This document shows positions 1-56,683 of a stretch of DNA of 56,683 nucleotides, piece by piece. Under the pieces are notes generated by a model. The model did no database searches. It was not told the origin of the DNA and saw only the letters and a list, made by a program, of their open reading frames with translations. Each line of letters starts with the position of its first letter. Within the stretch, counting starts at the first letter, position 1. A program made the translations under genes and the position numbers. Origin of the DNA: a virus (lineage: Duplodnaviria > Caudoviricetes); the IMG/VR virus record IMGVR_UViG_3300042922_001010, positions 1 through 56,683 of that record. One strand, given 5' to 3'.

Positions 1-127
1 TGACGAACTCGGCGAGGGTCTTCGGCTGCTCCGGATCCGGTGCCGGCGGCCCCGGGTACTTGATGAGGTGGGCGTCGATGTCAAAGCCCTTGGACATGCC
101 GGCGATGAGGCCGATGAGGGCGTTGTG
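1..127. repeat. Terminal overlap identical to 56557-56683 (circular-contig assembly overlap)
   Basis: First and last 127 nt are identical; the join lies inside a coding frame; 127 is a common assembler k-mer size. Confidence 0.95.
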
Positions 128-373
128 AGTTCGCGCCGCGATGACCGTCGCCGCGTCCCAGCCCTGCAACTCCGGCGCTCCTCCGCGCAGCGCGAAGACA
201 CGCGACCGCGGGTTGAGCACGAGCTGCTCGGCGAGCACGACGACGTGCCACGCGTCCAACTGCTCCGACCAGACGTGGTCGATGTTCAGTTGGTAGAACT
301 CCGCGAGGTCCGCTCGTAGGGCTCCGTGAGTATCGAGTTCGTCGATTAGCTCGCGGAGCCGCTCGATTCCCCC
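1..373 (-). CDS. Tail assembly chaperone -1 frameshift extension (gpGT-like); continues across the join to TGA at 56504-56506
   Basis: GGGGGAA at 373-367; -1 frame open (GIERLRELIDELDTHGALRADLAEFYQLNIDHVW...FIYGEG*) and ends just before the tape measure start. Confidence 0.85.
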
Positions 374-789
374 AGTGCCTCCGCGTAGCGGTTGAAGATC
401 GCGAGGAAGTGGTCCTCGGTCTTCCCCTCCGACCACTCGACGTACGCCGCGGGCTCGACGGCGATCGACTCCGCGAACGCGTCGATCGATTCGACGAACG
501 TCTGCAGCTTCTTGTAGCGGGCGATGTCCTCCGGCTTGTCCATGTCGAACTGCATGTCGCCCTCGAACGCGCCCTCGGCGTAGGCGTCGAGCCGGAGGTT
601 GTGGAACGCGTTGCGGTGGACCAGCCGGAAGCGGGCCGCGGGGCGCAGCTCCGGCAGATCGGCGAGGAGCTCGGCGGCGAGTTCCTCCTGCTCGAGCTTC
701 GCGTCGTTCACCTCGGAGGGCGTCTGCTCCTTCGGCTTGCGGGCGGGAGCACGGCGGGGAGCGGCGGGCTTGGTTGCGGGAGTCGTCAT
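346..789 (-). CDS. Tail assembly chaperone (gpG-like)
   Basis: Between major tail and tape measure genes; slippery G GGG GAA near its 3' end. Confidence 0.85.
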   Translation of the reverse strand: MTTPATKPAAPRRAPARKPKEQTPSEVNDAKLEQEELAAELLADLPELRPAARFRLVHRNAFHNLRLDAYAEGAFEGDMQFDMDKPEDIARYKKLQTFVESIDAFAESIAVEPAAYVEWSEGKTEDHFLAIFNRYAEALGESSGSAS

Positions 790-890
790 GGCAGACCTCT
801 TTCAGAACGTGTGTGTGGCAGACCTGTCGTGCGGGTGTTGAAGGGCTCCGGGCGGGTCTGCGTACGCACCCGGAGCCCCGTGGGGTGGAC

Positions 891-1490
891 TCAGCCGACG
901 GGGGCGACGAGTCCGGTCTTGAAGATCTGGAACAGACCCGAGCGGCCGTTCACCGACGGGATGACCGACGTCGGGGCGGACAGGATCGAGCCCGACAGCG
1001 GCAGCTCGAAGAAGTTCGCCGTGTCGACCGAGGGCGCGTCGCCGAGGGCGATCTCCGTGTTCGGCAGCCAGAAGCCGAGCGAAGCGCTCGAGTCCTGGAA
1101 GTACAGGAAGATCGCGGTCGGCACGGGCGCCGGCGAGGCCACGGTGTAGCCGCCGGTGCTCGGGTCGAACTCGCCGTTGAACGCGAGGTCGAGGTTGTCC
1201 TCGTCGAACTGCAGGGCGCCGACCGTGAAGCCCCACGTGGTGGAGCTGGACGTGACGCGGACACCGTCGGCAAGGAAGGTGTCGAGCGTCTCGCGCTCTC
1301 CGCCCTCCTTGGTGAAGGCGATGGTGTTCTGCTTCGACGTGTGGCCGAGGTTCTTCCACGGTGCGGGACCGTCGGCGTCGATCTTGAAGCCGTCCGACCC
1401 AAGCGGGCCGGTGGGCGGCTTGGTGCCGACGGGGGCGTGGAACACGGTGCCGTGTCCCGGGATAACGAGCTTGGTTGCGTCAGCGGACAC
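891..1490 (-). CDS. Major tail (tube) protein
   Basis: 199 aa; actinophage tail-tube-like N-terminus (LVIPGHGTVFHAPVGT, WKNLGHTS); synteny; AGGAGG RBS. Confidence 0.85.
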   Translation of the reverse strand: MSADATKLVIPGHGTVFHAPVGTKPPTGPLGSDGFKIDADGPAPWKNLGHTSKQNTIAFTKEGGERETLDTFLADGVRVTSSSTTWGFTVGALQFDEDNLDLAFNGEFDPSTGGYTVASPAPVPTAIFLYFQDSSASLGFWLPNTEIALGDAPSVDTANFFELPLSGSILSAPTSVIPSVNGRSGLFQIFKTGLVAPVG

Positions 1491-1548
1491 ATTTCCTCCT
1501 GGATGAGAGATGCAGACCCGACCCCGGCGCCCGGGGCGCGCGGGGCGG

Positions 1549-1965
1549 TCAGTGGTTGCGGATGGTCAGCTCGAACGAGCCGGTGTACTGGGTGACGGAC
1601 TTCGCGAACATCCGGACTGCCTGACCGACGCGCGTGAACGCTTCGACGTCCCGGATGGTCTCGACTGCTCCGACGCCAGGGACGATGTGGTCCCACGGCG
1701 CTTCGCCCCATGCGTGGATGCCGTCGTAGAGGGCCTGGACGGTCTTGAAGGACTCCGTGTTGGCTTCGATGAATGCCGTGACGGTGAGGGCGGCGGTCCA
1801 GATGCCTTCGCTGTTGCCGCTCTGCGCGATGCTCGCGTTGTGGGTGACGAACGGGACGTCGTCGAACGAGTCGACGTCGAGGTCCGCGGCGACCGTGACG
1901 CCGGGGATCTCGATTCCGACGAGTAGCTGTTGGAATAGCCGGTCGGAGTCGATGAGTGGGCTCAC
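1549..1965 (-). CDS. Tail terminator
   Basis: 138 aa, immediately upstream of major tail gene. Confidence 0.65.
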   Translation of the reverse strand: MSPLIDSDRLFQQLLVGIEIPGVTVAADLDVDSFDDVPFVTHNASIAQSGNSEGIWTAALTVTAFIEANTESFKTVQALYDGIHAWGEAPWDHIVPGVGAVETIRDVEAFTRVGQAVRMFAKSVTQYTGSFELTIRNH

Positions 1966-2309
1966 GCTGACCTCATTCCGTTTCGCATGTGGTGCTGGCC
2001 CGGTTCCCAGCGGACGCGCCGGGCGCCTTCGACGCGGTACATGCGTCCGAACTCGATGGCCGCAGATCCGGGGTCGTCGGCGACGACGAGGCGGTCCTGC
2101 ACGTTCCGGCCGTAGCCGCGCTCACCGGGGACCGAGACGACGCGGAGCTTGTCGATGAAGGAGCCGGTGAGTCGATTCCCGAGCGCTGACGCGCGGACGG
2201 CACGCAGTGTCCGCATGGCGCCACGGTCCATCTCGGAGGATCGGCCCGCGATGACGGCGGTCTGCCGGTCGATCTCGAAATCGCTGAGGTAGACCTGGCC
2301 CGCCGCCAC
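1962..2309 (-). CDS. Neck protein (HK97 gp10-like position, DUF5403-like)
   Basis: GTG start abutting upstream stop; AIEFG motif; synteny. Confidence 0.6.
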   Translation of the reverse strand: MAAGQVYLSDFEIDRQTAVIAGRSSEMDRGAMRTLRAVRASALGNRLTGSFIDKLRVVSVPGERGYGRNVQDRLVVADDPGSAAIEFGRMYRVEGARRVRWEPGQHHMRNGMRSA

Positions 2310-2659
2310 TAGGCGTCTCCGAGGCGGCGCATGGTGATGCGCCAGTGCGAGGTCCGGCGCGACATGGTGAGCGGCTGAGGGGCGCCGATCATCTCGTAGA
2401 CGTCGTCCTCCCAGTAGACGTAGGAGTTGACATCGCCCGACCACGTCTTCGAGAGGATGACCCGCATGTCGATGATCTGCAGGCCGGGCGCCCCGGCCGT
2501 TTCCTCAGCGGATGACCAGTCACGCGCGACCTGCACCGCGCAGCGGTGCGCGACGGGATCTCCGTCGGGCACCCATACGCGGCGGCCCGCTTCGTCCCGT
2601 TCGACTCGGCGGTTCTGGACGAGCACCGTGTGCGGCGCCTTGCGTGTGAGCAGAGACAT
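2309..2659 (-). CDS. Head-to-tail stopper
   Basis: 116 aa beta-rich ORF after the adaptor. Confidence 0.65.
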   Translation of the reverse strand: MSLLTRKAPHTVLVQNRRVERDEAGRRVWVPDGDPVAHRCAVQVARDWSSAEETAGAPGLQIIDMRVILSKTWSGDVNSYVYWEDDVYEMIGAPQPLTMSRRTSHWRITMRRLGDA

Positions 2660-3060
2660 CAGGCGAAACCGGGATCCAGCCGCCCGACGCGCACGGTCCC
2701 GACGATGGGCGAGCCCTTCGGGGACGTGCCGGTCAGGTCGTGGATGTCGTCGTCGGTGAACCAGATGGTTCCGGACGCCACCGCGGCGGAGAGGTTGTAC
2801 TGGTACGAGCCCTCCGTCTCCGACCGGTACCCCTCCGGGTTCCGGTAGACGCGCGTGGCGAGCCGACAGATCACCGCCTCGTAGAGACGCGCTTTGAGGC
2901 GCCCGCTCCGCAGCCGTCCCGCGACGAGACTCCCGTATCGGTTCTCGACCTTGTCGACCACCTCGTCGAGCCGCGCCTGCACGAACTCGTCCTTGAACTG
3001 GCTGAGGTCGCCTTCGTAGTGCTTCGGGAGCACGTCCAGGGTGACGTCGGGCAGGGCCAT
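2659..3060 (-). CDS. Head-to-tail adaptor
   Basis: RVYRNPEGYRSETEGSYQY motif typical of actinophage adaptors; start MALPDV. Confidence 0.8.
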   Translation of the reverse strand: MALPDVTLDVLPKHYEGDLSQFKDEFVQARLDEVVDKVENRYGSLVAGRLRSGRLKARLYEAVICRLATRVYRNPEGYRSETEGSYQYNLSAAVASGTIWFTDDDIHDLTGTSPKGSPIVGTVRVGRLDPGFA

Positions 3061-3064
3061 CGGC

Positions 3065-3532
3065 TTACTCCTTCGTCTGGATGAGCAGCTCGAGTTCCGA
3101 TTCGCTGGTCTCGTCGGTGAACTCGAGTCCGAGCTCGTTGGCCTTCGTGCGGAGCGCTGCGATGTCCAGGTCGCCGGAATCGCCGGACGCACCGGATTCG
3201 GCGGCCGCTGCAGCGGCGATCTCCGCTTCCTTAGCGGCGATGCGCGCGAGGATGTCCTTGGTCTTGCCGTTCGCCTTGACCTCGAGCGCCTTGGCGCGAT
3301 CGACGACGGCGGCGCGGTCCGGTGCGGGTGCGGGTGCGGGCTGGGCCGGCTGGGCCGTGGTGCCGGCGGTCTCGGAACGGGCGGGCTGTGTCGCCTCGCC
3401 GTACACCTCGAGAACGTCGGGGTTGGTGACGATGTCCTTGGCCCAGTCGGGCAGGTCGTCGCCGGGAATGAGGGTGACGAATTCGGCGTCGCGCGGGACG
3501 GTGACGTACCCGGTAAGTCGTGTGGGGCTCAT
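3065..3532 (-). CDS. Hypothetical virion-associated protein
   Basis: PGDDLPDWA motif, Ala/Pro linker, helical C-terminal segments; follows capsid gene. Confidence 0.6.
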   Translation of the reverse strand: MSPTRLTGYVTVPRDAEFVTLIPGDDLPDWAKDIVTNPDVLEVYGEATQPARSETAGTTAQPAQPAPAPAPDRAAVVDRAKALEVKANGKTKDILARIAAKEAEIAAAAAAESGASGDSGDLDIAALRTKANELGLEFTDETSESELELLIQTKE

Positions 3533-3555
3533 GCAGACCTCTCAGTCGGTGGGGA

Positions 3556-3596
3556 TGAGAAAGGGGCGCCCTCCGCGGATGGGAGGACGCCCCTTC
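3556..3596 (-). terminator. Intrinsic terminator after major capsid gene
   Basis: AAGGGGCGTCCTCC...GGAGGGCGCCCCTT stem followed by TCTC. Confidence 0.65.
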
Positions 3597-3610
3597 GGGG
3601 TCGCGTCAGA

Positions 3611-4606
3611 TCAGAACGCGTCGAGGACCGCGGTGCGGTCGGGGGCCGTCACGACGGGCAGCACGACACCCGACACGAGGACGTTGTAGCCCTCGGGGTC
3701 GCTGCGGTGCATGGCGCCGGCGAACAGTCCCGGGCGCTCGGCCTGGGCGATGCCGTTCTCGGGGTTGACCGACTCGGCCGCGATACCGACCTTGGTCGTG
3801 CCGACCTGGCCCGCGGGAACGATGAGCACCTTGTCGGCCGCGATGGTCGGAACCAGCACGCCGGAGGTGTTGGTCACGAGCTCCTCGTTGACGCGCGGGA
3901 CGCCGAGACGGAAGTCCGAGAACACCGTCTGCACGTCCGCCCACGAGATGCGGTCCGGGAGGTCCGTTCCGCGGCCGAGGGCCGTCTTGATGAGCTGCGT
4001 GTTCCGCTGCAGGTAGGTCGCGGACTGCTCCGACAGGATGACCCGTCCGAGCGGCCCGTAGACCGAGCGGAGCCCCTCGAGGTCCGCGATGGGGTTCGCC
4101 GTGGCGACGCTGGACCACGGGGTCGCGGCGTTGGCGCTGAGGGCGCCGTTGCGTCCGAACTCGACGGTGAAGTTGAGCTTGCCTTCGGTGATGGTCACCT
4201 TGCCGCTCGTGATGCCCTCGTAGGCGGCGAGCACGACACGGGCCGCGAGCGCCTGAGCGGAGCGGATCGCGCGGTCCTCGAACGCCTGGCCGATCGCGTT
4301 GTTCTGACCGAACAGCGTCAGCTTGAGGTACTCGTCGACCGGGTGGCGCTGGCTGATGGGCGGGAGCGCACCCTGCTTGCTCGAGCCGGAGGGCATCTCG
4401 CCCACGTCCGACTCGGTGTTCCACGCGCGGTAGGTCGCGGCGGCCGGGAGGGCGCCCTCGACGTTGCCGTACGTGAAGTCGAGGTCGTAGACCACGTCGA
4501 GCGGCAGGAGGCCGGCGACGAGGTACCCCTCGATGAAGGCGCGGAACGCCGCCCGCGCTGCAGCGGTGAGCTGCGCGGGGGTGCGGAAGTCCTTGGTGAA
4601 GGTCAT
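3611..4606 (-). CDS. Major capsid protein
   Basis: 331 aa after scaffold and decoration genes; lambda-E-like actinophage capsid features; followed by terminator. Confidence 0.85.
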   Translation of the reverse strand: MTFTKDFRTPAQLTAAARAAFRAFIEGYLVAGLLPLDVVYDLDFTYGNVEGALPAAATYRAWNTESDVGEMPSGSSKQGALPPISQRHPVDEYLKLTLFGQNNAIGQAFEDRAIRSAQALAARVVLAAYEGITSGKVTITEGKLNFTVEFGRNGALSANAATPWSSVATANPIADLEGLRSVYGPLGRVILSEQSATYLQRNTQLIKTALGRGTDLPDRISWADVQTVFSDFRLGVPRVNEELVTNTSGVLVPTIAADKVLIVPAGQVGTTKVGIAAESVNPENGIAQAERPGLFAGAMHRSDPEGYNVLVSGVVLPVVTAPDRTAVLDAF

Positions 4607-4620
4607 GTGGTGGGGGCCTC

Positions 4621-5052
4621 TCAGACGAACTTGAAGATGCCGGTGGTGGCGGCATCGGCGACGGTGTCGCGCTGGGCGACGACGGGCAGGCGGTCGGCCG
4701 CGATCTCGGCGATTCCGACGAGAGCGAAGGTCGGCTTCGCGGTCGCCGGGTTCGCGCCGAGCTCGACGCCGAGGACGTCGCCCACGAAGCCGGCGAGGAC
4801 GCGTGCGGGGTCGCCGTCGGCGCCCGCCTCCGCGTCGAACGGCACGTAGAGGTCGTTCGCGGCGAGCGCGACAGCGACGCCCGAGGGGACGACGTTGTCG
4901 GTGCGACCGTTCAGGTTGTAGTGGACGCCGGACTCGAACGCGGTCGGGTCGAGCTGACCGGACTTCTCCGAGCCCTCCCCGAACTTGCCGATGCGGTACC
5001 GGGTGTCGATGGGGCGACCCACCGCGGTCGTGCTGGTCTGGAAATCGACCAT
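4621..5052 (-). CDS. Capsid decoration protein
   Basis: VVPSGVAVA...YVPF motif; between scaffold and capsid. Confidence 0.65.
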   Translation of the reverse strand: MVDFQTSTTAVGRPIDTRYRIGKFGEGSEKSGQLDPTAFESGVHYNLNGRTDNVVPSGVAVALAANDLYVPFDAEAGADGDPARVLAGFVGDVLGVELGANPATAKPTFALVGIAEIAADRLPVVAQRDTVADAATTGIFKFV

Positions 5053-5068
5053 GAATCCCTCCTCGGGA

Positions 5069-5749
5069 CTAGTTGGACTTGGGCTTGAGGCGGTCGTAGA
5101 ACGCCTGCTCCATGGCCGCGACGGAACCGCCGGTGCCGGGAGGGGTCTTGGACTGCCGGGAGAGCACGTCGCCGAGCAGATCGCCCGGAGGGGTGCCGTC
5201 GTTGCTGGCCCTCGGAGCGAGGGTGTTGGCGAACGTCTCGACCTTCGCGGCGTCGAGATTTCCGTCGGCGTCGATGAACTTCTGCACATCGATCACCTCG
5301 AGGACACCGTTCACGCGCGCGGCGGCATCTTCGGGGGTTTCGTCCGCGCCGCGGGTGCGGGCGACGAGGATGGCCTGGACCGCGGGCTTCGCGAACTTGT
5401 CGCGGGCGGCCTCGAATCCGGCGGTCTGCGCTTCCGTGCGCGCCTGGGCGAGCGCGCGGTCCGCGTCGCTGAGCGCTGCGGCTGCGGCGTCGTCTGCGGC
5501 AGTGAGCTTGGTGCGGACTTCGTCGACCGAGCCGAACTTGAGCCAGGGCGTGAGGTTCTTCTGCTGCTTCTTGGACTCGTGGCGCCAGTATTCCGCGCGC
5601 TGTTCGGGCGTCATGTCGGCGACCTTGGTCTCGACGGGGAAGTCGAACGTCTCGCCGTCGAGCGTCGGCTTCAAGGGCGGCGTGGTGCCGCCGGTGGGGT
5701 TCTCGCCGTCGAAGAAACGGAGCAGGAAGAAGGGTTTGCGAGTGAACAT
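5069..5749 (-). CDS. Scaffolding protein
   Basis: Helical Ala-rich; MTPEQRAEYWRHESKK motif; upstream of capsid. Confidence 0.8.
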   Translation of the reverse strand: MFTRKPFFLLRFFDGENPTGGTTPPLKPTLDGETFDFPVETKVADMTPEQRAEYWRHESKKQQKNLTPWLKFGSVDEVRTKLTAADDAAAAALSDADRALAQARTEAQTAGFEAARDKFAKPAVQAILVARTRGADETPEDAAARVNGVLEVIDVQKFIDADGNLDAAKVETFANTLAPRASNDGTPPGDLLGDVLSRQSKTPPGTGGSVAAMEQAFYDRLKPKSN

Positions 5750-5807
5750 GCTGAGGTGTCCTCCGGATCGGAAGTGGGAACCGCACCCAGATCGGGCGCG
5801 GGGTGCG

Positions 5808-6878
5808 TCAGGCCGCGTGGCGGCTGGCGCGTGCGATGAGGTCGCGGTGGTACTGGATGGCGGCGTCGATGTCCTTCACTGCGCGGGGGCTGCCGCTGCC
5901 GGCGATGTCGACGACGTTCGTGCCGCGGGACTTGGCGTTGAGCAAGTAGCGAATGGAGCGCTCGGACGTAGCGGCCATGGCTTTCCAGTTCCGCTCGTCG
6001 TCCTCGCGCGTCTGCCGCTTGAACGGCGTCGCCTTCGCGCTGTAGGTGGTGTCGCGGTTCACCTCGTCGAGCGTCCGGAACTTGGATCCCTGTCGGATGA
6101 GGATGGGACCGAGTTCGCCGTGCTCGTAGGACGTCACGCGGATGTTCTTGAGGCCCTGTCCTCCGGTGCCGCCGGCGGCCGCGTAGAGCGCGTCCAGGTC
6201 TTCGCGGTTGAGCTCGAGCCCGGGGTCGGACGTCGCAGTGACGGCGTCGACAGTGCACTTGCATCCGCCGTGGATCTCCATGAGGTCTTGGACGGAGTAC
6301 AGGCGGTCGGCGGCCACCATGCAGAGGCCGCACGTACCGGTGCGCGAGCGCTCCGGGTGGATGATGCGGCGGTAGCCGATCACCTTGGGCGAGGCGGCCA
6401 TGACCTTGTTCGTTTCGTCTCGCGCGGCCGCCTGGACGTCGGCCTCGACGATGCGCGTGAGGCGTTCGGTGAACGCTGCGTTGGCCTTTTCCGCGGCCTC
6501 GGCGGGCGACGCGCCCTGTTCAAGTTCACGCCGCTCGACGTAGTTCCGCTCGCGGGCAGGGCGCTGGTAGACGACAAGCTGCAGCGCCCCGCCGCGTTCG
6601 TAGGTGTTGACGGTCGGCGCCAGGCTGACGGGCGGGGCTCCGAGCTGTGCGAGCCGGGTGAGCATGTACCCGCGCGACATGCCGCGGACCTGAGCGAGAG
6701 CGACGTCCACGTCGACCGTGGAGCGTGCGGCGCGCGCGCGGACTAGGTCAGCGTCGTCCCACTGGTCGAAGCCGCCCCACAGCCCGAATAGCACCCGCAG
6801 AAGGGTGGCGAGGATGCTGGCCTGTGTCTTGGAGTAGGCGTCAACCGTTCGTCGGGTTTGATCCAGCGTTGTTGACAT
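5808..6878 (-). CDS. Capsid maturation / MuF-like minor head protein
   Basis: GYRRIIHPERSRTGTCGLC...IHGGCKC and HGELGP motifs; follows portal. Confidence 0.75.
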   Translation of the reverse strand: MSTTLDQTRRTVDAYSKTQASILATLLRVLFGLWGGFDQWDDADLVRARAARSTVDVDVALAQVRGMSRGYMLTRLAQLGAPPVSLAPTVNTYERGGALQLVVYQRPARERNYVERRELEQGASPAEAAEKANAAFTERLTRIVEADVQAAARDETNKVMAASPKVIGYRRIIHPERSRTGTCGLCMVAADRLYSVQDLMEIHGGCKCTVDAVTATSDPGLELNREDLDALYAAAGGTGGQGLKNIRVTSYEHGELGPILIRQGSKFRTLDEVNRDTTYSAKATPFKRQTREDDERNWKAMAATSERSIRYLLNAKSRGTNVVDIAGSGSPRAVKDIDAAIQYHRDLIARASRHAA

Positions 6879-8262
6879 CGTTGCCTCCTGCGGCGACCGC
6901 CGCCATGAAGGCTTCGGTCAATCGGTCTTGGTCGGCGAGGCGCATCTCGGCGGGCGTCATCTGCAGGACGTTCTCGTCGATCCAGCGCTGAGTCGCGCCG
7001 CCCGCCTTGAACTTCGGTGCGGACTCGGCACGTTCCGCGAGCGTCGCCGGGTTGACCGTGGCGAACATGACCTCGATCTGCGTGACGTCGGCGCGCACGA
7101 GATCACGCATCGCCTGGAAGCCGAGCGCCATGATCTGCGCCAGCGAGGCGCCGGCGCGGCGGTTCATCCGCTTGACCGCGAACACGAGCTGTTCTCGAGC
7201 GAGCTCGGCGCCTGTGGCGGACTGGTTCGCGGAATCGCCTTGGAAGACGTACTGCGGCGTCGCCGTGAGGGACGCGAGAGTCTCGACCTCTTGCTTGCGC
7301 GCGTCGTAGATGGGGCGGACGTCCGTGGGCGCTGACTCCCAGATCTTGGACGTCTCGGGAAGGAGCCACAGGGCCGACGGGCTCGCCTTGAACATCTCGT
7401 CGTAGTCGATGGCTTCACCCGCCTGCGGGTGGCCTTCCGGGTAGTGCGTCGGCATGGAGCCCTGGATGGCTCGCTGCCGGAACGACTGCATGACGATTAG
7501 GGTCAGCCCGTTCAGGGTGATCTCGTTGATGCGGTCGACGCTGTCGAGATGCTTCTCGTAGACGCCGTAGCCGTCGTGAGTGCTGACCTTTGTGAGCACG
7601 CAGTCGGTCGTCCAGGGAGTGCGAATCGGGTCGCTCGCCCATTCCCAGTCGGTCGACCCGTACCACGGGCTGCCGTCTTTCGGGAGCGTCGCGACGGGCG
7701 TGCGGCGGAACGCGACGCGGTAGTAGCCCTTGCGGAACAGTACGACCGTCTCGGCCTGGGCGACCTCGTCGTAGCCGACAGTGATGCCGGCCTCGGTGAG
7801 CCACGGGAAGTTCTGGTCCGCGATCGTCGCGGTGTCCCAACCGTTGCTGAGCTTGAACCGTGGCGCTCCGTCGGCGGCGAGCCACGTCGCGACATAGGAC
7901 GCGCCGTAGTCGGCCGTGTCGTTGAACATCTGCTCTGACTGCATGTCCATGCGGGACAGCACCCAGTTCCGCCAGGCGACTGTGTCGCCGGACTCGTCGT
8001 CGGTGGCCGCCGTGCGGAAGCCGAGGATCTCCTGGCGGTTGGTGCGCGCGTCGCGGATGGTCTCGACGACGTGGAGGCGCGACTTCCGCAGGAAGTTCAT
8101 GTACGAGTCCCGCATGCCGTCCCACATATTCACGGGGATGAGGGCGTCGCCGTCGCGGTACTTCGTCAGGCGGTGCATTCGCGGCAGACCTTCGCCGAGC
8201 TGGTTACACAGGCGGACGAGGTACCAGTCGTCCGTGCCCGGGACACTCGCGTTCACGAGCAT
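6841..8262 (-). CDS. Portal protein
   Basis: 473 aa directly after terminase; SPP1 gp6-like size and motifs. Confidence 0.9.
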   Translation of the reverse strand: MLVNASVPGTDDWYLVRLCNQLGEGLPRMHRLTKYRDGDALIPVNMWDGMRDSYMNFLRKSRLHVVETIRDARTNRQEILGFRTAATDDESGDTVAWRNWVLSRMDMQSEQMFNDTADYGASYVATWLAADGAPRFKLSNGWDTATIADQNFPWLTEAGITVGYDEVAQAETVVLFRKGYYRVAFRRTPVATLPKDGSPWYGSTDWEWASDPIRTPWTTDCVLTKVSTHDGYGVYEKHLDSVDRINEITLNGLTLIVMQSFRQRAIQGSMPTHYPEGHPQAGEAIDYDEMFKASPSALWLLPETSKIWESAPTDVRPIYDARKQEVETLASLTATPQYVFQGDSANQSATGAELAREQLVFAVKRMNRRAGASLAQIMALGFQAMRDLVRADVTQIEVMFATVNPATLAERAESAPKFKAGGATQRWIDENVLQMTPAEMRLADQDRLTEAFMAAVAAGGNDVNNAGSNPTNG

Positions 8263-8279
8263 GGGCGACCCCTTTTCTG

Positions 8280-10037
8280 TTATCGGACGCGGGTGGGCAA
8301 CTGCTGTTGCTTCTCCACGTGTTGCTTTCGGTAGCGCGCGGTCGCTTCGTACGCGAGGGCCATGCCGACGGCGGCGTCCATCTTGTGCATCGAGCCGTGG
8401 CGGTCCTTGCCGATGACGTAGCCGAACGTCTTGACCCAGCGGCGCGCGTTCATCACGTGCCGTGTGAGGGTTTTGTGGTTGCCGTGCCGGATGCGCCGGT
8501 CGGCGACCGCGGTGTGCGCGCGTTCGATGACCTTCGCCATCTGGACGTGCTGGGAGGTATAGAACGCGATGGGCTTCTCTTTGGTGGAGACGACCATGAG
8601 GTACGGCCCGAGGTCGCGTTCCCAGTTCTCGACGTAGTCGTCGAACCGGGGCGGGTCCGCGAGGAACCCGACGACCTTGTAGTCCTTGAACGTCTGCCGG
8701 ACGACGGCGTCGACCTCGGTCTTGTCGATGCGCCAGTGCTTCGCGGCCTTCGAGTCGGGCGCCTCCCAGATGCGGATGGGGAAGACGTAGCCGTCAGATA
8801 CTCGGCAGGCAATGAGCACGGTCGCGTCGCCAGACTCGGATCCGTCGAACCCGAGGGTGATGGTGTCGCCCTTGGCCGGCGGGCGCCAGTCGAGCTTCTG
8901 GCCCTTCACCTTCGCTTCGTTCAGCGCGTAGGCGAGGCCGATCCGCTGCCACTGGGCGATAGAGATCCACGAGTTTGCGTCCTCGACGAGCGCGTTGAAG
9001 AAGTATCGGCGCGTCTCGGTCTCGGACTGGTGCGTGTCGAACAGTCCGTCGAGCAGGTCGTCGACCGTCCACCAGCCCATGGCGTCGCCGTAGGCCTCGA
9101 TGAACGCGTCACCGAGGCGCTTGAGGTACTCCTCCTCGGTCTCCATTCGCGTTTCGTCGGGATGGTCCGGGTCGATGGGCACCTTCATGGGCTCGAGCGA
9201 CTCGACGTCGGCCCAGCGGTGATCGAACAGCAGGTTCGGGCGTCGTGCCTTGCCCTCCTGGATCATGTCCGCCAGGTGGTACGTCTCCTCGGCGATGGAT
9301 TCCTCGCCGGGCGCGTACATCGTGGTGGTCTCGATGTACCAGGTGCCGACCTTCTTCCGCTTGCGGAGGTTTCGGGACACCACGCGGAACATCTCGCGCA
9401 GCGTCGGCACGTTGTAGAGGTGGGTCTCATCGAACACGGCGAACGTCTCGAGCCCGCCGTCCTTCGACGCCGCTCCGGCGGTCGACGGCACGATGAGGTC
9501 GCGACGATTGAGCTGCACACGCGTCTTGCCCGGGTCGACGCCGTAGGCCGCCTTGAGCTGGAACAGCGGGGCTTCCTCGTCGGTCAGGTTGTAGTAGACC
9601 GAGTCGTAGGTGTTGCCCACCTGGCCTTCCTCGGTCGCCATGATGCGGACGTACGGGTTGTGCATCGGCTTGCCCATGGGCTCGCCGGCGCGGTACTCGT
9701 AGGTCTGGCCGAGGAACTCGTAGGTCTCGCCGCCTTTGGCCCAGCCGGCGAACCGGCAGGGGCCGAATGCCTCGAACAGCACGAGCGCCGCGGCGATGCC
9801 GGACTTGTCCGTGCCCTTCGGGCGCGAGAGGAAGGCGGAGCCGTAGAACCGGCGCCCGTTCTTGTCGAGCGCGTAGCAGTCGACGTAGAACTGGGTGTAC
9901 TCGTCGCCGTAGCGGATCGGCTGCCCCTGGGGGTCGCCGCGGCCGTGGACGACGAAGGACTCGATCCACCAGACGGCGAGCCATCCGAGTGACCGGTTCC
10001 GGTCGTGATCCGGGTGGGTGATGACGCGGCGTGGCAT
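8280..10037 (-). CDS. Terminase large subunit
   Basis: Walker A-like RPKGTDKS, Walker B AVFDETH, nuclease LGFDGS...D and KMDAAV; start MPRRVI. Confidence 0.95.
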   Translation of the reverse strand: MPRRVITHPDHDRNRSLGWLAVWWIESFVVHGRGDPQGQPIRYGDEYTQFYVDCYALDKNGRRFYGSAFLSRPKGTDKSGIAAALVLFEAFGPCRFAGWAKGGETYEFLGQTYEYRAGEPMGKPMHNPYVRIMATEEGQVGNTYDSVYYNLTDEEAPLFQLKAAYGVDPGKTRVQLNRRDLIVPSTAGAASKDGGLETFAVFDETHLYNVPTLREMFRVVSRNLRKRKKVGTWYIETTTMYAPGEESIAEETYHLADMIQEGKARRPNLLFDHRWADVESLEPMKVPIDPDHPDETRMETEEEYLKRLGDAFIEAYGDAMGWWTVDDLLDGLFDTHQSETETRRYFFNALVEDANSWISIAQWQRIGLAYALNEAKVKGQKLDWRPPAKGDTITLGFDGSESGDATVLIACRVSDGYVFPIRIWEAPDSKAAKHWRIDKTEVDAVVRQTFKDYKVVGFLADPPRFDDYVENWERDLGPYLMVVSTKEKPIAFYTSQHVQMAKVIERAHTAVADRRIRHGNHKTLTRHVMNARRWVKTFGYVIGKDRHGSMHKMDAAVGMALAYEATARYRKQHVEKQQQLPTRVR

Positions 10038-10039
10038 TG

Positions 10040-10549
10040 TCAGCCTCCCGTGCCGGTGATGCGGTCCCGTCGGTCGTTGAGCGAGGTGATGTTGTCGCTG
10101 ACGGGCCGGGCGTTGCCGACGCCGTACTCCTCGGGCACATCGACCTCGAGGCGGAGCTTGAGTCGGTCGCCGTAGGTGGCGCCGAACATGGCGACGCGGA
10201 TCCGGATTTCGGCCGCGCGCTCGGAGTTCTTCCCGCCGCTCATCCACATCTGGTGATGCAGGAGCGCGGTGTCGAGTAGGTAGTCCCAGTCGGGGGCGGT
10301 GAGCATGCGGGCGGCCTGCGGCGACTCGCGCCAGTTCTGCCACCACCGCACGGTCTGCGGGTGCCACTCCTCGCGCTGGATCTCGCCTTCCCAGTAGTCC
10401 GGGTCTTCGTCTTTCTTCTCGACGGGCGGAAGCACGTCGTTCGGGAGCGGGAACCCACCGAGCCGGCCGTCGGACTTGACGACGTCGCGCACTGCGTTGT
10501 CGCGCGCGCGGGAGCGGCTCGCGTTGGGGATCGGACCGTTACCGGCCAT
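10040..10549 (-). CDS. Terminase small subunit
   Basis: MAGNGP N-terminus; WHPQTVRWW, DWDYLLDTALLH, AAEIRIRVAMFGAT...DRLKLR. Confidence 0.9.
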   Translation of the reverse strand: MAGNGPIPNASRSRARDNAVRDVVKSDGRLGGFPLPNDVLPPVEKKDEDPDYWEGEIQREEWHPQTVRWWQNWRESPQAARMLTAPDWDYLLDTALLHHQMWMSGGKNSERAAEIRIRVAMFGATYGDRLKLRLEVDVPEEYGVGNARPVSDNITSLNDRRDRITGTGG

Positions 10550-10826
10550 GCGCGATCACCCCGGCGAGCGCGCGGGCGGCGTAGCGCTCCTGCACGCGGA
10601 GATTGACGCGGGTGAACAGAGGGGGCTCGGTGCCGCCGATGTTCGCGTCTGCTGCAGCGCCGGGCGCGAGCGAGAGAGCGGAGAGGCGCATACCGCGCAC
10701 GGCTTCCCATCCGCGGCCCTCGGCGAGCACGACGCGGACGTTGTGAGCGAGCTCGGGGTGCTCGAGGCGCCACGCGTCGGCGTCGGCGCTGTCGAGCGCG
10801 AGCACGACGAAGTCAGTTTTGGACAT
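10539..10826 (-). CDS. Hypothetical protein
   Basis: GGAGA RBS; overlaps terminase small start. Confidence 0.65.
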   Translation of the reverse strand: MSKTDFVVLALDSADADAWRLEHPELAHNVRVVLAEGRGWEAVRGMRLSALSLAPGAAADANIGGTEPPLFTRVNLRVQERYAARALAGVIAHGR

Positions 10827-10869
10827 GGTGTCTCCATCCGGAACGGAAGCCCGCGCCAGAACGACCGGG

Positions 10870-10900
10870 AAACGACAAAACCCCTCCGGCGGGGAGGGGT
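10870..10900 (-). terminator. Intrinsic terminator after tRNA-Gly
   Basis: ACCCCTCC-CCGCC-GGAGGGGT followed by TTTGTCGTTT. Confidence 0.7.
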
Positions 10901-10911
10901 GGGGTACTGCA

Positions 10912-10987
10912 TGGAGCCTCACGCGGGACTTGAACCCGCACCTTCCGGGTGGAAGCCGGATGCCCTACCTGATTGGGCTAGTGAGGC
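10912..10987 (-). tRNA. tRNA-Gly(TCC)
   Basis: Acceptor GCCTCAC/GTGAGGC, anticodon arm TCCGG-CTTCCAC-CCGGA, T-loop TTCAAGT, U73, encoded CCA. Confidence 0.92.
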
Positions 10988-11072
10988 GAGCGCAGAGTGT
11001 GCCGATTCAAAGCCGGTAGCGAACCGAGCAGTGCGCTCACGGTTATCTCTGCTTGACGCGCGTCCGCGTCCG

Positions 11073-11143
11073 CTCCCCGCCAAGGACTCGAACCTCGGTT
11101 TCCTGATCCAGAATCAGGCGTCCTGCCACTGGACGAGCGGGGA
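11073..11143 (-). tRNA. tRNA-Gln(CTG)
   Basis: Acceptor TCCCCGC/GCGGGGA, anticodon arm CCTGA-TTCTGGA-TCAGG, GTTCGAGTC; no CCA. Confidence 0.9.
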
Positions 11144-11147
11144 TCGG

Positions 11148-11561
11148 CTAGGCGCGATGCTTAGCCGGGATGTTGTGCCAGATGACGGTCGACAGGTTGC
11201 CGATGAGCTCGGCGATGGACTCGGGATGCCGGTCCAGCCACCCGTGCGCGCGCTGCTTGCGACGCACTTTCGGTCGATGCCAGAGCAACCCGACGTGCGT
11301 GACCTCGTGGACGACCGTTGACAGTTCGACGGGCTGCGCGAGCATGATCGTCGCCTGCATGCCGTCGGCGTCTTCCTCGCCGTACGTCGTCGAGAACCCA
11401 TTGATGTCTTCGCGCTCAACTGCGCGCTGCAGCGCGTCACGGTCGTTGAAGACGAACACGCGGACACCGTGCTCGATGGAGTAGCGGCGTTCGCTGTCGA
11501 ACTCGCCGTGCCAAGCGACGTCGGCGGCCGGCCAGTGAAACATGACGTCGTCGTCGGTCAT
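11148..11561 (-). CDS. HEXXH zincin-like protein
   Basis: VVHEVTHVG motif with downstream E (PESIA). Confidence 0.65.
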   Translation of the reverse strand: MTDDDVMFHWPAADVAWHGEFDSERRYSIEHGVRVFVFNDRDALQRAVEREDINGFSTTYGEEDADGMQATIMLAQPVELSTVVHEVTHVGLLWHRPKVRRKQRAHGWLDRHPESIAELIGNLSTVIWHNIPAKHRA

Positions 11562-11863
11562 TCGGTGTCGTCGTCCTTCACGTTGCGGACCAGGAAGACC
11601 ATCCAGCCGAAACCGCGTGCGGTGTAGAGCCGGGGCGACTCGAGCAGGGCGTCGCGCAAGCGGTTCGCGGCCCACTCATAGGGCTTCGGCTCGGACGAGA
11701 ACGGATTGACGCGCTTCGCGAGGACGACGCGTCCGAGCATGCGATAGTCGAAGGCCTTCCAGACCGCCCGGGACGCCGTGAGGAGCCATCCGAACGCGAT
11801 GTAGACGACGACCAGACCCGGGATGATGCCGAGCCCAATCCAGAACTCCACGCCGGGCGCCAT
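11558..11863 (-). CDS. Hypothetical membrane protein
   Basis: N-terminal hydrophobic helix; overlap-coupled to neighbours. Confidence 0.65.
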   Translation of the reverse strand: MAPGVEFWIGLGIIPGLVVVYIAFGWLLTASRAVWKAFDYRMLGRVVLAKRVNPFSSEPKPYEWAANRLRDALLESPRLYTARGFGWMVFLVRNVKDDDTE

Positions 11864-12054
11864 CAGTCCTCGTCCAGCTTCGCGAGGGCGCCCTCGAGCG
11901 TCTTGCGGACGGCGGCGCGGATCTCTGAGGGGTTCACGACGACGTTGGTGCCCTGCACCTCGGACTCGTACGCTCCCCCGCCGATGGCGAGCGGCTCGCG
12001 GTCGGCGACCTGGATGAGCAGGGTGATGGGCGTGAGGAAGGTCTTGTGCTCCAC
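11863..12054 (-). CDS. Hypothetical protein
   Basis: GGAGG RBS before GTG. Confidence 0.6.
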   Translation of the reverse strand: MEHKTFLTPITLLIQVADREPLAIGGGAYESEVQGTNVVVNPSEIRAAVRKTLEGALAKLDED

Positions 12055-12112
12055 GAGTGGCCTCCGATTGGGCGGATTGAGCGTTTCGGCGTTACCCGCC
12101 GGTGGGAGAGGT

Positions 12113-12283
12113 TCATTTCCGATGTGGGCGGGGGCTGACTTCGGTCTCGGTGTAGCTGCGGGTGATGTGTCCGCAGTGACGTCGTTGGCAGATGACGACG
12201 ACTCTCCCTAGGGACTCGGCACCGTAGGCGTAGACGTGTTCGTATCGGTGTCCGAGCAGGCGGCAGAGGAATGGCGGGTTCAT
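12113..12283 (-). CDS. Small Cys/His protein (DUF1660-like), absent from ORF track
   Basis: AAGGAGAG RBS; MNPPFLCRLLGHRY...CQRRHCGH, 56 aa. Confidence 0.65.
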   Translation of the reverse strand: MNPPFLCRLLGHRYEHVYAYGAESLGRVVVICQRRHCGHITRSYTETEVSPRPHRK

Positions 12284-12527
12284 CGGTCTCTCCTTGTCGG
12301 CACGACGGTCGGACGATGAGCGATCTGCTGATATTCAGCGGATATAAGTCAGTTCGCGAAGCCGTCGGCGAGAGCGAGCCATGCCGACGAGCCCGCACCC
12401 GATGCCGGCGCACGCGAAGACGAACGAGACGAGGCTGAGAAGCAGGGCGGGATGCAACGTGCGCCTCCGAATCGCGGGCGGATCAATACCCCCCAGACCC
12501 GCGCGCACCGCGAGGGACAGAACGGAG

Positions 12528-12760
12528 CGGGCGGGGAGGCAGGGGTGGGGCGGGGGGTGGGTGCCCCGGGGTGCGTGGGGTGTCAAGCGGCTGGACAGTG
12601 TGCGTGTGTCGCTGTGTCAAGTGACGCGACAGTGTCGGGGTGTCTGTGTGTGCGTCGCTGTGTGGGTGTCAGGGGTGCGCGACAGGGGCAGGGTGTCGGC
12701 ACTAGCTGTGTGCGTGTGGGTGCGCGTCGCTGTGTCTGTCCCCTATGGGTGTGCCAATGC
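12528..12760. repeat. G-run tract plus GTGTC/TGTG imperfect repeats; probable genome-end or packaging region
   Basis: Non-coding, strand-skewed low-complexity tract upstream of the late/terminase block. Confidence 0.6.
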
Positions 12761-12792
12761 CGGCGCGGGAGTCCCCTGCCACGCATCCCGAA

Positions 12793-12821
12793 TTGACAAT
12801 GCATACGCGTGTGGGTAATGT
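12793..12821 (+). promoter_or_regulatory. Near-consensus SigA promoter driving the plus-strand island
   Basis: TTGACA-17 nt-TAATGT. Confidence 0.8.
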
Positions 12822-12876
12822 GGAGGTATCGACAAGGGCTGAGCCAAGCGGCCCCGATACGGAGGGACTACACACA

Positions 12877-13398
12877 ATGAGTGAGAGAAGAAGATTCGAG
12901 ACCGTCGTTATCCTGCGGGATGGTCTGCCGGTAGCTGTCACGGCGAATGAGTCGGAAGCGCTGGCATGGTTCCAGGGTGAGCACTCGTTCTCCATGAGCC
13001 ACGCACTCGAGCACGAGGGATACGCCATCGTCACCGAGGGGGACACTGTCGCGGGCCGCGCAACGGTCACCGGATGGATGGCATTCCAGCTAGCCTCCAC
13101 GCGTCGCGGGTACGGCGTACCGGGAGCGCTTGCGCGTCTCGCCGTGGCTATTCAGGGCACCATCGCGGCGTATGACCAGGACGGCGCCAAATTGGCGGAC
13201 GCTCCGGCCGGACGCGCTGAGAACGTAGACCCGTACACGCGTGATGCCCTTGTGCCCATGCTGTCGGCATTCATCGAACTACTGAGTAACACGGGCGCGG
13301 CAGAGTCGGCGGGCGCATTCGACGCCATCCGCGGGGATCTCGACGCGTGGGCGCGTGCCGCGGCGGAGCGTATCGGCGCGGACGGCGACGCGCTGTGA
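12877..13398 (+). CDS. Hypothetical protein
   Basis: GGAGGG RBS; first gene after the promoter. Confidence 0.7.
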   Translation: MSERRRFETVVILRDGLPVAVTANESEALAWFQGEHSFSMSHALEHEGYAIVTEGDTVAGRATVTGWMAFQLASTRRGYGVPGALARLAVAIQGTIAAYDQDGAKLADAPAGRAENVDPYTRDALVPMLSAFIELLSNTGAAESAGAFDAIRGDLDAWARAAAERIGADGDAL

Positions 13399-13673
13399 GC
13401 GGCGGCGTAATGCCGACGGGCGCTACGCCCGTGGCGGAGCTGGAACGGATCGCCTCCGAGTACCCGAGCCGGGACGGTCGCGGCTACGTGACGGGGTTCT
13501 ACGTCGTGCGGCGCGGTCTCCACTCCGGTACGGAAGCGGGACCGTTCGCGACGATGGAAGCGGCAGAGACCGCCCGCTCGGAAGCGGTAACGCTTGACGT
13601 TCTCGCGATCATCTGCGGGCACGTGTTCACAGAACGCGGCACCATCGTTCGCGCGCCGGCGGGCACATTCTGA
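13395..13673 (+). CDS. Hypothetical protein
   Basis: GTGA overlap with upstream gene. Confidence 0.55.
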   Translation: MSGGVMPTGATPVAELERIASEYPSRDGRGYVTGFYVVRRGLHSGTEAGPFATMEAAETARSEAVTLDVLAIICGHVFTERGTIVRAPAGTF

Positions 13674-13781
13674 GGGCAGCGTTTCACCTACCGACGTAGC
13701 GCGGTAGGTGGGCCGGTGTCGGACAGACATCACTCATTCCCCGGTGAGCCAAGCGCCGGGACGGATCGGAGGGAACGGACC

Positions 13782-14222
13782 ATGTCCGCAGATAGGGAAG
13801 ACGTTGCCCGCATGGTTGCGGCCGTCGACAGGGGTGCGCGTTGCGAGATGTGCGGCGGTTCGCGAGTCGTGCATTTCGGCGGCGGGGCATCCGCGCCGTG
13901 CATCGTTTGCGATTCGGCGTATGCGGCCGCGCCGGTGCGCGCTGTGAGCGTGCGACGCGCTGAGGAGATCCAAGCCGGGGCCAAGCGGGCGCGGCGGCGG
14001 TTCGCGGTCGCGGTCGCTATTGCGGCCGTCGTGGCGGTCATCGTGCCTATGGCTGTGTGGGCGACGGTGGCGCATGCGCGCGACCCGCGCGGAGGGTTGC
14101 CCGCGTGCGTGACGGAGGATGCGCGAGATTGCTATTGGGATGCGTCCGAGCACGGGAACGGGGCCGGGCGGTCATTCACTGACCGCGCTGGCGTCGTGAC
14201 GTTCTGGGAGGCGGGACGATGA
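13782..14222 (+). CDS. Membrane protein with CxxC motifs and C-terminal LPACVTEDARDCYWDA domain
   Basis: RBS; one hydrophobic helix; C-terminal motif seen in actinophage proteins. Confidence 0.7.
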   Translation: MSADREDVARMVAAVDRGARCEMCGGSRVVHFGGGASAPCIVCDSAYAAAPVRAVSVRRAEEIQAGAKRARRRFAVAVAIAAVVAVIVPMAVWATVAHARDPRGGLPACVTEDARDCYWDASEHGNGAGRSFTDRAGVVTFWEAGR

Positions 14223-14821
14223 CGCGCGCGGACGTTGACGCGTGGAACGCGTACGTTGCGGGCGAGGTCGCGCGATTCTTCCAGCACTGTGAGGGCACTA
14301 CCTACATTTGGCAGGCCACCCCGGAAGCAGAACGGGCGATTGCGCGGAATGGCGGGGACTCCGAGCGGGCGGCATTCACCGGACCCTGGCACATCATCCG
14401 GAAGCACTTGACGACGGAATTCCGTCAGTGGGTGGAGGAGTACGAGGGGACCGAGCGCATTACGCCGACCGAGTGGCGCGCACGGCAAGTTGCGGGACGC
14501 GCTGAGGTCGCATGGATGGATTCCGCCGACTACAGCTTGGGACAGCTTGAGGAGCTCCGGCGACTCACCGCGGAGCGGGACGCCATCATCGTGGAAGCCG
14601 CGCGACGCGGCGCAACCAAAGTCTCTATTGCGCGTGCCGTGGGCCTGTCGCGTCAGCAGATACACACCATCGTTGCGGCCGCCGAGGTTGCGCCGGCGGA
14701 GGTGCTTGCACCCGTCACGCCGATCCGGCGGGAAGTTGCGCCCTCCGCGGAAGTTGCGGCCCCGGATGAGTCCGGCGAATGGCTGCAGACGGCATCCGGC
14801 GAATGGGTCGAAGTCTTCTGA
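14219..14821 (+). CDS. Two-domain protein with C-terminal HTH
   Basis: RDAIIVEAARRGATKVSIARAVGLSRQQIHTI helix-turn-helix. Confidence 0.75.
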   Translation: MTRADVDAWNAYVAGEVARFFQHCEGTTYIWQATPEAERAIARNGGDSERAAFTGPWHIIRKHLTTEFRQWVEEYEGTERITPTEWRARQVAGRAEVAWMDSADYSLGQLEELRRLTAERDAIIVEAARRGATKVSIARAVGLSRQQIHTIVAAAEVAPAEVLAPVTPIRREVAPSAEVAAPDESGEWLQTASGEWVEVF

Positions 14822-14920
14822 CGCACGCGGCGCGACCGGTCCAGCCGGCGGAGACCTGCGAGGGCTCACGCGCCACTCATCCCCGAGCCAAGCGGGGACG
14901 GATCGAAGGGAAGTTGCACC

Positions 14921-15328
14921 ATGGGCGAACCGATTGCCGCGACGGGATTCGACACATATCCGGACGACCGGGGCACGCTATTGCGCGTATACCACGTTGA
15001 GGCCGGTCGACGCGGTGACGCGGTCGCGGCTATCTCGCTCAGCGACGACGCGCGCGACGCTCTCCTGGGAGAACTTGCGCTAGCGATGGGGGCGCTGGAT
15101 TGCGATGAATCGACGCCCGAAGGTCTGGCGGCTCTGACGGATGCCGTCGCTCGTGTGACCGCGGCGCGGGACGCAATCAGGCGGGTTGAGTCCGAGCTGT
15201 CGATGCGGATGGTCCGGGCGCATCACGGCGCGCGGATCTTTGAGCGCGGGACGTCCCGGTATGTTTGCACGCTTGTCAAAGGTCACCAGGGGCGTTGCAG
15301 GAACACGGCGACAGGGATCGAAGCGTGA
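14921..15328 (+). CDS. Hypothetical protein
   Basis: GAAGGG RBS; C-terminal CxxxxGHxGxC. Confidence 0.65.
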   Translation: MGEPIAATGFDTYPDDRGTLLRVYHVEAGRRGDAVAAISLSDDARDALLGELALAMGALDCDESTPEGLAALTDAVARVTAARDAIRRVESELSMRMVRAHHGARIFERGTSRYVCTLVKGHQGRCRNTATGIEA

Positions 15329-15624
15329 TCTGGGAAGTTGCATCCGGCGGCCGACTGGCGACCATCTACGGCACGCACCCGGTCCTAGTTGCACTGGATC
15401 TCGGGACGCTCGAATTGCACGCTGAGCCGGTGGCGGAAGGCATCGTTCCCGTGTTCGATGACCCGTTCACCACGTACCGCGTTGCGGGTTGCGAGGTGAC
15501 CGTCTACGCGGCGAATTGCGACGGCGCGGTGATGCGCGGCGGGGAATTGCACTCCGAGCTGCGGGACTGGATTGCGGCGCGCTACGGCGTGCACCGGTGG
15601 TCGGATCCGCAGTGGAGAAGATAG
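15325..15624 (+). CDS. Hypothetical protein
   Basis: GTGA overlap with upstream gene. Confidence 0.55.
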   Translation: MIWEVASGGRLATIYGTHPVLVALDLGTLELHAEPVAEGIVPVFDDPFTTYRVAGCEVTVYAANCDGAVMRGGELHSELRDWIAARYGVHRWSDPQWRR

Positions 15625-15764
15625 CGCCGCCCCGGGAGCCTGAGCGTCACCGGGGCGGGCATGGAATGGTGCCAACGGCCAAGTTGCACCATCCCGGGTG
15701 CCGATCGAAGGGACCGAGCGTGCAGGAGTCTACATTGCGGCGACCTGCGTGGGACACTGGAACG

Positions 15765-15965
15765 GTGACCGTCCAGTACCTCTCATTGCAGGAATTTGCC
15801 GAGCGTATCGGCGTCTCCCGCGGTGCCCTCGCGGGGTACAAGTTGCCGGAACCGGACGTCCGTGTGGGGTCCGCGGCGAACTCGCCTCGAGGGTGGTCCG
15901 AGGAGACCATCGACGCCTGGAACAAGTCGCGCCCGGGGCGTGGCCGGTGGGGTTCGCGCGAGTGA
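15765..15965 (+). CDS. HTH DNA-binding protein (AlpA-like)
   Basis: YLSLQEFAERIGVSRGAL...LPEPD...GWSEETIDAWNKSRPGRG. Confidence 0.8.
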   Translation: MTVQYLSLQEFAERIGVSRGALAGYKLPEPDVRVGSAANSPRGWSEETIDAWNKSRPGRGRWGSRE

Positions 15966-16018
15966 AGTCTGCCGCGATGGGGGCCGCTCTTTGCGCGCCC
16001 GCACGTTCGCGGAAGTTG

Positions 16019-16092
16019 CGACCTCGACCGGACTCGAACCGGTAACCTCCCGCGGGACAGGCGGGCGCTCTGAGCCATTGAGCTACGGGGCC
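16019..16092 (-). tRNA. tRNA-Asp(GTC), atypical
   Basis: TAGCTCAATGG D-arm, CCCGC-CTGTCCC-GCGGG anticodon arm, GTTCGAGTC, G73; one acceptor mismatch. Confidence 0.8.
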
Positions 16093-16104
16093 AGGGGTGG
16101 ATTG

Positions 16105-16177
16105 CTCGCGCGGCTGGGATCGAACCAGCGCGCTCCCGATTAACAGTCGGGCGCTCTGCCATCTGAGCTACGCACGA
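16105..16177 (-). tRNA. tRNA-Asn(GTT)
   Basis: TAGCTCAGATGGCAGAGC D-arm, CCCGA-CTGTTAA-TCGGG anticodon arm, GTTCGATCC. Confidence 0.9.
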
Positions 16178-16483
16178 TCAGGCCAGTAGGCCCGGGTGCC
16201 GGCGTGCCGGCTCTTTGCGGCGGTTGCCGCGTCCGCCCTCGGCGGATGACTTGCGTTGGTGGTGCCACTGGCACAGCGATTGCAGGTTCGCGTCGCTGTG
16301 GTCGTCGCGGCGTTCCTGGTCGATGTGGTCGACCTGGTTCGCGCGGGCGCCACAGATGCGGTTGCGGTCGCTGCGGATGTGCTGGCACTGGTGGTGGTCG
16401 CGCGCGAGGATGCGCGGGCGGATCACCTTTTCCCAGTTTGGCGGGAGGGTGTCCTTGCGAGTGCTGCCCTGCCAGTTCGGCAA
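16178..16483 (-). CDS. HNH endonuclease (packaging-associated type)
   Basis: RILARDHHQC...C...VDHI...NLQSLCQWHH. Confidence 0.9.
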   Translation of the reverse strand: MPNWQGSTRKDTLPPNWEKVIRPRILARDHHQCQHIRSDRNRICGARANQVDHIDQERRDDHSDANLQSLCQWHHQRKSSAEGGRGNRRKEPARRHPGLLA

Positions 16484-16498
16484 GTTGCACCCCCTAGG

Positions 16499-16789
16499 TC
16501 ACTGGTTGAACCAGAATGCTCCGATGATTGCCGCGAGGACGCCGAGTACGATGCCGACTCGAGCTAGCCAGACACCGGCGAGATGCTGGCGGGTTGCGAT
16601 TGCCCCGCCGGCGATGCCAAGAGTGATTGCCGCTGCGGACGCGATGAACGCGAACGGCGCATAGCGCGCTTCGACCGTGACGGTCAGTAGCAGGCCGACG
16701 ATTCCGAGCACGAGCGCCGCGACGGCGATGCCGCTGAGTCCCTGGTTCTCGGTGTCGGCCTCGGCTGCGTGCTGATCTCCCACGGTCAT
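16499..16789 (-). CDS. Membrane protein (DUF4190-like)
   Basis: Three hydrophobic segments; AVAALVLGIVG. Confidence 0.65.
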   Translation of the reverse strand: MTVGDQHAAEADTENQGLSGIAVAALVLGIVGLLLTVTVEARYAPFAFIASAAAITLGIAGGAIATRQHLAGVWLARVGIVLGVLAAIIGAFWFNQ

Positions 16790-16821
16790 GCGGGCATCCT
16801 CGCACGGCGCCATTCCGGACG

Positions 16822-16947
16822 CTAGTTCACGGAGCGGTAGAACGCGCCGGCGGCGCGGTCTTCGGCGTCGGAGCGATCCTGGTCAGCGCATTCCTCGGCG
16901 CGCAGCTTGGACGGCCACTCGCCGCCGCATTCGGGGCACGGGCTCAC
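16822..16947 (-). CDS. Small CxxC protein, absent from ORF track
   Basis: GGGGGAG RBS; MSPCPECGGEWPSKLRAEECADQD..., 41 aa. Confidence 0.5.
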   Translation of the reverse strand: MSPCPECGGEWPSKLRAEECADQDRSDAEDRAAGAFYRSVN

Positions 16948-17043
16948 GTCACTCCCCCGTCGCGTTCGGACCGGCCTGGGATTCCACCAGGCACTCGACC
17001 TTGCAGGGCCAGGGGCATGCGTCGTTGCACATGGGCGCGCCTT

Positions 17044-18189
17044 TCAGAGCACAGTGAGGGATTGCATGTTGAAGCCGTCGTCCGTGATGTCGAACAGCAG
17101 CAGTCCGGGGTCGGAGTCGTCGCCGGCGATGTTGCGGAACCAGTCGGATCCGTTGTCGAGCGTCGGCGCCTGCAGCCACCACTTGCTCCGCCCGCTGTGG
17201 GGGTTGCGGCCAGTCGGGAGGACCGACAGGTGGTGGTAGTGGCCGGTGATGAGGATGTCCGCAGCGCCGACGGGCTGGCCGCCGTGCGTCTGCTTCGCCC
17301 ACCATTCCGGCGCCTTGCCGGGACGGAACTGATTGCCGTGCGCGAGGCCGACCTTCGTGCCGCGGACGTCGACCACCATGGACTCGTCGTACATCGGCGG
17401 GAACTGCCACGTTGCGTCGAGCCCGGCAGCCTTGGCGACCTTCTCGACCTGCTTGTGCACGAAGATCCCAAGGTCGTCGCCCGGGCGTCCGAGGTTCGTC
17501 GAGCCGCGCCGCCAGGCGGTGTGATTCGACGGGACGCACGCGAGGGTGACCGGTCCGAATCGGGCCGCGACCTTCACGAACTCGTAGAGCTCGGTCGCGA
17601 CGAGATCCATCTGCTGCGACAGCGACAGGTCGTTCGTGAACATGGGGTTACCACCGGACTCGAAGTTCTCGAACAGGTCGTTGATGTCGGGCATGAACAC
17701 GGCGTCGGGCTTGCGGCGCTTGAGCTCCGCGGTGAGCAGCGCGCGCTTCTCGGAGAGACGGTCGATGAGCTCGGGCGTCCCACCGCGGGATCCGACCTTG
17801 CCTGCCTGTACGTCAGCGATGACCGGAACGGATGTCTTGCCGCTCGAGGCGGTGACGAGTCGCGGTGCGGGTTTCCGTCTCGCAGTGGCGTACAGGGCAG
17901 GCAGGTCGTGGTGTGTGGACCGTCGCCGGAACTGGGCACGGTAGGAGTAGAGGTCGATGACGTCGCGGTCACCGTTCTCGGTCCGCTTGGACTGTTGCCA
18001 GGTGGAGCACCGGACGGTGTCGTCGACCACCTCGAAGACGTCGGGGTCCAGGTTGAACCGGCGGAAGACGTCGGTCCAGTCCGTGATGGGCGTCTCGGAG
18101 CGGATGCCGGTGAACTCGCCGCCGTCGGGGCCGAACTCGGCGCGGGCGGTGTTCTCGGGCTGGGTGTCTATGCGGTCGGCGAGGCTCAC
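17044..18189 (-). CDS. Calcineurin-like metallophosphoesterase (Mre11-like)
   Basis: DVQAGK, D..E, PSNH, AHG and GHYHH motifs. Confidence 0.85.
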   Translation of the reverse strand: MSLADRIDTQPENTARAEFGPDGGEFTGIRSETPITDWTDVFRRFNLDPDVFEVVDDTVRCSTWQQSKRTENGDRDVIDLYSYRAQFRRRSTHHDLPALYATARRKPAPRLVTASSGKTSVPVIADVQAGKVGSRGGTPELIDRLSEKRALLTAELKRRKPDAVFMPDINDLFENFESGGNPMFTNDLSLSQQMDLVATELYEFVKVAARFGPVTLACVPSNHTAWRRGSTNLGRPGDDLGIFVHKQVEKVAKAAGLDATWQFPPMYDESMVVDVRGTKVGLAHGNQFRPGKAPEWWAKQTHGGQPVGAADILITGHYHHLSVLPTGRNPHSGRSKWWLQAPTLDNGSDWFRNIAGDDSDPGLLLFDITDDGFNMQSLTVL

Positions 18190-18416
18190 AGTGTGCGCCT
18201 CCAAGCGGCGATGGTGTGGATGTTCGCCCGGTAGCCGACGAACCCGTCGGACGGGTCGTCCTCGCGGATGGCGGTCCAGAGCCGCGTCGTCGAGACGTTC
18301 GGGTCGGTCGCCCACTTGAGGATGAGTGCGCGGTGCTCGGGGCTGAGGCCGTCGAGCCATGTCTCGAATCGGGAGCTTGTCGGCGCGGCGGTGTTGATCC
18401 GGTCTGCCAGGGCCAT
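18186..18416 (-). CDS. Hypothetical protein coupled to the phosphoesterase
   Basis: AGGAG RBS; GTGA overlap. Confidence 0.7.
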   Translation of the reverse strand: MALADRINTAAPTSSRFETWLDGLSPEHRALILKWATDPNVSTTRLWTAIREDDPSDGFVGYRANIHTIAAWRRTL

Positions 18417-18573
18417 GCGTCTCCTAGGAAGTCATGGCCGGATATGCGTCTCTCCGACGGGAGCACCTGTGAAGTTTTCCGCGGGCGTCGATGCCTGCGG
18501 TGGCGGCCGCGCACAATGGGCGGCCTCCCTGCGACCGGTATGCGCGAAAAGGAGGACGCGCGTGCCGGGAGGG

Positions 18574-18630
18574 TTGAGGGGGCGGGGAGAGTCGAACTCC
18601 GGGCGCCGACGGCCAATCCGTCTCGCCCCC
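18574..18630 (-). ncRNA. tRNA-like structure lacking an anticodon arm
   Basis: GGGGGCG/CGCCCCC acceptor stem, GACGG-ATTGG-CCGTC arm, GGAG-TTCGACT-CTCC T-arm. Confidence 0.55.
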
Positions 18631-18667
18631 GAGCGCCCCCGCGGTATGTGGCGGGGACGGTCTGGAA

Positions 18668-18706
18668 TGACGAAACCCCGCCGACGCGGTGCGTCATGCG
18701 GGGTTT
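18668..18706 (-). terminator. Terminator-like hairpin just downstream of a putative promoter
   Basis: AAACCCCGC...GCGGGGTTT followed by CGTCATT. Confidence 0.55.
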
Positions 18707-18734
18707 AGAGCGTGGGATTGACCCAACCCTAGAT

Positions 18735-18763
18735 ACAGTATGGGGTCCGGGTGTAAAGCACAA
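18735..18763 (-). promoter_or_regulatory. Putative (late) promoter
   Basis: TTGTGC-17 nt-TACTGT at the start of a 350-bp intergenic region. Confidence 0.5.
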
Positions 18764-18766
18764 GGG

Positions 18767-18958
18767 CTAGGGGGAACGAATTTTCCACCTCTTTCCGCCG
18801 ACGGATGCGGCGAGGATATCGGCAAGGGGAACGACTACCGCTCCCCCGGCGTTCTGCTTGCGGATCTTGTCCGCCCGGAGCCACGCGTCTATCGTGACGC
18901 GACTCACTCCGTAGAGCGAGGGCAGGGCTGACAGGTGAATGAGCGGGGACTCGGTCAG
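18767..18958 (-). CDS. Small HTH DNA-binding protein, probable CTG start
   Basis: LSALPSLYGVSRVTIDAWLRADKI; GGAGG then CTGA overlap with upstream stop. Confidence 0.65.
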   Translation of the reverse strand: MTESPLIHLSALPSLYGVSRVTIDAWLRADKIRKQNAGGAVVVPLADILAASVGGKRWKIRSP

Positions 18959-19695
18959 GTGACCTCCGCATCCGGAACGGTCGGTTTGGGGCATGGGGCA
19001 TACTCGGGGCGCGGGTCGTACTCCCATAGGACGCCAAACGGGTTGCCCGGCGCCTGGTTCAGAGGTGCACTCCGGCGTGTGCCGTCGAAGTAACGCCAGG
19101 GCTCCGGGTCGCATCCTTTCTGAGGCTTCCCTCTTGGCTCGAACGTTGTCATGAACGCCCAGCCGCGCGCCTTCGGTCTGCCCTGGATCCCGAGTACCGT
19201 GCCATCCGGCAGTCCGTCTTCCCCAAGCAGGTCGTACGTCTCCTCTGCGGCCCATGCATCCTCGACTGTCGCCCTGATGGGTCCGTGCTCGTAGACGTCG
19301 CCGTCCACGTGCGCGACGACGCGGTACTCGTGCTCTTGCGGCTCGGCCGCGGACGTCGAGTCTGGGGGCAGCACGCCTGCCCGTTCGGCCACGCGGACGA
19401 TCTTCCCGTCGAGCTCCGAAAGCGCGCGCCCCTGGTGCCCGCCGATGTGCTCGTAAGCGCCCAGCGCTGTGATGGCGACGTCGAGCAGCTCCTCGAGCAC
19501 CTTCTCGAAGGTGTTCGTCACGCCCTTGCGCGGGTTGGCGCCGAGCGCGCCGATGGTCGCAGTGACCACCTCGCCCGATTCCTCGGTGAGCTTGATGAGC
19601 CGGTGCAGGGTGAGTGCCTCCGGGTCGCGATGCGCGTTGCCGGCGTCGATCCATTCGCTGAGGCCTACGAGCGCGGCCTGACTGAGTTCAGTCAC
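18955..19695 (-). CDS. MazG-like nucleotide pyrophosphohydrolase with C-terminal extension
   Basis: KLTEESGEV...EELLDV motif. Confidence 0.85.
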   Translation of the reverse strand: MTELSQAALVGLSEWIDAGNAHRDPEALTLHRLIKLTEESGEVVTATIGALGANPRKGVTNTFEKVLEELLDVAITALGAYEHIGGHQGRALSELDGKIVRVAERAGVLPPDSTSAAEPQEHEYRVVAHVDGDVYEHGPIRATVEDAWAAEETYDLLGEDGLPDGTVLGIQGRPKARGWAFMTTFEPRGKPQKGCDPEPWRYFDGTRRSAPLNQAPGNPFGVLWEYDPRPEYAPCPKPTVPDAEVT

Positions 19696-20101
19696 CGGGT
19701 TCTCCAATCTGTGCATGTTTCGGATGCGGGGTCTTGGGCCATCCGGGGCGATGCCCGCAGACGGTGCATTGCCCGCACGAGAGGCATTCACCGACGCGGT
19801 CAGCGAAAGGCCACTCCCCCTCGGTGTCTTCGCGGGTGGCGGGCACGTGGCCGCGCACCATGTCGTCGCAAGCGACCCACTGCAGATGCAGCGCTGGCGT
19901 TCGGCGGTGCCGCTCGAACGCCTCGGGGACGATGCCCGCTCGTTTGAGGTCGACGTCGTTCCAGTCCGCCCAGCGGTGAGACGGGAACTCGCACTCGAGC
20001 TCCGGCGATTCGCCGCCCGACATGATGCCGCATACGTACCCGTGGCGTTTCACGGAAGCGCGGGTCTCGCCGCACTGCAGACAGGCATCACGTGCGTCCA
20101 C
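19688..20101 (-). CDS. Cys-rich hypothetical protein
   Basis: Several CxxC motifs; overlap-coupled. Confidence 0.6.
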   Translation of the reverse strand: MDARDACLQCGETRASVKRHGYVCGIMSGGESPELECEFPSHRWADWNDVDLKRAGIVPEAFERHRRTPALHLQWVACDDMVRGHVPATREDTEGEWPFADRVGECLSCGQCTVCGHRPGWPKTPHPKHAQIGEPGD

Positions 20102-20216
20102 GACTCTCCTCCCACTTCATGTGCCAGTTCGGGTCGCACGACGACAGCGCGACCCGCCCGTGGCTGTAGACGATGCCCACGGCGTCGCCGACGCGGGGCC
20201 AGATGATCCAGGTCAT
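20088..20216 (-). CDS. Small hypothetical protein
   Basis: ATGA overlap; fills the gap between neighbours. Confidence 0.45.
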   Translation of the reverse strand: MTWIIWPRVGDAVGIVYSHGRVALSSCDPNWHMKWEESRGRT

Positions 20217-20500
20217 GCGTTCCGCTCGGCGAGCCGGAGGAGCGTGGACTGAGCGTGGGTGCCGAAGTAGCCGGAGTGCGCCGCGCTGCGGAGGGCTGCA
20301 GCGCGCGCTCGGGCGGCGTGAGCCGCCAGGAGACTCGCGACGAACTTGTCGCACTCGTCGTTCGTCTCCTGGCGGACCCGTACCCACTCGGCGGAAGGGA
20401 TGAGCTCGTGCCAGACGTCGCCAATCTGGTTCACGATATTCCGCGCGACCGCCAGCGCTGCCTCGTCGACAGTGGCGACGTCTGCGGGAGTGTCAGCCAC
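20213..20500 (-). CDS. Hypothetical protein
   Basis: Overlap-coupled to the NAMPT-like gene. Confidence 0.6.
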   Translation of the reverse strand: MADTPADVATVDEAALAVARNIVNQIGDVWHELIPSAEWVRVRQETNDECDKFVASLLAAHAARARAAALRSAAHSGYFGTHAQSTLLRLAERNA

Positions 20501-21998
20501 GCTCGTTCTCCCACTCGGCGGCGAGCACCGCGCGCACCTCGGCGAAGGACTGGTAGCGGAGGAACTCGCCGTTCTCCCAGACGGGCTGCAGCAGCGACCC
20601 GGCTTCCGCTTCCGGCGACGCCGACTGGATGAGCGTCGGCTCCCCGAAGATGTCGCGGGTGACGGCGAGGCGGCCGGTGGCGCTGCGCTTGAGTCCGCTG
20701 TCGGTGACCGGGTTTTTCTGGATGTCGCGGCCCTCGCCGTCGATCTCCACCCACGTCGCCTTCATGGCCGACCCGAACGTGTCGCGCGTGACGTACTGGT
20801 AGCTGTAGCTCCCGACGCCGAACACGACGTTGCTCGAGGCGAAGCCCTTCGCGGCGAGGCGCTCGACGATGACCTCTGCGCGCTCGAGCGTGATGCTGTC
20901 GCCGTAGATGGTCCCGATGTGCGGGTCCAGCACCTTGTAGCCCTCGGCGTTCACGGTGCCGCCGAACGTCTCCCAGAGGAGCTCGACGACGCCCTTGTCG
21001 GCCGGCGTGCGGGCGGCGTCGAGCGAGGCCGCCCATCCGTCGCGGCCCGCGAGGATCTCGACGGGGTCGCCGGAGTCGGGTCGGATGACGACCTTGCCGT
21101 CGCGGCCCACGATGTCGTCGCGCAGCGCGGGCAGGATGTTCGTCAGCACGTTCCAGAGATCCCACGTGTCGCTGACGATGCTCACGATGCCGGACGGGTA
21201 CAGGTCCAGCAGTCGCGAGTACGTGTCGAACTCGTCGGCCTCGCCGCCCGCGCACATGACCGAGTGCTCGGTGGCCGGGACCGATACGAGTACGAGCCCG
21301 TTGTCCCCGGCGTAGTAGCGGCGGATCCAGTCCAGCGCGGCGAGGGTGTCGCTGCCCTTGAAGCTGAGGAGGTGGCCGGCTGCGGATGCGGCCGCGGCCT
21401 CCATGCCCGCCATGCCGCGAAAGCTGAAGTCGTGGAGCTGGAAGTCGACGGACGCGGGGTCCGCGCCGGTGACGTCCGCGGCCTCGTCGAGCAGCACGCG
21501 GTACTGGTGCGCGATGGTCGCCGTGGTCGACGGGTGCCACACGGACGCGCTGAGCACCGTCTCCACGAAGTTCGTCAGCCAGAAGAACTCGGGCAGGGTG
21601 TTCTCGACTGTGAACGACGGCACGCGGAGCGGCACGAGCGTCCCTTCGGGGACCGCGGCGAATCGGAGCGGGAGGTACCCGAGTCGGTGGAGCGCGCGGA
21701 TGTGGTCGCTGCCGACCTCGTTCGGTCCGACGATGGACAGGATGGCGCCTTCGTACTCGCGGGCGACGTCGTCCTCGTCCGCGGCGAAGAACGGCGCGAA
21801 CGCCTCGATGCAGTAGCGCTGCAGGAACGCTTGCAGCCCGAAGTGCACGACCTTGTCGATGCCGGGGATGCGGCTGCCGCGGTTCGTGAAGTTCGAGTAC
21901 ACGCGGGTCGTGCCCTCGGGGTACTGGCGGCGGTGGTCGATCTTGTAAGCGTCCGACGCGAGGAGCGGGGCGATGGGGCTTGCTGAGGTGATGGTCAC
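20493..21998 (-). CDS. Nicotinamide phosphoribosyltransferase-family protein (candidate Namat of NARP1)
   Basis: DAYKIDH, LHDFSFRG, SVPATEHSVMC, SIVSDTWD, IRPDSGDP, IYGDSIT, FGVGSY motifs. Confidence 0.92.
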   Translation of the reverse strand: MTITSASPIAPLLASDAYKIDHRRQYPEGTTRVYSNFTNRGSRIPGIDKVVHFGLQAFLQRYCIEAFAPFFAADEDDVAREYEGAILSIVGPNEVGSDHIRALHRLGYLPLRFAAVPEGTLVPLRVPSFTVENTLPEFFWLTNFVETVLSASVWHPSTTATIAHQYRVLLDEAADVTGADPASVDFQLHDFSFRGMAGMEAAAASAAGHLLSFKGSDTLAALDWIRRYYAGDNGLVLVSVPATEHSVMCAGGEADEFDTYSRLLDLYPSGIVSIVSDTWDLWNVLTNILPALRDDIVGRDGKVVIRPDSGDPVEILAGRDGWAASLDAARTPADKGVVELLWETFGGTVNAEGYKVLDPHIGTIYGDSITLERAEVIVERLAAKGFASSNVVFGVGSYSYQYVTRDTFGSAMKATWVEIDGEGRDIQKNPVTDSGLKRSATGRLAVTRDIFGEPTLIQSASPEAEAGSLLQPVWENGEFLRYQSFAEVRAVLAAEWENERG

Positions 21999-22855
21999 GC
22001 GATGTATCCGTTCAGGGTCGATGCGAGCGGGATGACGTTGAGGTCGTCCCCTGGGAAGTGCGGCGAGGGGTAGGAGTCGGTCGTCCACACCTCGCCGTAG
22101 TGGGTGCGGAGGTTGTGGGGTGCACCGCCGGAGAACACGCCGTGGCTCACGTAGAGACCGAGTCGCTCGCGGGGCAGGCCGGTCGCTTCCGCGAGTCCCA
22201 TGAACGTGCCGCCCCCGTCGCAGATGTCATCCACGATGAGGAACCGGCCGTAGTCGGGCAGGGGCTCACAGGTGAAGCCGGATAGCTTGCCGGTGTCGGG
22301 GTCGCGTCGCTTCTCCGCCCGGTAGAGCGGCAGATGCGTCGCGGCCGCTACCTTGGCCGCCCGGTCCACGGCGCCCTTGTCCGGCGCGATGATGCCGTCG
22401 TAGCGCTGTGGGCCGCCGCGGTCCGCGTGACCGACGATGTGTCGGCGCACGAGCCGCGTCGGGTCGACGACGACGACGTTCCGCAGCATCGACGGCATGG
22501 CCGGGCTGTGCGGGTCGAAGCAGACGACTCGGTCGACGGAGAGCGAGTTGATGAACTCGGCGTACACCGATGCTCCCCGCGGCACGAAGTCTTCATGGTC
22601 AGCGCGCGCGCCCGGAAGGTACGGGAGCAGCAGCACCGTATCCGCGCCGCGGCGGTAGGCGGCGTCCGCCCACATCCCGAGCGCGAACAGGTCGTTCCCG
22701 TCGGCACCGTAGAGCCGGGCGACCTCCGTCAGCGTCCCCTTCCCGTCGTTCTCGTTGACGACCTTGATGTGGGACTCGCCAGCAGGGAAACGCATGGCCT
22801 CGAACGTCGGCGTCGTCGTGAAGCCGGGTCCGATTCGGGTTGAGAACTCGATCAA
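21995..22855 (-). CDS. Ribose-phosphate pyrophosphokinase-family protein (candidate Adps of NARP1)
   Basis: FPAGE, LPYLPGARAD, DPHS, APDKGA, IVDDICDGGGTF, VSHGVFS motifs. Confidence 0.92.
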   Translation of the reverse strand: MIEFSTRIGPGFTTTPTFEAMRFPAGESHIKVVNENDGKGTLTEVARLYGADGNDLFALGMWADAAYRRGADTVLLLPYLPGARADHEDFVPRGASVYAEFINSLSVDRVVCFDPHSPAMPSMLRNVVVVDPTRLVRRHIVGHADRGGPQRYDGIIAPDKGAVDRAAKVAAATHLPLYRAEKRRDPDTGKLSGFTCEPLPDYGRFLIVDDICDGGGTFMGLAEATGLPRERLGLYVSHGVFSGGAPHNLRTHYGEVWTTDSYPSPHFPGDDLNVIPLASTLNGYIA

Positions 22856-23526
22856 CGCGTCTCTCCTTCGGTCGGTTCAGGTGCGACAACGCAGCCGCCA
22901 GCGAGTGTTCGGGCGAACTGTTCCGCGTGCTTCTCGGACTCAAAGCGCGCGCGTAGGCGGCCAGCGCCGTTACGCACGACGTACGGCAGCGCTGGTTCCG
23001 GTTCGGGTGCGGGACGAACAGCACCGAGAGCGGCGAGAGCGTTCGCCATCATCACTAGGACGTCTACGAGATCCTGGGTGTCGTCGTAGCGCCGGTAGTC
23101 CTCCGCAAGCGCGCGAGCTTGCTGAATCAGGATCGCGACGTGCCCGTCCGGCACTTCGCGGCCGTCGGCTGCTCGGTGCTTGGAGTAGCACGCAGCTTCG
23201 TCGGCGAGACGGTTCAGCAGGCCCGCAGCATCCCCGGCAACGCCTTCGAACTCGTACTCCTCAAGCGCGCCGGCAGCGGTCCGGGCACTCGCGATCAGTG
23301 CGGCCGTGTCGGTGTCGGCTTCTCGGGGCTTGGAGTAGCCCGCGATCACCTCAGCGTCGTGAGCGACGAGCCAGCGATCGAACGCCGCAGCTCGCGCGGC
23401 ATCCTTCGCCTCGCTCTGCGCGGTGATCTCCTCCCACGGGCGCGGTTCACCGCCAACCTCGACGTACTCCCGGATCTCTTGGGTCGTCGGCGTGTACTCG
23501 GCGCGGGCTTCGGGGTAAGTGCTCAT
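22852..23526 (-). CDS. Hypothetical protein
   Basis: Overlap-coupled; AAFDRWL..HDAEV motif. Confidence 0.65.
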   Translation of the reverse strand: MSTYPEARAEYTPTTQEIREYVEVGGEPRPWEEITAQSEAKDAARAAAFDRWLVAHDAEVIAGYSKPREADTDTAALIASARTAAGALEEYEFEGVAGDAAGLLNRLADEAACYSKHRAADGREVPDGHVAILIQQARALAEDYRRYDDTQDLVDVLVMMANALAALGAVRPAPEPEPALPYVVRNGAGRLRARFESEKHAEQFARTLAGGCVVAPEPTEGETR

Positions 23527-23657
23527 CGGTTCGCTCCCTCTCCGTGGCATGGGCATTGGCAGTCCGTCGGCTCGTCGCGCTCGTCATCCCATGCGTTGCC
23601 GAGGCACGCGCGGTGCTTGCCCTGTTCGCAGTCCGGATCGACGACGGGCACCTTCAC
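23523..23657 (-). CDS. Small Cys/His protein
   Basis: PDCEQGKHRAC...CQCPCH; 4-bp overlaps on both sides. Confidence 0.6.
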   Translation of the reverse strand: MKVPVVDPDCEQGKHRACLGNAWDDERDEPTDCQCPCHGEGANR

Positions 23658-24235
23658 GAGATGGCCTCCACGATCACGAGCCCCGATGCGCGCCGGCTGC
23701 CGCGCCTCTGGGACGCGAGCGACAAGACCTCGAGGTCGTAGTCGGTGGCGCGTCCGGATGCGATGCGATGGACGCCGACGATGCGCCAGACCGCGGCGCT
23801 CCCGTCCCATTTGGACTGCACGAGCTCGCCGGGCTTCGGGTTTTCGGTCGCGGGCCGGACCGTGACGTACCGGACGGTCTTCTTCGGGAGTGTGGACTCG
23901 AGGGCGTCGGCGAGCTTCACGATGAGGCTGACGCGCTGATCCGCCGCGGCGCCCGCGCGCACGAGGGACGCAGACGTGTCCGGCAGTCCGACGCACAGCG
24001 CTTCGATGTGGTCTCGAGCTTCCGCCACGAGGGCAGGGTGATCGTTCAAGGGGTCTCCTTCCTGAGAACGAGAGCGGGCGACCGCAGCATTCGCGATCGC
24101 CCGCCCGATGAGGACGTATACGTCCCCGGGTGTGAGATTGTCGTCGGTCTGGGAGTGCCAGATCCGGGTGTGGATGCCGAGTAGTTCGGCGTCCGTCAGG
24201 TCACTCGCAGTCAGCGAGGCCGATGGGCTCGTCAT
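23654..24235 (-). CDS. Hypothetical protein (possible internal TTG start at 24048)
   Basis: Open frame with internal AGGAAGGAG RBS. Confidence 0.55.
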   Translation of the reverse strand: MTSPSASLTASDLTDAELLGIHTRIWHSQTDDNLTPGDVYVLIGRAIANAAVARSRSQEGDPLNDHPALVAEARDHIEALCVGLPDTSASLVRAGAAADQRVSLIVKLADALESTLPKKTVRYVTVRPATENPKPGELVQSKWDGSAAVWRIVGVHRIASGRATDYDLEVLSLASQRRGSRRASGLVIVEAIS

Positions 24236-24259
24236 GTTCGTCGCGCTCGTCAGGTCCGC

Positions 24260-25021
24260 TCATGCCGCCTTGTCCTTCCGTCGTCTCTCGCGCTCCGCGC
24301 GCTCTTGCTGGGTCCAGACGTGCTCGATGATCGGGCCGTACAGGTCCAGCCACTCGAACCAGTCCATGGACCACTCGCACTGCTCGTAGCCGAGCCCGCG
24401 TTCGTAGCCGAGCTCGGTGCCGCACGTGACCCGGATGTCGTCCAGGAACTCGAGCGGCGCTTTCCGCCACAGGTGGGCGTAGCGGCAGTTCGGACACGAG
24501 ATCCACGGGATGGGCCGGAGGTCGACCTCCGAGTCCGGCCATCGCTTGAGCGCGGTCTGCATCCGCTTCACGAGCACCACGGCTCGCTTCGCGCCTTCGC
24601 GGGACTGGACGATGGTCTCCGCGTCGTCCCATTCGGCGACCGCGACGCGCGCGATGAGGAACGCCTCGTCGATGGTCGCCGTGGACGGGATGACGTTGGC
24701 GCCGAGCGCCTCCATCAGCCCGTCGGCGGCCATCCACGTCTCGGGCAGGATGAGGCGCTTCTCCATCGTCGTGTCGACGCGCTCTCCCACCGCCTGCGCC
24801 ATCTTCTCGATGCTGCGGAGGTGCACGATGAGGTTCTCCACTCGGGAGAGCGCGTCCTGCGTCTTCGCCCAGCACACGCGACAGAGGTAGCCGACGCTCG
24901 CTTCCCGGGCGACGCACCCCCGGTGCGAGTCGGGGTCTTCGCACGTGGCCCAATGAGCCCCGCGCACGATGCACGGGTTCGGCCTGTCGCCTCGGTTGAC
25001 ACGTGCCAGGTCGTTGGTCAC
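24260..25021 (-). CDS. Zn-binding hypothetical protein
   Basis: Several C/H and CxxC clusters. Confidence 0.7.
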   Translation of the reverse strand: MTNDLARVNRGDRPNPCIVRGAHWATCEDPDSHRGCVAREASVGYLCRVCWAKTQDALSRVENLIVHLRSIEKMAQAVGERVDTTMEKRLILPETWMAADGLMEALGANVIPSTATIDEAFLIARVAVAEWDDAETIVQSREGAKRAVVLVKRMQTALKRWPDSEVDLRPIPWISCPNCRYAHLWRKAPLEFLDDIRVTCGTELGYERGLGYEQCEWSMDWFEWLDLYGPIIEHVWTQQERAERERRRKDKAA

Positions 25022-25043
25022 ACAGTCGTGCGTTCCGTGCTCC

Positions 25044-26534
25044 TCAGACTGTTCGGACAGGGGGTACTCCTTCCCTCGAGAGCAGCACGCGAAGCGCGGC
25101 TGCGGCTTGCTGCGGGACGACGCCGTTCCCCGCGGCTTTCAACTGTTCGGCGCGCGATAGGCCGATGGCGGGGTCGGTCACCCAGCCGGCGGGCCAGCCC
25201 ATCATCCATTCGGGCAGTTCCGGGTTCAGCCGGTCCTTGCCTGCCTTTCCGTCCGGGCGGACAGGCGACGGCGCGTCGCGACCGATGACCCTCGCCCAGC
25301 GGTCGACGGCACCCTGGTATGGCCCCCAGGTATCGCCGGGGACGACGACGCCTTGCGGCCGCTCATCGTCGCTGCGCGTGCCGCCCATGGCGTATGCGAT
25401 TTCCGTCGATGAGCCGCCCCGCGTCGCGCGAGGCGTCGGCATCAGTCCGTGCTCGGTCACGTCGGCCAGGGAGACCGTGTGTCCGCCGTCGCGGCGTTTG
25501 TCCGGGTGCTGCGACCCTCCGCGCGACCCGCTGTAGGCGTCCGGAGTAGGGAGCAGAACCGCTCGAGTCAGCGATGGGTGCCCGCCGTTGTAGACCGTGT
25601 CGACCGTCTTCTTCGCCTCGGCCGCGCTGGGCGTTGGGAGCAGCTGCACGGCGATGGCGAGAGGCATCCCCATGCCGTTGCCGTTCTTCGCAGTGAGCTT
25701 GACCCGCTCGCGCCGAGCGAGCCAGCTTTCGGTCCCTTCTCCGTCGTTCGGGTTCATGGCAGCCGGCGTCGGCAGCAGTGTCAGATCACGATTCGACCGT
25801 CCTCGATCTCCTCCCGGATCTGATCCGAAAGACGCATCGTCGCCCGCGGGCGCTCCCTGTTCCGCGGGCCGCCGTCCGCTTCCGCGGCTGCGGGTGTTCT
25901 CAGCAGGCCAAGCGAGGATGAAGACTCGGAACCGGCCATGGGGAGCGCCGATTTCGGATGCTGGTAGGCCGATCCACTCCGCATCGAACCCGAGCTGGGC
26001 CAGGTCGCCAAGAACGGCTCCAAGTGCCCGCAGAGCATGTTGCTCGTCGTTGTCTCCCAGACACCACGGGCAGCGTTCCATGTCGCTATGTGCTTCTGCA
26101 CTCAGCAGTCCTCTCACGTTCTCGATGACGACCCAGTCGGGCCGATCCTCGGCGATGGATCGCGCGAACTCGGACCACAGGCCCGAGCGTGTGCCATCCC
26201 TCATCCCGCGACGGCCACCGGCCATCGAAACGTCCTGGCAGGGGAATCCGCCGGCGCGGATGTCAGTATGGGTGACCTGCCGGAAGTCGATCTTCGTGAC
26301 ATCACCGAGGTTGGGGACGTCGGGGTAGCGGTGCGCGAGCACCTTTGAAGGCGCGGCATCGAACTCAGCGAACCAGGCGGGCTCGGATCCGAAGACCTCG
26401 TCGACCGCCATGCCGAGTCCGCCGACGCCTGCGAACAGTTCTCCCGAGCGGAGCCGCCGAGGGGCGGGGGCGGCGCAACGGCACGCCACCACCCGCCCCT
26501 TGAACCTGCCGCACCAATCGCAGCGTGGGGTCAT
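25044..26534 (-). CDS. DNA cytosine-5 methyltransferase
   Basis: ELFAGVGG, GFPCQD, ENVRG, R.RVF and GNGVVP motifs. Confidence 0.92.
   Translation of the reverse strand: MTPRCDWCGRFKGRVVACRCAAPAPRRLRSGELFAGVGGLGMAVDEVFGSEPAWFAEFDAAPSKVLAHRYPDVPNLGDVTKIDFRQVTHTDIRAGGFPCQDVSMAGGRRGMRDGTRSGLWSEFARSIAEDRPDWVVIENVRGLLSAEAHSDMERCPWCLGDNDEQHALRALGAVLGDLAQLGFDAEWIGLPASEIGAPHGRFRVFILAWPAENTRSRGSGRRPAEQGAPAGDDASFGSDPGGDRGRSNRDLTLLPTPAAMNPNDGEGTESWLARRERVKLTAKNGNGMGMPLAIAVQLLPTPSAAEAKKTVDTVYNGGHPSLTRAVLLPTPDAYSGSRGGSQHPDKRRDGGHTVSLADVTEHGLMPTPRATRGGSSTEIAYAMGGTRSDDERPQGVVVPGDTWGPYQGAVDRWARVIGRDAPSPVRPDGKAGKDRLNPELPEWMMGWPAGWVTDPAIGLSRAEQLKAAGNGVVPQQAAAALRVLLSREGVPPVRTV
25781..26101 (-). CDS. Alternative-frame ORF nested in the methyltransferase
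   Basis: 106 aa; TWPSSGSMRSG and LLRTP, resembling the second gene of split phage methylases. Confidence 0.5.
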   Translation of the reverse strand: MQKHIATWNAARGVWETTTSNMLCGHLEPFLATWPSSGSMRSGSAYQHPKSALPMAGSESSSSLGLLRTPAAAEADGGPRNRERPRATMRLSDQIREEIEDGRIVI

Positions 26535-26704
26535 GCGGCCCGTGCGGGGTCGTTCGGGCACGGAAGGGCGGAGCGGCCGTACGGGGTGCGGCAGTTCCCG
26601 CACGAGTGCACGATCTGCTTCACCTCCGGCGCCCGTGCCTCCTCGAGCCACCCGGCTTCCTCGTCGGTGATGCGGGCGCGCGGGTAGCTGTATCCAGGTG
26701 TCAT
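26531..26704 (-). CDS. Small Zn-ribbon protein
   Basis: GAGGA RBS; CGNC...CP. Confidence 0.6.
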   Translation of the reverse strand: MTPGYSYPRARITDEEAGWLEEARAPEVKQIVHSCGNCRTPYGRSALPCPNDPARAA

Positions 26705-26718
26705 CTGTTCCTCTCGGG

Positions 26719-27240
26719 TCAGAACGGGGTGTCGTCGCCGTATGAGCCGGGCGTCGACCACGCGTCGGTGTCGGTCGAGCCGGCGCTTCCGGGCTGTCGG
26801 GTGGCCCACTCGTCGGTCTGCGGCGGCTGGGAGTTGTTCCCGCTCCACGAGCCGGAGTTGCCGCCGCCGTTGCCGGATGCGGCGCGCGTGACCTGCGCTG
26901 TCGCGTAGCGCAGCGACGGGCCGATCTCGTCGACCTCGAGCTCGATGGACGTGCGGTTCTGGCCCTCGCGGTCCTGGTAGGAACGCTGCTTGAGGCGACC
27001 GGTCGCGATGACGCGGAAGCCCTTCGTCAGCGACCCGGAGACGTGTTCGGCGAACTCCCGCCAGACGGATGCGCGAAGGAACAGCGCGTCGCCGTCCTTC
27101 CACTCCCCCGATGCCCGGTCGAAGTTCCGCGGGGTCGACGCGATCGTGAAGTTCGCGACGGGGAGGCCGTTCTGCGTGTACCGCAGCTCGGGGTCGGCGG
27201 TCAGGTTGCCGACGACGGTGATGAGTGTCTCGCCGGCCAT
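26719..27240 (-). CDS. ssb: Single-stranded DNA-binding protein
   Basis: [22 protein letters not shown]; acidic DDTPF tail. Confidence 0.97.
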
Positions 27241-27485
27241 CAGACATCTCCTCCGACGCGACGGGCGAGTTCGTCGATCTTGTCCGGCCGGAACCCGGCC
27301 CAGCCGTCGTTACCGACCATGACGACGGGCGCAGAAGCGAATCCGAGAGACTTCGCCGCTTCGAGGTTCGCCGGTTCGGTCAGGTCTTCGGTCTCGAACG
27401 GGATGCCCTTCTTCGTCAGAGCCTCCTTGGTGAGATCGCACTGCTTGCAGTTGGGTTTGGTGTAGACGGTGACGTTGGACGTCAT
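27240..27485 (-). CDS. nrdH: NrdH-like glutaredoxin
   Basis: [23 protein letters not shown]. Confidence 0.93.
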
Positions 27486-27856
27486 GGGGCTTCCTTCCTG
27501 CCGCCGAGGATGACGGCGAGGTCTCCGAGGGTCATCACGACCCACTGGTCTGCGGGGTTCGTGGTGCCCCGTCGTTTCGCGACGACGACACCGACGGGTG
27601 CGTCGTCGTTGGCGGCCTCGAGGTGGGCTTCTGCGACCCACTCCGCGGCCTTGATCTGTCCGCCGTAGTCCTTGCACTCGATGACGACGCGTTCACCCAG
27701 CGCTGTGCGGACGCCGCCGATGTCGCCGCGGTCCTTGGCGCCGTTCCGAGCGCGCCGTTCGATGCGGTCGTCGGACAACGCCGCTGCGAGGTACTCCGCC
27801 GTGCGGGTCTCCATGGCGGTGCCCGCCGCCTTCGCGGACGAACGTGACCGGGTCAC
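27482..27856 (-). CDS. Holliday junction resolvase (PD-(D/E)XK)
   Basis: K..GTAME, DRGDIGGV, VIECKD. Confidence 0.85.
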   Translation of the reverse strand: MTRSRSSAKAAGTAMETRTAEYLAAALSDDRIERRARNGAKDRGDIGGVRTALGERVVIECKDYGGQIKAAEWVAEAHLEAANDDAPVGVVVAKRRGTTNPADQWVVMTLGDLAVILGGRKEAP

Positions 27857-28389
27857 GAGGTTTCTCCGCGAAGCCGAACGATGTGTCCGTCCAAGCCAGC
27901 GGACTCGAGTGCGGCGGCATCCCGCTCCCCGTAGGCGATGAGCACGCTCGGCGCGCCCGAATTGGCGTTCGCCTTCCTGCCGGTCGGATCCAGGAATGTG
28001 ACACGACCGCGGAGGAACAGGATGGCTGTCGCTTGCGGCCATACCCAGTCGTGAAACAGTGCCGTCTCGGTGCGGGCGAAGATGAGCGCGGTGCCCTGCC
28101 CATGGCGCGCGAGGGCACCCATCCAGTCGGACATCGTCCTGCCGTACGGAGGGTTCAGCCAGACCCGCCCCGTCCACGGAAGCGACAGTCCGTCGCCGAC
28201 TACTTCTGGCGTCCAGACTTCGGTAGCGGTGGGATGCCCGGGGGCGCCGCACGGATCGAGGTCGAAGGTTCCCAGCGCTTCGATTAGGGGTAGCGGCGTA
28301 AGCCACCTGTCGTTTCGCCCGGCGAATGGGTTCTCGTCGAAGATGTCCGCGCGAGCGGATGTCTTTCCGACGGCGAGTGCCCGGCTCAT
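27853..28389 (-). CDS. Phage DNA N6-adenine methyltransferase (Dam-like)
   Basis: WLTP, FDLDPC, DGL, VWLNPPY, ARTET, GRVTF. Confidence 0.9.
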   Translation of the reverse strand: MSRALAVGKTSARADIFDENPFAGRNDRWLTPLPLIEALGTFDLDPCGAPGHPTATEVWTPEVVGDGLSLPWTGRVWLNPPYGRTMSDWMGALARHGQGTALIFARTETALFHDWVWPQATAILFLRGRVTFLDPTGRKANANSGAPSVLIAYGERDAAALESAGLDGHIVRLRGETS

Positions 28390-29339
28390 GCCGCCCCTCT
28401 CAGTTCAGATTGGTCGTACACGGGCAGCTCGAGCTCGCCGCGGACGCGGTCGACCGTCTTCACGCTGCAGTCGATGTAGGCGCCGATCCGCCCTGCCGAC
28501 CATCTCCGCGCGTTGAGCTTCGTGATGACCTCGCGGCGTTCGACCGGCGACATCTCCGGCTTGTCTCCGTCGAGAGCCGCCAGGATGACCGCCTCGTCGT
28601 TACGCGTCAGGAACCCGCGTTCGGTGGCTCCGCGCTTCCACTCCGCGGGCTCCGCGCTCGGGTCGTCGATGACGTCGTCATCCCACGCGAGCGGCGGGGC
28701 GTACCCGTTCTTCGCGGCGATGTTCCGGATGCGCTGCACCTCCCACGTGTCGGGCAGCTTCGTCATCGACAGTTCGTCGTAGAGCGCGGCGACCGCGATG
28801 CGGGTCGGTTCGACCACGAACTCCTGTCGCATCACGCGTGATGCGAATGGGCGGGGCTTGTGGAGCCGTGCGGACAATTCGGTCGTCGAGTAGCCGAGCG
28901 CCATGAGCGCCTGCATTCGGCGGCGGGTGCCCGTGCCGTCGACTCGCTGGCCGGCGTCGATGCTGCGTGCCGGTTTGACGGCGAGCAGTGCGCGCTCCGT
29001 GGTCGCGAAGATCCACGGCACCTTGCCCTTGGTGATGTTCCGGACGGTGAGCTCCGACAGCCCGGCGCGCGCGGCGATGTCCCGCTGCGTCATCCGCGCC
29101 TCGAGCAGCGTGGCGATGTGGGCGGTCGCGGCGGCCGGGTCGACCTCGCGGCGACGGACGCCGTTCGCGAAGCTGGCGCGGCGGGTGCGTTCCCGCTTCG
29201 CGACGCCGTCGCGGCACGGCTGGCACCGGCACTTGTGCGTCTTGTAGCAGGCGCTCGTGGCCTTGTGCGCGTGGTCAGGCGGGCACGAAAAAGGCACCGT
29301 CTCCGGTGCCTTCGTGGTGGTGGTCTGGGCGGCGCTCAA
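28386..29339 (-). CDS. Multi-HTH DNA-binding protein with N-terminal Zn motif
   Basis: CY..HKCRCQPC, XRE-like HTH, GTRRRMQALMALGY, C-terminal HTH. Confidence 0.8.
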   Translation of the reverse strand: MSAAQTTTTKAPETVPFSCPPDHAHKATSACYKTHKCRCQPCRDGVAKRERTRRASFANGVRRREVDPAAATAHIATLLEARMTQRDIAARAGLSELTVRNITKGKVPWIFATTERALLAVKPARSIDAGQRVDGTGTRRRMQALMALGYSTTELSARLHKPRPFASRVMRQEFVVEPTRIAVAALYDELSMTKLPDTWEVQRIRNIAAKNGYAPPLAWDDDVIDDPSAEPAEWKRGATERGFLTRNDEAVILAALDGDKPEMSPVERREVITKLNARRWSAGRIGAYIDCSVKTVDRVRGELELPVYDQSELRGAA

Positions 29340-29476
29340 GCGGTCACCCTCGCTACCCGATATTTCTCGTAGCCGCACGCGCGGTTGAGGTACGCGACGT
29401 CCTCGAACGACCACGGCATCGCCGAGGTCTTCCAGGCGCCGTGCTTGCTGTGGCGGTACTGGATGGTCAGGGTCAC
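29336..29476 (-). CDS. Small hypothetical protein
   Basis: AAGGAGG RBS; GTGA overlap. Confidence 0.55.
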   Translation of the reverse strand: MTLTIQYRHSKHGAWKTSAMPWSFEDVAYLNRACGYEKYRVARVTA

Positions 29477-29997
29477 GAGTCCTCCTTGGGCCACATGCGG
29501 TACCCGGCCGCGATCTCGTCCGAGTAGTAGAACGACTCGTCCTCGAACATGAAGGCGCCGCTCTCGAGCACCCACGCGTCGTTCGTCTTCCCCGTCTTCG
29601 TGGTGATGTTCCACACCTCGCGGGGCTTGGCGTCCTCCCACGCCTGCGGGTCGGGATTCGCGTCCAGCCATGCGTGGCCGGCGCGAATGTAAGGCTCCTC
29701 ACCCAGCGGGCGGTCGAGCTTCTCCCATACGGTCCAGTGGCTGAGCGTGTCGGGCTCGAGTACGAGCACGGCGCGGCCGTCAGTGTCGTCGGCGGACGGA
29801 CGGCGGAAGAACAGCCAACCGGGGAAGTCCGGGTGGGCGCCGACGCCGAGGCGAGCTCGCTCCTCTGCTGCGAAGAACTCGCGGGCAGCGTCTTCGTTCC
29901 GATGTGCGTCGATGTAGTCGCCTTCGTTGAACGTCAGGTCGCCGTCCGCGTCGCGAGTGATGGTGACGCCGTTGGTGGCGGTGAAGGGAAGGTTCAT
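29473..29997 (-). CDS. Hypothetical protein
   Basis: AAGGAG RBS; ATGA overlap. Confidence 0.7.
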   Translation of the reverse strand: MNLPFTATNGVTITRDADGDLTFNEGDYIDAHRNEDAAREFFAAEERARLGVGAHPDFPGWLFFRRPSADDTDGRAVLVLEPDTLSHWTVWEKLDRPLGEEPYIRAGHAWLDANPDPQAWEDAKPREVWNITTKTGKTNDAWVLESGAFMFEDESFYYSDEIAAGYRMWPKEDS

Positions 29998-30827
29998 GCG
30001 TTCTCCTTTTCGGCCGCGATGGCGCGGCACTTGTCGCATGGCAGCGGCCACCCCGGGTGTTGGTCGCACTCGGGGTCGCGCTGCGCTCGTGGTGCCGGGC
30101 GAGACGCGGTGATGTGGTCGCGCGCCTCGCCCGGGTTCTTCGTGATGGATCCGAGGACGTACGCCTGGGGGCGTGTGACGTCGGATCCGCGCTCGAGGAT
30201 GGTCACTGCGAGCGCTGACGCCTCGGCGGGCGACGGCTGCACGCCTGCCTTCTCAGCGATGTGGCGGATGAGCCTGTCCGGGTCGATGCCGAGCCCCGAG
30301 ATGACAGCCCGAGAGATTTCCGTCTGTCCGTCGCCGCTCTCGCGGTTACCAGAGTGAGATGACTGACTGACTGTATTTAGTCCCTCTGAACTCTGGACTC
30401 TGACCTCTGGACTCTGACTCTGCTTTCGTTCGGGTTCGTCTGGGTTCCCGTCATAACCCGGCTGGGTTTCCTCGGGTTTCTTCCGAGGGCGCCCGCCCTT
30501 GCTCCCGTTCGCGCGACTGACGGCCGCCAGGCGCTCCCGGTCAGCCTTCGTCTGCTGGTGCTCCGCATAGTCCCGGATGACGTAGTCGTTGCCCTCGAGC
30601 AGCACAAGCGGGCGCACGGGATGACTGGACACCAACGCGTCGAGCAGCCGTTGCTCCCACATGAACTCGGCGTCGACCACGGGGATGCGGCCGTCGAGAT
30701 CGTTCATGCGGGAGAACCCGTTCATCTCGACGAACGTCCACTTCACGTCCGCCGGGAGCCGCGACACTTTCGGGTGCCAGGGGAAGTCGTTCGGGAACGT
30801 CATGTAGAGGCGGCTGTCACGTGGCAT
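29994..30827 (-). CDS. Replication initiator-like protein
   Basis: HPKV..L, DGRIP, IRDYAEHQQT, NGSKGGRP, low-complexity linker; typical of actinophage RepA-like initiators. Confidence 0.75.
   Translation of the reverse strand: MPRDSRLYMTFPNDFPWHPKVSRLPADVKWTFVEMNGFSRMNDLDGRIPVVDAEFMWEQRLLDALVSSHPVRPLVLLEGNDYVIRDYAEHQQTKADRERLAAVSRANGSKGGRPRKKPEETQPGYDGNPDEPERKQSQSPEVRVQSSEGLNTVSQSSHSGNRESGDGQTEISRAVISGLGIDPDRLIRHIAEKAGVQPSPAEASALAVTILERGSDVTRPQAYVLGSITKNPGEARDHITASRPAPRAQRDPECDQHPGWPLPCDKCRAIAAEKENA
30356..30480. repeat. Iteron-like repeats (CTCTGA/CTCTGG, GACT, GGGTT); candidate origin
   Basis: About six CTCTG units at 30384-30422 beside an AT-richer patch, inside the initiator gene. Confidence 0.55.
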
Positions 30828-30830
30828 TCA

Positions 30831-31322
30831 TCACGGCTCCCTTCCTTCCAGCAACGCCTCGAGTTCGGCGATGCGTGCTTCGGCCGCGGCGACCTTGTCG
30901 GCCGGGGTGAGTCCGTCGACACGCTGCATGGTGAACACGAACTGGGGCTCCGAGCCGCCGTCCACGGCGAGCTTCGTCTCGACGTAGTTGATGCCGCCCA
31001 CCGCGTCGAACCACTGCAGCGCGATCTCCGAGATGAGCAGCACCGTGTACTGGGTGTCCTCGACGGTGAGCTTCGCTTTCCCGTCGCGCAGTTCCAGATA
31101 CCGGAGCCGCAACTGATCGTTGGAGGCCGACGGCAGCGCGCCGCGTCCACGCTTCCGCGGCCCCCAGCCCTCGCGAGGCGCGAGGATGGTGAACTGGTCG
31201 CCGTTCGGCTGCATGAGCGTGTTCCCCGTGCCGTAGATTCGCTCCACGGCCTCCCGGATCGTGTCCATGGCGTCCAGGGGCAGCGGCAGTTTGAACGCGG
31301 CGACGCCGTCGGTCCGATTCAT
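30831..31322 (-). CDS. Hypothetical protein
   Basis: GINYVE...FTMQRVDGLTP motif; coupled. Confidence 0.7.
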   Translation of the reverse strand: MNRTDGVAAFKLPLPLDAMDTIREAVERIYGTGNTLMQPNGDQFTILAPREGWGPRKRGRGALPSASNDQLRLRYLELRDGKAKLTVEDTQYTVLLISEIALQWFDAVGGINYVETKLAVDGGSEPQFVFTMQRVDGLTPADKVAAAEARIAELEALLEGREP

Positions 31323-31594
31323 CGCATGGAGCCTTTCGCGGTCAGAGCGTCGAAGATGGGCGTTCCTTCTTCCGGCACCACCGATTTCGTCATCAGGACA
31401 CCCTCCGAGCCCGGTTCGTAGGACAGCGTGAGCGTCCGCGTCGGCGGCATGACGTAGTCGGAGAACCACGTCTGAATCGCTTCCTGAACCTCGTAATCGA
31501 CGTGATCGGGGATCTCGATCACGAGACGGCATAGGGCGCCGTCGCTGCCGCGGTAGTAACCCGTCAGCGGGGCAACCTGCACTCCGTCCTTCAC
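31319..31594 (-). CDS. Hypothetical protein
   Basis: GTGA overlap; TPIFDAL C-terminus. Confidence 0.55.
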   Translation of the reverse strand: MKDGVQVAPLTGYYRGSDGALCRLVIEIPDHVDYEVQEAIQTWFSDYVMPPTRTLTLSYEPGSEGVLMTKSVVPEEGTPIFDALTAKGSMR

Positions 31595-32916
31595 GCCGCG
31601 ATGCTCTCGGCGGACTCGAGGTCGACCTCGCCGGCGTCGAGCTGCGCGGTCTCGTAAAGGAAGTGGCTCGCGTTCTTGTGCTTGAACAGCAGCGGCACGC
31701 GGCCGCCGCGGTCGACGCGGATCGCGATGCCCTCGTCGGCGCCCGTGCCGTCCTTGCTCAGCGGCAGCGGGACGTCGACATAGGCGCGGATCCCGAGTTC
31801 GGCTCCTGCCATGAACGACCGCGCGAAGTCCACCTCGTCGAACGCCGGGAGGTAGAAGTCGTGCTTGGGGCCTCGCCAGAGCTCGGCGACGTGCTGGAAT
31901 CCGTGCTCGTTCGCGAACGTCCGCACCTGATCCCACGACAGGTCGTAGAGGTCGCCGGTCTCGGTGATGAACGAGACCCGGTAGAGGAACAGCGCTCGCT
32001 CGCCTCGCGGCAGGTGGTACGTGTGGCCGGGCTGGATCTGCGCGCCGTCCTTCGTCCAGCCGACGACCTCGCCGTAGACGATCACGTTCGCGGGGATGCG
32101 GTCCTGCACCTCGCGGCCGATCTCGGACCACAGGTCGGTGCCGTAGTAGTGCGCCTGGTCCGGGTTGTTGACGTCCTTGATGACCTGACGGGAGCCGAAC
32201 ACGACGTCGAGCTCGTGCTCGGCCACCTTCACGCCGAGGCGCCGCGCGAGGCGCTCGAGCCACGTCAGCTTCCGGCGGACTGGGACGCGGCCGGCGCGGA
32301 ACGACGTGCCGTGGAGCTTCTGCGTGACGATGAGGGTGTCGTTCTCGGCGATGAGGTGCTCGTTGCGGAGGTACTGGTCCGTCTCGATGTGCACGGGGAA
32401 CATGGCCGCGTCCACGCGCTTGAACGCCTTCTTGACGTTCGCCTTCTCGCGCGACGTCGTCGCGACCGGCTCCTTGACCCGGTACTTCCGGGACACCTCG
32501 TCGCCGTTGATGTGGTCGAACGCGAGACCCTCGGTGAATACCGAGTCCGGCACGCCGAACGCGTCCGCGACGACCGCCACGGGCAGCACGAGACCGTTCG
32601 AGATGGTGCCGCGCAGCTTGAGCGCGCGCACCCGGCGGTTGTCCTCGAGGTAGCCCTTCTGGGTGCTGTCGCGGTTCAGGAACTCGTGGCGGTAGAGGTT
32701 CGCGTGCCGGGCGAGGTCGTCGCTGATCTGCGACTCCGCCGGGAAGAACACGGCGAGGTCGTCCTCGCGGATGTCGCCGTCCTTCTGGGTGATGACGGTG
32801 TAGCCGAAGATGCCGAGACCGACCAGGCGGTCAGCGTTCGGCAGCGCGTACGGTGCGGGCACGCGCACCACCTGGGCGGCGTAGTTGGGGGTGTCGATGA
32901 TCTCGAACTTGGTCAT
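31591..32916 (-). CDS. RNA ligase (DRB0094/Rnl5-like, N-terminal OB domain)
   Basis: LPNADRL, LRGTISNGLVLP, motif I TQKLHGTS, YGEVVG, EGIAIR, FKHK. Confidence 0.88.
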   Translation of the reverse strand: MTKFEIIDTPNYAAQVVRVPAPYALPNADRLVGLGIFGYTVITQKDGDIREDDLAVFFPAESQISDDLARHANLYRHEFLNRDSTQKGYLEDNRRVRALKLRGTISNGLVLPVAVVADAFGVPDSVFTEGLAFDHINGDEVSRKYRVKEPVATTSREKANVKKAFKRVDAAMFPVHIETDQYLRNEHLIAENDTLIVTQKLHGTSFRAGRVPVRRKLTWLERLARRLGVKVAEHELDVVFGSRQVIKDVNNPDQAHYYGTDLWSEIGREVQDRIPANVIVYGEVVGWTKDGAQIQPGHTYHLPRGERALFLYRVSFITETGDLYDLSWDQVRTFANEHGFQHVAELWRGPKHDFYLPAFDEVDFARSFMAGAELGIRAYVDVPLPLSKDGTGADEGIAIRVDRGGRVPLLFKHKNASHFLYETAQLDAGEVDLESAESIAA

Positions 32917-32928
32917 GGTTTCCTTTCC

Positions 32929-33819
32929 TCAGAACTCGTTGGCCGGGTCGCCGACCTGGAACGTCTTGACGCCCTTCATGCGCCATGCGCGGCACACGGA
33001 CGGGCGATCGTCGATCACACCGAGGACGTTGAAGCGGTCCCGGATGTGACGGTCGAACAGTTCGGGCTTGATGACGTCGTCGCGGCGTCCGTCGCCGTCG
33101 GCGCGCATGTGCAGCGCGTCGTAGGAGACGAAGTTCGCGTCGAGCCACTTGACGGTCTCGGCGCGCGCGGTCTCGTCACGCCCGGACAGGAGCACGATGT
33201 GGTGCGACTGGTGCAGCGCGTTCACGACGTCGCGGACCGCGACATCGACGTCGTCCTCCCCCACCCGCGTCATGTCGTAGTACGACCGGCCACCGTTGTT
33301 GTGCGCGAGCGTCCCGTCGATATCGACGATGAACGCACTGTCGAGCTGCCAGTCCTGCTCGTACTTCCACGGCTCGGACGGCGTCGCAGCGGGCAGTGCC
33401 GGGATGTCGCCGTTCACGGTGAAGCGGCGGAACATGCGGCGGATGGCTTCCGCGGGGATCGGGTGCTCCCGACGCGCGTTCCGCTCGAGCGCCTCCCGGA
33501 TCGTGACCGGGAAGTCGACGGTCTCGACGGGGAACCCGAGGTGCAGCCACGCCCGCACGAACCGCGGGTTGAGGTTCGTCGCGTCGATCACCACGTCCTT
33601 GCCAGCGGCGAGGGAGGTGATGGCGATGGATTTCTCGATGGCGCTCACATGCTGTTCCTGCGCGGGCGACAGCAGCTTGTCGGGGGTGGCGTAGAGCATC
33701 CCGCGGAGGTCGTCACGGCTGATGCGGACGCGGCTCTCGGGGGCCTCCTGGACCCACTTCTTCGCGTAGGTGCTCTTGCCGGAGCCGGGGATGCCCCGGG
33801 TGAGGTAGAGGGTGGTCAT
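32929..33819 (-). CDS. Polynucleotide 5'-kinase/3'-phosphatase (T4 PseT-like)
   Basis: GIPGSGKST, SRDDLR, DATN, HAD motif DIDGTL, SGR, DDR. Confidence 0.93.
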   Translation of the reverse strand: MTTLYLTRGIPGSGKSTYAKKWVQEAPESRVRISRDDLRGMLYATPDKLLSPAQEQHVSAIEKSIAITSLAAGKDVVIDATNLNPRFVRAWLHLGFPVETVDFPVTIREALERNARREHPIPAEAIRRMFRRFTVNGDIPALPAATPSEPWKYEQDWQLDSAFIVDIDGTLAHNNGGRSYYDMTRVGEDDVDVAVRDVVNALHQSHHIVLLSGRDETARAETVKWLDANFVSYDALHMRADGDGRRDDVIKPELFDRHIRDRFNVLGVIDDRPSVCRAWRMKGVKTFQVGDPANEF

Positions 33820-33826
33820 GGCGCTC

Positions 33827-34033
33827 CTATCGGTACGCGCCGGACCTCGCCTCGGCGCGATGGATTCTGTGCGGCTCGGTCGTCTTCGAGCAGCACCGGT
33901 CCGTGTCGAGCGCGAGGGCTCGTTGGCCGCAGACGACGCATTGTGGGTAGTCGCGGTGAAGCTGGTCGATGCGAGCGAGTGCCGCCACCTTCGCGGCGAT
34001 GGCGGCGGCACTCGGGACGTAGGCGTCAGCCAC
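33827..34033 (-). CDS. Small Cys-containing protein
   Basis: CVVC...CC...H; in operon. Confidence 0.55.
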   Translation of the reverse strand: MADAYVPSAAAIAAKVAALARIDQLHRDYPQCVVCGQRALALDTDRCCSKTTEPHRIHRAEARSGAYR

Positions 34034-34042
34034 GCGGCCGCA

Positions 34043-34423
34043 TCACGCCGCGGCGTCGCCGTCGCCGTCGGTAAGACGCTTCCCGATGTCGTCGACCGCG
34101 TCCTCGTTCGTGACGGCCTCTTTGACCGCAATCCGCCTGCACGCCGCGCAGTGCGTGGAGTCGATCTCCGCCGGCACCGCCTCGGGGAAGAAGAAGTGGT
34201 GCAGGTAGCTTGCGCGCGTCTGCACAGCATTCAGCCGGTCGGCCTCCGCGGCGACTTCCTCCCACGTGCCGTACATCGGAGTGAATCCAGGCGGCACCTC
34301 GGGAAGCCCGGCGTCGGCGTCACGGTCGCGGGTGTAGACGCCCGTGACCTTGTTGTAGCTGTACGCCTCGGTGCGGTGCCGGAGCTCGAACTTGAGGGGG
34401 GTGATGGGCTCTGCGACGGTCAT
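34043..34423 (-). CDS. Hypothetical protein
   Basis: AAGGAG RBS; ATGA overlap. Confidence 0.65.
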   Translation of the reverse strand: MTVAEPITPLKFELRHRTEAYSYNKVTGVYTRDRDADAGLPEVPPGFTPMYGTWEEVAAEADRLNAVQTRASYLHHFFFPEAVPAEIDSTHCAACRRIAVKEAVTNEDAVDDIGKRLTDGDGDAAA

Positions 34424-35064
34424 GCTGCGATCTCCTTCGGTGCCGCGGCGGCCGCCGCGCGCTCGTTGTACTTCTCGACGGTCCAGACGATGGCGAGCAG
34501 CGCGAGGATGAAGTGCCAGTCGTACGTCTTACTGCTCCACTCCCACGTGTCGGAGAACCGGTGGGTGAATCCGTCGTCCCCGGTGAACTCGAACTCGTCG
34601 AGCACTCGGCGGTAGTCAGACTCGGTCTCGAAGTAGACGCTGCGCCAGGCATCCTCGAGGCCGCTCGTGGCGGCCGCTACCTGCGCTTGGTCGAGATCCC
34701 ACTCGCTGAGCGTTTCGCGCCCGTGCTCGAGCAACACGTCAGCGTCGAACACCTTCGCCGCGTCGCGAAGCTGCGACGGCATCTTCTCCCACCAGTAGTC
34801 CGCGTCAATGCGGTAGGGCTCGGGGCTCGGGTGGAAGAACGAGAGCATGTCGTCGGTGCGGGAGAACGTCCATCCGTTCCCGACGTCGCCCACGATGGTC
34901 AGGTAGCCGGGCCAGGTGATGATGTCCCAGGACCACATGCGCGTCCCGGGCGCCTGCGCGCGGAGGTGGCGGTAGAGGCCGTCCTCGCGGATGACCGTGA
35001 GTTCGTGCTTCGTGGTCTCACCGTCGAACTGGCGGCGCTGTTCGGTCCAGGGGAACTTCGGCAT
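34420..35064 (-). CDS. Conserved phage hypothetical protein
   Basis: H...IREDGLYRHLR, DIITWPGYL...GD.G, YWWEK. Confidence 0.75.
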   Translation of the reverse strand: MPKFPWTEQRRQFDGETTKHELTVIREDGLYRHLRAQAPGTRMWSWDIITWPGYLTIVGDVGNGWTFSRTDDMLSFFHPSPEPYRIDADYWWEKMPSQLRDAAKVFDADVLLEHGRETLSEWDLDQAQVAAATSGLEDAWRSVYFETESDYRRVLDEFEFTGDDGFTHRFSDTWEWSSKTYDWHFILALLAIVWTVEKYNERAAAAAAPKEIAA

Positions 35065-35075
35065 GGTGTCGTCTT

Positions 35076-35462
35076 TCAGTCGTCGGGCGGCGGCTCGTGC
35101 GAGTACGTGCCCTTGTTCGTGAGGTAGATGGGGCCGTGCTGGAAGTGCACGACGGGTATGTCGGCCGGTAGGCGGATGCCATGGCGGACGATGATGCCGT
35201 CGCGCTCGGCGTCCTTCCGGTGCGTCTCGGCCTCTCCGTGACAGCCGGTGACGCCGGATCCGCAGAGCAGGATGATGTTGGCGGCGAGGTTGATCCACCA
35301 CGCCTTCGATCCGCCGCTCCCGCGCGGCGTCCGGTGATGGGCTGACCACCCCATGCCGCGGTTCTCGAACACGAGACGGCGGCCGCACTTGAAGCAGCGG
35401 CCGCCGTCTCGGTCCCAGACCGCGAACAGGGTGTCGCGGGAGATGCCTGTCGCCCTACCCAC
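35076..35462 (-). CDS. HNH endonuclease
   Basis: RDGGRCFKC, HHRTPRG.GG, NIILLCG....GCH. Confidence 0.88.
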   Translation of the reverse strand: MGRATGISRDTLFAVWDRDGGRCFKCGRRLVFENRGMGWSAHHRTPRGSGGSKAWWINLAANIILLCGSGVTGCHGEAETHRKDAERDGIIVRHGIRLPADIPVVHFQHGPIYLTNKGTYSHEPPPDD

Positions 35463-35877
35463 TCGCCTCGGCGCGCTGGTGACGCGAGTCGATGCCGATG
35501 AACCGCAGCGCGCGGCCGAGGGCGACCGACTCGGCGGTCTCCATGGCGCGCGACGCGTACGGCTCCTCGCCGACGCCCTGCGTGCGCTCGGCGTGTGCGA
35601 CCGCGTCGGGTCGACCGGTGACGTCGCTGCGGTCGAGCCACACCCGCGCGACGAACGCGTAGCTGCGGACGCCCAAGCCGTCCTGCCACCACTCGTAGGT
35701 CGTCTCGTACGCCGCCTGGGGGTAGGCGGCGTAGAGGCTCGTCACCTTGTCGTCGACAGTGCCGACGTCGTCCGGATCCACCTCGCTCGTGCTCCGCGCG
35801 GCGCGCTTGCGAGGTGCCAGGCGACTCGCGCTCATGTCGGTCGGAATCTCGATCTCGTCGAGTGCCTCCGCGGTCAC
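35455..35877 (-). CDS. ssDNA-annealing protein (Rad52/Sak3-like)
   Basis: ETAESVALGRAL motif; directly after the exonuclease. Confidence 0.6.
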   Translation of the reverse strand: MTAEALDEIEIPTDMSASRLAPRKRAARSTSEVDPDDVGTVDDKVTSLYAAYPQAAYETTYEWWQDGLGVRSYAFVARVWLDRSDVTGRPDAVAHAERTQGVGEEPYASRAMETAESVALGRALRFIGIDSRHQRAEASG

Positions 35878-36770
35878 GCGGCCTCCCCGTCGTCGTACTG
35901 ATCCTGGAAGTCGTAGATCGACCACATGGGCGCCTTGAGCACGCCCACGGCGCCTCCGCTGCGCGTCGAGTAGCCGGGCCACTGACCGGACTCCATCGAC
36001 TGGGCGTAGCGCTCACGGGCGCGCTGCGCCTTCTCGCGGCCCATCCGCTGTTCGTCCTCTCCCAGCACGTGCACGCCGGAGAGGTACGGCGCGTTGGACT
36101 CGACGACGATGAACACGAACGGCCGACGCTCGCCGGTGATGAGCTCGTAGATGTAGTCGTAGTGGCCGAACTGGACGTCGTAGCCCAGCCGGAACACGAC
36201 CTGCTCGAACCCGGACTCCGATGCCTCGCCGGCGGACGTCTTGAGGTCGCCGTGGCGCGGCCCCTCCGAGTCGAGTCGGCCGCGGAGCGAGACGCCCGTG
36301 ACAGGGCACACGGCGAACATGGACACCTCCGGGCGTCCGGCCTCGAAGATCGCGCGGGCGACTCGGTTGGACAGCACGGACTCGGCCATGATGTTCACGA
36401 CGCGGCCCGTGACGCGCTTGACGGGGATGAGTCCCCGCTCGCGCATCGCCTGCTCGAACGCCTTCGCGGCCTTCGTGCTGATGGCTCCGTTCGCGGCGAG
36501 CACGTTGTCCATCTCCTTGCCCTCGAACTCGAACCGTTCGGGTCCGTTGCCGTCGGGGTAGATGGCGATGTCCGCGCCGACTCCCAGCACCTTCGAGTGC
36601 ACCGCGGAGCCGAGGTCGAACTCCGGCTTCGGCTTCTCGGGCTGCGAGATGTAGTGCTGGAAGTGGGCGGGCGACTTGAGGATCTTCTTCGCGCCGGTAG
36701 ACGAAAGCCCGGGGAGCCGGTGGTAGCGCTCCTCGGGCAAGTCGTACTCGAGCCGGTTGGGTTCAGTCAT
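35874..36770 (-). CDS. RecE-like PD-(D/E)XK exonuclease (DUF3799)
   Basis: YH...LSSTGAK, GSAVH, PEVS, RGRLD, DLKT, GYDVQ..HY. Confidence 0.88.
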   Translation of the reverse strand: MTEPNRLEYDLPEERYHRLPGLSSTGAKKILKSPAHFQHYISQPEKPKPEFDLGSAVHSKVLGVGADIAIYPDGNGPERFEFEGKEMDNVLAANGAISTKAAKAFEQAMRERGLIPVKRVTGRVVNIMAESVLSNRVARAIFEAGRPEVSMFAVCPVTGVSLRGRLDSEGPRHGDLKTSAGEASESGFEQVVFRLGYDVQFGHYDYIYELITGERRPFVFIVVESNAPYLSGVHVLGEDEQRMGREKAQRARERYAQSMESGQWPGYSTRSGGAVGVLKAPMWSIYDFQDQYDDGEAA

Positions 36771-36966
36771 GTGCCTCCTCGGGCTGCCGAGGCCAGAGAC
36801 GCTCGGTCGCAGTGATGGCCGCCGCGGTCACGGCGATGGGGTTGCTGGATCCGTCGTGGACCGGGTGGAACACGTGTCCGTGCAGCGGTGAGCGGTCCAC
36901 GCGGCAGACGAGAGTCGCCGCGCCGATGGTGACCGCCCAGAACTGCCCCGGCTGCGGCTCAACCAA
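36763..36966 (-). CDS. Hypothetical protein
   Basis: Overlap-coupled. Confidence 0.55.
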   Translation of the reverse strand: MVEPQPGQFWAVTIGAATLVCRVDRSPLHGHVFHPVHDGSSNPIAVTAAAITATERLWPRQPEEAHD

Positions 36967-37138
36967 ACGCCGCCTTCACGGCGATGACGGCGAGCGCGAT
37001 GAGGCCGATGACGATGGCGCTCGAGGCGACCGCCGCGCCGAGGACGAGCATCCCGGCGAGGATCTTCCCGAGGGCCTGGCCGACGCGCCACGGGCGGGGC
37101 TGCTTCGCGGCGAGCTTGCTGACGTTGGTCTGGGTCAT
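36959..37138 (-). CDS. Small membrane protein
   Basis: AAGGAG RBS; long hydrophobic stretch. Confidence 0.65.
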   Translation of the reverse strand: MTQTNVSKLAAKQPRPWRVGQALGKILAGMLVLGAAVASSAIVIGLIALAVIAVKAAFG

Positions 37139-37506
37139 ACGTTCTCCTTCGGTGTGGCGTTGGCGATCTCGAGCAGCACGTCGGCGTGGCACGGCTGGTC
37201 GAGCGGGCAGAAACACATGAGGTTCTTGCCCGCCAGTTCGGCTATGCGTCGGGTTCCGAAATCCTCGTGTCCGGGTCCGCGATGGCTCAGCCATTCGCGA
37301 AAGAGCTCGACGGCGTGAGCTCGGTCGCGCACTCGCTCCGAGCGGTCCGCCTCGAAACGACCCGGGGAAGGGCCGATGACGTCCCTCGGGGTGAACCACT
37401 CCCCGATACGGAACGGGTTACCGTACCGGCCGGGGCGAGCAACGCTGACCGTGTTCTCGGGTTTCCGCCACCCGGGCGAACGACGCTGTTGAATTCGCTC
37501 GGGCAT
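37135..37506 (-). CDS. DUF4326-family protein
   Basis: GWRKP, RPGRYGNPF, ELAGKNLMCFCPLDQPCHADVL. Confidence 0.85.
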   Translation of the reverse strand: MPERIQQRRSPGWRKPENTVSVARPGRYGNPFRIGEWFTPRDVIGPSPGRFEADRSERVRDRAHAVELFREWLSHRGPGHEDFGTRRIAELAGKNLMCFCPLDQPCHADVLLEIANATPKENV

Positions 37507-37820
37507 CAGGGCGCCGGGTACCAGAGGATGCGGGCGTCGCCGCTGACGGTGATGTCGAGTCCGTGCGGGAAGCTGAGGGTCAGCGTCTTGTGCACGCGGT
37601 CCACCGCGACGTTGTCGACGAACCCGGTGCCCGGGATCGTGACGGATACTCGCCCCTCCGGGGCGTCCTGCTGGACGAGGAAGATGAAGTCGGCGTGCTC
37701 CGGCGGCCGGTCCGATGCGACGAGTTCGGCTACGGACTGCCGACGGAACGGCGGCGCGTCGTCTGTCCGTGAGCCGGGGAATTCGATGACGTTGGTGAGA
37801 GTCACGGGCTGAGGGTCCAT
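37506..37820 (-). CDS. Hypothetical protein
   Basis: In operon; start uncertain. Confidence 0.55.
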   Translation of the reverse strand: MDPQPVTLTNVIEFPGSRTDDAPPFRRQSVAELVASDRPPEHADFIFLVQQDAPEGRVSVTIPGTGFVDNVAVDRVHKTLTLSFPHGLDITVSGDARILWYPAP

Positions 37821-38137
37821 TTCTGTGAGGCGTTGCCGAGCGCGGAGAGACCCTCGCCGACTGCTTTGACGTTGCCGTCGGCGACAAGTTCGCTTCGGGC
37901 GGTTCTGAGGCGAGATCCGGAGCAGGGCTTCTGCCCCTTCGCGCGGCGCGAGCGGCGGTGCTTGTCGGCGATCTCGTCGTCGGTGAGGCCCTCGGGGTGG
38001 AGGGAGAGCCACGACAGCACCTCATGGTGCGCGTCGCCGCGGCGGTTGGTCATGTCCGCTGCCCGGTGGGAAGTGAGCGGGTCCGAGCGACGGGCGCGGG
38101 GCCGGTCGTCGGGGAAGATCATGGGGACGATGGTCAT
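37802..38137 (-). CDS. Winged-HTH DNA-binding protein
   Basis: ARRSDPLTSHRAA, GLTDDEI, RLRTARSELV. Confidence 0.75.
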   Translation of the reverse strand: MTIVPMIFPDDRPRARRSDPLTSHRAADMTNRRGDAHHEVLSWLSLHPEGLTDDEIADKHRRSRRAKGQKPCSGSRLRTARSELVADGNVKAVGEGLSALGNASQKWTLSP

Positions 38138-38138
38138 G

Positions 38139-38525
38139 TCAGCGCGTCAGCAGACAGTCCCGGTTCACGTCGCGGCCGGAGCCGACGTGTCCAGTCACTC
38201 GCGCGCGTTCCCACGCCTCGCGCGTCGCGAACAGCATGGTCAGCACGTCCGGGTACCCCGAAGGGTCGAGTCGGATCGCGAGCGTGAGGCGTCCCGCCGA
38301 AAGGTTGACCGCCTGGTGCCGCGTGGAGAACGTGATGCGCTCCGGGCGCGCGATGGCCTGGAAGACCTCGTCCTCCGTAATCCCCATCTCGACGCGTCGG
38401 GATGCTGCGTGAGCGGTGAAACCGATGTGGGGACGCTCCCCGGCTTCGTACGCGCGCTTGAACTCCTGGATGCTGTCGAACGGTCGCGGCTTCCAGTGCT
38501 TCCGGGGCGTGGCAGAACCAGTCAT
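38139..38525 (-). CDS. DUF4258-like putative RNase (BECR fold)
   Basis: FTAHAASRRVEMGITEDEVFQAIARP...VLTM. Confidence 0.6.
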   Translation of the reverse strand: MTGSATPRKHWKPRPFDSIQEFKRAYEAGERPHIGFTAHAASRRVEMGITEDEVFQAIARPERITFSTRHQAVNLSAGRLTLAIRLDPSGYPDVLTMLFATREAWERARVTGHVGSGRDVNRDCLLTR

Positions 38526-38607
38526 GGATTCCTCGGGCGGGTAGGGCCACCAGCGACGAACGCGGCGGCGATGACGAGTAGAGCGGCGGCGATCCAGTCC
38601 CCGGCGC

Positions 38608-38787
38608 TCATCGGGGACCGCCGCGCTTCGCTTTCCCGCGGCGGGCGACGGCCGCGCGATGAAGCGCGGAGCGCCGGGCGACCTCGAGCGCTTCCTCGCG
38701 CTGACGACGGGCGCGAAGGCGCATCATCTGGAACGGATTCAGGAACATGCGACCGGTCCTCTCGGGTACGAGAACGGGAGCCGACAT
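38608..38787 (-). CDS. Small basic protein
   Basis: ATG inside palindrome CCGACATCAAATGTCGG; coupled to a downstream short membrane ORF (38522-38611). Confidence 0.5.
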   Translation of the reverse strand: MSAPVLVPERTGRMFLNPFQMMRLRARRQREEALEVARRSALHRAAVARRGKAKRGGPR

Positions 38788-38924
38788 TTGATGTCGGCTC
38801 CCGCGAGAAAGAGATGAGGCGGCGCGCGTAGTAGTTGGGGTTTGCCCAGCCCAACACGCTTCTGCGCGCCGCTCGCGCGTGGGACGGGAGTCGAACCCGC
38901 CCTGCGACCATCCACGCTGTGCGG

Positions 38925-39128
38925 TCAGCGACCGCGTGCCTTCTTCCAGCCCTTCTTGACGTGCGACCATGTGCCGGCGGCGAAAGTCGCGACGACGGAC
39001 AGGACGCCGTCCTTGTCGCGAGCGGCGAACTCGAGCACGTGCTCACGCGTGTCGTGCGACTGGGCACGAACCTTGACGCGTTCCCCGTCCCGCAGCGTCA
39101 CAGTCCAGGACTTCTGCTTGTCGGCGAT
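38925..39128 (-). CDS. Hypothetical protein with ATC at the expected start (or start-loss pseudogene)
   Basis: GGAGG-7 nt-ATC GCC GAC AAG...; 67 codons with phage-typical codon usage. Confidence 0.55.
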   Translation of the reverse strand: MADKQKSWTVTLRDGERVKVRAQSHDTREHVLEFAARDKDGVLSVVATFAAGTWSHVKKGWKKARGR

Positions 39129-39131
39129 GGG

Positions 39132-39635
39132 TCAGCCTCCGAGACGCGGGACGTCGATGGCGAGCGGCGCGTCGGACTGGATGTAGTCGAGCGACGTGAC
39201 GACCATCGTGCCGTCGGACGTGAAGAAGAAGATGCCGGGGTCGCCGTCGCCGTAGCTGCCGTCGTCCTGCGCGCTCTCCACGGAGAAGAAGTCCGCGGAC
39301 GTGCCGTTCGCGTAACTCGGTCGCACGAACTCCGTCTCCGGCGCGATCTGCGAGCCGTTGCTGCTGATCTTGCCCTTGGTGACGTAGTAGCCGACGATGT
39401 CGCCGAACGACATCACGTAGAGGTAGCGCAGCGCCTCGGGGTCGTCCTCGCGGGCGCGCTTCTCCTTGAGGTTCGTGAGTTCGAGCGAGCTGGTCGTGTC
39501 GTACTCCGCGGCGAGCGACTTCCGATCTTCGTACGCCTGCCGCTCGCTGGTGTTCCCGGTGCACCCGCTGAGCGCGAGCGCACCGACGAGGGCGAGGGCG
39601 GCGGTCGCGGCGAGCCGCTTCGTGAGGTTCTTCAT
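39132..39635 (-). CDS. Lipoprotein
   Basis: Basic N-terminus, hydrophobic core, lipobox LSG-C. Confidence 0.85.
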   Translation of the reverse strand: MKNLTKRLAATAALALVGALALSGCTGNTSERQAYEDRKSLAAEYDTTSSLELTNLKEKRAREDDPEALRYLYVMSFGDIVGYYVTKGKISSNGSQIAPETEFVRPSYANGTSADFFSVESAQDDGSYGDGDPGIFFFTSDGTMVVTSLDYIQSDAPLAIDVPRLGG

Positions 39636-39638
39636 GGG

Positions 39639-40091
39639 TTACTCCTTGCAGTCGGTGGTCGGGTCGAGATCGTCGATCTGATGGGGCAAGTCCGGGGCGC
39701 GCCAGTCGGCGGCCAGGAACTTCCGTGCCTCGGCGTTGTAGTCGCCTACGAGCGAGACGCAGATGTTCACCGTTCCGAGGTACGTGTCGGCCGCCGTGCG
39801 GTCGTCGGGATTGGCGGCCTTCGCTTGCGCGGCGATGGTGACCTTCCGGTCGGTCGCGACGATGTCGGCGTACAAGTCCTCGAACTTGGCCTGCGCCGCC
39901 GTCCAGTTCTGCGCGCTGTTGTTCTTGACGATCCCGTCGCCCTGACCGCGCACACCCGACGTCGCGACGCCGATGCCCCACCACGCCGCGCCGATGAGCG
40001 CCACGATCACGGTGCCTGCGATGATCCAGATGGCGACGAAACGGCCGCCTCGGTTGAGTTGTCTGCGCGTATCGCGCCAGTCGTCCGTCAT
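39639..40091 (-). CDS. Single-pass membrane protein
   Basis: One TM helix; YNAEARK motif; adjacent to the lipoprotein. Confidence 0.75.
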   Translation of the reverse strand: MTDDWRDTRRQLNRGGRFVAIWIIAGTVIVALIGAAWWGIGVATSGVRGQGDGIVKNNSAQNWTAAQAKFEDLYADIVATDRKVTIAAQAKAANPDDRTAADTYLGTVNICVSLVGDYNAEARKFLAADWRAPDLPHQIDDLDPTTDCKE

Positions 40092-40171
40092 GTGCTCCCT
40101 TTCGTGTGGATGTCGTTCACCCGTGCGCGCCAGGGACTCGAACGCCTGGTGTCTGCCGGTCGCGCGTCTTC

Positions 40172-40438
40172 TCACAGATCAGCGGTGCTCACGGGGGCTG
40201 CTCCTTCCGTTTCCTGAATGGGCCTCATGCGGCCTGCTTCGACGGCGGCGTCCGTCGCGAGATCCTCGAGGAGCTGGACGGCGCGGTCGTTGACGGCGAT
40301 CGTGTCCTCATGCCACAGGCGGCGGTTGGTTTCGACGGACGTCGCCACCCCCACGGCCGCGGTCCGAATCGCGTTGAACGCGACGACAAGCGCGCGCTCT
40401 TGGATCTCGTTCTGGGTGAGCTTCGTCTTGAGGGCCAT
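40172..40438 (-). CDS. Hypothetical protein
   Basis: TGATG coupling. Confidence 0.6.
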   Translation of the reverse strand: MALKTKLTQNEIQERALVVAFNAIRTAAVGVATSVETNRRLWHEDTIAVNDRAVQLLEDLATDAAVEAGRMRPIQETEGAAPVSTADL

Positions 40439-40638
40439 CAGACGCCCTTGAACTTCCGCCCGAGAACGACCGACGCCATCCGCGCGGCCGGTGCGCCGCC
40501 TCCGTCGATGACCGCGAGGCGAGATGCGATCTTCTCGGCGGCAGCTTGGGCGGGGACGCCGTGCTTGCTCGCGACCCGAGCCAGTTCGTTCGGGTCGACG
40601 TTCTTGAGCGCGGCCCGCGCCTCCTGGATGACGTTCAT
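40438..40638 (-). CDS. Hypothetical protein
   Basis: AAGGAG RBS. Confidence 0.65.
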   Translation of the reverse strand: MNVIQEARAALKNVDPNELARVASKHGVPAQAAAEKIASRLAVIDGGGAPAARMASVVLGRKFKGV

Positions 40639-40644
40639 GTGCAT

Positions 40645-41014
40645 CTCCTTCTCGTTCGGCTGGTGTCGTGGATGCGTGCGCGCCGGGGACTCGCTCCCCC
40701 GGTGTCGGCTACGTCGCGCCCCCGGCCGTAGCCGGGAAGTGTTGTGGAATCCCTTCGATCCCTTGGTAAGCAGCCGCCCTCTCGGGGCGACCCGCCGCCG
40801 GGACATACCGGCGGTCCTCACAACCAGCCGCCCGTAGACCCCGTTCGGTCCCTATGGGCGGTCGACTGCTATCTCTGTGGAGTTACTTCTGCCTGTCCCC
40901 CTCCGCCGGTCGGTGGCCGGGGTCAACGAGGGTGTGGCATCTCTCGGGCATGCCGAGTAGTGCCCCCAACCGATCTGCGAGCGCGTCGGGGGCTGTGAGG
41001 CACCGCGGAGCGAG
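40645..41014 (-). ncRNA. Structured intergenic RNA candidate
   Basis: About 370 nt with multiple hairpins and long-range complementary segments. Confidence 0.45.
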
Positions 41015-41470
41015 CTACTCGAGCTCGGGGGCGGTGGTGGCGAGGACGGGTTCGTCGTCGCGGGGCGCGTAGGCCAGTCCGGTCTTCGGGTCGGAGATCC
41101 AGTAGGACGGGTGGTCCCATGCCACGCGGTACGCGGGCGGGATGTCGCCGGGGATCGACACGGTGCAGTCGCTGCCGGTCGCGCCGAGGAAGACAGCTTC
41201 GACAGTCTCGGTCTTGGGGCCGACGGACCGGTTGAGGTGGACGGACGTTCCGGAGGTGAGGTCTGCAGCGTTGAGCATGGCGGTCCTTCCGCAGTGAGCG
41301 GTCCAGAGGATGAGGCCGATAAGGGCAACGAGCCACAGGAGAGTGGCGCTGTTCGTTCGCGCGACCGGCTGATTCAGCAGACCGATGGCGATGCCGGCAG
41401 TACAGACAGCCGGGACGATGTAGCGGCGGGGGCTACGGGGCGACGTGCGGGGCGCGATGGCGGAGGACAC
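41015..41470 (-). CDS. Hypothetical protein (hydrophobic N-terminal part; internal RBS+ATG at 41278)
   Basis: Open frame; GAAGGA before MLNAAD. Confidence 0.55.
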   Translation of the reverse strand: MSSAIAPRTSPRSPRRYIVPAVCTAGIAIGLLNQPVARTNSATLLWLVALIGLILWTAHCGRTAMLNAADLTSGTSVHLNRSVGPKTETVEAVFLGATGSDCTVSIPGDIPPAYRVAWDHPSYWISDPKTGLAYAPRDDEPVLATTAPELE

Positions 41471-41476
41471 TGCGGG

Positions 41477-41698
41477 TCATCCCCGCACCTTCGCGGGACG
41501 CTCCTTCAACCCGTCCACGTAGCCGTCGAGTTCAGCTTTCGTGAAAGTGATCCGCTTGCCGTCGCCGACAGGGATCAGGTCGCCCGAGGCGCGGAGGTCG
41601 TCGACCTCGCGAAGCGACTTGGACAGGTAGTAGGCGGCCAGTTCGCGGGTGAAGAGTGCCGGCGCGAATTCGATCCGCTGGACGACACCGGCGCTCAC
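41477..41698 (-). CDS. Excisionase-like HTH protein
   Basis: LFTRELAAYYLSKSLREV...ELDGYV; directly after cro. Confidence 0.75.
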   Translation of the reverse strand: MSAGVVQRIEFAPALFTRELAAYYLSKSLREVDDLRASGDLIPVGDGKRITFTKAELDGYVDGLKERPAKVRG

Positions 41699-41946
41699 GC
41701 GGCGACCTCGGGAGACGCTGCGGCTTCTTCGCCGTTCTGGCCTCGCTGTGCGATGTAGGCGCTCAGGGCGCCCATGGTGTTGGCGATGTACTTCTCGGAC
41801 ACGTTTCTGGCCTTGCCGGTCTCGACAAGGGAGAGGTACCCCGGGGACCGACCGTTGAGCTGCGCTGCCTCGGTCAGAGTGAGCCCCGCGAGTACCCGGA
41901 CGGCACGAATGCTCTCTCCGGCTGCTCTAGCTGCTTCGTTCTGCAT
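41695..41946 (-). CDS. Cro-like XRE protein
   Basis: IRAVRVLAGLTLTEAAQLNGRSPGYLSLVETG; divergent from the repressor. Confidence 0.85.
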   Translation of the reverse strand: MQNEAARAAGESIRAVRVLAGLTLTEAAQLNGRSPGYLSLVETGKARNVSEKYIANTMGALSAYIAQRGQNGEEAAASPEVAA

Positions 41947-42072
41947 GAGTAAGAAAGTACCAGAGTTCCCCACGCATGTGCGGCACTTACTCTCGATCTT
42001 CCCCGCGTGTTGCTCGAAATGGGGAACTTCCTGTACGTTTGGACCCATGACCACGCCTAGGGATGGGGAAGA
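41947..42072. promoter_or_regulatory. Divergent immunity switch: two promoters and four GGGGAA-core operator-like sites
   Basis: -10 TACGTT (+) and TACTTT (-), each 7 nt before an ATG; repeats at 41964, 41997, 42020, 42064. Confidence 0.7.
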
Positions 42073-42568
42073 TTTTCTCCGCCACTTGATTGACGTTGAT
42101 GCTCTGACCGCGGAGCAGCGAGCGAAACTGGGACCGCTGGTGCGTCAGCGTCGTGAGGCGCTCAACTACTCGCAGCAGGAACTCGCGGAGGCGGCGGGCA
42201 TCGACCGCAAGACGCTCGGGACGCTCGAGTCGGGACGCCGCGCGCCGCACGCCCCGAAGCTGCGCGCGGTCCTCGAGGCTCTCGGGATCCCACAGGCCGG
42301 TGACGTCGACCGCAAGTACAGCGAGCGGACTCGCTCCTTCGTCGTGACCACCGCGCCTATCTTCGATCTGCTCCCCGACGAGTTGAAGGACGAGGCTCAG
42401 CACGACGTCGTCGTCCTCCTGGCGGGGAAGCTGTCGCGCGCGAACGGCACGGCGTCCATCACTTCGATCCGCAATGTCGGGGGCGCGTCCGATACTCGCC
42501 AGAGCGAATTGGCGGCCGTTGCCAAGAAGAAGTCGCTCGACCGCGGTGAGGATCCCTCGGACACTTGA
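42047..42568 (+). CDS. Immunity repressor (XRE HTH)
   Basis: VRQRREALNYSQQELAEAAGIDRKTLGTLESG. Confidence 0.9.
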   Translation: MTTPRDGEDFLRHLIDVDALTAEQRAKLGPLVRQRREALNYSQQELAEAAGIDRKTLGTLESGRRAPHAPKLRAVLEALGIPQAGDVDRKYSERTRSFVVTTAPIFDLLPDELKDEAQHDVVVLLAGKLSRANGTASITSIRNVGGASDTRQSELAAVAKKKSLDRGEDPSDT

Positions 42569-43035
42569 TAGACGACGACCTGGACGACATGATCCACGCA
42601 CTCGGGGTGCGTGTGGAGTACGTCGAGATGCCGCCGGACCGAGACGGGGAATACCTGCACGGTCGGCGCCTGATCCGGCTGCAGCGGGGCATGGCCCGAC
42701 GCCTGCACCGTTGGGTGAAGGCTCACGAGTGCGGCCACGCCGTGCACGCGCACCAGGCGACTCGATTCGGCCCAGTGAACGCCAAGAACGAGCGCCAGGC
42801 GGACGAGTGGGCGGCGCTCCGGCTCATCACCCTCCCCGCGTACAAGCGCGCCGAGATTCTGCACAACGGACACACCGGGGCGATGGCCGTCGAACTCGAC
42901 GTCGTCGTCGATGCCGTCGAGGTGTTCCGATCGATGCTGCTCACTGTGCAGGACGAGCACGGTATGCACACCTACCTGCAGCCGCGTATGGGTGACGGTC
43001 AGTGGGTGCACCGGGAACTGACCCGGCACGCCTGA
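42565..43035 (+). CDS. ImmA/IrrE-family metallopeptidase
   Basis: AHECGH...NERQADEWAA; coupled to the repressor. Confidence 0.9.
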   Translation: MIDDDLDDMIHALGVRVEYVEMPPDRDGEYLHGRRLIRLQRGMARRLHRWVKAHECGHAVHAHQATRFGPVNAKNERQADEWAALRLITLPAYKRAEILHNGHTGAMAVELDVVVDAVEVFRSMLLTVQDEHGMHTYLQPRMGDGQWVHRELTRHA

Positions 43036-43040
43036 ACGCA

Positions 43041-43092
43041 GAAAAGGCCCGGGACCGACCGCATGAAGCGGTGGTCCCGGGCCTTGTTCGTT
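43041..43092. terminator. Bidirectional terminator between ImmA and integrase
   Basis: AAAAGGCCCGGGACC...GGTCCCGGGCCTTGTT. Confidence 0.75.
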
Positions 43093-44400
43093 CTAGGCGG
43101 CGATGGCCTCCCTGAGTTCCCCGCGCTGGATGGCGTCGGCGAAGTGCTCCCCCAGCGCAGTGAGTGCCGCGCGGGCGGCCGCCGAGGAGACGTGCTGGTA
43201 GCCGCGAGTGGTCCGCTCCGACACGTGTCCGACGATCTCGCCGATGATCTTCGCGTCCACGCCGAGCTCCATGAGCACGGTCGCGGTCGTGTGGCGGGCG
43301 ACGTGCGTCGTGGGCGTAAGCGGCGTGCCCGGCGCGCGGTCGCGCTCCGGCTGGTTCTGCTCAGCGGTGATGACGCCCGCTTCGTAGAGGACCGTTCGCC
43401 AGGCTTCCTGATCCTGCTCCGCCGTGATCGGACGGCCGTCGGCGTGCCGCCAGATTAATCCGTGCGGGTTCGGGCCGGTAGACGCTGCCACGTAGCGGCG
43501 CAGCGCCTCCTCGAGTTCGGGGATGAGCGGGATGGTCCGCACCTTGCCGGACTTCGGCCGCACGAGGCAGAGCCGGCCGTCCAGCTGTCGATACTCCATG
43601 TCGTCCGCCATGATGAGCTTCCGCTCGGGGCAGGCGCCGCCGCGCTTCCTGCCGCACGGGTCATCGTCGGGGCACCCGTGTCGGAAACGGGCCTCGGTGA
43701 GCGACCACTGGACGACGAACTGGTGGTTCACGAAGTCGATGCTGTCGAGAGTCGCACCGATGCGCTCTCCCTGTCGCAATCCTGCCAACAGAGCGACCCA
43801 CCACCGCGTTCCGTCCGCGTGCATGGCCGCTGTGCGGAGGACGTCGAGTGCCGCCTCAGTGGACAGTGCGTCTCGCTCTGCGCCGTTCGCCGACGGAGCC
43901 TTCACGTCGCTCGCGATGTTCCGAGCGATGATGCCGTCCAGGCGGGCGGCTTCGAGCATCGAACTCAGGACAGCGTGCACCTTGAGCGCGCTCGAGGAAG
44001 CGCGCCCGGCGTCGAACATGGCGCGCGTGACCGCGCGGACGTCGGAGGGCTTGAGCTGCGCGACGCGCTTCCTGCGGAGGGTGGGGACGATCCACCGGTT
44101 GACCGCGGACTCGTAGCCCTGCAGGGCCGCCGGCTTCATGTTCGGCTCGCACACCGTTCGGAGCCAGTGCTCCGCCCACTGCTCGACGGTCATGGCCTTG
44201 TCGAGCGGCGCGCCGTGCTGCTCGAGCTCCGCGCGAAGCGTCTTGAGCTTCGCCCGCGCGTCTGCCTGCGTCTTGCCGTAGACGTAGCGCTGTCGACGGC
44301 GCCCGTCGGGCCAGAACCCGTCGTCGATGACGCCTCGCCAGAGGCCGCGCGACTTGATGAAGTACAGGCCACCGTCGCCGTGGCTGCGCTTTTTCGGCAT
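43093..44400 (-). CDS. int: Tyrosine integrase
   Basis: GLRQGE, PKS, HVARHT, VGH, GYQH catalytic residues; N-terminal arm-binding domain. Confidence 0.95.
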   Translation of the reverse strand: MPKKRSHGDGGLYFIKSRGLWRGVIDDGFWPDGRRRQRYVYGKTQADARAKLKTLRAELEQHGAPLDKAMTVEQWAEHWLRTVCEPNMKPAALQGYESAVNRWIVPTLRRKRVAQLKPSDVRAVTRAMFDAGRASSSALKVHAVLSSMLEAARLDGIIARNIASDVKAPSANGAERDALSTEAALDVLRTAAMHADGTRWWVALLAGLRQGERIGATLDSIDFVNHQFVVQWSLTEARFRHGCPDDDPCGRKRGGACPERKLIMADDMEYRQLDGRLCLVRPKSGKVRTIPLIPELEEALRRYVAASTGPNPHGLIWRHADGRPITAEQDQEAWRTVLYEAGVITAEQNQPERDRAPGTPLTPTTHVARHTTATVLMELGVDAKIIGEIVGHVSERTTRGYQHVSSAAARAALTALGEHFADAIQRGELREAIAA

Positions 44401-44421
44401 CCGAATCCCCTTGTCTGTGCT

Positions 44422-44667
44422 GTGCACACATGAGTGCACACATACACCTGCGAACACTGCCTTTGCAGGTGCATTCGACTTGAGGAGGAGAAACCGCATA
44501 ATTCCGGGGTAAACCCGGGGGTCATGTGGAGCCACCTAAGGGAATCGAACCCTTGACCTATTCATTACGAGTGAATTGGTCCCGCCGTCGGAATGACCTA
44601 CAAATCGTTGATTTTCTAAGAGCCTAGCAAGGGCGCTCCAACCCCTGTGCACACAGAGGTGCACACA
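44422..44667. mobile_element. attP: core = 3' half of tRNA-Thr(CGT) at 44527-44576 (minus), flanked by paired GTGCACACA arm-type repeats
   Basis: ATTCA-CTCGTAA-TGAAT...GGTTCGATTCC...GGCTCCA with no 5' half; repeats at 44422, 44434, 44647, 44659. Confidence 0.9.
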
Positions 44668-44671
44668 TCAC

Positions 44672-44899
44672 TTACCGCCGTCGTCGAGCGCGGTGCTCGT
44701 CGCGACGGCGCAACAGCGTGTGGACCAACTGCGGATCGGACTTGAGCCCCTCGTGGGTCTCGATAGCCCTGTTGAGCAGTTGGTAATAGCGCGCCGGGGC
44801 GATCCCGAGGTCGCGTCGGATAGCGACCTCCTTGTTTCCGGTATGCCGGCCGACGACCCACGCGGCTTCGAACGCGAACAACTCAGAAGTGGAAAGCAT
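44672..44899 (-). CDS. DUF3263-family protein
   Basis: AFE..W......KE.AIR..LGI...RYYQLLN...DP.LV..L.R. Confidence 0.8.
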   Translation of the reverse strand: MLSTSELFAFEAAWVVGRHTGNKEVAIRRDLGIAPARYYQLLNRAIETHEGLKSDPQLVHTLLRRRDEHRARRRR

Positions 44900-44933
44900 G
44901 TGGACAGTCTCGTCCTGGGTTCCGACGTTCTAG

Positions 44934-45242
44934 GTGCGGCGGATGTCAGATCGCGACCATACGATCGATCCCATGTTCATCGGACTGACCCGCTCCGTCG
45001 AGACCAACACCCGAGAAGTCCGGGGTGAGGGCATCGCAGCCATCCACGACCAGCTCGAAGCGCCGCCCGGGTGGGAGCTGACGCAGGCGCACATCGGGCG
45101 CCGGCCGGGGACGACTGAGTTCTTCACCGTCGGCCACTTCGCGCGCCGCGATGAGCCGACTGAGATCGAAGCGGACGACATCCAGACACTGCGCGGCAAG
45201 GTTCCTGAGGGGCACCAGTTACTCTCCATCGTCCAGCGATGA
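44934..45242 (+). CDS. Hypothetical protein (start uncertain)
   Basis: Internal duplication (PPGWEL / PEGHQL); ATGA coupling downstream. Confidence 0.65.
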   Translation: MRRMSDRDHTIDPMFIGLTRSVETNTREVRGEGIAAIHDQLEAPPGWELTQAHIGRRPGTTEFFTVGHFARRDEPTEIEADDIQTLRGKVPEGHQLLSIVQR

Positions 45243-45559
45243 GCGTCCTGCACCCCGACGTTCTCCTGAGCATCGCGCTCAGCGCCGCCATGGGCCGCAA
45301 CCAGTACACGCGAGACGTGCAGCCGATCATCGACGAGGTGCGGCAGCTCGCCGGCGGACGCCCCGACATCCTCTATTCGGAGGTCGGCCGGTGGGTCGGG
45401 TATCACGGCATCCCCGAGAACGCCGCGCTCACGTCCGCGCTGCTAGGCGCGTTCCCCGGCGCGGTGCCTTTCATCCGTGAGGGCCAGGAGCGACGCAACC
45501 GGGGCTCGCACAGCACACCATCCGTCCGAACGATGAAGCAGCCCCCGACCGCCCCATAA
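45239..45559 (+). CDS. Hypothetical protein
   Basis: Coupled to the upstream gene. Confidence 0.65.
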   Translation: MSVLHPDVLLSIALSAAMGRNQYTRDVQPIIDEVRQLAGGRPDILYSEVGRWVGYHGIPENAALTSALLGAFPGAVPFIREGQERRNRGSHSTPSVRTMKQPPTAP

Positions 45560-45622
45560 GAGGCAGCCGGGGGCTGTTCGTGATCTGGTAATCTCCGGGA
45601 ATCGAGGAGCCAAGCCGCTCCC

Positions 45623-45886
45623 ATGTCCTGGGGGATAGAGAAGATGACGTCGGCGCTACACATGGACGTTGCGGCGCGCACCGGCGCGTGCCCGGACTGC
45701 GGTCACTCGGCAGAGGCCGACACCGATCCCACCGGTTGGTCCGACGTCGCGGCGGCCTGGGTCCGTCGGCTGTTGCGGATGCGCCCGCTGCCCGCGGAGT
45801 GCCATGCGTACGTTGCCGAGCGCGCTGTTAGCGGCTGGGGCGGAGACACCGACTGCGGGTGCCGGCACCCATTCCACGGCTCGTAG
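45623..45886 (+). CDS. Cys/His hypothetical protein
   Basis: GAGGAG RBS; CPDCGH...CGCRHPFH. Confidence 0.55.
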   Translation: MSWGIEKMTSALHMDVAARTGACPDCGHSAEADTDPTGWSDVAAAWVRRLLRMRPLPAECHAYVAERAVSGWGGDTDCGCRHPFHGS

Positions 45887-45913
45887 GCCGGAAGGTACCG
45901 ACTCTCCTCGGTT

Positions 45914-47251
45914 TCAAGCCGGGTTCGGGAAGTGGGTCGCGGGATTGATGGTCGCGGCGATCATGGCGATGATCGACGAGTTCCAGTGGACGCCGTCAGT
46001 GGTCGGCCAGTTCGCGGTGCCATTAACCTTCCACAGGCCCGAGTTCGTGGCGGACTCCGCGATCTCCGCGAAGTCAAAGAACCCGTTCGCCATGAGCGGG
46101 TGTCCGGTCTCGCCGAAACGCACCGTGCCGGGCGCGTTGGTCCCGGTGCCGACAGCGACACCGTTCAGCATCGGCGCGCCGTCGCGCATCCAGTTGTTGA
46201 ACTGAACTCGAGTGGGGTTGGAAGCTGCAGTCGTCTGATTGACCGTCGTCGCCCAGTTGTCGGTCGACGTCGAGCGAGGCGGGATCGTTGCACCGCGGAC
46301 GAGCATGCCCGCCGCCGCCATTCGCTTCCAGACCGCGATAACGCGCGACTGCAGTGTTGCCAGCGAGGCGCCTCCGTTGAGGTCGTTGGTGCCGATGAGT
46401 AGCACGCCGTGCGTCGCGCCCTGCACCTTCGGCCAGAGGGTGTTGTCGTACGTCAGAAGATCGGAGGCAAGCTTGCCGGAGTACGCGGCCTTCACGTACG
46501 AGCGGAGCCCCTTGAGTGCCTGAGCGCCCCACCCGCGGTCGTTCGGGGTGTCCCCGTCGCCGTGGGTCAGGGAGTCACCGATGAGCGCGACGATCGCCTG
46601 CCACGGAACGGTCGCCTTCGCACGCGCGAGGATCATGCTCGGCCCGTACAGGTATCCGTAGCCCAGCGCGTGCGTGCCGGTCAGGGTCAGGTCGGTGCTG
46701 TCGATCGACCGGCCTTCGCCGTCGGCGACGCTGTTCGCCATGTTCACCGGCAGCGTCGTCGCACCGTTCGCGACCACCGCGCGCGTCCGCACCCAGAAGT
46801 AGGGCGTGGCCGCAGCGGGCCCGTCGTGATCCATCGCGACGAATCCGCGCGCTTCGCCACCGGGCGGGATCACCACAGTGCGACCGCTCGGGAAGTAAAT
46901 CGCGCGCGGGGTGCCGCCGTTTTCTAGAGAGGCGGACACGATGATGTCGCCCGCGCCAGGACCGTCCACGAGGTCGTTGCGGAACACGAGCTCAAGGAAC
47001 TCGACCGCCACCGGCGGCGTCACCCGCAGCCGCGCATCGCACGACGTCATCGCGAGAGCCGCCTGCGAGTTCGCGCTCGTGCGCGGCCCGATCGGGATCA
47101 AGTTGTCGTAGTTCGACAGCCCCGGTCGCGACAGCACCGCGAGGCCCGCCACCGTGACCTTCTTGGTGACACCTCCCTGCACGACGGGGAGGACGTCGGA
47201 CTGCCCGAGCGGCCCGGCAGGGGGCAGTTCAGAAATCTTGTGGTTTACCAT
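45914..47251 (-). CDS. SGNH/GDSL esterase, probable tail-associated receptor-binding protein
   Basis: IGDSLT, GTND, DGVH; N-terminal KISELP...LPVVQGGVTKK segment. Confidence 0.85.
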   Translation of the reverse strand: MVNHKISELPPAGPLGQSDVLPVVQGGVTKKVTVAGLAVLSRPGLSNYDNLIPIGPRTSANSQAALAMTSCDARLRVTPPVAVEFLELVFRNDLVDGPGAGDIIVSASLENGGTPRAIYFPSGRTVVIPPGGEARGFVAMDHDGPAAATPYFWVRTRAVVANGATTLPVNMANSVADGEGRSIDSTDLTLTGTHALGYGYLYGPSMILARAKATVPWQAIVALIGDSLTHGDGDTPNDRGWGAQALKGLRSYVKAAYSGKLASDLLTYDNTLWPKVQGATHGVLLIGTNDLNGGASLATLQSRVIAVWKRMAAAGMLVRGATIPPRSTSTDNWATTVNQTTAASNPTRVQFNNWMRDGAPMLNGVAVGTGTNAPGTVRFGETGHPLMANGFFDFAEIAESATNSGLWKVNGTANWPTTDGVHWNSSIIAMIAATINPATHFPNPA

Positions 47252-47259
47252 TCGCTCTC

Positions 47260-47874
47260 CTATGCGTGGAGCAGGTTGTCGTTGGATTCGGACACGAGGA
47301 AAGCGCCGGCCTCAGTGAGTAGCGCATTGTCGACTGCGGGGGTGGAGGAGCCTGCGTTCAGCCACGAAAGCTGTCCGCCGACGAGCCCCAGCACTTGCCC
47401 GTCTGTTCCTCCGGCCGGCAGTCGCACGAAGGCATCCCCCGCCGACTCAGCCCGCGCCGCTGCGCTCAGCGCCTCGTCTCGAGCCGCTCGCGCGTAGACG
47501 AGGGCATCCTCGGTGTGTTGCCGCGCCAAAGCCGCCGCGTTCGCTGCGACCGAAGCGGCCCCCGCGCTTCCGGAAGCCATTCCCGCCGCGGCCTCTGCAG
47601 CGTTCGCGTACACGGACAGCGACGTCATGGGCGTGCGGAGCGAGCCGGAAACAACGACGACCTGCATGGTCCCGTTCACGACACGGAAGGCGGGGTAGAT
47701 CCCGACGTCCGAGGACTGCAGAGCCGCTATCGGGACACCTTGCAGGTCCGTCAAGGCCAGCGGGTTCGAGAGGCTCGTATCAGAGAGCGCGTAGACCTGT
47801 GCAGCGGCGTTCTTGACGGTGACGCCGTTGCCGTCGGCGGCGAGAGCGGCCGGGAAGTAATCAATGATCGCCAC
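47260..47874 (-). CDS. Minor tail / fibre adaptor protein
   Basis: Ala-rich coiled region, LPAGGTDGQVL, C-terminal LLTEAG.FL..E. Confidence 0.7.
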   Translation of the reverse strand: MAIIDYFPAALAADGNGVTVKNAAAQVYALSDTSLSNPLALTDLQGVPIAALQSSDVGIYPAFRVVNGTMQVVVVSGSLRTPMTSLSVYANAAEAAAGMASGSAGAASVAANAAALARQHTEDALVYARAARDEALSAAARAESAGDAFVRLPAGGTDGQVLGLVGGQLSWLNAGSSTPAVDNALLTEAGAFLVSESNDNLLHA

Positions 47875-47907
47875 TTCGACGCTCCTTTCGGGTCAGGGGG
47901 TGAGAAT

Positions 47908-48306
47908 TCAGCCGCGCGCGCGGCGCGACTCGATGACCGATGCGACGACTCCCTCCGGGGTGGACGAAGTCGCGGGAGAGCCGTCAGCGCGAACCTGAAC
48001 GCCGATCTCGGTCGCCAGCGCGGACAGTGCTGCGAGAGCGAAGATCACGAGCGACTGCCAGGTAAAGCCGAGGATGAGCGGGATGATGAGCGTCGCGACG
48101 GCAGCGAAGATCGCGGCGCCCGTCTTGAACAGACCCCGCCAGCGGCCGTCGACAACCGGCACGACGAAGGTGACGATGACACCGGCAGTCAGCGCGAGGA
48201 GCTGGCCGCCTTCGATGTCGTTGATACGGTCGTCGGCGAGCGCGGTCTGCAGGCCGCCGAACAGGATGATGAAGCCGGGCAGGAGCGCGGCGAGGTACTT
48301 CTTCAT
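47908..48306 (-). CDS. Holin-like membrane protein
   Basis: About four TM segments; in the lysis cassette. Confidence 0.7.
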   Translation of the reverse strand: MKKYLAALLPGFIILFGGLQTALADDRINDIEGGQLLALTAGVIVTFVVPVVDGRWRGLFKTGAAIFAAVATLIIPLILGFTWQSLVIFALAALSALATEIGVQVRADGSPATSSTPEGVVASVIESRRARG

Positions 48307-48321
48307 GGTGACCTCCTCAGG

Positions 48322-48735
48322 TCAGGGCTTGGTCGGGGCGGTTTGCGCCCACAGGTCTTCGTCCGCGCGGAGAGCGCGCGCCTTATCGATGGCTTCGTGC
48401 TCGCGCTGCGTGAAGCGCGGCATCCGGCCGGCGATCTCGGCCTCTCGCTCGACGTAGTTCGAGAGGGCGTCGAACCCCTCGCCCATGATTCGGTTGATGT
48501 TGAGCTGGGTTTCGCGGCTCAGAATGAGGCGCTCGACTTTGCCCTCGAGGGCGGTGTGGTCTTCGCGGAGCTTGCGGTTCTCGGCCCAGAGATCCTGAAT
48601 CTGCACCGGTGTCCGGGTGACGCGGACGATGAGCGCGACGACGCCGCCGATGATGGCGGCGAGGAGACCCCCGCCGAACGTGATCCATGCGGTCGGCGGG
48701 ACGCCCGCCTCCGCGGCCAGGAGAGCTACGATCAC
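48322..48735 (-). CDS. Membrane protein with coiled coil (lysis cassette)
   Basis: One TM helix followed by ENRKLRE coiled coil. Confidence 0.7.
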   Translation of the reverse strand: MIVALLAAEAGVPPTAWITFGGGLLAAIIGGVVALIVRVTRTPVQIQDLWAENRKLREDHTALEGKVERLILSRETQLNINRIMGEGFDALSNYVEREAEIAGRMPRFTQREHEAIDKARALRADEDLWAQTAPTKP

Positions 48736-49166
48736 GGCGCCTTCCGGGTGCGCTTGCGCGCGATGTCCAGCAAGTGCGCGTACGGCATCACCATGACGAT
48801 CACCGGCAGAAGTCCCGTCGGTCCGCGCGTCCACGTGCCCTCGACGACGCAGCGCACGTAGATGGTGAGCGCGTAGCTGGCGAGCACGGCGAGGAGCATG
48901 ATGATGCCGGTGATTTCGGTCGCGTGTCGGCCTGTGCGCCGCGAACGGATGACGCCAATGATCGCGATGACGGCTGCGACGACGATGGCCCACGGCCAAA
49001 CCGACTCAACGAGCTCGCCCGACATCTGCCGTAGCGTCTGCACGCCGACGAGAGCCGACCATAGGCCGTAGACGCCGAGGAGCGCGTACTTGACGATGTA
49101 TCGGACGTCGCGCGTGTCCGCACTGGCCTCTTGTAGTTCTTCGACCGGCGCGCGCAGTACGCGCAT
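48732..49166 (-). CDS. Multi-pass membrane protein (lysis cassette)
   Basis: About four TM segments; directly after the endolysin. Confidence 0.7.
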   Translation of the reverse strand: MRVLRAPVEELQEASADTRDVRYIVKYALLGVYGLWSALVGVQTLRQMSGELVESVWPWAIVVAAVIAIIGVIRSRRTGRHATEITGIIMLLAVLASYALTIYVRCVVEGTWTRGPTGLLPVIVMVMPYAHLLDIARKRTRKAP

Positions 49167-50077
49167 CAGCTTCCCGTCCCGGCCTGAACGCCGAGCCGCT
49201 CGCGGTCGCGGCGGTCGCGCTCGTCCGCTGCCGCCTTCGCCAAGCGCTCGACAGTGGCGTCGTCGATGTCTCCGAACCCCTGAGCCAGGAGCAAGGGGGC
49301 GAGCGCCGGGGCGAGGCCCTTCGCGAGTGCTTCCTCGTCGATCTCGACCGGAGCCTGTCCGTTGCCCTCCCGGATCGTGTTGACGACGGCGACGAACGCG
49401 TTGTAGTTCGCGCCCGGGAAAGTGATGTTGCCCGCGGCGATGCTCGCGAGGGCCGTGAGGACGTTACCCATGAGCGCGCGGTTGTCGTTGATCGCGGCGT
49501 CGGTCTTGTAGTAGTCACCGCTGGGTGAGTGGGCAACGAGCGCGTCGTACATCTGCGCCTGCTGGAAGTCGCTGAGTGCCATGAGGAAGCCTTTCGGAGC
49601 GGGTGTGGAGGCTGCGGCACCCGCCGCTGAGCCGATCTGGCCGAGGTTCCCGACGTTCTCCCAGTGCCAGTCCTCGGAGAAGTTGACGCCCGTCCACTTG
49701 AGCCCGTGATGGGCCGCGATCTGCTGCAGGCGGCGGTGGGCGGCGGAATGACGGTTGTTGTACGGGGCGCCGAGATCCGCGGCTCGTCGGGACTCGTGGT
49801 TCGATGTCCCAGGAATAGCCACGGTTCCCGCGGCCGAGATTCGATACCACGTCACGCCGTTCCATCTGCGGGTGTCGTAGACGCGGCGACCGCGGATGTT
49901 GTTAGCGGTGACGTACCGCTCTAGGAAGATGCGCTTCTGGTCCTCGTACTCGCGGTCGCCCGACAGAATCGTGATCGCGGGGTGCCCCTCGCGCTCGAGT
50001 TGGTCGGAGGCGCGGCCGAAGGAATCTCGTGTGCCGGACGCTTTGCAGTAGGCGCCGTTGGCGAAGCGGAGCGTCAT
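49166..50077 (-). CDS. Endolysin (M15-type Zn peptidase)
   Basis: R...Q, PGTSNHE..AADL, EDWHW. Confidence 0.88.
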   Translation of the reverse strand: MTLRFANGAYCKASGTRDSFGRASDQLEREGHPAITILSGDREYEDQKRIFLERYVTANNIRGRRVYDTRRWNGVTWYRISAAGTVAIPGTSNHESRRAADLGAPYNNRHSAAHRRLQQIAAHHGLKWTGVNFSEDWHWENVGNLGQIGSAAGAAASTPAPKGFLMALSDFQQAQMYDALVAHSPSGDYYKTDAAINDNRALMGNVLTALASIAAGNITFPGANYNAFVAVVNTIREGNGQAPVEIDEEALAKGLAPALAPLLLAQGFGDIDDATVERLAKAAADERDRRDRERLGVQAGTGS

Positions 50078-50298
50078 TCGCTCCCGCCCTCTAGGCCTTC
50101 GCCTGTAGAGACGGCGACCGTGTCCCCGACCGTGACGCCGGAGACGATGGTTAGGTTGCCGTCGGCGTCGAGACTGTAGAAGTCCGGTACGCCATCGCCG
50201 TCCTCGTCCTGATACGCGGGGATGATCGGGTTCCCGAGTCCCTCCGCCTTCCAGCGGGTAAGGATCTCGAGGAGGATCTCGTGCTCGTCGTTAGTCAT
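50074..50298 (-). CDS. Small acidic protein
   Basis: RBS; DEDGDGVPD. Confidence 0.65.
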   Translation of the reverse strand: MTNDEHEILLEILTRWKAEGLGNPIIPAYQDEDGDGVPDFYSLDADGNLTIVSGVTVGDTVAVSTGEGLEGGSE

Positions 50299-50307
50299 GG
50301 ATCCCCC

Positions 50308-51246
50308 TCAGTAACCGATCGCTGTCCACAGGAATGAGCGCACCCAGGGGCTCGTGCTTCGCGGGTACATCACGCGGAACCCTCCGCGGGACACGCCGTC
50401 GACGCCGGGTGCGATCGGTGGCGCCAGCGGCGACGCGATGTCGGCGAACACGGGCAGCACCGAAACCGAGAGGATGCCGTTCGGGAACGCTTGCTCGAAG
50501 ACGATTCCCGGCATGTACTCGTTGCCGAACGCGACCGTCGTGCCGGACGTGAGCATCCCGGTCTTGACCTGCGCGCCCGCAACCGCCATCGCCCCGCTCG
50601 GGACTTCGATGCCAGCGAGGGTCGCGCCGGGGTTTCCGTTGTGACGGGTTTCCGCTCCGGTCACCGCCCAGGATGGCGAGCCGAGCGAGTCGATGACGCG
50701 GGACCATTCCCTGTTGCCGATCCTGACTCGCGTGCCTAGCCGGTTGAGGAACTGCAGCACCAGTTCGTCCTTGGCGAACGCTCCGCCGTCCCCGCCCCAG
50801 ACGCGGAGGTCGATGATGTTGGCGTCCACGATGGTGGACTGGCCTGCGACGACCGGAACGAGCGCAAGTGGCTGATCGTCAACCGTTCCCGGCGTCGTGT
50901 CGCGTAGCGGGATCTGCTTGGTCGCGGATCCCGTGATGGAGGTGAACGTCGACTCGTTCGCGGCCCAATCGCGATGCGCCGCGATGAGGTGCCAGACGGT
51001 TCCGGAGGTGGACGGCGGAAGCGTCAGCGTGGCGACATCGGTCGTCCGGTCGTGGACGCCGAACCCGAATCCGCGCCCGGGCGCAATCTGGATCTGGCGG
51101 TCGCCGCCGACTCCCGTGGTGACCTTCCACGCCGCTGCGCCGGAGACGCCGTACTGACGTCCCCCCGCGTTGGAGAGCAGATCGGACCACTCGGGTTCGT
51201 CGACCGTGCCTTCGTATCCGGCACTGTGGGGAATCAAGACTGACAA
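50308..51246 (-). CDS. Minor tail protein
   Basis: GYEGTV, IAPGRGFGFGV, QPLALVPV, IIDLR; C-terminal W.AIGY. Confidence 0.8.
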   Translation of the reverse strand: MSVLIPHSAGYEGTVDEPEWSDLLSNAGGRQYGVSGAAAWKVTTGVGGDRQIQIAPGRGFGFGVHDRTTDVATLTLPPSTSGTVWHLIAAHRDWAANESTFTSITGSATKQIPLRDTTPGTVDDQPLALVPVVAGQSTIVDANIIDLRVWGGDGGAFAKDELVLQFLNRLGTRVRIGNREWSRVIDSLGSPSWAVTGAETRHNGNPGATLAGIEVPSGAMAVAGAQVKTGMLTSGTTVAFGNEYMPGIVFEQAFPNGILSVSVLPVFADIASPLAPPIAPGVDGVSRGGFRVMYPRSTSPWVRSFLWTAIGY

Positions 51247-51249
51247 GGG

Positions 51250-52365
51250 CTACCTTCTTCCTTGGTCGCGGGCACCGCGAGCGAGACGCTCGACCTGGCG
51301 AGCGAGCTGCACTTCGGTGTCGGACGATGCGTCCACGTCGCCGATGAGGGGCGTGACGATGACGCCGCCCGAGGCGGTTTCTGTGATGGAGACGCTGATG
51401 CGTTGTTCGATGTCGACCGGGTCGATGACGGTCCGGACTAGGTCGCCGACCTCGAAGGTCGTGCGGTAGCGGAAAGCGTCGGTCTCCGTCAGCTCTGTGG
51501 TGATGGATGCTCGTGGGGCGCCCTCGGCGAGCGCCTCGCGGGCGTCGACCGAGATGTCCGCGCCTTCTTCCGTGTTGCGCGCGTCTACGAAGCCTTCGAT
51601 GATGTCGCCCCACGTGGACTCGCGGGCGGTGTCGATCACTTCGACGAAGGACCGCTCGACGCCTTCGCCACGGCCGCCGGCGACGGCGCGCGTGACGGTG
51701 GGCGCGATGGTGTTGAACTCGTAGGCGCTGGGCACACCGGACGCGAGGGTGAGTCGCCCCGGCACGGTGGCGGGCTCGCGCACGTCGACCACTACCTCGC
51801 CGTCCTCGCCGTACGTCAGCACGACGAGAAGCCCCGCAGCATCGAGGATCGGCATGAGCTTGTCTGCGAGCGGGTGCATGCGGAACTCCACGCGGACGGG
51901 AGCACCTCCGCGTCCCAGGTCGGGCGCAACCGACCACGGCACTCCGAGACGAGCGAAGTTCTCGGCGAGTGCTTGCTTGAAGACACTCTCCGGCGCCCCC
52001 GTGTATACGCGGTATTCCGCTGGGATCAGGGTCGGGGTCGCTGCAATCGGGGTTGTCGGCGACTGTCGCCCCTGCCAGTCCCAGAGCTTCCGCATGTCCG
52101 ACTGGACATGCGCCGTGACTTGCCCGGTGGGACCGAATCCCGGTGTCTGCTGCACGCGGCCGCGAAAGACCTCACCGCCGCGGAACCACACCGCGCAGCG
52201 GGCGCCGCGCGCCGTGACGGCGCCCAGAGCGGGGTGGTCGTCATCGAGCGTGAAAGTGGCCGCGGAGATCGCGTTTGGAACGATGTCGGCGGTTGCTTCG
52301 GCGCCCGTAACTGCGCGCCGGAATTCCTCGTGGTGGTCATAAAGAACGAATCGGAGACCGTCCAT
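51250..52365 (-). CDS. Minor tail / baseplate hub protein
   Basis: GGRGEGVER, EGFVDARN, VGDLV; second gene after the tape measure. Confidence 0.85.
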   Translation of the reverse strand: MDGLRFVLYDHHEEFRRAVTGAEATADIVPNAISAATFTLDDDHPALGAVTARGARCAVWFRGGEVFRGRVQQTPGFGPTGQVTAHVQSDMRKLWDWQGRQSPTTPIAATPTLIPAEYRVYTGAPESVFKQALAENFARLGVPWSVAPDLGRGGAPVRVEFRMHPLADKLMPILDAAGLLVVLTYGEDGEVVVDVREPATVPGRLTLASGVPSAYEFNTIAPTVTRAVAGGRGEGVERSFVEVIDTARESTWGDIIEGFVDARNTEEGADISVDAREALAEGAPRASITTELTETDAFRYRTTFEVGDLVRTVIDPVDIEQRISVSITETASGGVIVTPLIGDVDASSDTEVQLARQVERLARGARDQGRR

Positions 52366-52374
52366 ACCCGCCTT

Positions 52375-53313
52375 TCAGAAGGCTCGGAAGTAGAGAGGCG
52401 TGAGCTCGAAAAGCACCTGACCGGCGCCCGTCGCGTTCACGTGAAGATCCACCGCCGCACCGGTGGGGACTGGCGCGTAGTCCTGCAGCCCCAGTTCGCT
52501 AGTGACGTCGTCTCCAACGAAGTCCTCGCGCTTCACCGGGGTCGCGCCGCGCTTCGCTGTGGCGCGCCGGGGGTCGGTGTCTATCCGGAGGGTCTGCCCC
52601 TCCGGGAGGTTGAACGGCGGAATGATGAGCGCGGAGCCGATGCCGAGTTCGATGGCGTCGAGCGGGCCATCAACCCACCAGACGCCCCATGCGTCCACGT
52701 CACCGGGGTTCGGGATCGTGGCCGATCCAAACGCGCTAGAGGATGAGATTGTGAAGGATGGCCCGGGGAAGAACGGGCTCGACTGTGGTGCGCGCCACGG
52801 GCCGCGGCGGATCGTCTTACCCGTCCAGTAGGGCTGCTCCGCCTCGAGCGTGATCGGGTAGTTTGCCCAGCCGTAGACGAGCGGGTCGATCTCGTAGCGA
52901 AACGGGGTGTCGTAGACGCCCGTGAGTTCGATGCTCCGGGTGGACTGGCCGGCGGTGACCGTCCATTTGCCCGCGCGGTCGGGGTGAATCGAGGCCATGA
53001 AGGCGCTGTTGCGTTCGAGCCACGCGTCTGAGCCGTCAGCCCATAGGTGGATGGGCCAGAACACCTCTCGCGGTTCCACCCGCCATCCCCGGGAGCGTTT
53101 CCCAGGGATGGCGGGGGCGACGGTCGAGTGCTTCGTGATTTGCGGGTTATGGAGCCCTTCGACGCCATTACGAAGGAGGACGACTCCTCCTTCGCGGTCG
53201 TTGAGATTCCACGACGAGCCATCAGCGCCGTCCCAGTGGAGACCGATGGAGGCCCACCCAGATTCGGGCGCGCTTTCCATCTCCCGGGCACTGAGAATGA
53301 AGGGGCTACTCAC
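52375..53313 (-). CDS. Distal tail protein
   Basis: Directly after the tape measure; AEQPYW, NPGDVDAW motifs. Confidence 0.85.
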   Translation of the reverse strand: MSSPFILSAREMESAPESGWASIGLHWDGADGSSWNLNDREGGVVLLRNGVEGLHNPQITKHSTVAPAIPGKRSRGWRVEPREVFWPIHLWADGSDAWLERNSAFMASIHPDRAGKWTVTAGQSTRSIELTGVYDTPFRYEIDPLVYGWANYPITLEAEQPYWTGKTIRRGPWRAPQSSPFFPGPSFTISSSSAFGSATIPNPGDVDAWGVWWVDGPLDAIELGIGSALIIPPFNLPEGQTLRIDTDPRRATAKRGATPVKREDFVGDDVTSELGLQDYAPVPTGAAVDLHVNATGAGQVLFELTPLYFRAF

Positions 53314-56300
53314 TATCGGACTCCTGCCTTTGCCAGCGCGCCAGAACGCGCGAGGCGTCGCCGGCGGGCTGTTTCGATTGCGGTTGCGATCTCGGATGCC
53401 GCGGTGTCCGTGGTGACTCCGTAGAACTGGAAGACGTCTCCCCCGGCGGCGGAATCTGTTGGCGATCCGTCGGTACCGGTCGCCGCGAGCGGAACGGCGC
53501 GCGCGGCAAGGCGAGCAACTTCCATGCCCGACGCGAGGTCGCTCTGGATGCCGCTTGCAAGCCCGAGGCCGAGCTCCTCACGGACGCTCGATGCCATGGT
53601 CCGCACACGGTTCTGCACCCGGCCGAAGCCGTCTACGAGACCCCGCTCGAAGCCGCCCATGATCCAGCCACCGGCCGGCTCGAGGAGGCGACGGTCGTAG
53701 GACTCCGGACCCTTGTTGTCTCGGATCCAGCCGGCGATGCCGCCGATGAACGTCTGCACGCCGACGTACGCAGTACGGAGGCTTCCGAGGAAGCCGCCCA
53801 TGATCGCGGATCCCGCGCCGATGAGGATGCTCCCGGCGTTCGGGATCGAGATTCGACCGCCGAGGCCGCCGAACCAGCCCTGCACGTTGGGGAACTCCCC
53901 GTCGGCGCCACTGCGGAATCCGCGGATGGTGTCGCCACCGCGTCCTGTCAGCCAGGCGCTCGCGCCGTTCATGGCGCCGGAGAACGTCGGCCCGAGGCCT
54001 CCGAACCATCCAGCAGTGTTCGGCGCTTCGTTCGCCGACCCGAGCCGCAGCCCTTCCATCAGGCCCTTGCCCTTGGGCTTGAGCCACTCTCCGGCGGTAC
54101 CGAACGAGTGGTCGAGGTTGACCCGGGTGGGTGTCCCGAAGTCCATAGGAGTCTCGGTGAAGCCCATCGTGAGCCCGCGCGAGAACCCGCCGCCGCCGAG
54201 GCGGCCCTTCTCGATGAGCTGCTGGTCGAGGTCGGGTCCGAAAGCGTTCTCGAGCTGGTCACGGAGCGTGGCGGGCATGTCGACGTCCCGCAGACCGTCC
54301 AGGAACGCCTCACCGGCTTCCGGACCGCCCTTTTCGAGCTCCTCGCGGTAGACCGCAAGGATCGCGGCGGCGTACGCCTTGACGTCCCCCGCCTGCGCGG
54401 GATCCATCTGCGGCATGACGAAGCCGTTCGGCCCGCGGAGGTGGTCACCGACGAGCTGCTCGAGTTCGACGTTCCACTTTTGGCCGTCGGGCGTGAGGGA
54501 GAGCCGGAGAGTCTCGAAGAAGCCCTTGTTGTTGTCGGACCACGTGTTCAGGCCTTCGACCGCCTCACTCAGCCCGTCGACCAAGGTGGCGACGGCGGGT
54601 GCGAGGTCGGCGATGGATTCAGCGAGCCCAACGAAGGCGTCAACCACCATCGGAGACAGGGCTTCGACGAGGTCCGCCGCGGCCGGGCCGAGGCGGTCCG
54701 AGATCGAGGTGACTGCGGACGCGAGGTCGGGAAGCGCCGGACCGATCGCGGAGATGAGTCCGTCGATCGAGGGCATGAGGTCTGCCAGCACGCTTGCAGC
54801 GGTCGGGAGCAGGTTTGCGGTCAGATCACCCAGCAACCCGAGGAACCCGCCGAACGTGTCCGCGATGGGCTGCAGTGAGGGTTGGATGCCCTCGAGCGCG
54901 GATACGAGTCCAGACGAGAATCCGTCCAGCCCAGCGGCGACCTTCGGGGAGTTGAGCGCGTTGGCGATGCCTTCGGCCAATCCGCCGAGGAACGTGCCGG
55001 ACGACCCGATGAACCGCTCGACGGCGGCGCTCTGGTCAGCGAGCAGATTCCCGACAGCCTCCACCGCGTCGCCGAATGCGTCCATGGCGACGTAGGAGCC
55101 TCGGAAGATGGCTGTGAGGCCCTTCTGGAACTGCGCGCCGTTCACGACGCGGTCCCACTCCTGCATCATGTCCGCGAAGCCGCGGAGTCCGCCGGAGCCC
55201 GCCTGGTCGGCGGCCTTCCAGATGCCCGAGAACACACCGGCGATGCCAGTGGTCGCGTCCCACAGCGCGTAGGCGCTGTCGATGGCGCCCTCCATCCAGG
55301 CCGCGAGGCGACCGTCGGACGAGATGTCCGTGAGCCACTTGTCGAGCGTGTTGGCCTGACGCACGAGCCACGACGCCAGGCGCGGCGTGTAGTTCGCCGC
55401 AATCTGCGAGAGCGACACCATGGCGCCCGCGAACCCGTCCGCGCCGGACGCGAGGATGCGCCAGCCGTCGGCAATCCCCTTGAAGATGGATTCGAGCCGC
55501 CCGTTGGCGAGTTCCTCGCCGAACGCGCGGGACATCTCCGCGGTGAAGTCTCCGACCCCTGCCGAGATGTCCCGGAACGAGTTCCGGAGCTGCGGCATGA
55601 GGTTGGTGACGAGGTCGATGATCGGCTGTCGAGCACGGTCCCAGAAGGTGCCGTTGATGATGTCGCCGAGCTCGCTGATGGAGCTCTTGAGGGGCGCCAG
55701 TTCCGTGCCTGCATTCCGCAGCGCGACGACGAGCACGGTGAGCGACCCCGCAGCGTTCGCGATAAGTCCGGGGACGAGGAGGAGTCCCGGCGCGAGGGCG
55801 ACGAGGCCCTGGCCGAGTCCGACGACTCCGGAGATCGCGGCGAACACTCCCCCGACGAGGGACGTGATGCCGGTCGTCCAGTTCACGATGGACGGGAGGG
55901 ACTTGTCGAGGTTCTTCGCGAAGTCGCCGATGTCGCTGAGCATCTGGCCCGACAGCCGGGCGCCGGAGAGCGCAGCGAGGGTCGTGGCGGCGCTGATGGC
56001 GCTTGCACGGTTCACCTTGACGATGAGCTCGACGATGCGCGTTCGGGACGTGTACGCGAGGCGTGCGTTGGCGACCGCCGTGGTCACGGCGACGGGGATG
56101 TCGACCTCGTTACGTTCGGCCCGGTCGACGAGCTTCTTGAGCTCCCGCTCGAACTTCTCCTTGTCGGCGACCTGCGCCTTGAGGTTGGTCCGGAAGTCAC
56201 CGAACTCGTTGAGTTGCTGCTGGATCTGAGCGCGCAGCTTCTGCTTCTGCAGGTCCGCCTTCGTGACGTTGACCGTCCCGTCGACATCCACCTTGGGGGC

Positions 56301-56498
56301 GGTCATCTTCGCCACCTGGCGGTCGAGCGACTGCTGCAGCCGACTTCGGTCCGCCTCGAGGCCCGTGACGCGGACTTTCATGGTGAGGGTCTTCGCGATG
56401 CGCTCGAGTTCCCGCTTGGCCTGGGGGCGGAACTTAGTCGTGTCGGGAACGACACGGATGGACACTCGTCCGACGTTGCGACCGGGGTTGAATGCCAT
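53313..56498 (-). CDS. Tape measure protein
   Basis: 1061 aa Ala/Gly-rich; VSIRVVPDT N-terminus; KGP..YDRRLL.PAG..IMGG C-terminus. Confidence 0.95.
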   Translation of the reverse strand: MAFNPGRNVGRVSIRVVPDTTKFRPQAKRELERIAKTLTMKVRVTGLEADRSRLQQSLDRQVAKMTAPKVDVDGTVNVTKADLQKQKLRAQIQQQLNEFGDFRTNLKAQVADKEKFERELKKLVDRAERNEVDIPVAVTTAVANARLAYTSRTRIVELIVKVNRASAISAATTLAALSGARLSGQMLSDIGDFAKNLDKSLPSIVNWTTGITSLVGGVFAAISGVVGLGQGLVALAPGLLLVPGLIANAAGSLTVLVVALRNAGTELAPLKSSISELGDIINGTFWDRARQPIIDLVTNLMPQLRNSFRDISAGVGDFTAEMSRAFGEELANGRLESIFKGIADGWRILASGADGFAGAMVSLSQIAANYTPRLASWLVRQANTLDKWLTDISSDGRLAAWMEGAIDSAYALWDATTGIAGVFSGIWKAADQAGSGGLRGFADMMQEWDRVVNGAQFQKGLTAIFRGSYVAMDAFGDAVEAVGNLLADQSAAVERFIGSSGTFLGGLAEGIANALNSPKVAAGLDGFSSGLVSALEGIQPSLQPIADTFGGFLGLLGDLTANLLPTAASVLADLMPSIDGLISAIGPALPDLASAVTSISDRLGPAAADLVEALSPMVVDAFVGLAESIADLAPAVATLVDGLSEAVEGLNTWSDNNKGFFETLRLSLTPDGQKWNVELEQLVGDHLRGPNGFVMPQMDPAQAGDVKAYAAAILAVYREELEKGGPEAGEAFLDGLRDVDMPATLRDQLENAFGPDLDQQLIEKGRLGGGGFSRGLTMGFTETPMDFGTPTRVNLDHSFGTAGEWLKPKGKGLMEGLRLGSANEAPNTAGWFGGLGPTFSGAMNGASAWLTGRGGDTIRGFRSGADGEFPNVQGWFGGLGGRISIPNAGSILIGAGSAIMGGFLGSLRTAYVGVQTFIGGIAGWIRDNKGPESYDRRLLEPAGGWIMGGFERGLVDGFGRVQNRVRTMASSVREELGLGLASGIQSDLASGMEVARLAARAVPLAATGTDGSPTDSAAGGDVFQFYGVTTDTAASEIATAIETARRRRLARSGALAKAGVR

Positions 56499-56683
56499 CC
56501 GTGTCAGCCCTCTCCGTAGATGAACTCTGTGAAGCGGCCGCCATCGACGTAGGTTCTGACGAACTCGGCGAGGGTCTTCGGCTGCTCCGGATCCGGTGCC
56601 GGCGGCCCCGGGTACTTGATGAGGTGGGCGTCGATGTCAAAGCCCTTGGACATGCCGGCGATGAGGCCGATGAGGGCGTTGTG

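Follow-up and report, generated by a model that had tools for sequence, protein, structure and literature searches.

Actinobacteriophage genomes have yielded catalogues of start-associated repeats since 2011 but no mechanism for them, and the available part of a 2025 survey covering 188 genomes of Cluster K leaves the picture the same (PMC12699233). The SAS/ESAS repeats, described in Cluster K mycobacteriophages and Cluster EF Microbacterium phages (PMC3203893, PMC7302621), had no tested function to date in the portions of text available (PMC3203893, PMC7302621, PMC12699233). They are the closest known counterpart of a hairpin element that we describe here from a small-gene island of a Microbacterium phage, with the conserved and free roles of loop and arms reversed. 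Going by those portions, both are one-orientation repeats located at or just 5′ of ribosome-binding sites before unrelated genes, and both join an unusually conserved Shine-Dalgarno (SD) box to an inverted-repeat feature immediately 5′ of it. However, ESAS is reported as imperfect 17-bp inverted repeats with conserved arms and a variable spacer, whereas the arms of the Microbacterium element vary at 6–7 of 7 pairs and its 7–10-nt loop is conserved. Its box, (A)TCGRAGGGA, is unlike both forms of the SAS consensus given there (GGGATAGGAGCCC or GGGAAAGGACCCC), and it is present in 3–5 copies in one island in place of the 10–19 SAS copies reported across a genome. As far as these accounts go, the phages carrying the two kinds of element also differ in lineage and lifestyle.

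Two other phage systems share features with the element in the published text available. The promoter-early stem-loop (PeSL) cassettes of T4-like phages (Arbiol et al. 2010, PMC2839356) are likewise small promoter/stem-loop/SD/start units before small non-essential genes, in a hyperplastic region whose neighbours are shuffled between relatives. As described there, the sigma-70 promoter is the conserved part of PeSL and the stem-loop is a terminator around the promoter; here it is the loop that is conserved, and the hairpin comes after the −10 hexamer. Each PeSL cassette is also said to carry a strong sigma-70-like promoter, in contrast to the Microbacterium islands, where this holds for the first copy only (both copies in genome G003). 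Cluster EG Microbacterium phages have an 18-bp inverted repeat, GATCAACCNNGGTTGATC, according to the excerpted description (PMC7302621), and we saw it directly in phage OneinaGillian. Like the element, it is reported 14–22 bp 5′ of start codons, in front of small genes that are transcribed leftwards at the genome end, and one gene behind it shares a C-terminal domain with gene 3 of our locus. Its arms are conserved around a 2-nt spacer in a palindromic duplex-type site, as that account has it, in contrast to the variable arms and conserved loop found here.

Three well-studied kinds of site also invite comparison. The lambda nut site combines boxA and boxB with the N protein; boxB is a 5-bp stem with a GNRA-like pentaloop, present at one site per operon with no tie to an SD sequence, and its loop, which differs between related phages, is read sequence-specifically by N. 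The Microbacterium element has in common with it a lineage-varying, putatively read loop and a copy near the transcript start, but its loops have 7–10 nt, each unit has its own copy about 20 nt ahead of the start codon, and there is no conserved N-like gene. In translational operators of the MS2 coat-protein and Escherichia coli thrS types, a hairpin whose loop is sequence-specific and whose stem is free lies beside or across the ribosome-binding site, and the bound protein competes with the 30S subunit. The likeness to these would be one of mechanism only, as they are single-copy sites of other organisms with a known protein, whereas our element has several copies and a putative reader. In Cluster A stoperators, the immunity repressor binds an asymmetric stretch of duplex DNA about 13 bp long that recurs dozens of times; the Microbacterium element, unlike these, has few copies, and its covarying arms and U·G-only wobbles indicate a single strand that folds. 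Cluster A stoperators are named in the available part of PMC3203893. We found no literature description of the present element; the Cluster EC and EI motifs (PMC7302621, Fig S10) fall outside this comparison.

The window, by which we mean the whole 56,683-nt stretch of DNA analyzed (IMG/VR virus record IMGVR_UViG_3300042922_001010), is a complete temperate Microbacterium phage whose best TerL match is 44% identical. The original prediction reported three hairpins with one invariant loop before ribosome-binding sites and proposed a genome-wide motif count against background. The 9-mer GAGCCAAGC has four exact matches in the whole genome, all on the + strand (12841, 13746, 14885 and 45607), compared with 0.48 expected, and at least four copies were reached in none of 100 shuffles; variants with one mismatch show no such excess (18 found, 17 expected). 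In the predicted folds the first G and last C of the 9-mer pair with each other, so the true loop is the 7-mer AGCCAAG on a G-C closing pair. The three hairpins (12841, 13746, 14885) are where the prediction placed them, with unrelated stems of 6–7 bp (GGGCUG/CGGCCC, CCCGGUG/CGCCGGG and UCCCCG/CGGGGA), and 3′ of each comes GAUACGGAGGGA or GGAUCGRAGGGAA and then an ATG (12877, 13782, 14921). The distance from hairpin to ATG is 21–22 nt, with the conserved (C)GRAGGGA ribosome-site box between them. Folding energies do not differ from those of shuffled sequences (z −1.10, +0.13 and +1.35), and the evidence for the element therefore lies in the conserved loop and in covariation, not in stability.

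The island is encoded on the + strand, and we describe its features in order, with scores from a covariance model, R1, that we built from six hairpins. A putative sigma-70-type promoter, recognized by sequence reading, occupies 12793–12821 (TTGACA 12793–12798, a 17-nt spacer and TAATGT 12816–12821). A promoter and terminator consensus scan of 11500–16600 listed no site of either kind, and missed this one because TAATGT matches only three of the six positions of TATAAT. Five nucleotides after the −10 hexamer begins the outer stem of leader hairpin 1 (12826–12860; outer stem 12826–12831/12855–12860, inner stem 12836–12841/12849–12854, loop AGCCAAG 12842–12848; 45.8 bits, E 1e-9), followed by the box GATACGGAGGGA and the ATG at 12877 (12856–12879) of gene 1 (12877–13398), which encodes 173 aa without a family match. 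Gene 2 (13410–13673) is followed by a GC-rich hairpin, CACCTACCG-N8-CGGTAGGTG, at 13685–13710. Leader hairpin 2 (13740–13760; stem CCCGGTG/CGCCGGG, loop AGCCAAG 13747–13753) was recovered by R1 although outside its seed (27.9 bits, E 6e-5); its box GGATCGGAGGGAA and ATG at 13782 (13763–13784) lead into gene 3 (13782–14222), for a zinc-ribbon and membrane protein, which is overlapped by gene 4 (14219–14821), for a helix-turn-helix (HTH) protein of the ‘g4’ family. Leader hairpin 3 (14880–14898; stem TCCCCG/CGGGGA, loop AGCCAAG 14886–14892; 47.7 bits) is followed at 14900–14923 by the box GGATCGAAGGGAA, then AGTTGCACC, and the ATG (14921) of gene 5 (14921–15328), overlapped by gene 6 (15325–15624).

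Beyond gene 6, folding gives a long GC hairpin, CCGCCCCGG-N14-CCGGGGCGG, at 15627–15658, which relatives also have, though with different loop sequences. The original prediction had taken GAGCCTGAGC at 15636 for a variant of the motif, yet it is the loop of this separate 9-bp GC hairpin and not a motif copy. A true variant that the prediction lacked lies a little further on, within 15666–15722: a hairpin at 15666–15692 with the stem ATGGTGC/GCACCAT and the larger loop CAACGGCCAAGTT (15673–15685), followed by the box GATCGAAGGGA (15703–15713) and the GTG at 15720 of gene 7 (15720–15965), which encodes a small basic DNA-binding-type protein of the ‘g7’ family. The window thus holds three canonical copies plus one large-loop variant. 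The fourth exact 9-mer (45607–45615), also put forward as a member, folds with GAGC inside a stem and has no ribosome-site box; with filters off, R1 gives it 8.8 bits and E 6.8 for a loop-only match. It is probably a chance occurrence, and a single extra chance 9-mer is unremarkable. The heptamer CACTCAT, noted upstream of two copies, does stand before copies 2 and 3 but is not significant on its own (8 in the genome, 3.9 expected, with 8 reached in 5 of 100 shuffles).

We found the same module in the syntenic small-gene island of 13 related proviruses, prophages and contigs. Islands in synteny were located in 3 IMG/VR proviruses, 8 Microbacterium genomes, and further viral and metagenome contigs. 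The window and these relatives together contain 34 small-loop hairpins in 14 sequences, with two duplicate pairs (L053 and G004, L068 and L064) each counted once; no small-loop hairpin was found in L056 or L069. A regular-expression scan for the hairpin gave 37 hits, two of them non-members. The original prediction named lack of conservation in orthologous leaders among its grounds for refutation, and such leaders retain the element in 13 related sequences. An early appearance of non-conservation, with the exact 9-mer absent from all five TerL relatives, was set aside when their own loops were found later. The loops, 7, 8 or 10 nt long, fall into the classes AGCCAAG, AGGCCAAG, AGACCAAG, AAGTGAAACA-like and AGTCGAGA, and are near-uniform inside one genome. 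In the AG(N)CCAAG classes all copies agree in the window (3/3), L049 (2/2), L052 (3/3), L050 (4/4), L051 (4/4) and L067 (4/4), with single copies in L066 and L065; within-genome difference in the AAGTGAAACA class is at most one loop position. Copies in one genome have identical loops on stems that share almost nothing, and AGCCAAG itself is present in 8/8 hairpins of three phages whose g4 proteins are 68–73% identical. In the AAGTGAAACA class, the stems of the promoter-proximal copies (GTGTCGG/CCGACAC) are conserved across genomes. The g7 leaders of the 13 relatives each carry their lineage’s own loop motif inside a larger loop. Across the 14 island maps, the gene families between modules and their order differ; the gene-3 family, for example, lies 5′ of g4 in the window, L050 and L051 and 3′ of g4 in L052 and L067, always behind a hairpin.

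The element is restricted to prophage islands of this kind. R1 recovers eight held-out copies (E 0.0002–0.07 in 321 kb), and in whole host genomes at E ≤ 0.01 it finds only the prophage places already known (two in G006, three in G009 and one in G008). Two of 151 sampled Microbacterium genomes match, both already known, and the window searched with filters off has three significant matches, all within 12.8–14.9 kb. In Rfam, tRNAs alone match the window, with nothing at the hairpins even at E ≤ 5, and when the island was compared at nucleotide level with 50,697 phage records, the outcome was tRNA matches or nothing. Locus searches that used gene 3 or gene 5 as a single protein query came back without relatives. 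A motif-plus-box pattern search of IMG/VR gave eight loci, which we rejected as low-GC chance matches without hairpins.

The stems covary in three loop classes, tested on ungapped alignments. Among the eight hairpins of the AGCCAAG class, six of seven pairs are changed on both sides and 87.5% of cells are paired, compared with 55.6% in shuffles; the 12 hairpins of the AGG/AGACCAAG class are 89.3% paired, and the 13 of the AAGTGAAACA class are 90.1% paired, with all seven pairs changed on both sides. The covariation score was reached in 0 of 500 shuffles for each class, and slid-partner controls reduced the paired fraction to 15–54% in all of them. Internal non-Watson-Crick positions flanked by pairs (stem positions 1–6) comprise seven U·G and two A·A but no A·C. 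Since the wobbles are U·G and never A·C, the sense strand is what folds. Formally, this folding strand could still be + strand ssDNA instead of RNA. The idea behind the original prediction, of a structured element with a sequence-constrained loop, is thus borne out for the sense strand, and a constrained loop on a free stem is most simply read as a binding site.

The geometry toward the start codon is fixed. In the 14 sequences, a start codon lies 9–31 nt 3′ of the stem in 31/34 small-loop hairpins (median 20), and a (C/T)GRAGGG-type box follows 30/34. In the promoter-proximal copies of L054, L055 and L064 the box is degenerate and a start codon is not nearby, so the hairpin can exist uncoupled from a ribosome site. 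Equivalent putative −35/−10 pairs lie directly 5′ of the first hairpin in relatives. A TANNNT hexamer occurs 2–19 nt 5′ of the hairpin in 10 of 33 cases, one per genome, while the other 23 have none within 35 nt; in the window copy 1 alone has a promoter-like hexamer nearby, and G003 has one and the same promoter at both of its island copies. The first copy per island thus appears to adjoin a predicted sigma-70-like promoter. The stems do not resemble intrinsic terminators: they run into ACGGAUCG... without a U tract, and 11500–16600 contains no terminator-like site. The GC hairpins that stand between units (13685–13710 and 15627–15658) are also without U tracts.

No trans-acting factor for the loop was found among the island proteins examined. 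The proteins common to all islands, g4 and g7, are both DNA-binding types, and they follow the broad loop classes only as expected from shared descent; neither identity matrix separates the AGCCAAG, AGGCCAAG and AGACCAAG subtypes, and g4 keeps the same HTH recognition helix whatever the loop class. An AlphaFold model of g4 (pLDDT 78.8) had no PDB match at E ≤ 0.001 and matched no solved RNA-binding protein. Pfam, PHROGs, PADLOC and NCBIfam searches of the island genes gave nothing informative beyond HTH/DNA-binding matches, and we found no recombinase or HUH/Y1 transposase in the island. Gene 1, whose product begins MSERRRFE and is weakly arginine-rich, has no homologue in three full-length relatives. 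Pairing of the loop with 16S rRNA was considered and rejected, as the longest complements (5–7 nt, two Microbacterium 16S genes) were matched or beaten by 57–200 of 200 shuffled loops. Nor is a trans RNA with a complementary loop apparent: the 9-mer has no − strand copies, and the 7-mer has one, outside any loop.

The reading that we prefer, with a probability of about 0.5, is an RNA leader module whose loop would dock a lineage-specific factor setting translation or stability for each expression unit. The module consists of a GC-rich stem of any sequence, a constrained loop, a 4–9 nt spacer, a (C/T)GRAGGGA SD box and a start codon about 20 nt 3′ of the stem. One such module would head each expression unit of a variable small-gene island that probably runs opposite to most genes in this temperate Microbacterium phage family, the first at or beside the 5′ end of the primary transcript and the others intercistronic. 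Because the loop is near-uniform per genome, varies between lineages and survives complete stem turnover, we infer that a trans-acting factor docks on it. This lineage-specific partner would most likely be a phage protein; placed just 5′ of the ribosome-binding site, it may set translation initiation for all units together, with 5′-end-dependent mRNA decay as a possible second output. The tight coupling to box and start codon and the single copy per expression unit favour such a role in translation or stability. That the element acts as RNA rather than + strand ssDNA, binds a factor and has a translation or stability output are all steps that we infer.

Much of this arrangement could also arise if the loop were not read at all and the hairpin were a PeSL-like passive part, namely a 5′-end or intercistronic stabiliser, attenuator or insulator at the boundary of an exchangeable module, with loops alike because leaders were copied when modules were gained or moved. 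The differing and reordered gene families, each behind a hairpin, suit this account, and so do the sigma-70-like promoter beside the first copy, the shared promoter of both G003 copies, and the PeSL units themselves, with promoter, stem-loop, SD and start in hyperplastic regions in the available description (PMC2839356). Yet copying would have brought the stems along with the loops, and stems of the same genome share almost nothing; AGCCAAG is kept in every hairpin of three phages despite their divergent g4 proteins; and a plain stabiliser requires no particular 7–10-nt loop. The conserved patches (7–10 nt and about 10 nt) would also be very short for homologous recombination, and on balance we find a passive hairpin rather doubtful. 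Antitermination of the boxB/nut type, as suggested in the original prediction, would have a phage protein on the nascent hairpin carry polymerase through the GC hairpins between units. A lineage-specific loop on a free stem follows the logic of N and boxB, GC-rich hairpins do lie at 13685–13710 and 15627–15658, the first copy is promoter-proximal, and the start of the gene 1 product is weakly arginine-rich. However, one site per promoter would be enough, whereas every unit has its own copy, at a constant spacing to SD and start; the tie to a ribosome-site box and start is not needed by boxB/nut; the loops of 7–10 nt are not pentaloops; and a scan of 11500–16600 for intrinsic terminators with U tracts found none. 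Gene 1 has no homologue in relatives, and hence no conserved N-like gene follows the first site, so we regard antitermination as unlikely.

Binding to DNA seems slightly harder still to credit. A phage DNA-binding protein, g4 or g7 for instance, might recognize the ‘loop’ as an asymmetric duplex operator, similar to a stoperator, and tune or block island transcription. The site is indeed orientation-specific, lineage-specific and confined to short intergenic gaps, both all-island proteins are DNA-binding types, and the promoter-proximal copies, whose AAGTGAAACA-class stems are conserved across genomes, overlap the predicted start site. But a duplex site gives the arms no reason to covary and leaves the U·G-only wobbles of the sense strand unexplained, and the recognition helix of g4 stays the same from one loop class to the next. 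A signal in ssDNA would avoid the first of these difficulties, being compatible with the covariation tests: in the course of replication or transfer, the + strand would fold into a site resembling integron attC, a hairpin for a transposase or a site for priming, and so mediate cassette exchange, in keeping with the free stems and the cassette-like behavior of the genes between modules. This we hold to be very improbable, as the island yielded no recombinase or HUH/Y1 transposase, and the fixed SD/start spacing and sense orientation suit an mRNA element, not a recombination site. In addition, attC sites are defined by conserved stem-base boxes, and the element, at 19–26 nt, has none.

The leader module, as we prefer to read it, points to an undescribed, phage-specific control of gene expression, as judged from comparative data. 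The Microbacterium family is an unusually clean case, being a small element whose folding strand is identified and whose covariation shows single-strand folding; what is conserved in it is the loop, which switches as a unit from one lineage to another. A sharp loop-swap experiment between lineages is therefore possible, and since the carriers include prophages of public culture-collection strains (records Microbacterium trichothecenolyticum DSM 8608 and M. binotii JCM 16365), it would be practical. A loop-specific factor, should there be one, would add a new level to phage gene control and supply a compact, orthogonal pairing of RNA and protein; without one, RNA family databases would still gain a new structured leader motif. 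We tentatively extend this to an RNA ‘address code’, possible though short of even odds, in which the RNA-binding regulator of each lineage would read its own loop (AGCCAAG, AGGCCAAG, AGACCAAG, AAGTGAAACA, ACGTGGAACG or AGTCGAGA) on every unit, with regulator and loops co-evolving. If true, the phages would form post-transcriptional specificity groups similar to those of N/boxB or of repressor/operator immunity, a type of control undescribed in actinobacteriophages that could also explain SAS/ESAS-type repeats.

Most genes of this complete virus record (56,683 bases, 67% G+C) lie on the minus strand according to a GC3-based gene reading combined with PHROGs, including those for the portal (6841-8262), large terminase (8280-10367), tyrosine-type integrase (43093-44535) and tape measure (53313-56498). 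A partial minus-strand tRNA (44538-44600; Rfam, 34.4 bits) adjoins the integrase and is likely the core of attP, with a host tRNA gene as the integration target, and an ImmA-like metallopeptidase gene lies on the plus strand at 42565-43035. An RNA ligase, a polynucleotide kinase/phosphatase and a nicotinamide phosphoribosyltransferase (NAMPT), assigned by PHROGs on the minus strand at 31591-34230 and 20493-22088, form an RNA-repair and NAD-salvage set with the four tRNA genes that the window encodes. The seven small genes of the island (genes 1-7, 12877-15965) run opposite to most genes between two pairs of minus-strand tRNA genes, and their third-position G+C is weaker than that of the rest of the genome. 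Nucleotide and terminase searches of a phage collection found no close relative; we assign the host genus as Microbacterium because the relatives found later are Microbacterium prophages.

The original prediction placed an invariant nine-nucleotide loop on differing stems before ribosome-binding sites in three leaders (12841, 13746 and 14885). The 9-mer, GAGCCAAGC, is indeed overrepresented, with four copies in the window, all on the plus strand, against 0.48 expected and none of 100 shuffles reaching four; its one-mismatch variants show no enrichment in the window. The three hairpins fold as drawn with one exception: the first and last bases of the 9-mer, G and C, supposed to be unpaired, pair with each other, which makes the loop AGCCAAG, closed by a G-C pair. 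Their stems have nothing in common, and the predicted box and start codon follow each of them, (C)GRAGGGA 4-9 nt after the stem and then ATG at 12877, 13782 and 14921. Folding energies are not better than those of shuffled sequence, so thermodynamics is not the evidence for the element. Two other proposed sites fell away. The fourth 9-mer, at 45607, pairs with GAGC inside a stem, lacks the box, scores 8.8 bits (E 6.8, filters off) with R1, our covariance model built from six hairpins, and is treated as chance. The proposed variant at 15636 proves to be the loop sequence of another hairpin, a separate GC stem of 9 bp (15627-15658); the hairpin after it (15666-15692) is the true variant, having loop CAACGGCCAAGTT and, downstream, GATCGAAGGGA and the gene 7 GTG. 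A further exact copy of GATCGAAGGGA, the fourth, lies on the minus strand (40749-40772) downstream of CCAAGG and a 7-bp hairpin. It scores 10.3 bits (E 2.7) with R1, lacks a start codon at the usual distance, and could be a decayed or non-coding leader relative.

A search of IMG/VR with the terminase recovered three near-complete proviruses (G002-G004, TerL 65-67% identical) whose syntenic island includes homologues of genes 2, 4 and 7. GAGCCAAGC is absent from them (0 of 5 records), and in its place are leader hairpins particular to each: loop AAGTGAAACA on three hairpins in G002, loops AAGTGGAACG and ACGTGGAACG in G004, and loop AGTCGAGA in G003. Searching with A1, an alignment of the gene-4 family, added eight Microbacterium prophage loci, one more IMG/VR contig and metagenome contigs. 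Hairpin scans gave 34 small-loop hairpins over 14 distinct sequences, with L053 and L068 taken as duplicates of G004 and L064, respectively, and no small-loop hairpin in L056 and L069. The loop classes are AGCCAAG (window three, L049 two, L052 three), AGGCCAAG (L050 and L051, four each), AGACCAAG (L067 four, L066 and L065 one each), AAGTGAAACA-like (G002 three, G004, L054 and L055 two each, L064 four) and AGTCGAGA (G003 two, plus one outside the island). The last of these, at ~12291 on the plus strand of G003 (L042), has the shared CCTAGATC..AGAG box and precedes another gene on that provirus's other strand. Loops of the form AG(N)CCAAG are identical among the copies of any one genome, and 10-nt loops differ within a genome at one position at most. 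The ribosome-site box is present at 30 of the 34 hairpins, and a start codon, inferred and counted if it opens at least 40 codons, lies 9-31 nt (median 20) after the stem in 31.

Covariation was assessed in ungapped alignments of 7+loop+7 nt for three loop-class sets. Changes on both sides were found at 6/7, 5/7 and 7/7 helix pairs, and paired cells make up 87.5%, 89.3% and 90.1%, compared with 56-62% in shuffles. No shuffle of 500 matched the covariation score in any alignment, but the copies are related and these counts are not probabilities; the argument is carried by the both-side changes and by slid-partner controls, which are 15-54% paired. Among 35 real instances (two coding-region regex matches excluded), the non-Watson-Crick internal positions at stem positions 1-6 are seven U·G, two A·A and no A·C. 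Since each U·G would become an A·C mismatch if the opposite strand folded, the plus (mRNA-sense) strand is the one that folds. R1 recovered eight unseen copies and matched only copies 1-3 within the window. In whole host genomes all its matches at E <= 0.01 fall at places already found in prophage loci, and across 151 sampled Microbacterium genomes, a sample and not proof of absence, it matched only two, both already known. Rfam holds no matching family. We regard it as very probable that the element is a conserved leader motif that folds on the sense strand.

Ten genomes have a single hairpin, the island's first, that lies 2-19 nt after a TANNNT hexamer, with a TTGACA-like hexamer 17 nt further upstream. 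We read TTGACA (12793-12798), a 17-nt spacer and TAATGT (12816-12821) as the putative plus-strand promoter of the window, extended hairpin 1 starting 5 nt downstream; a consensus promoter scan did not call this promoter (12793-12821). The other 23 of 33 hairpins lack such a hexamer, are intercistronic and often stand behind a GC hairpin without a U tract. Members of the gene-7 family always stand behind a hairpin with the lineage's own motif in a larger loop (..GGCCAAG.., ..GACCAAG.., ..GGTGAAACA.., ..TGTGGAACG.. or ..GTCGAGAC..).

Several further features were observed in and around the island. The 17-nt promoter spacers of AAGTGAAACA-class relatives are palindromes of the form ACACACACGG/CCGTGTGT (L054 ~5180-5225, L055 ~4090-4135, L064 ~1215-1260, L063 ~4125-4170), which from their sequence resemble a duplex operator embedded in the promoter. 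Several internal hairpins of the relatives (L063, L054, L064, L067) have another conserved intergenic piece, ..CGCGTAGGCG..CGG(T/A)TCACGACCG.., upstream of them; the window shows no more than faint traces of this piece (ACGTAGCGCGG at 13694, GGCTCACGCG at 14861). Upstream of the island promoter, between divergent gene sets, a G/T-rich non-coding tract (12500-12760) contains the repeats GGTGTCAAG / GTGTCGG and (G)TGCGTCGCTGTGT (family D1); it includes TGTCAAG, which resembles the Cluster A stoperator core, and may hold operators or a genome end. TTGC piles up on the plus strand at 13800-18000: the four bins between 14 and 18 kb each have 13-18 per kb, compared with 3.5 per kb genome-wide. Of the 52 RTTGCR copies in the window, 34 fall inside this zone, which shows no enrichment of the reverse complement, GCAA. 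The motif occurs in all codon phases, continues into minus-strand genes, and (A/G)TTGCA directly follows many ribosome-site boxes; the zone from gene 4 onward is also enriched in six relatives spanning all loop classes (L050, L052, L062, L063, L064, L067). These may be protein-binding or replication-related sites.

Among described elements, SAS/ESAS repeats, known from Cluster K mycobacteriophages and from Cluster EF Microbacterium phages, come nearest; their role is still called unknown (PMC3203893, PMC7302621, PMC12699233). ESAS have conserved arms and a variable spacer, the reverse of the element (PMC7302621, PMC3203893), and SAS/ESAS differ in copy number and sequence too; in Cluster EG phages, a palindrome whose arms are conserved occupies the same position before right-end genes (PMC7302621). 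We found no description of the element in the literature, in a comparison that covered motifs other than those of EC and EI (Fig S10, PMC7302621).

Of the other explanations, a passive PeSL-type cassette hairpin is a lesser but real possibility, agreeing with the gene shuffling and the promoter-linked first copy; it leaves invariant loops on unrelated stems unexplained, and PeSL cassettes share the cassette logic but have the promoter as their conserved part (PMC2839356). The nut-like site that had been suggested fits lineage-specific loops, yet conflicts with one copy per unit at a fixed start distance, with the failure of our scan to find U-tract terminators and with the lack of a conserved first gene, and we consider it unlikely. 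Marginally less credible is a duplex DNA operator, which would not account for covarying arms or for wobbles that are exclusively U·G, and least of all a ssDNA recombination site, for which no recombinase was found in the island and which has no need for SD coupling.

A lineage-specific reader is the simplest explanation because the loops stay fixed despite complete stem turnover and, where they change, do so jointly across a genome's copies. Such a reader, differing between lineages, would recognise the loop. A hairpin stands at a fixed place immediately 5' of the ribosome site of every unit, which points towards control of translation initiation; at the 5'-terminal copy, control of mRNA decay would also be possible. 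Judging from sequence, we give this reading a probability of about 0.5. Only the gene-4 (HTH) and gene-7 families are common to all islands. The gene-4 recognition helix is invariant across loop classes, the predicted structure has no solved-structure match beyond the HTH, and the identity matrices of neither family separate the loop subtypes; loop pairing with 16S rRNA was likewise not supported. The gene-4 family (window 14219-14821, alignment A6) ends in a conserved ...GEWVEVF tail, which follows a disordered linker (residues 161-185, pLDDT <50) and in the model looks like a short docking peptide. Among relatives the genes between modules vary and switch order, so the island acts as a variable region whose leaders are standard.
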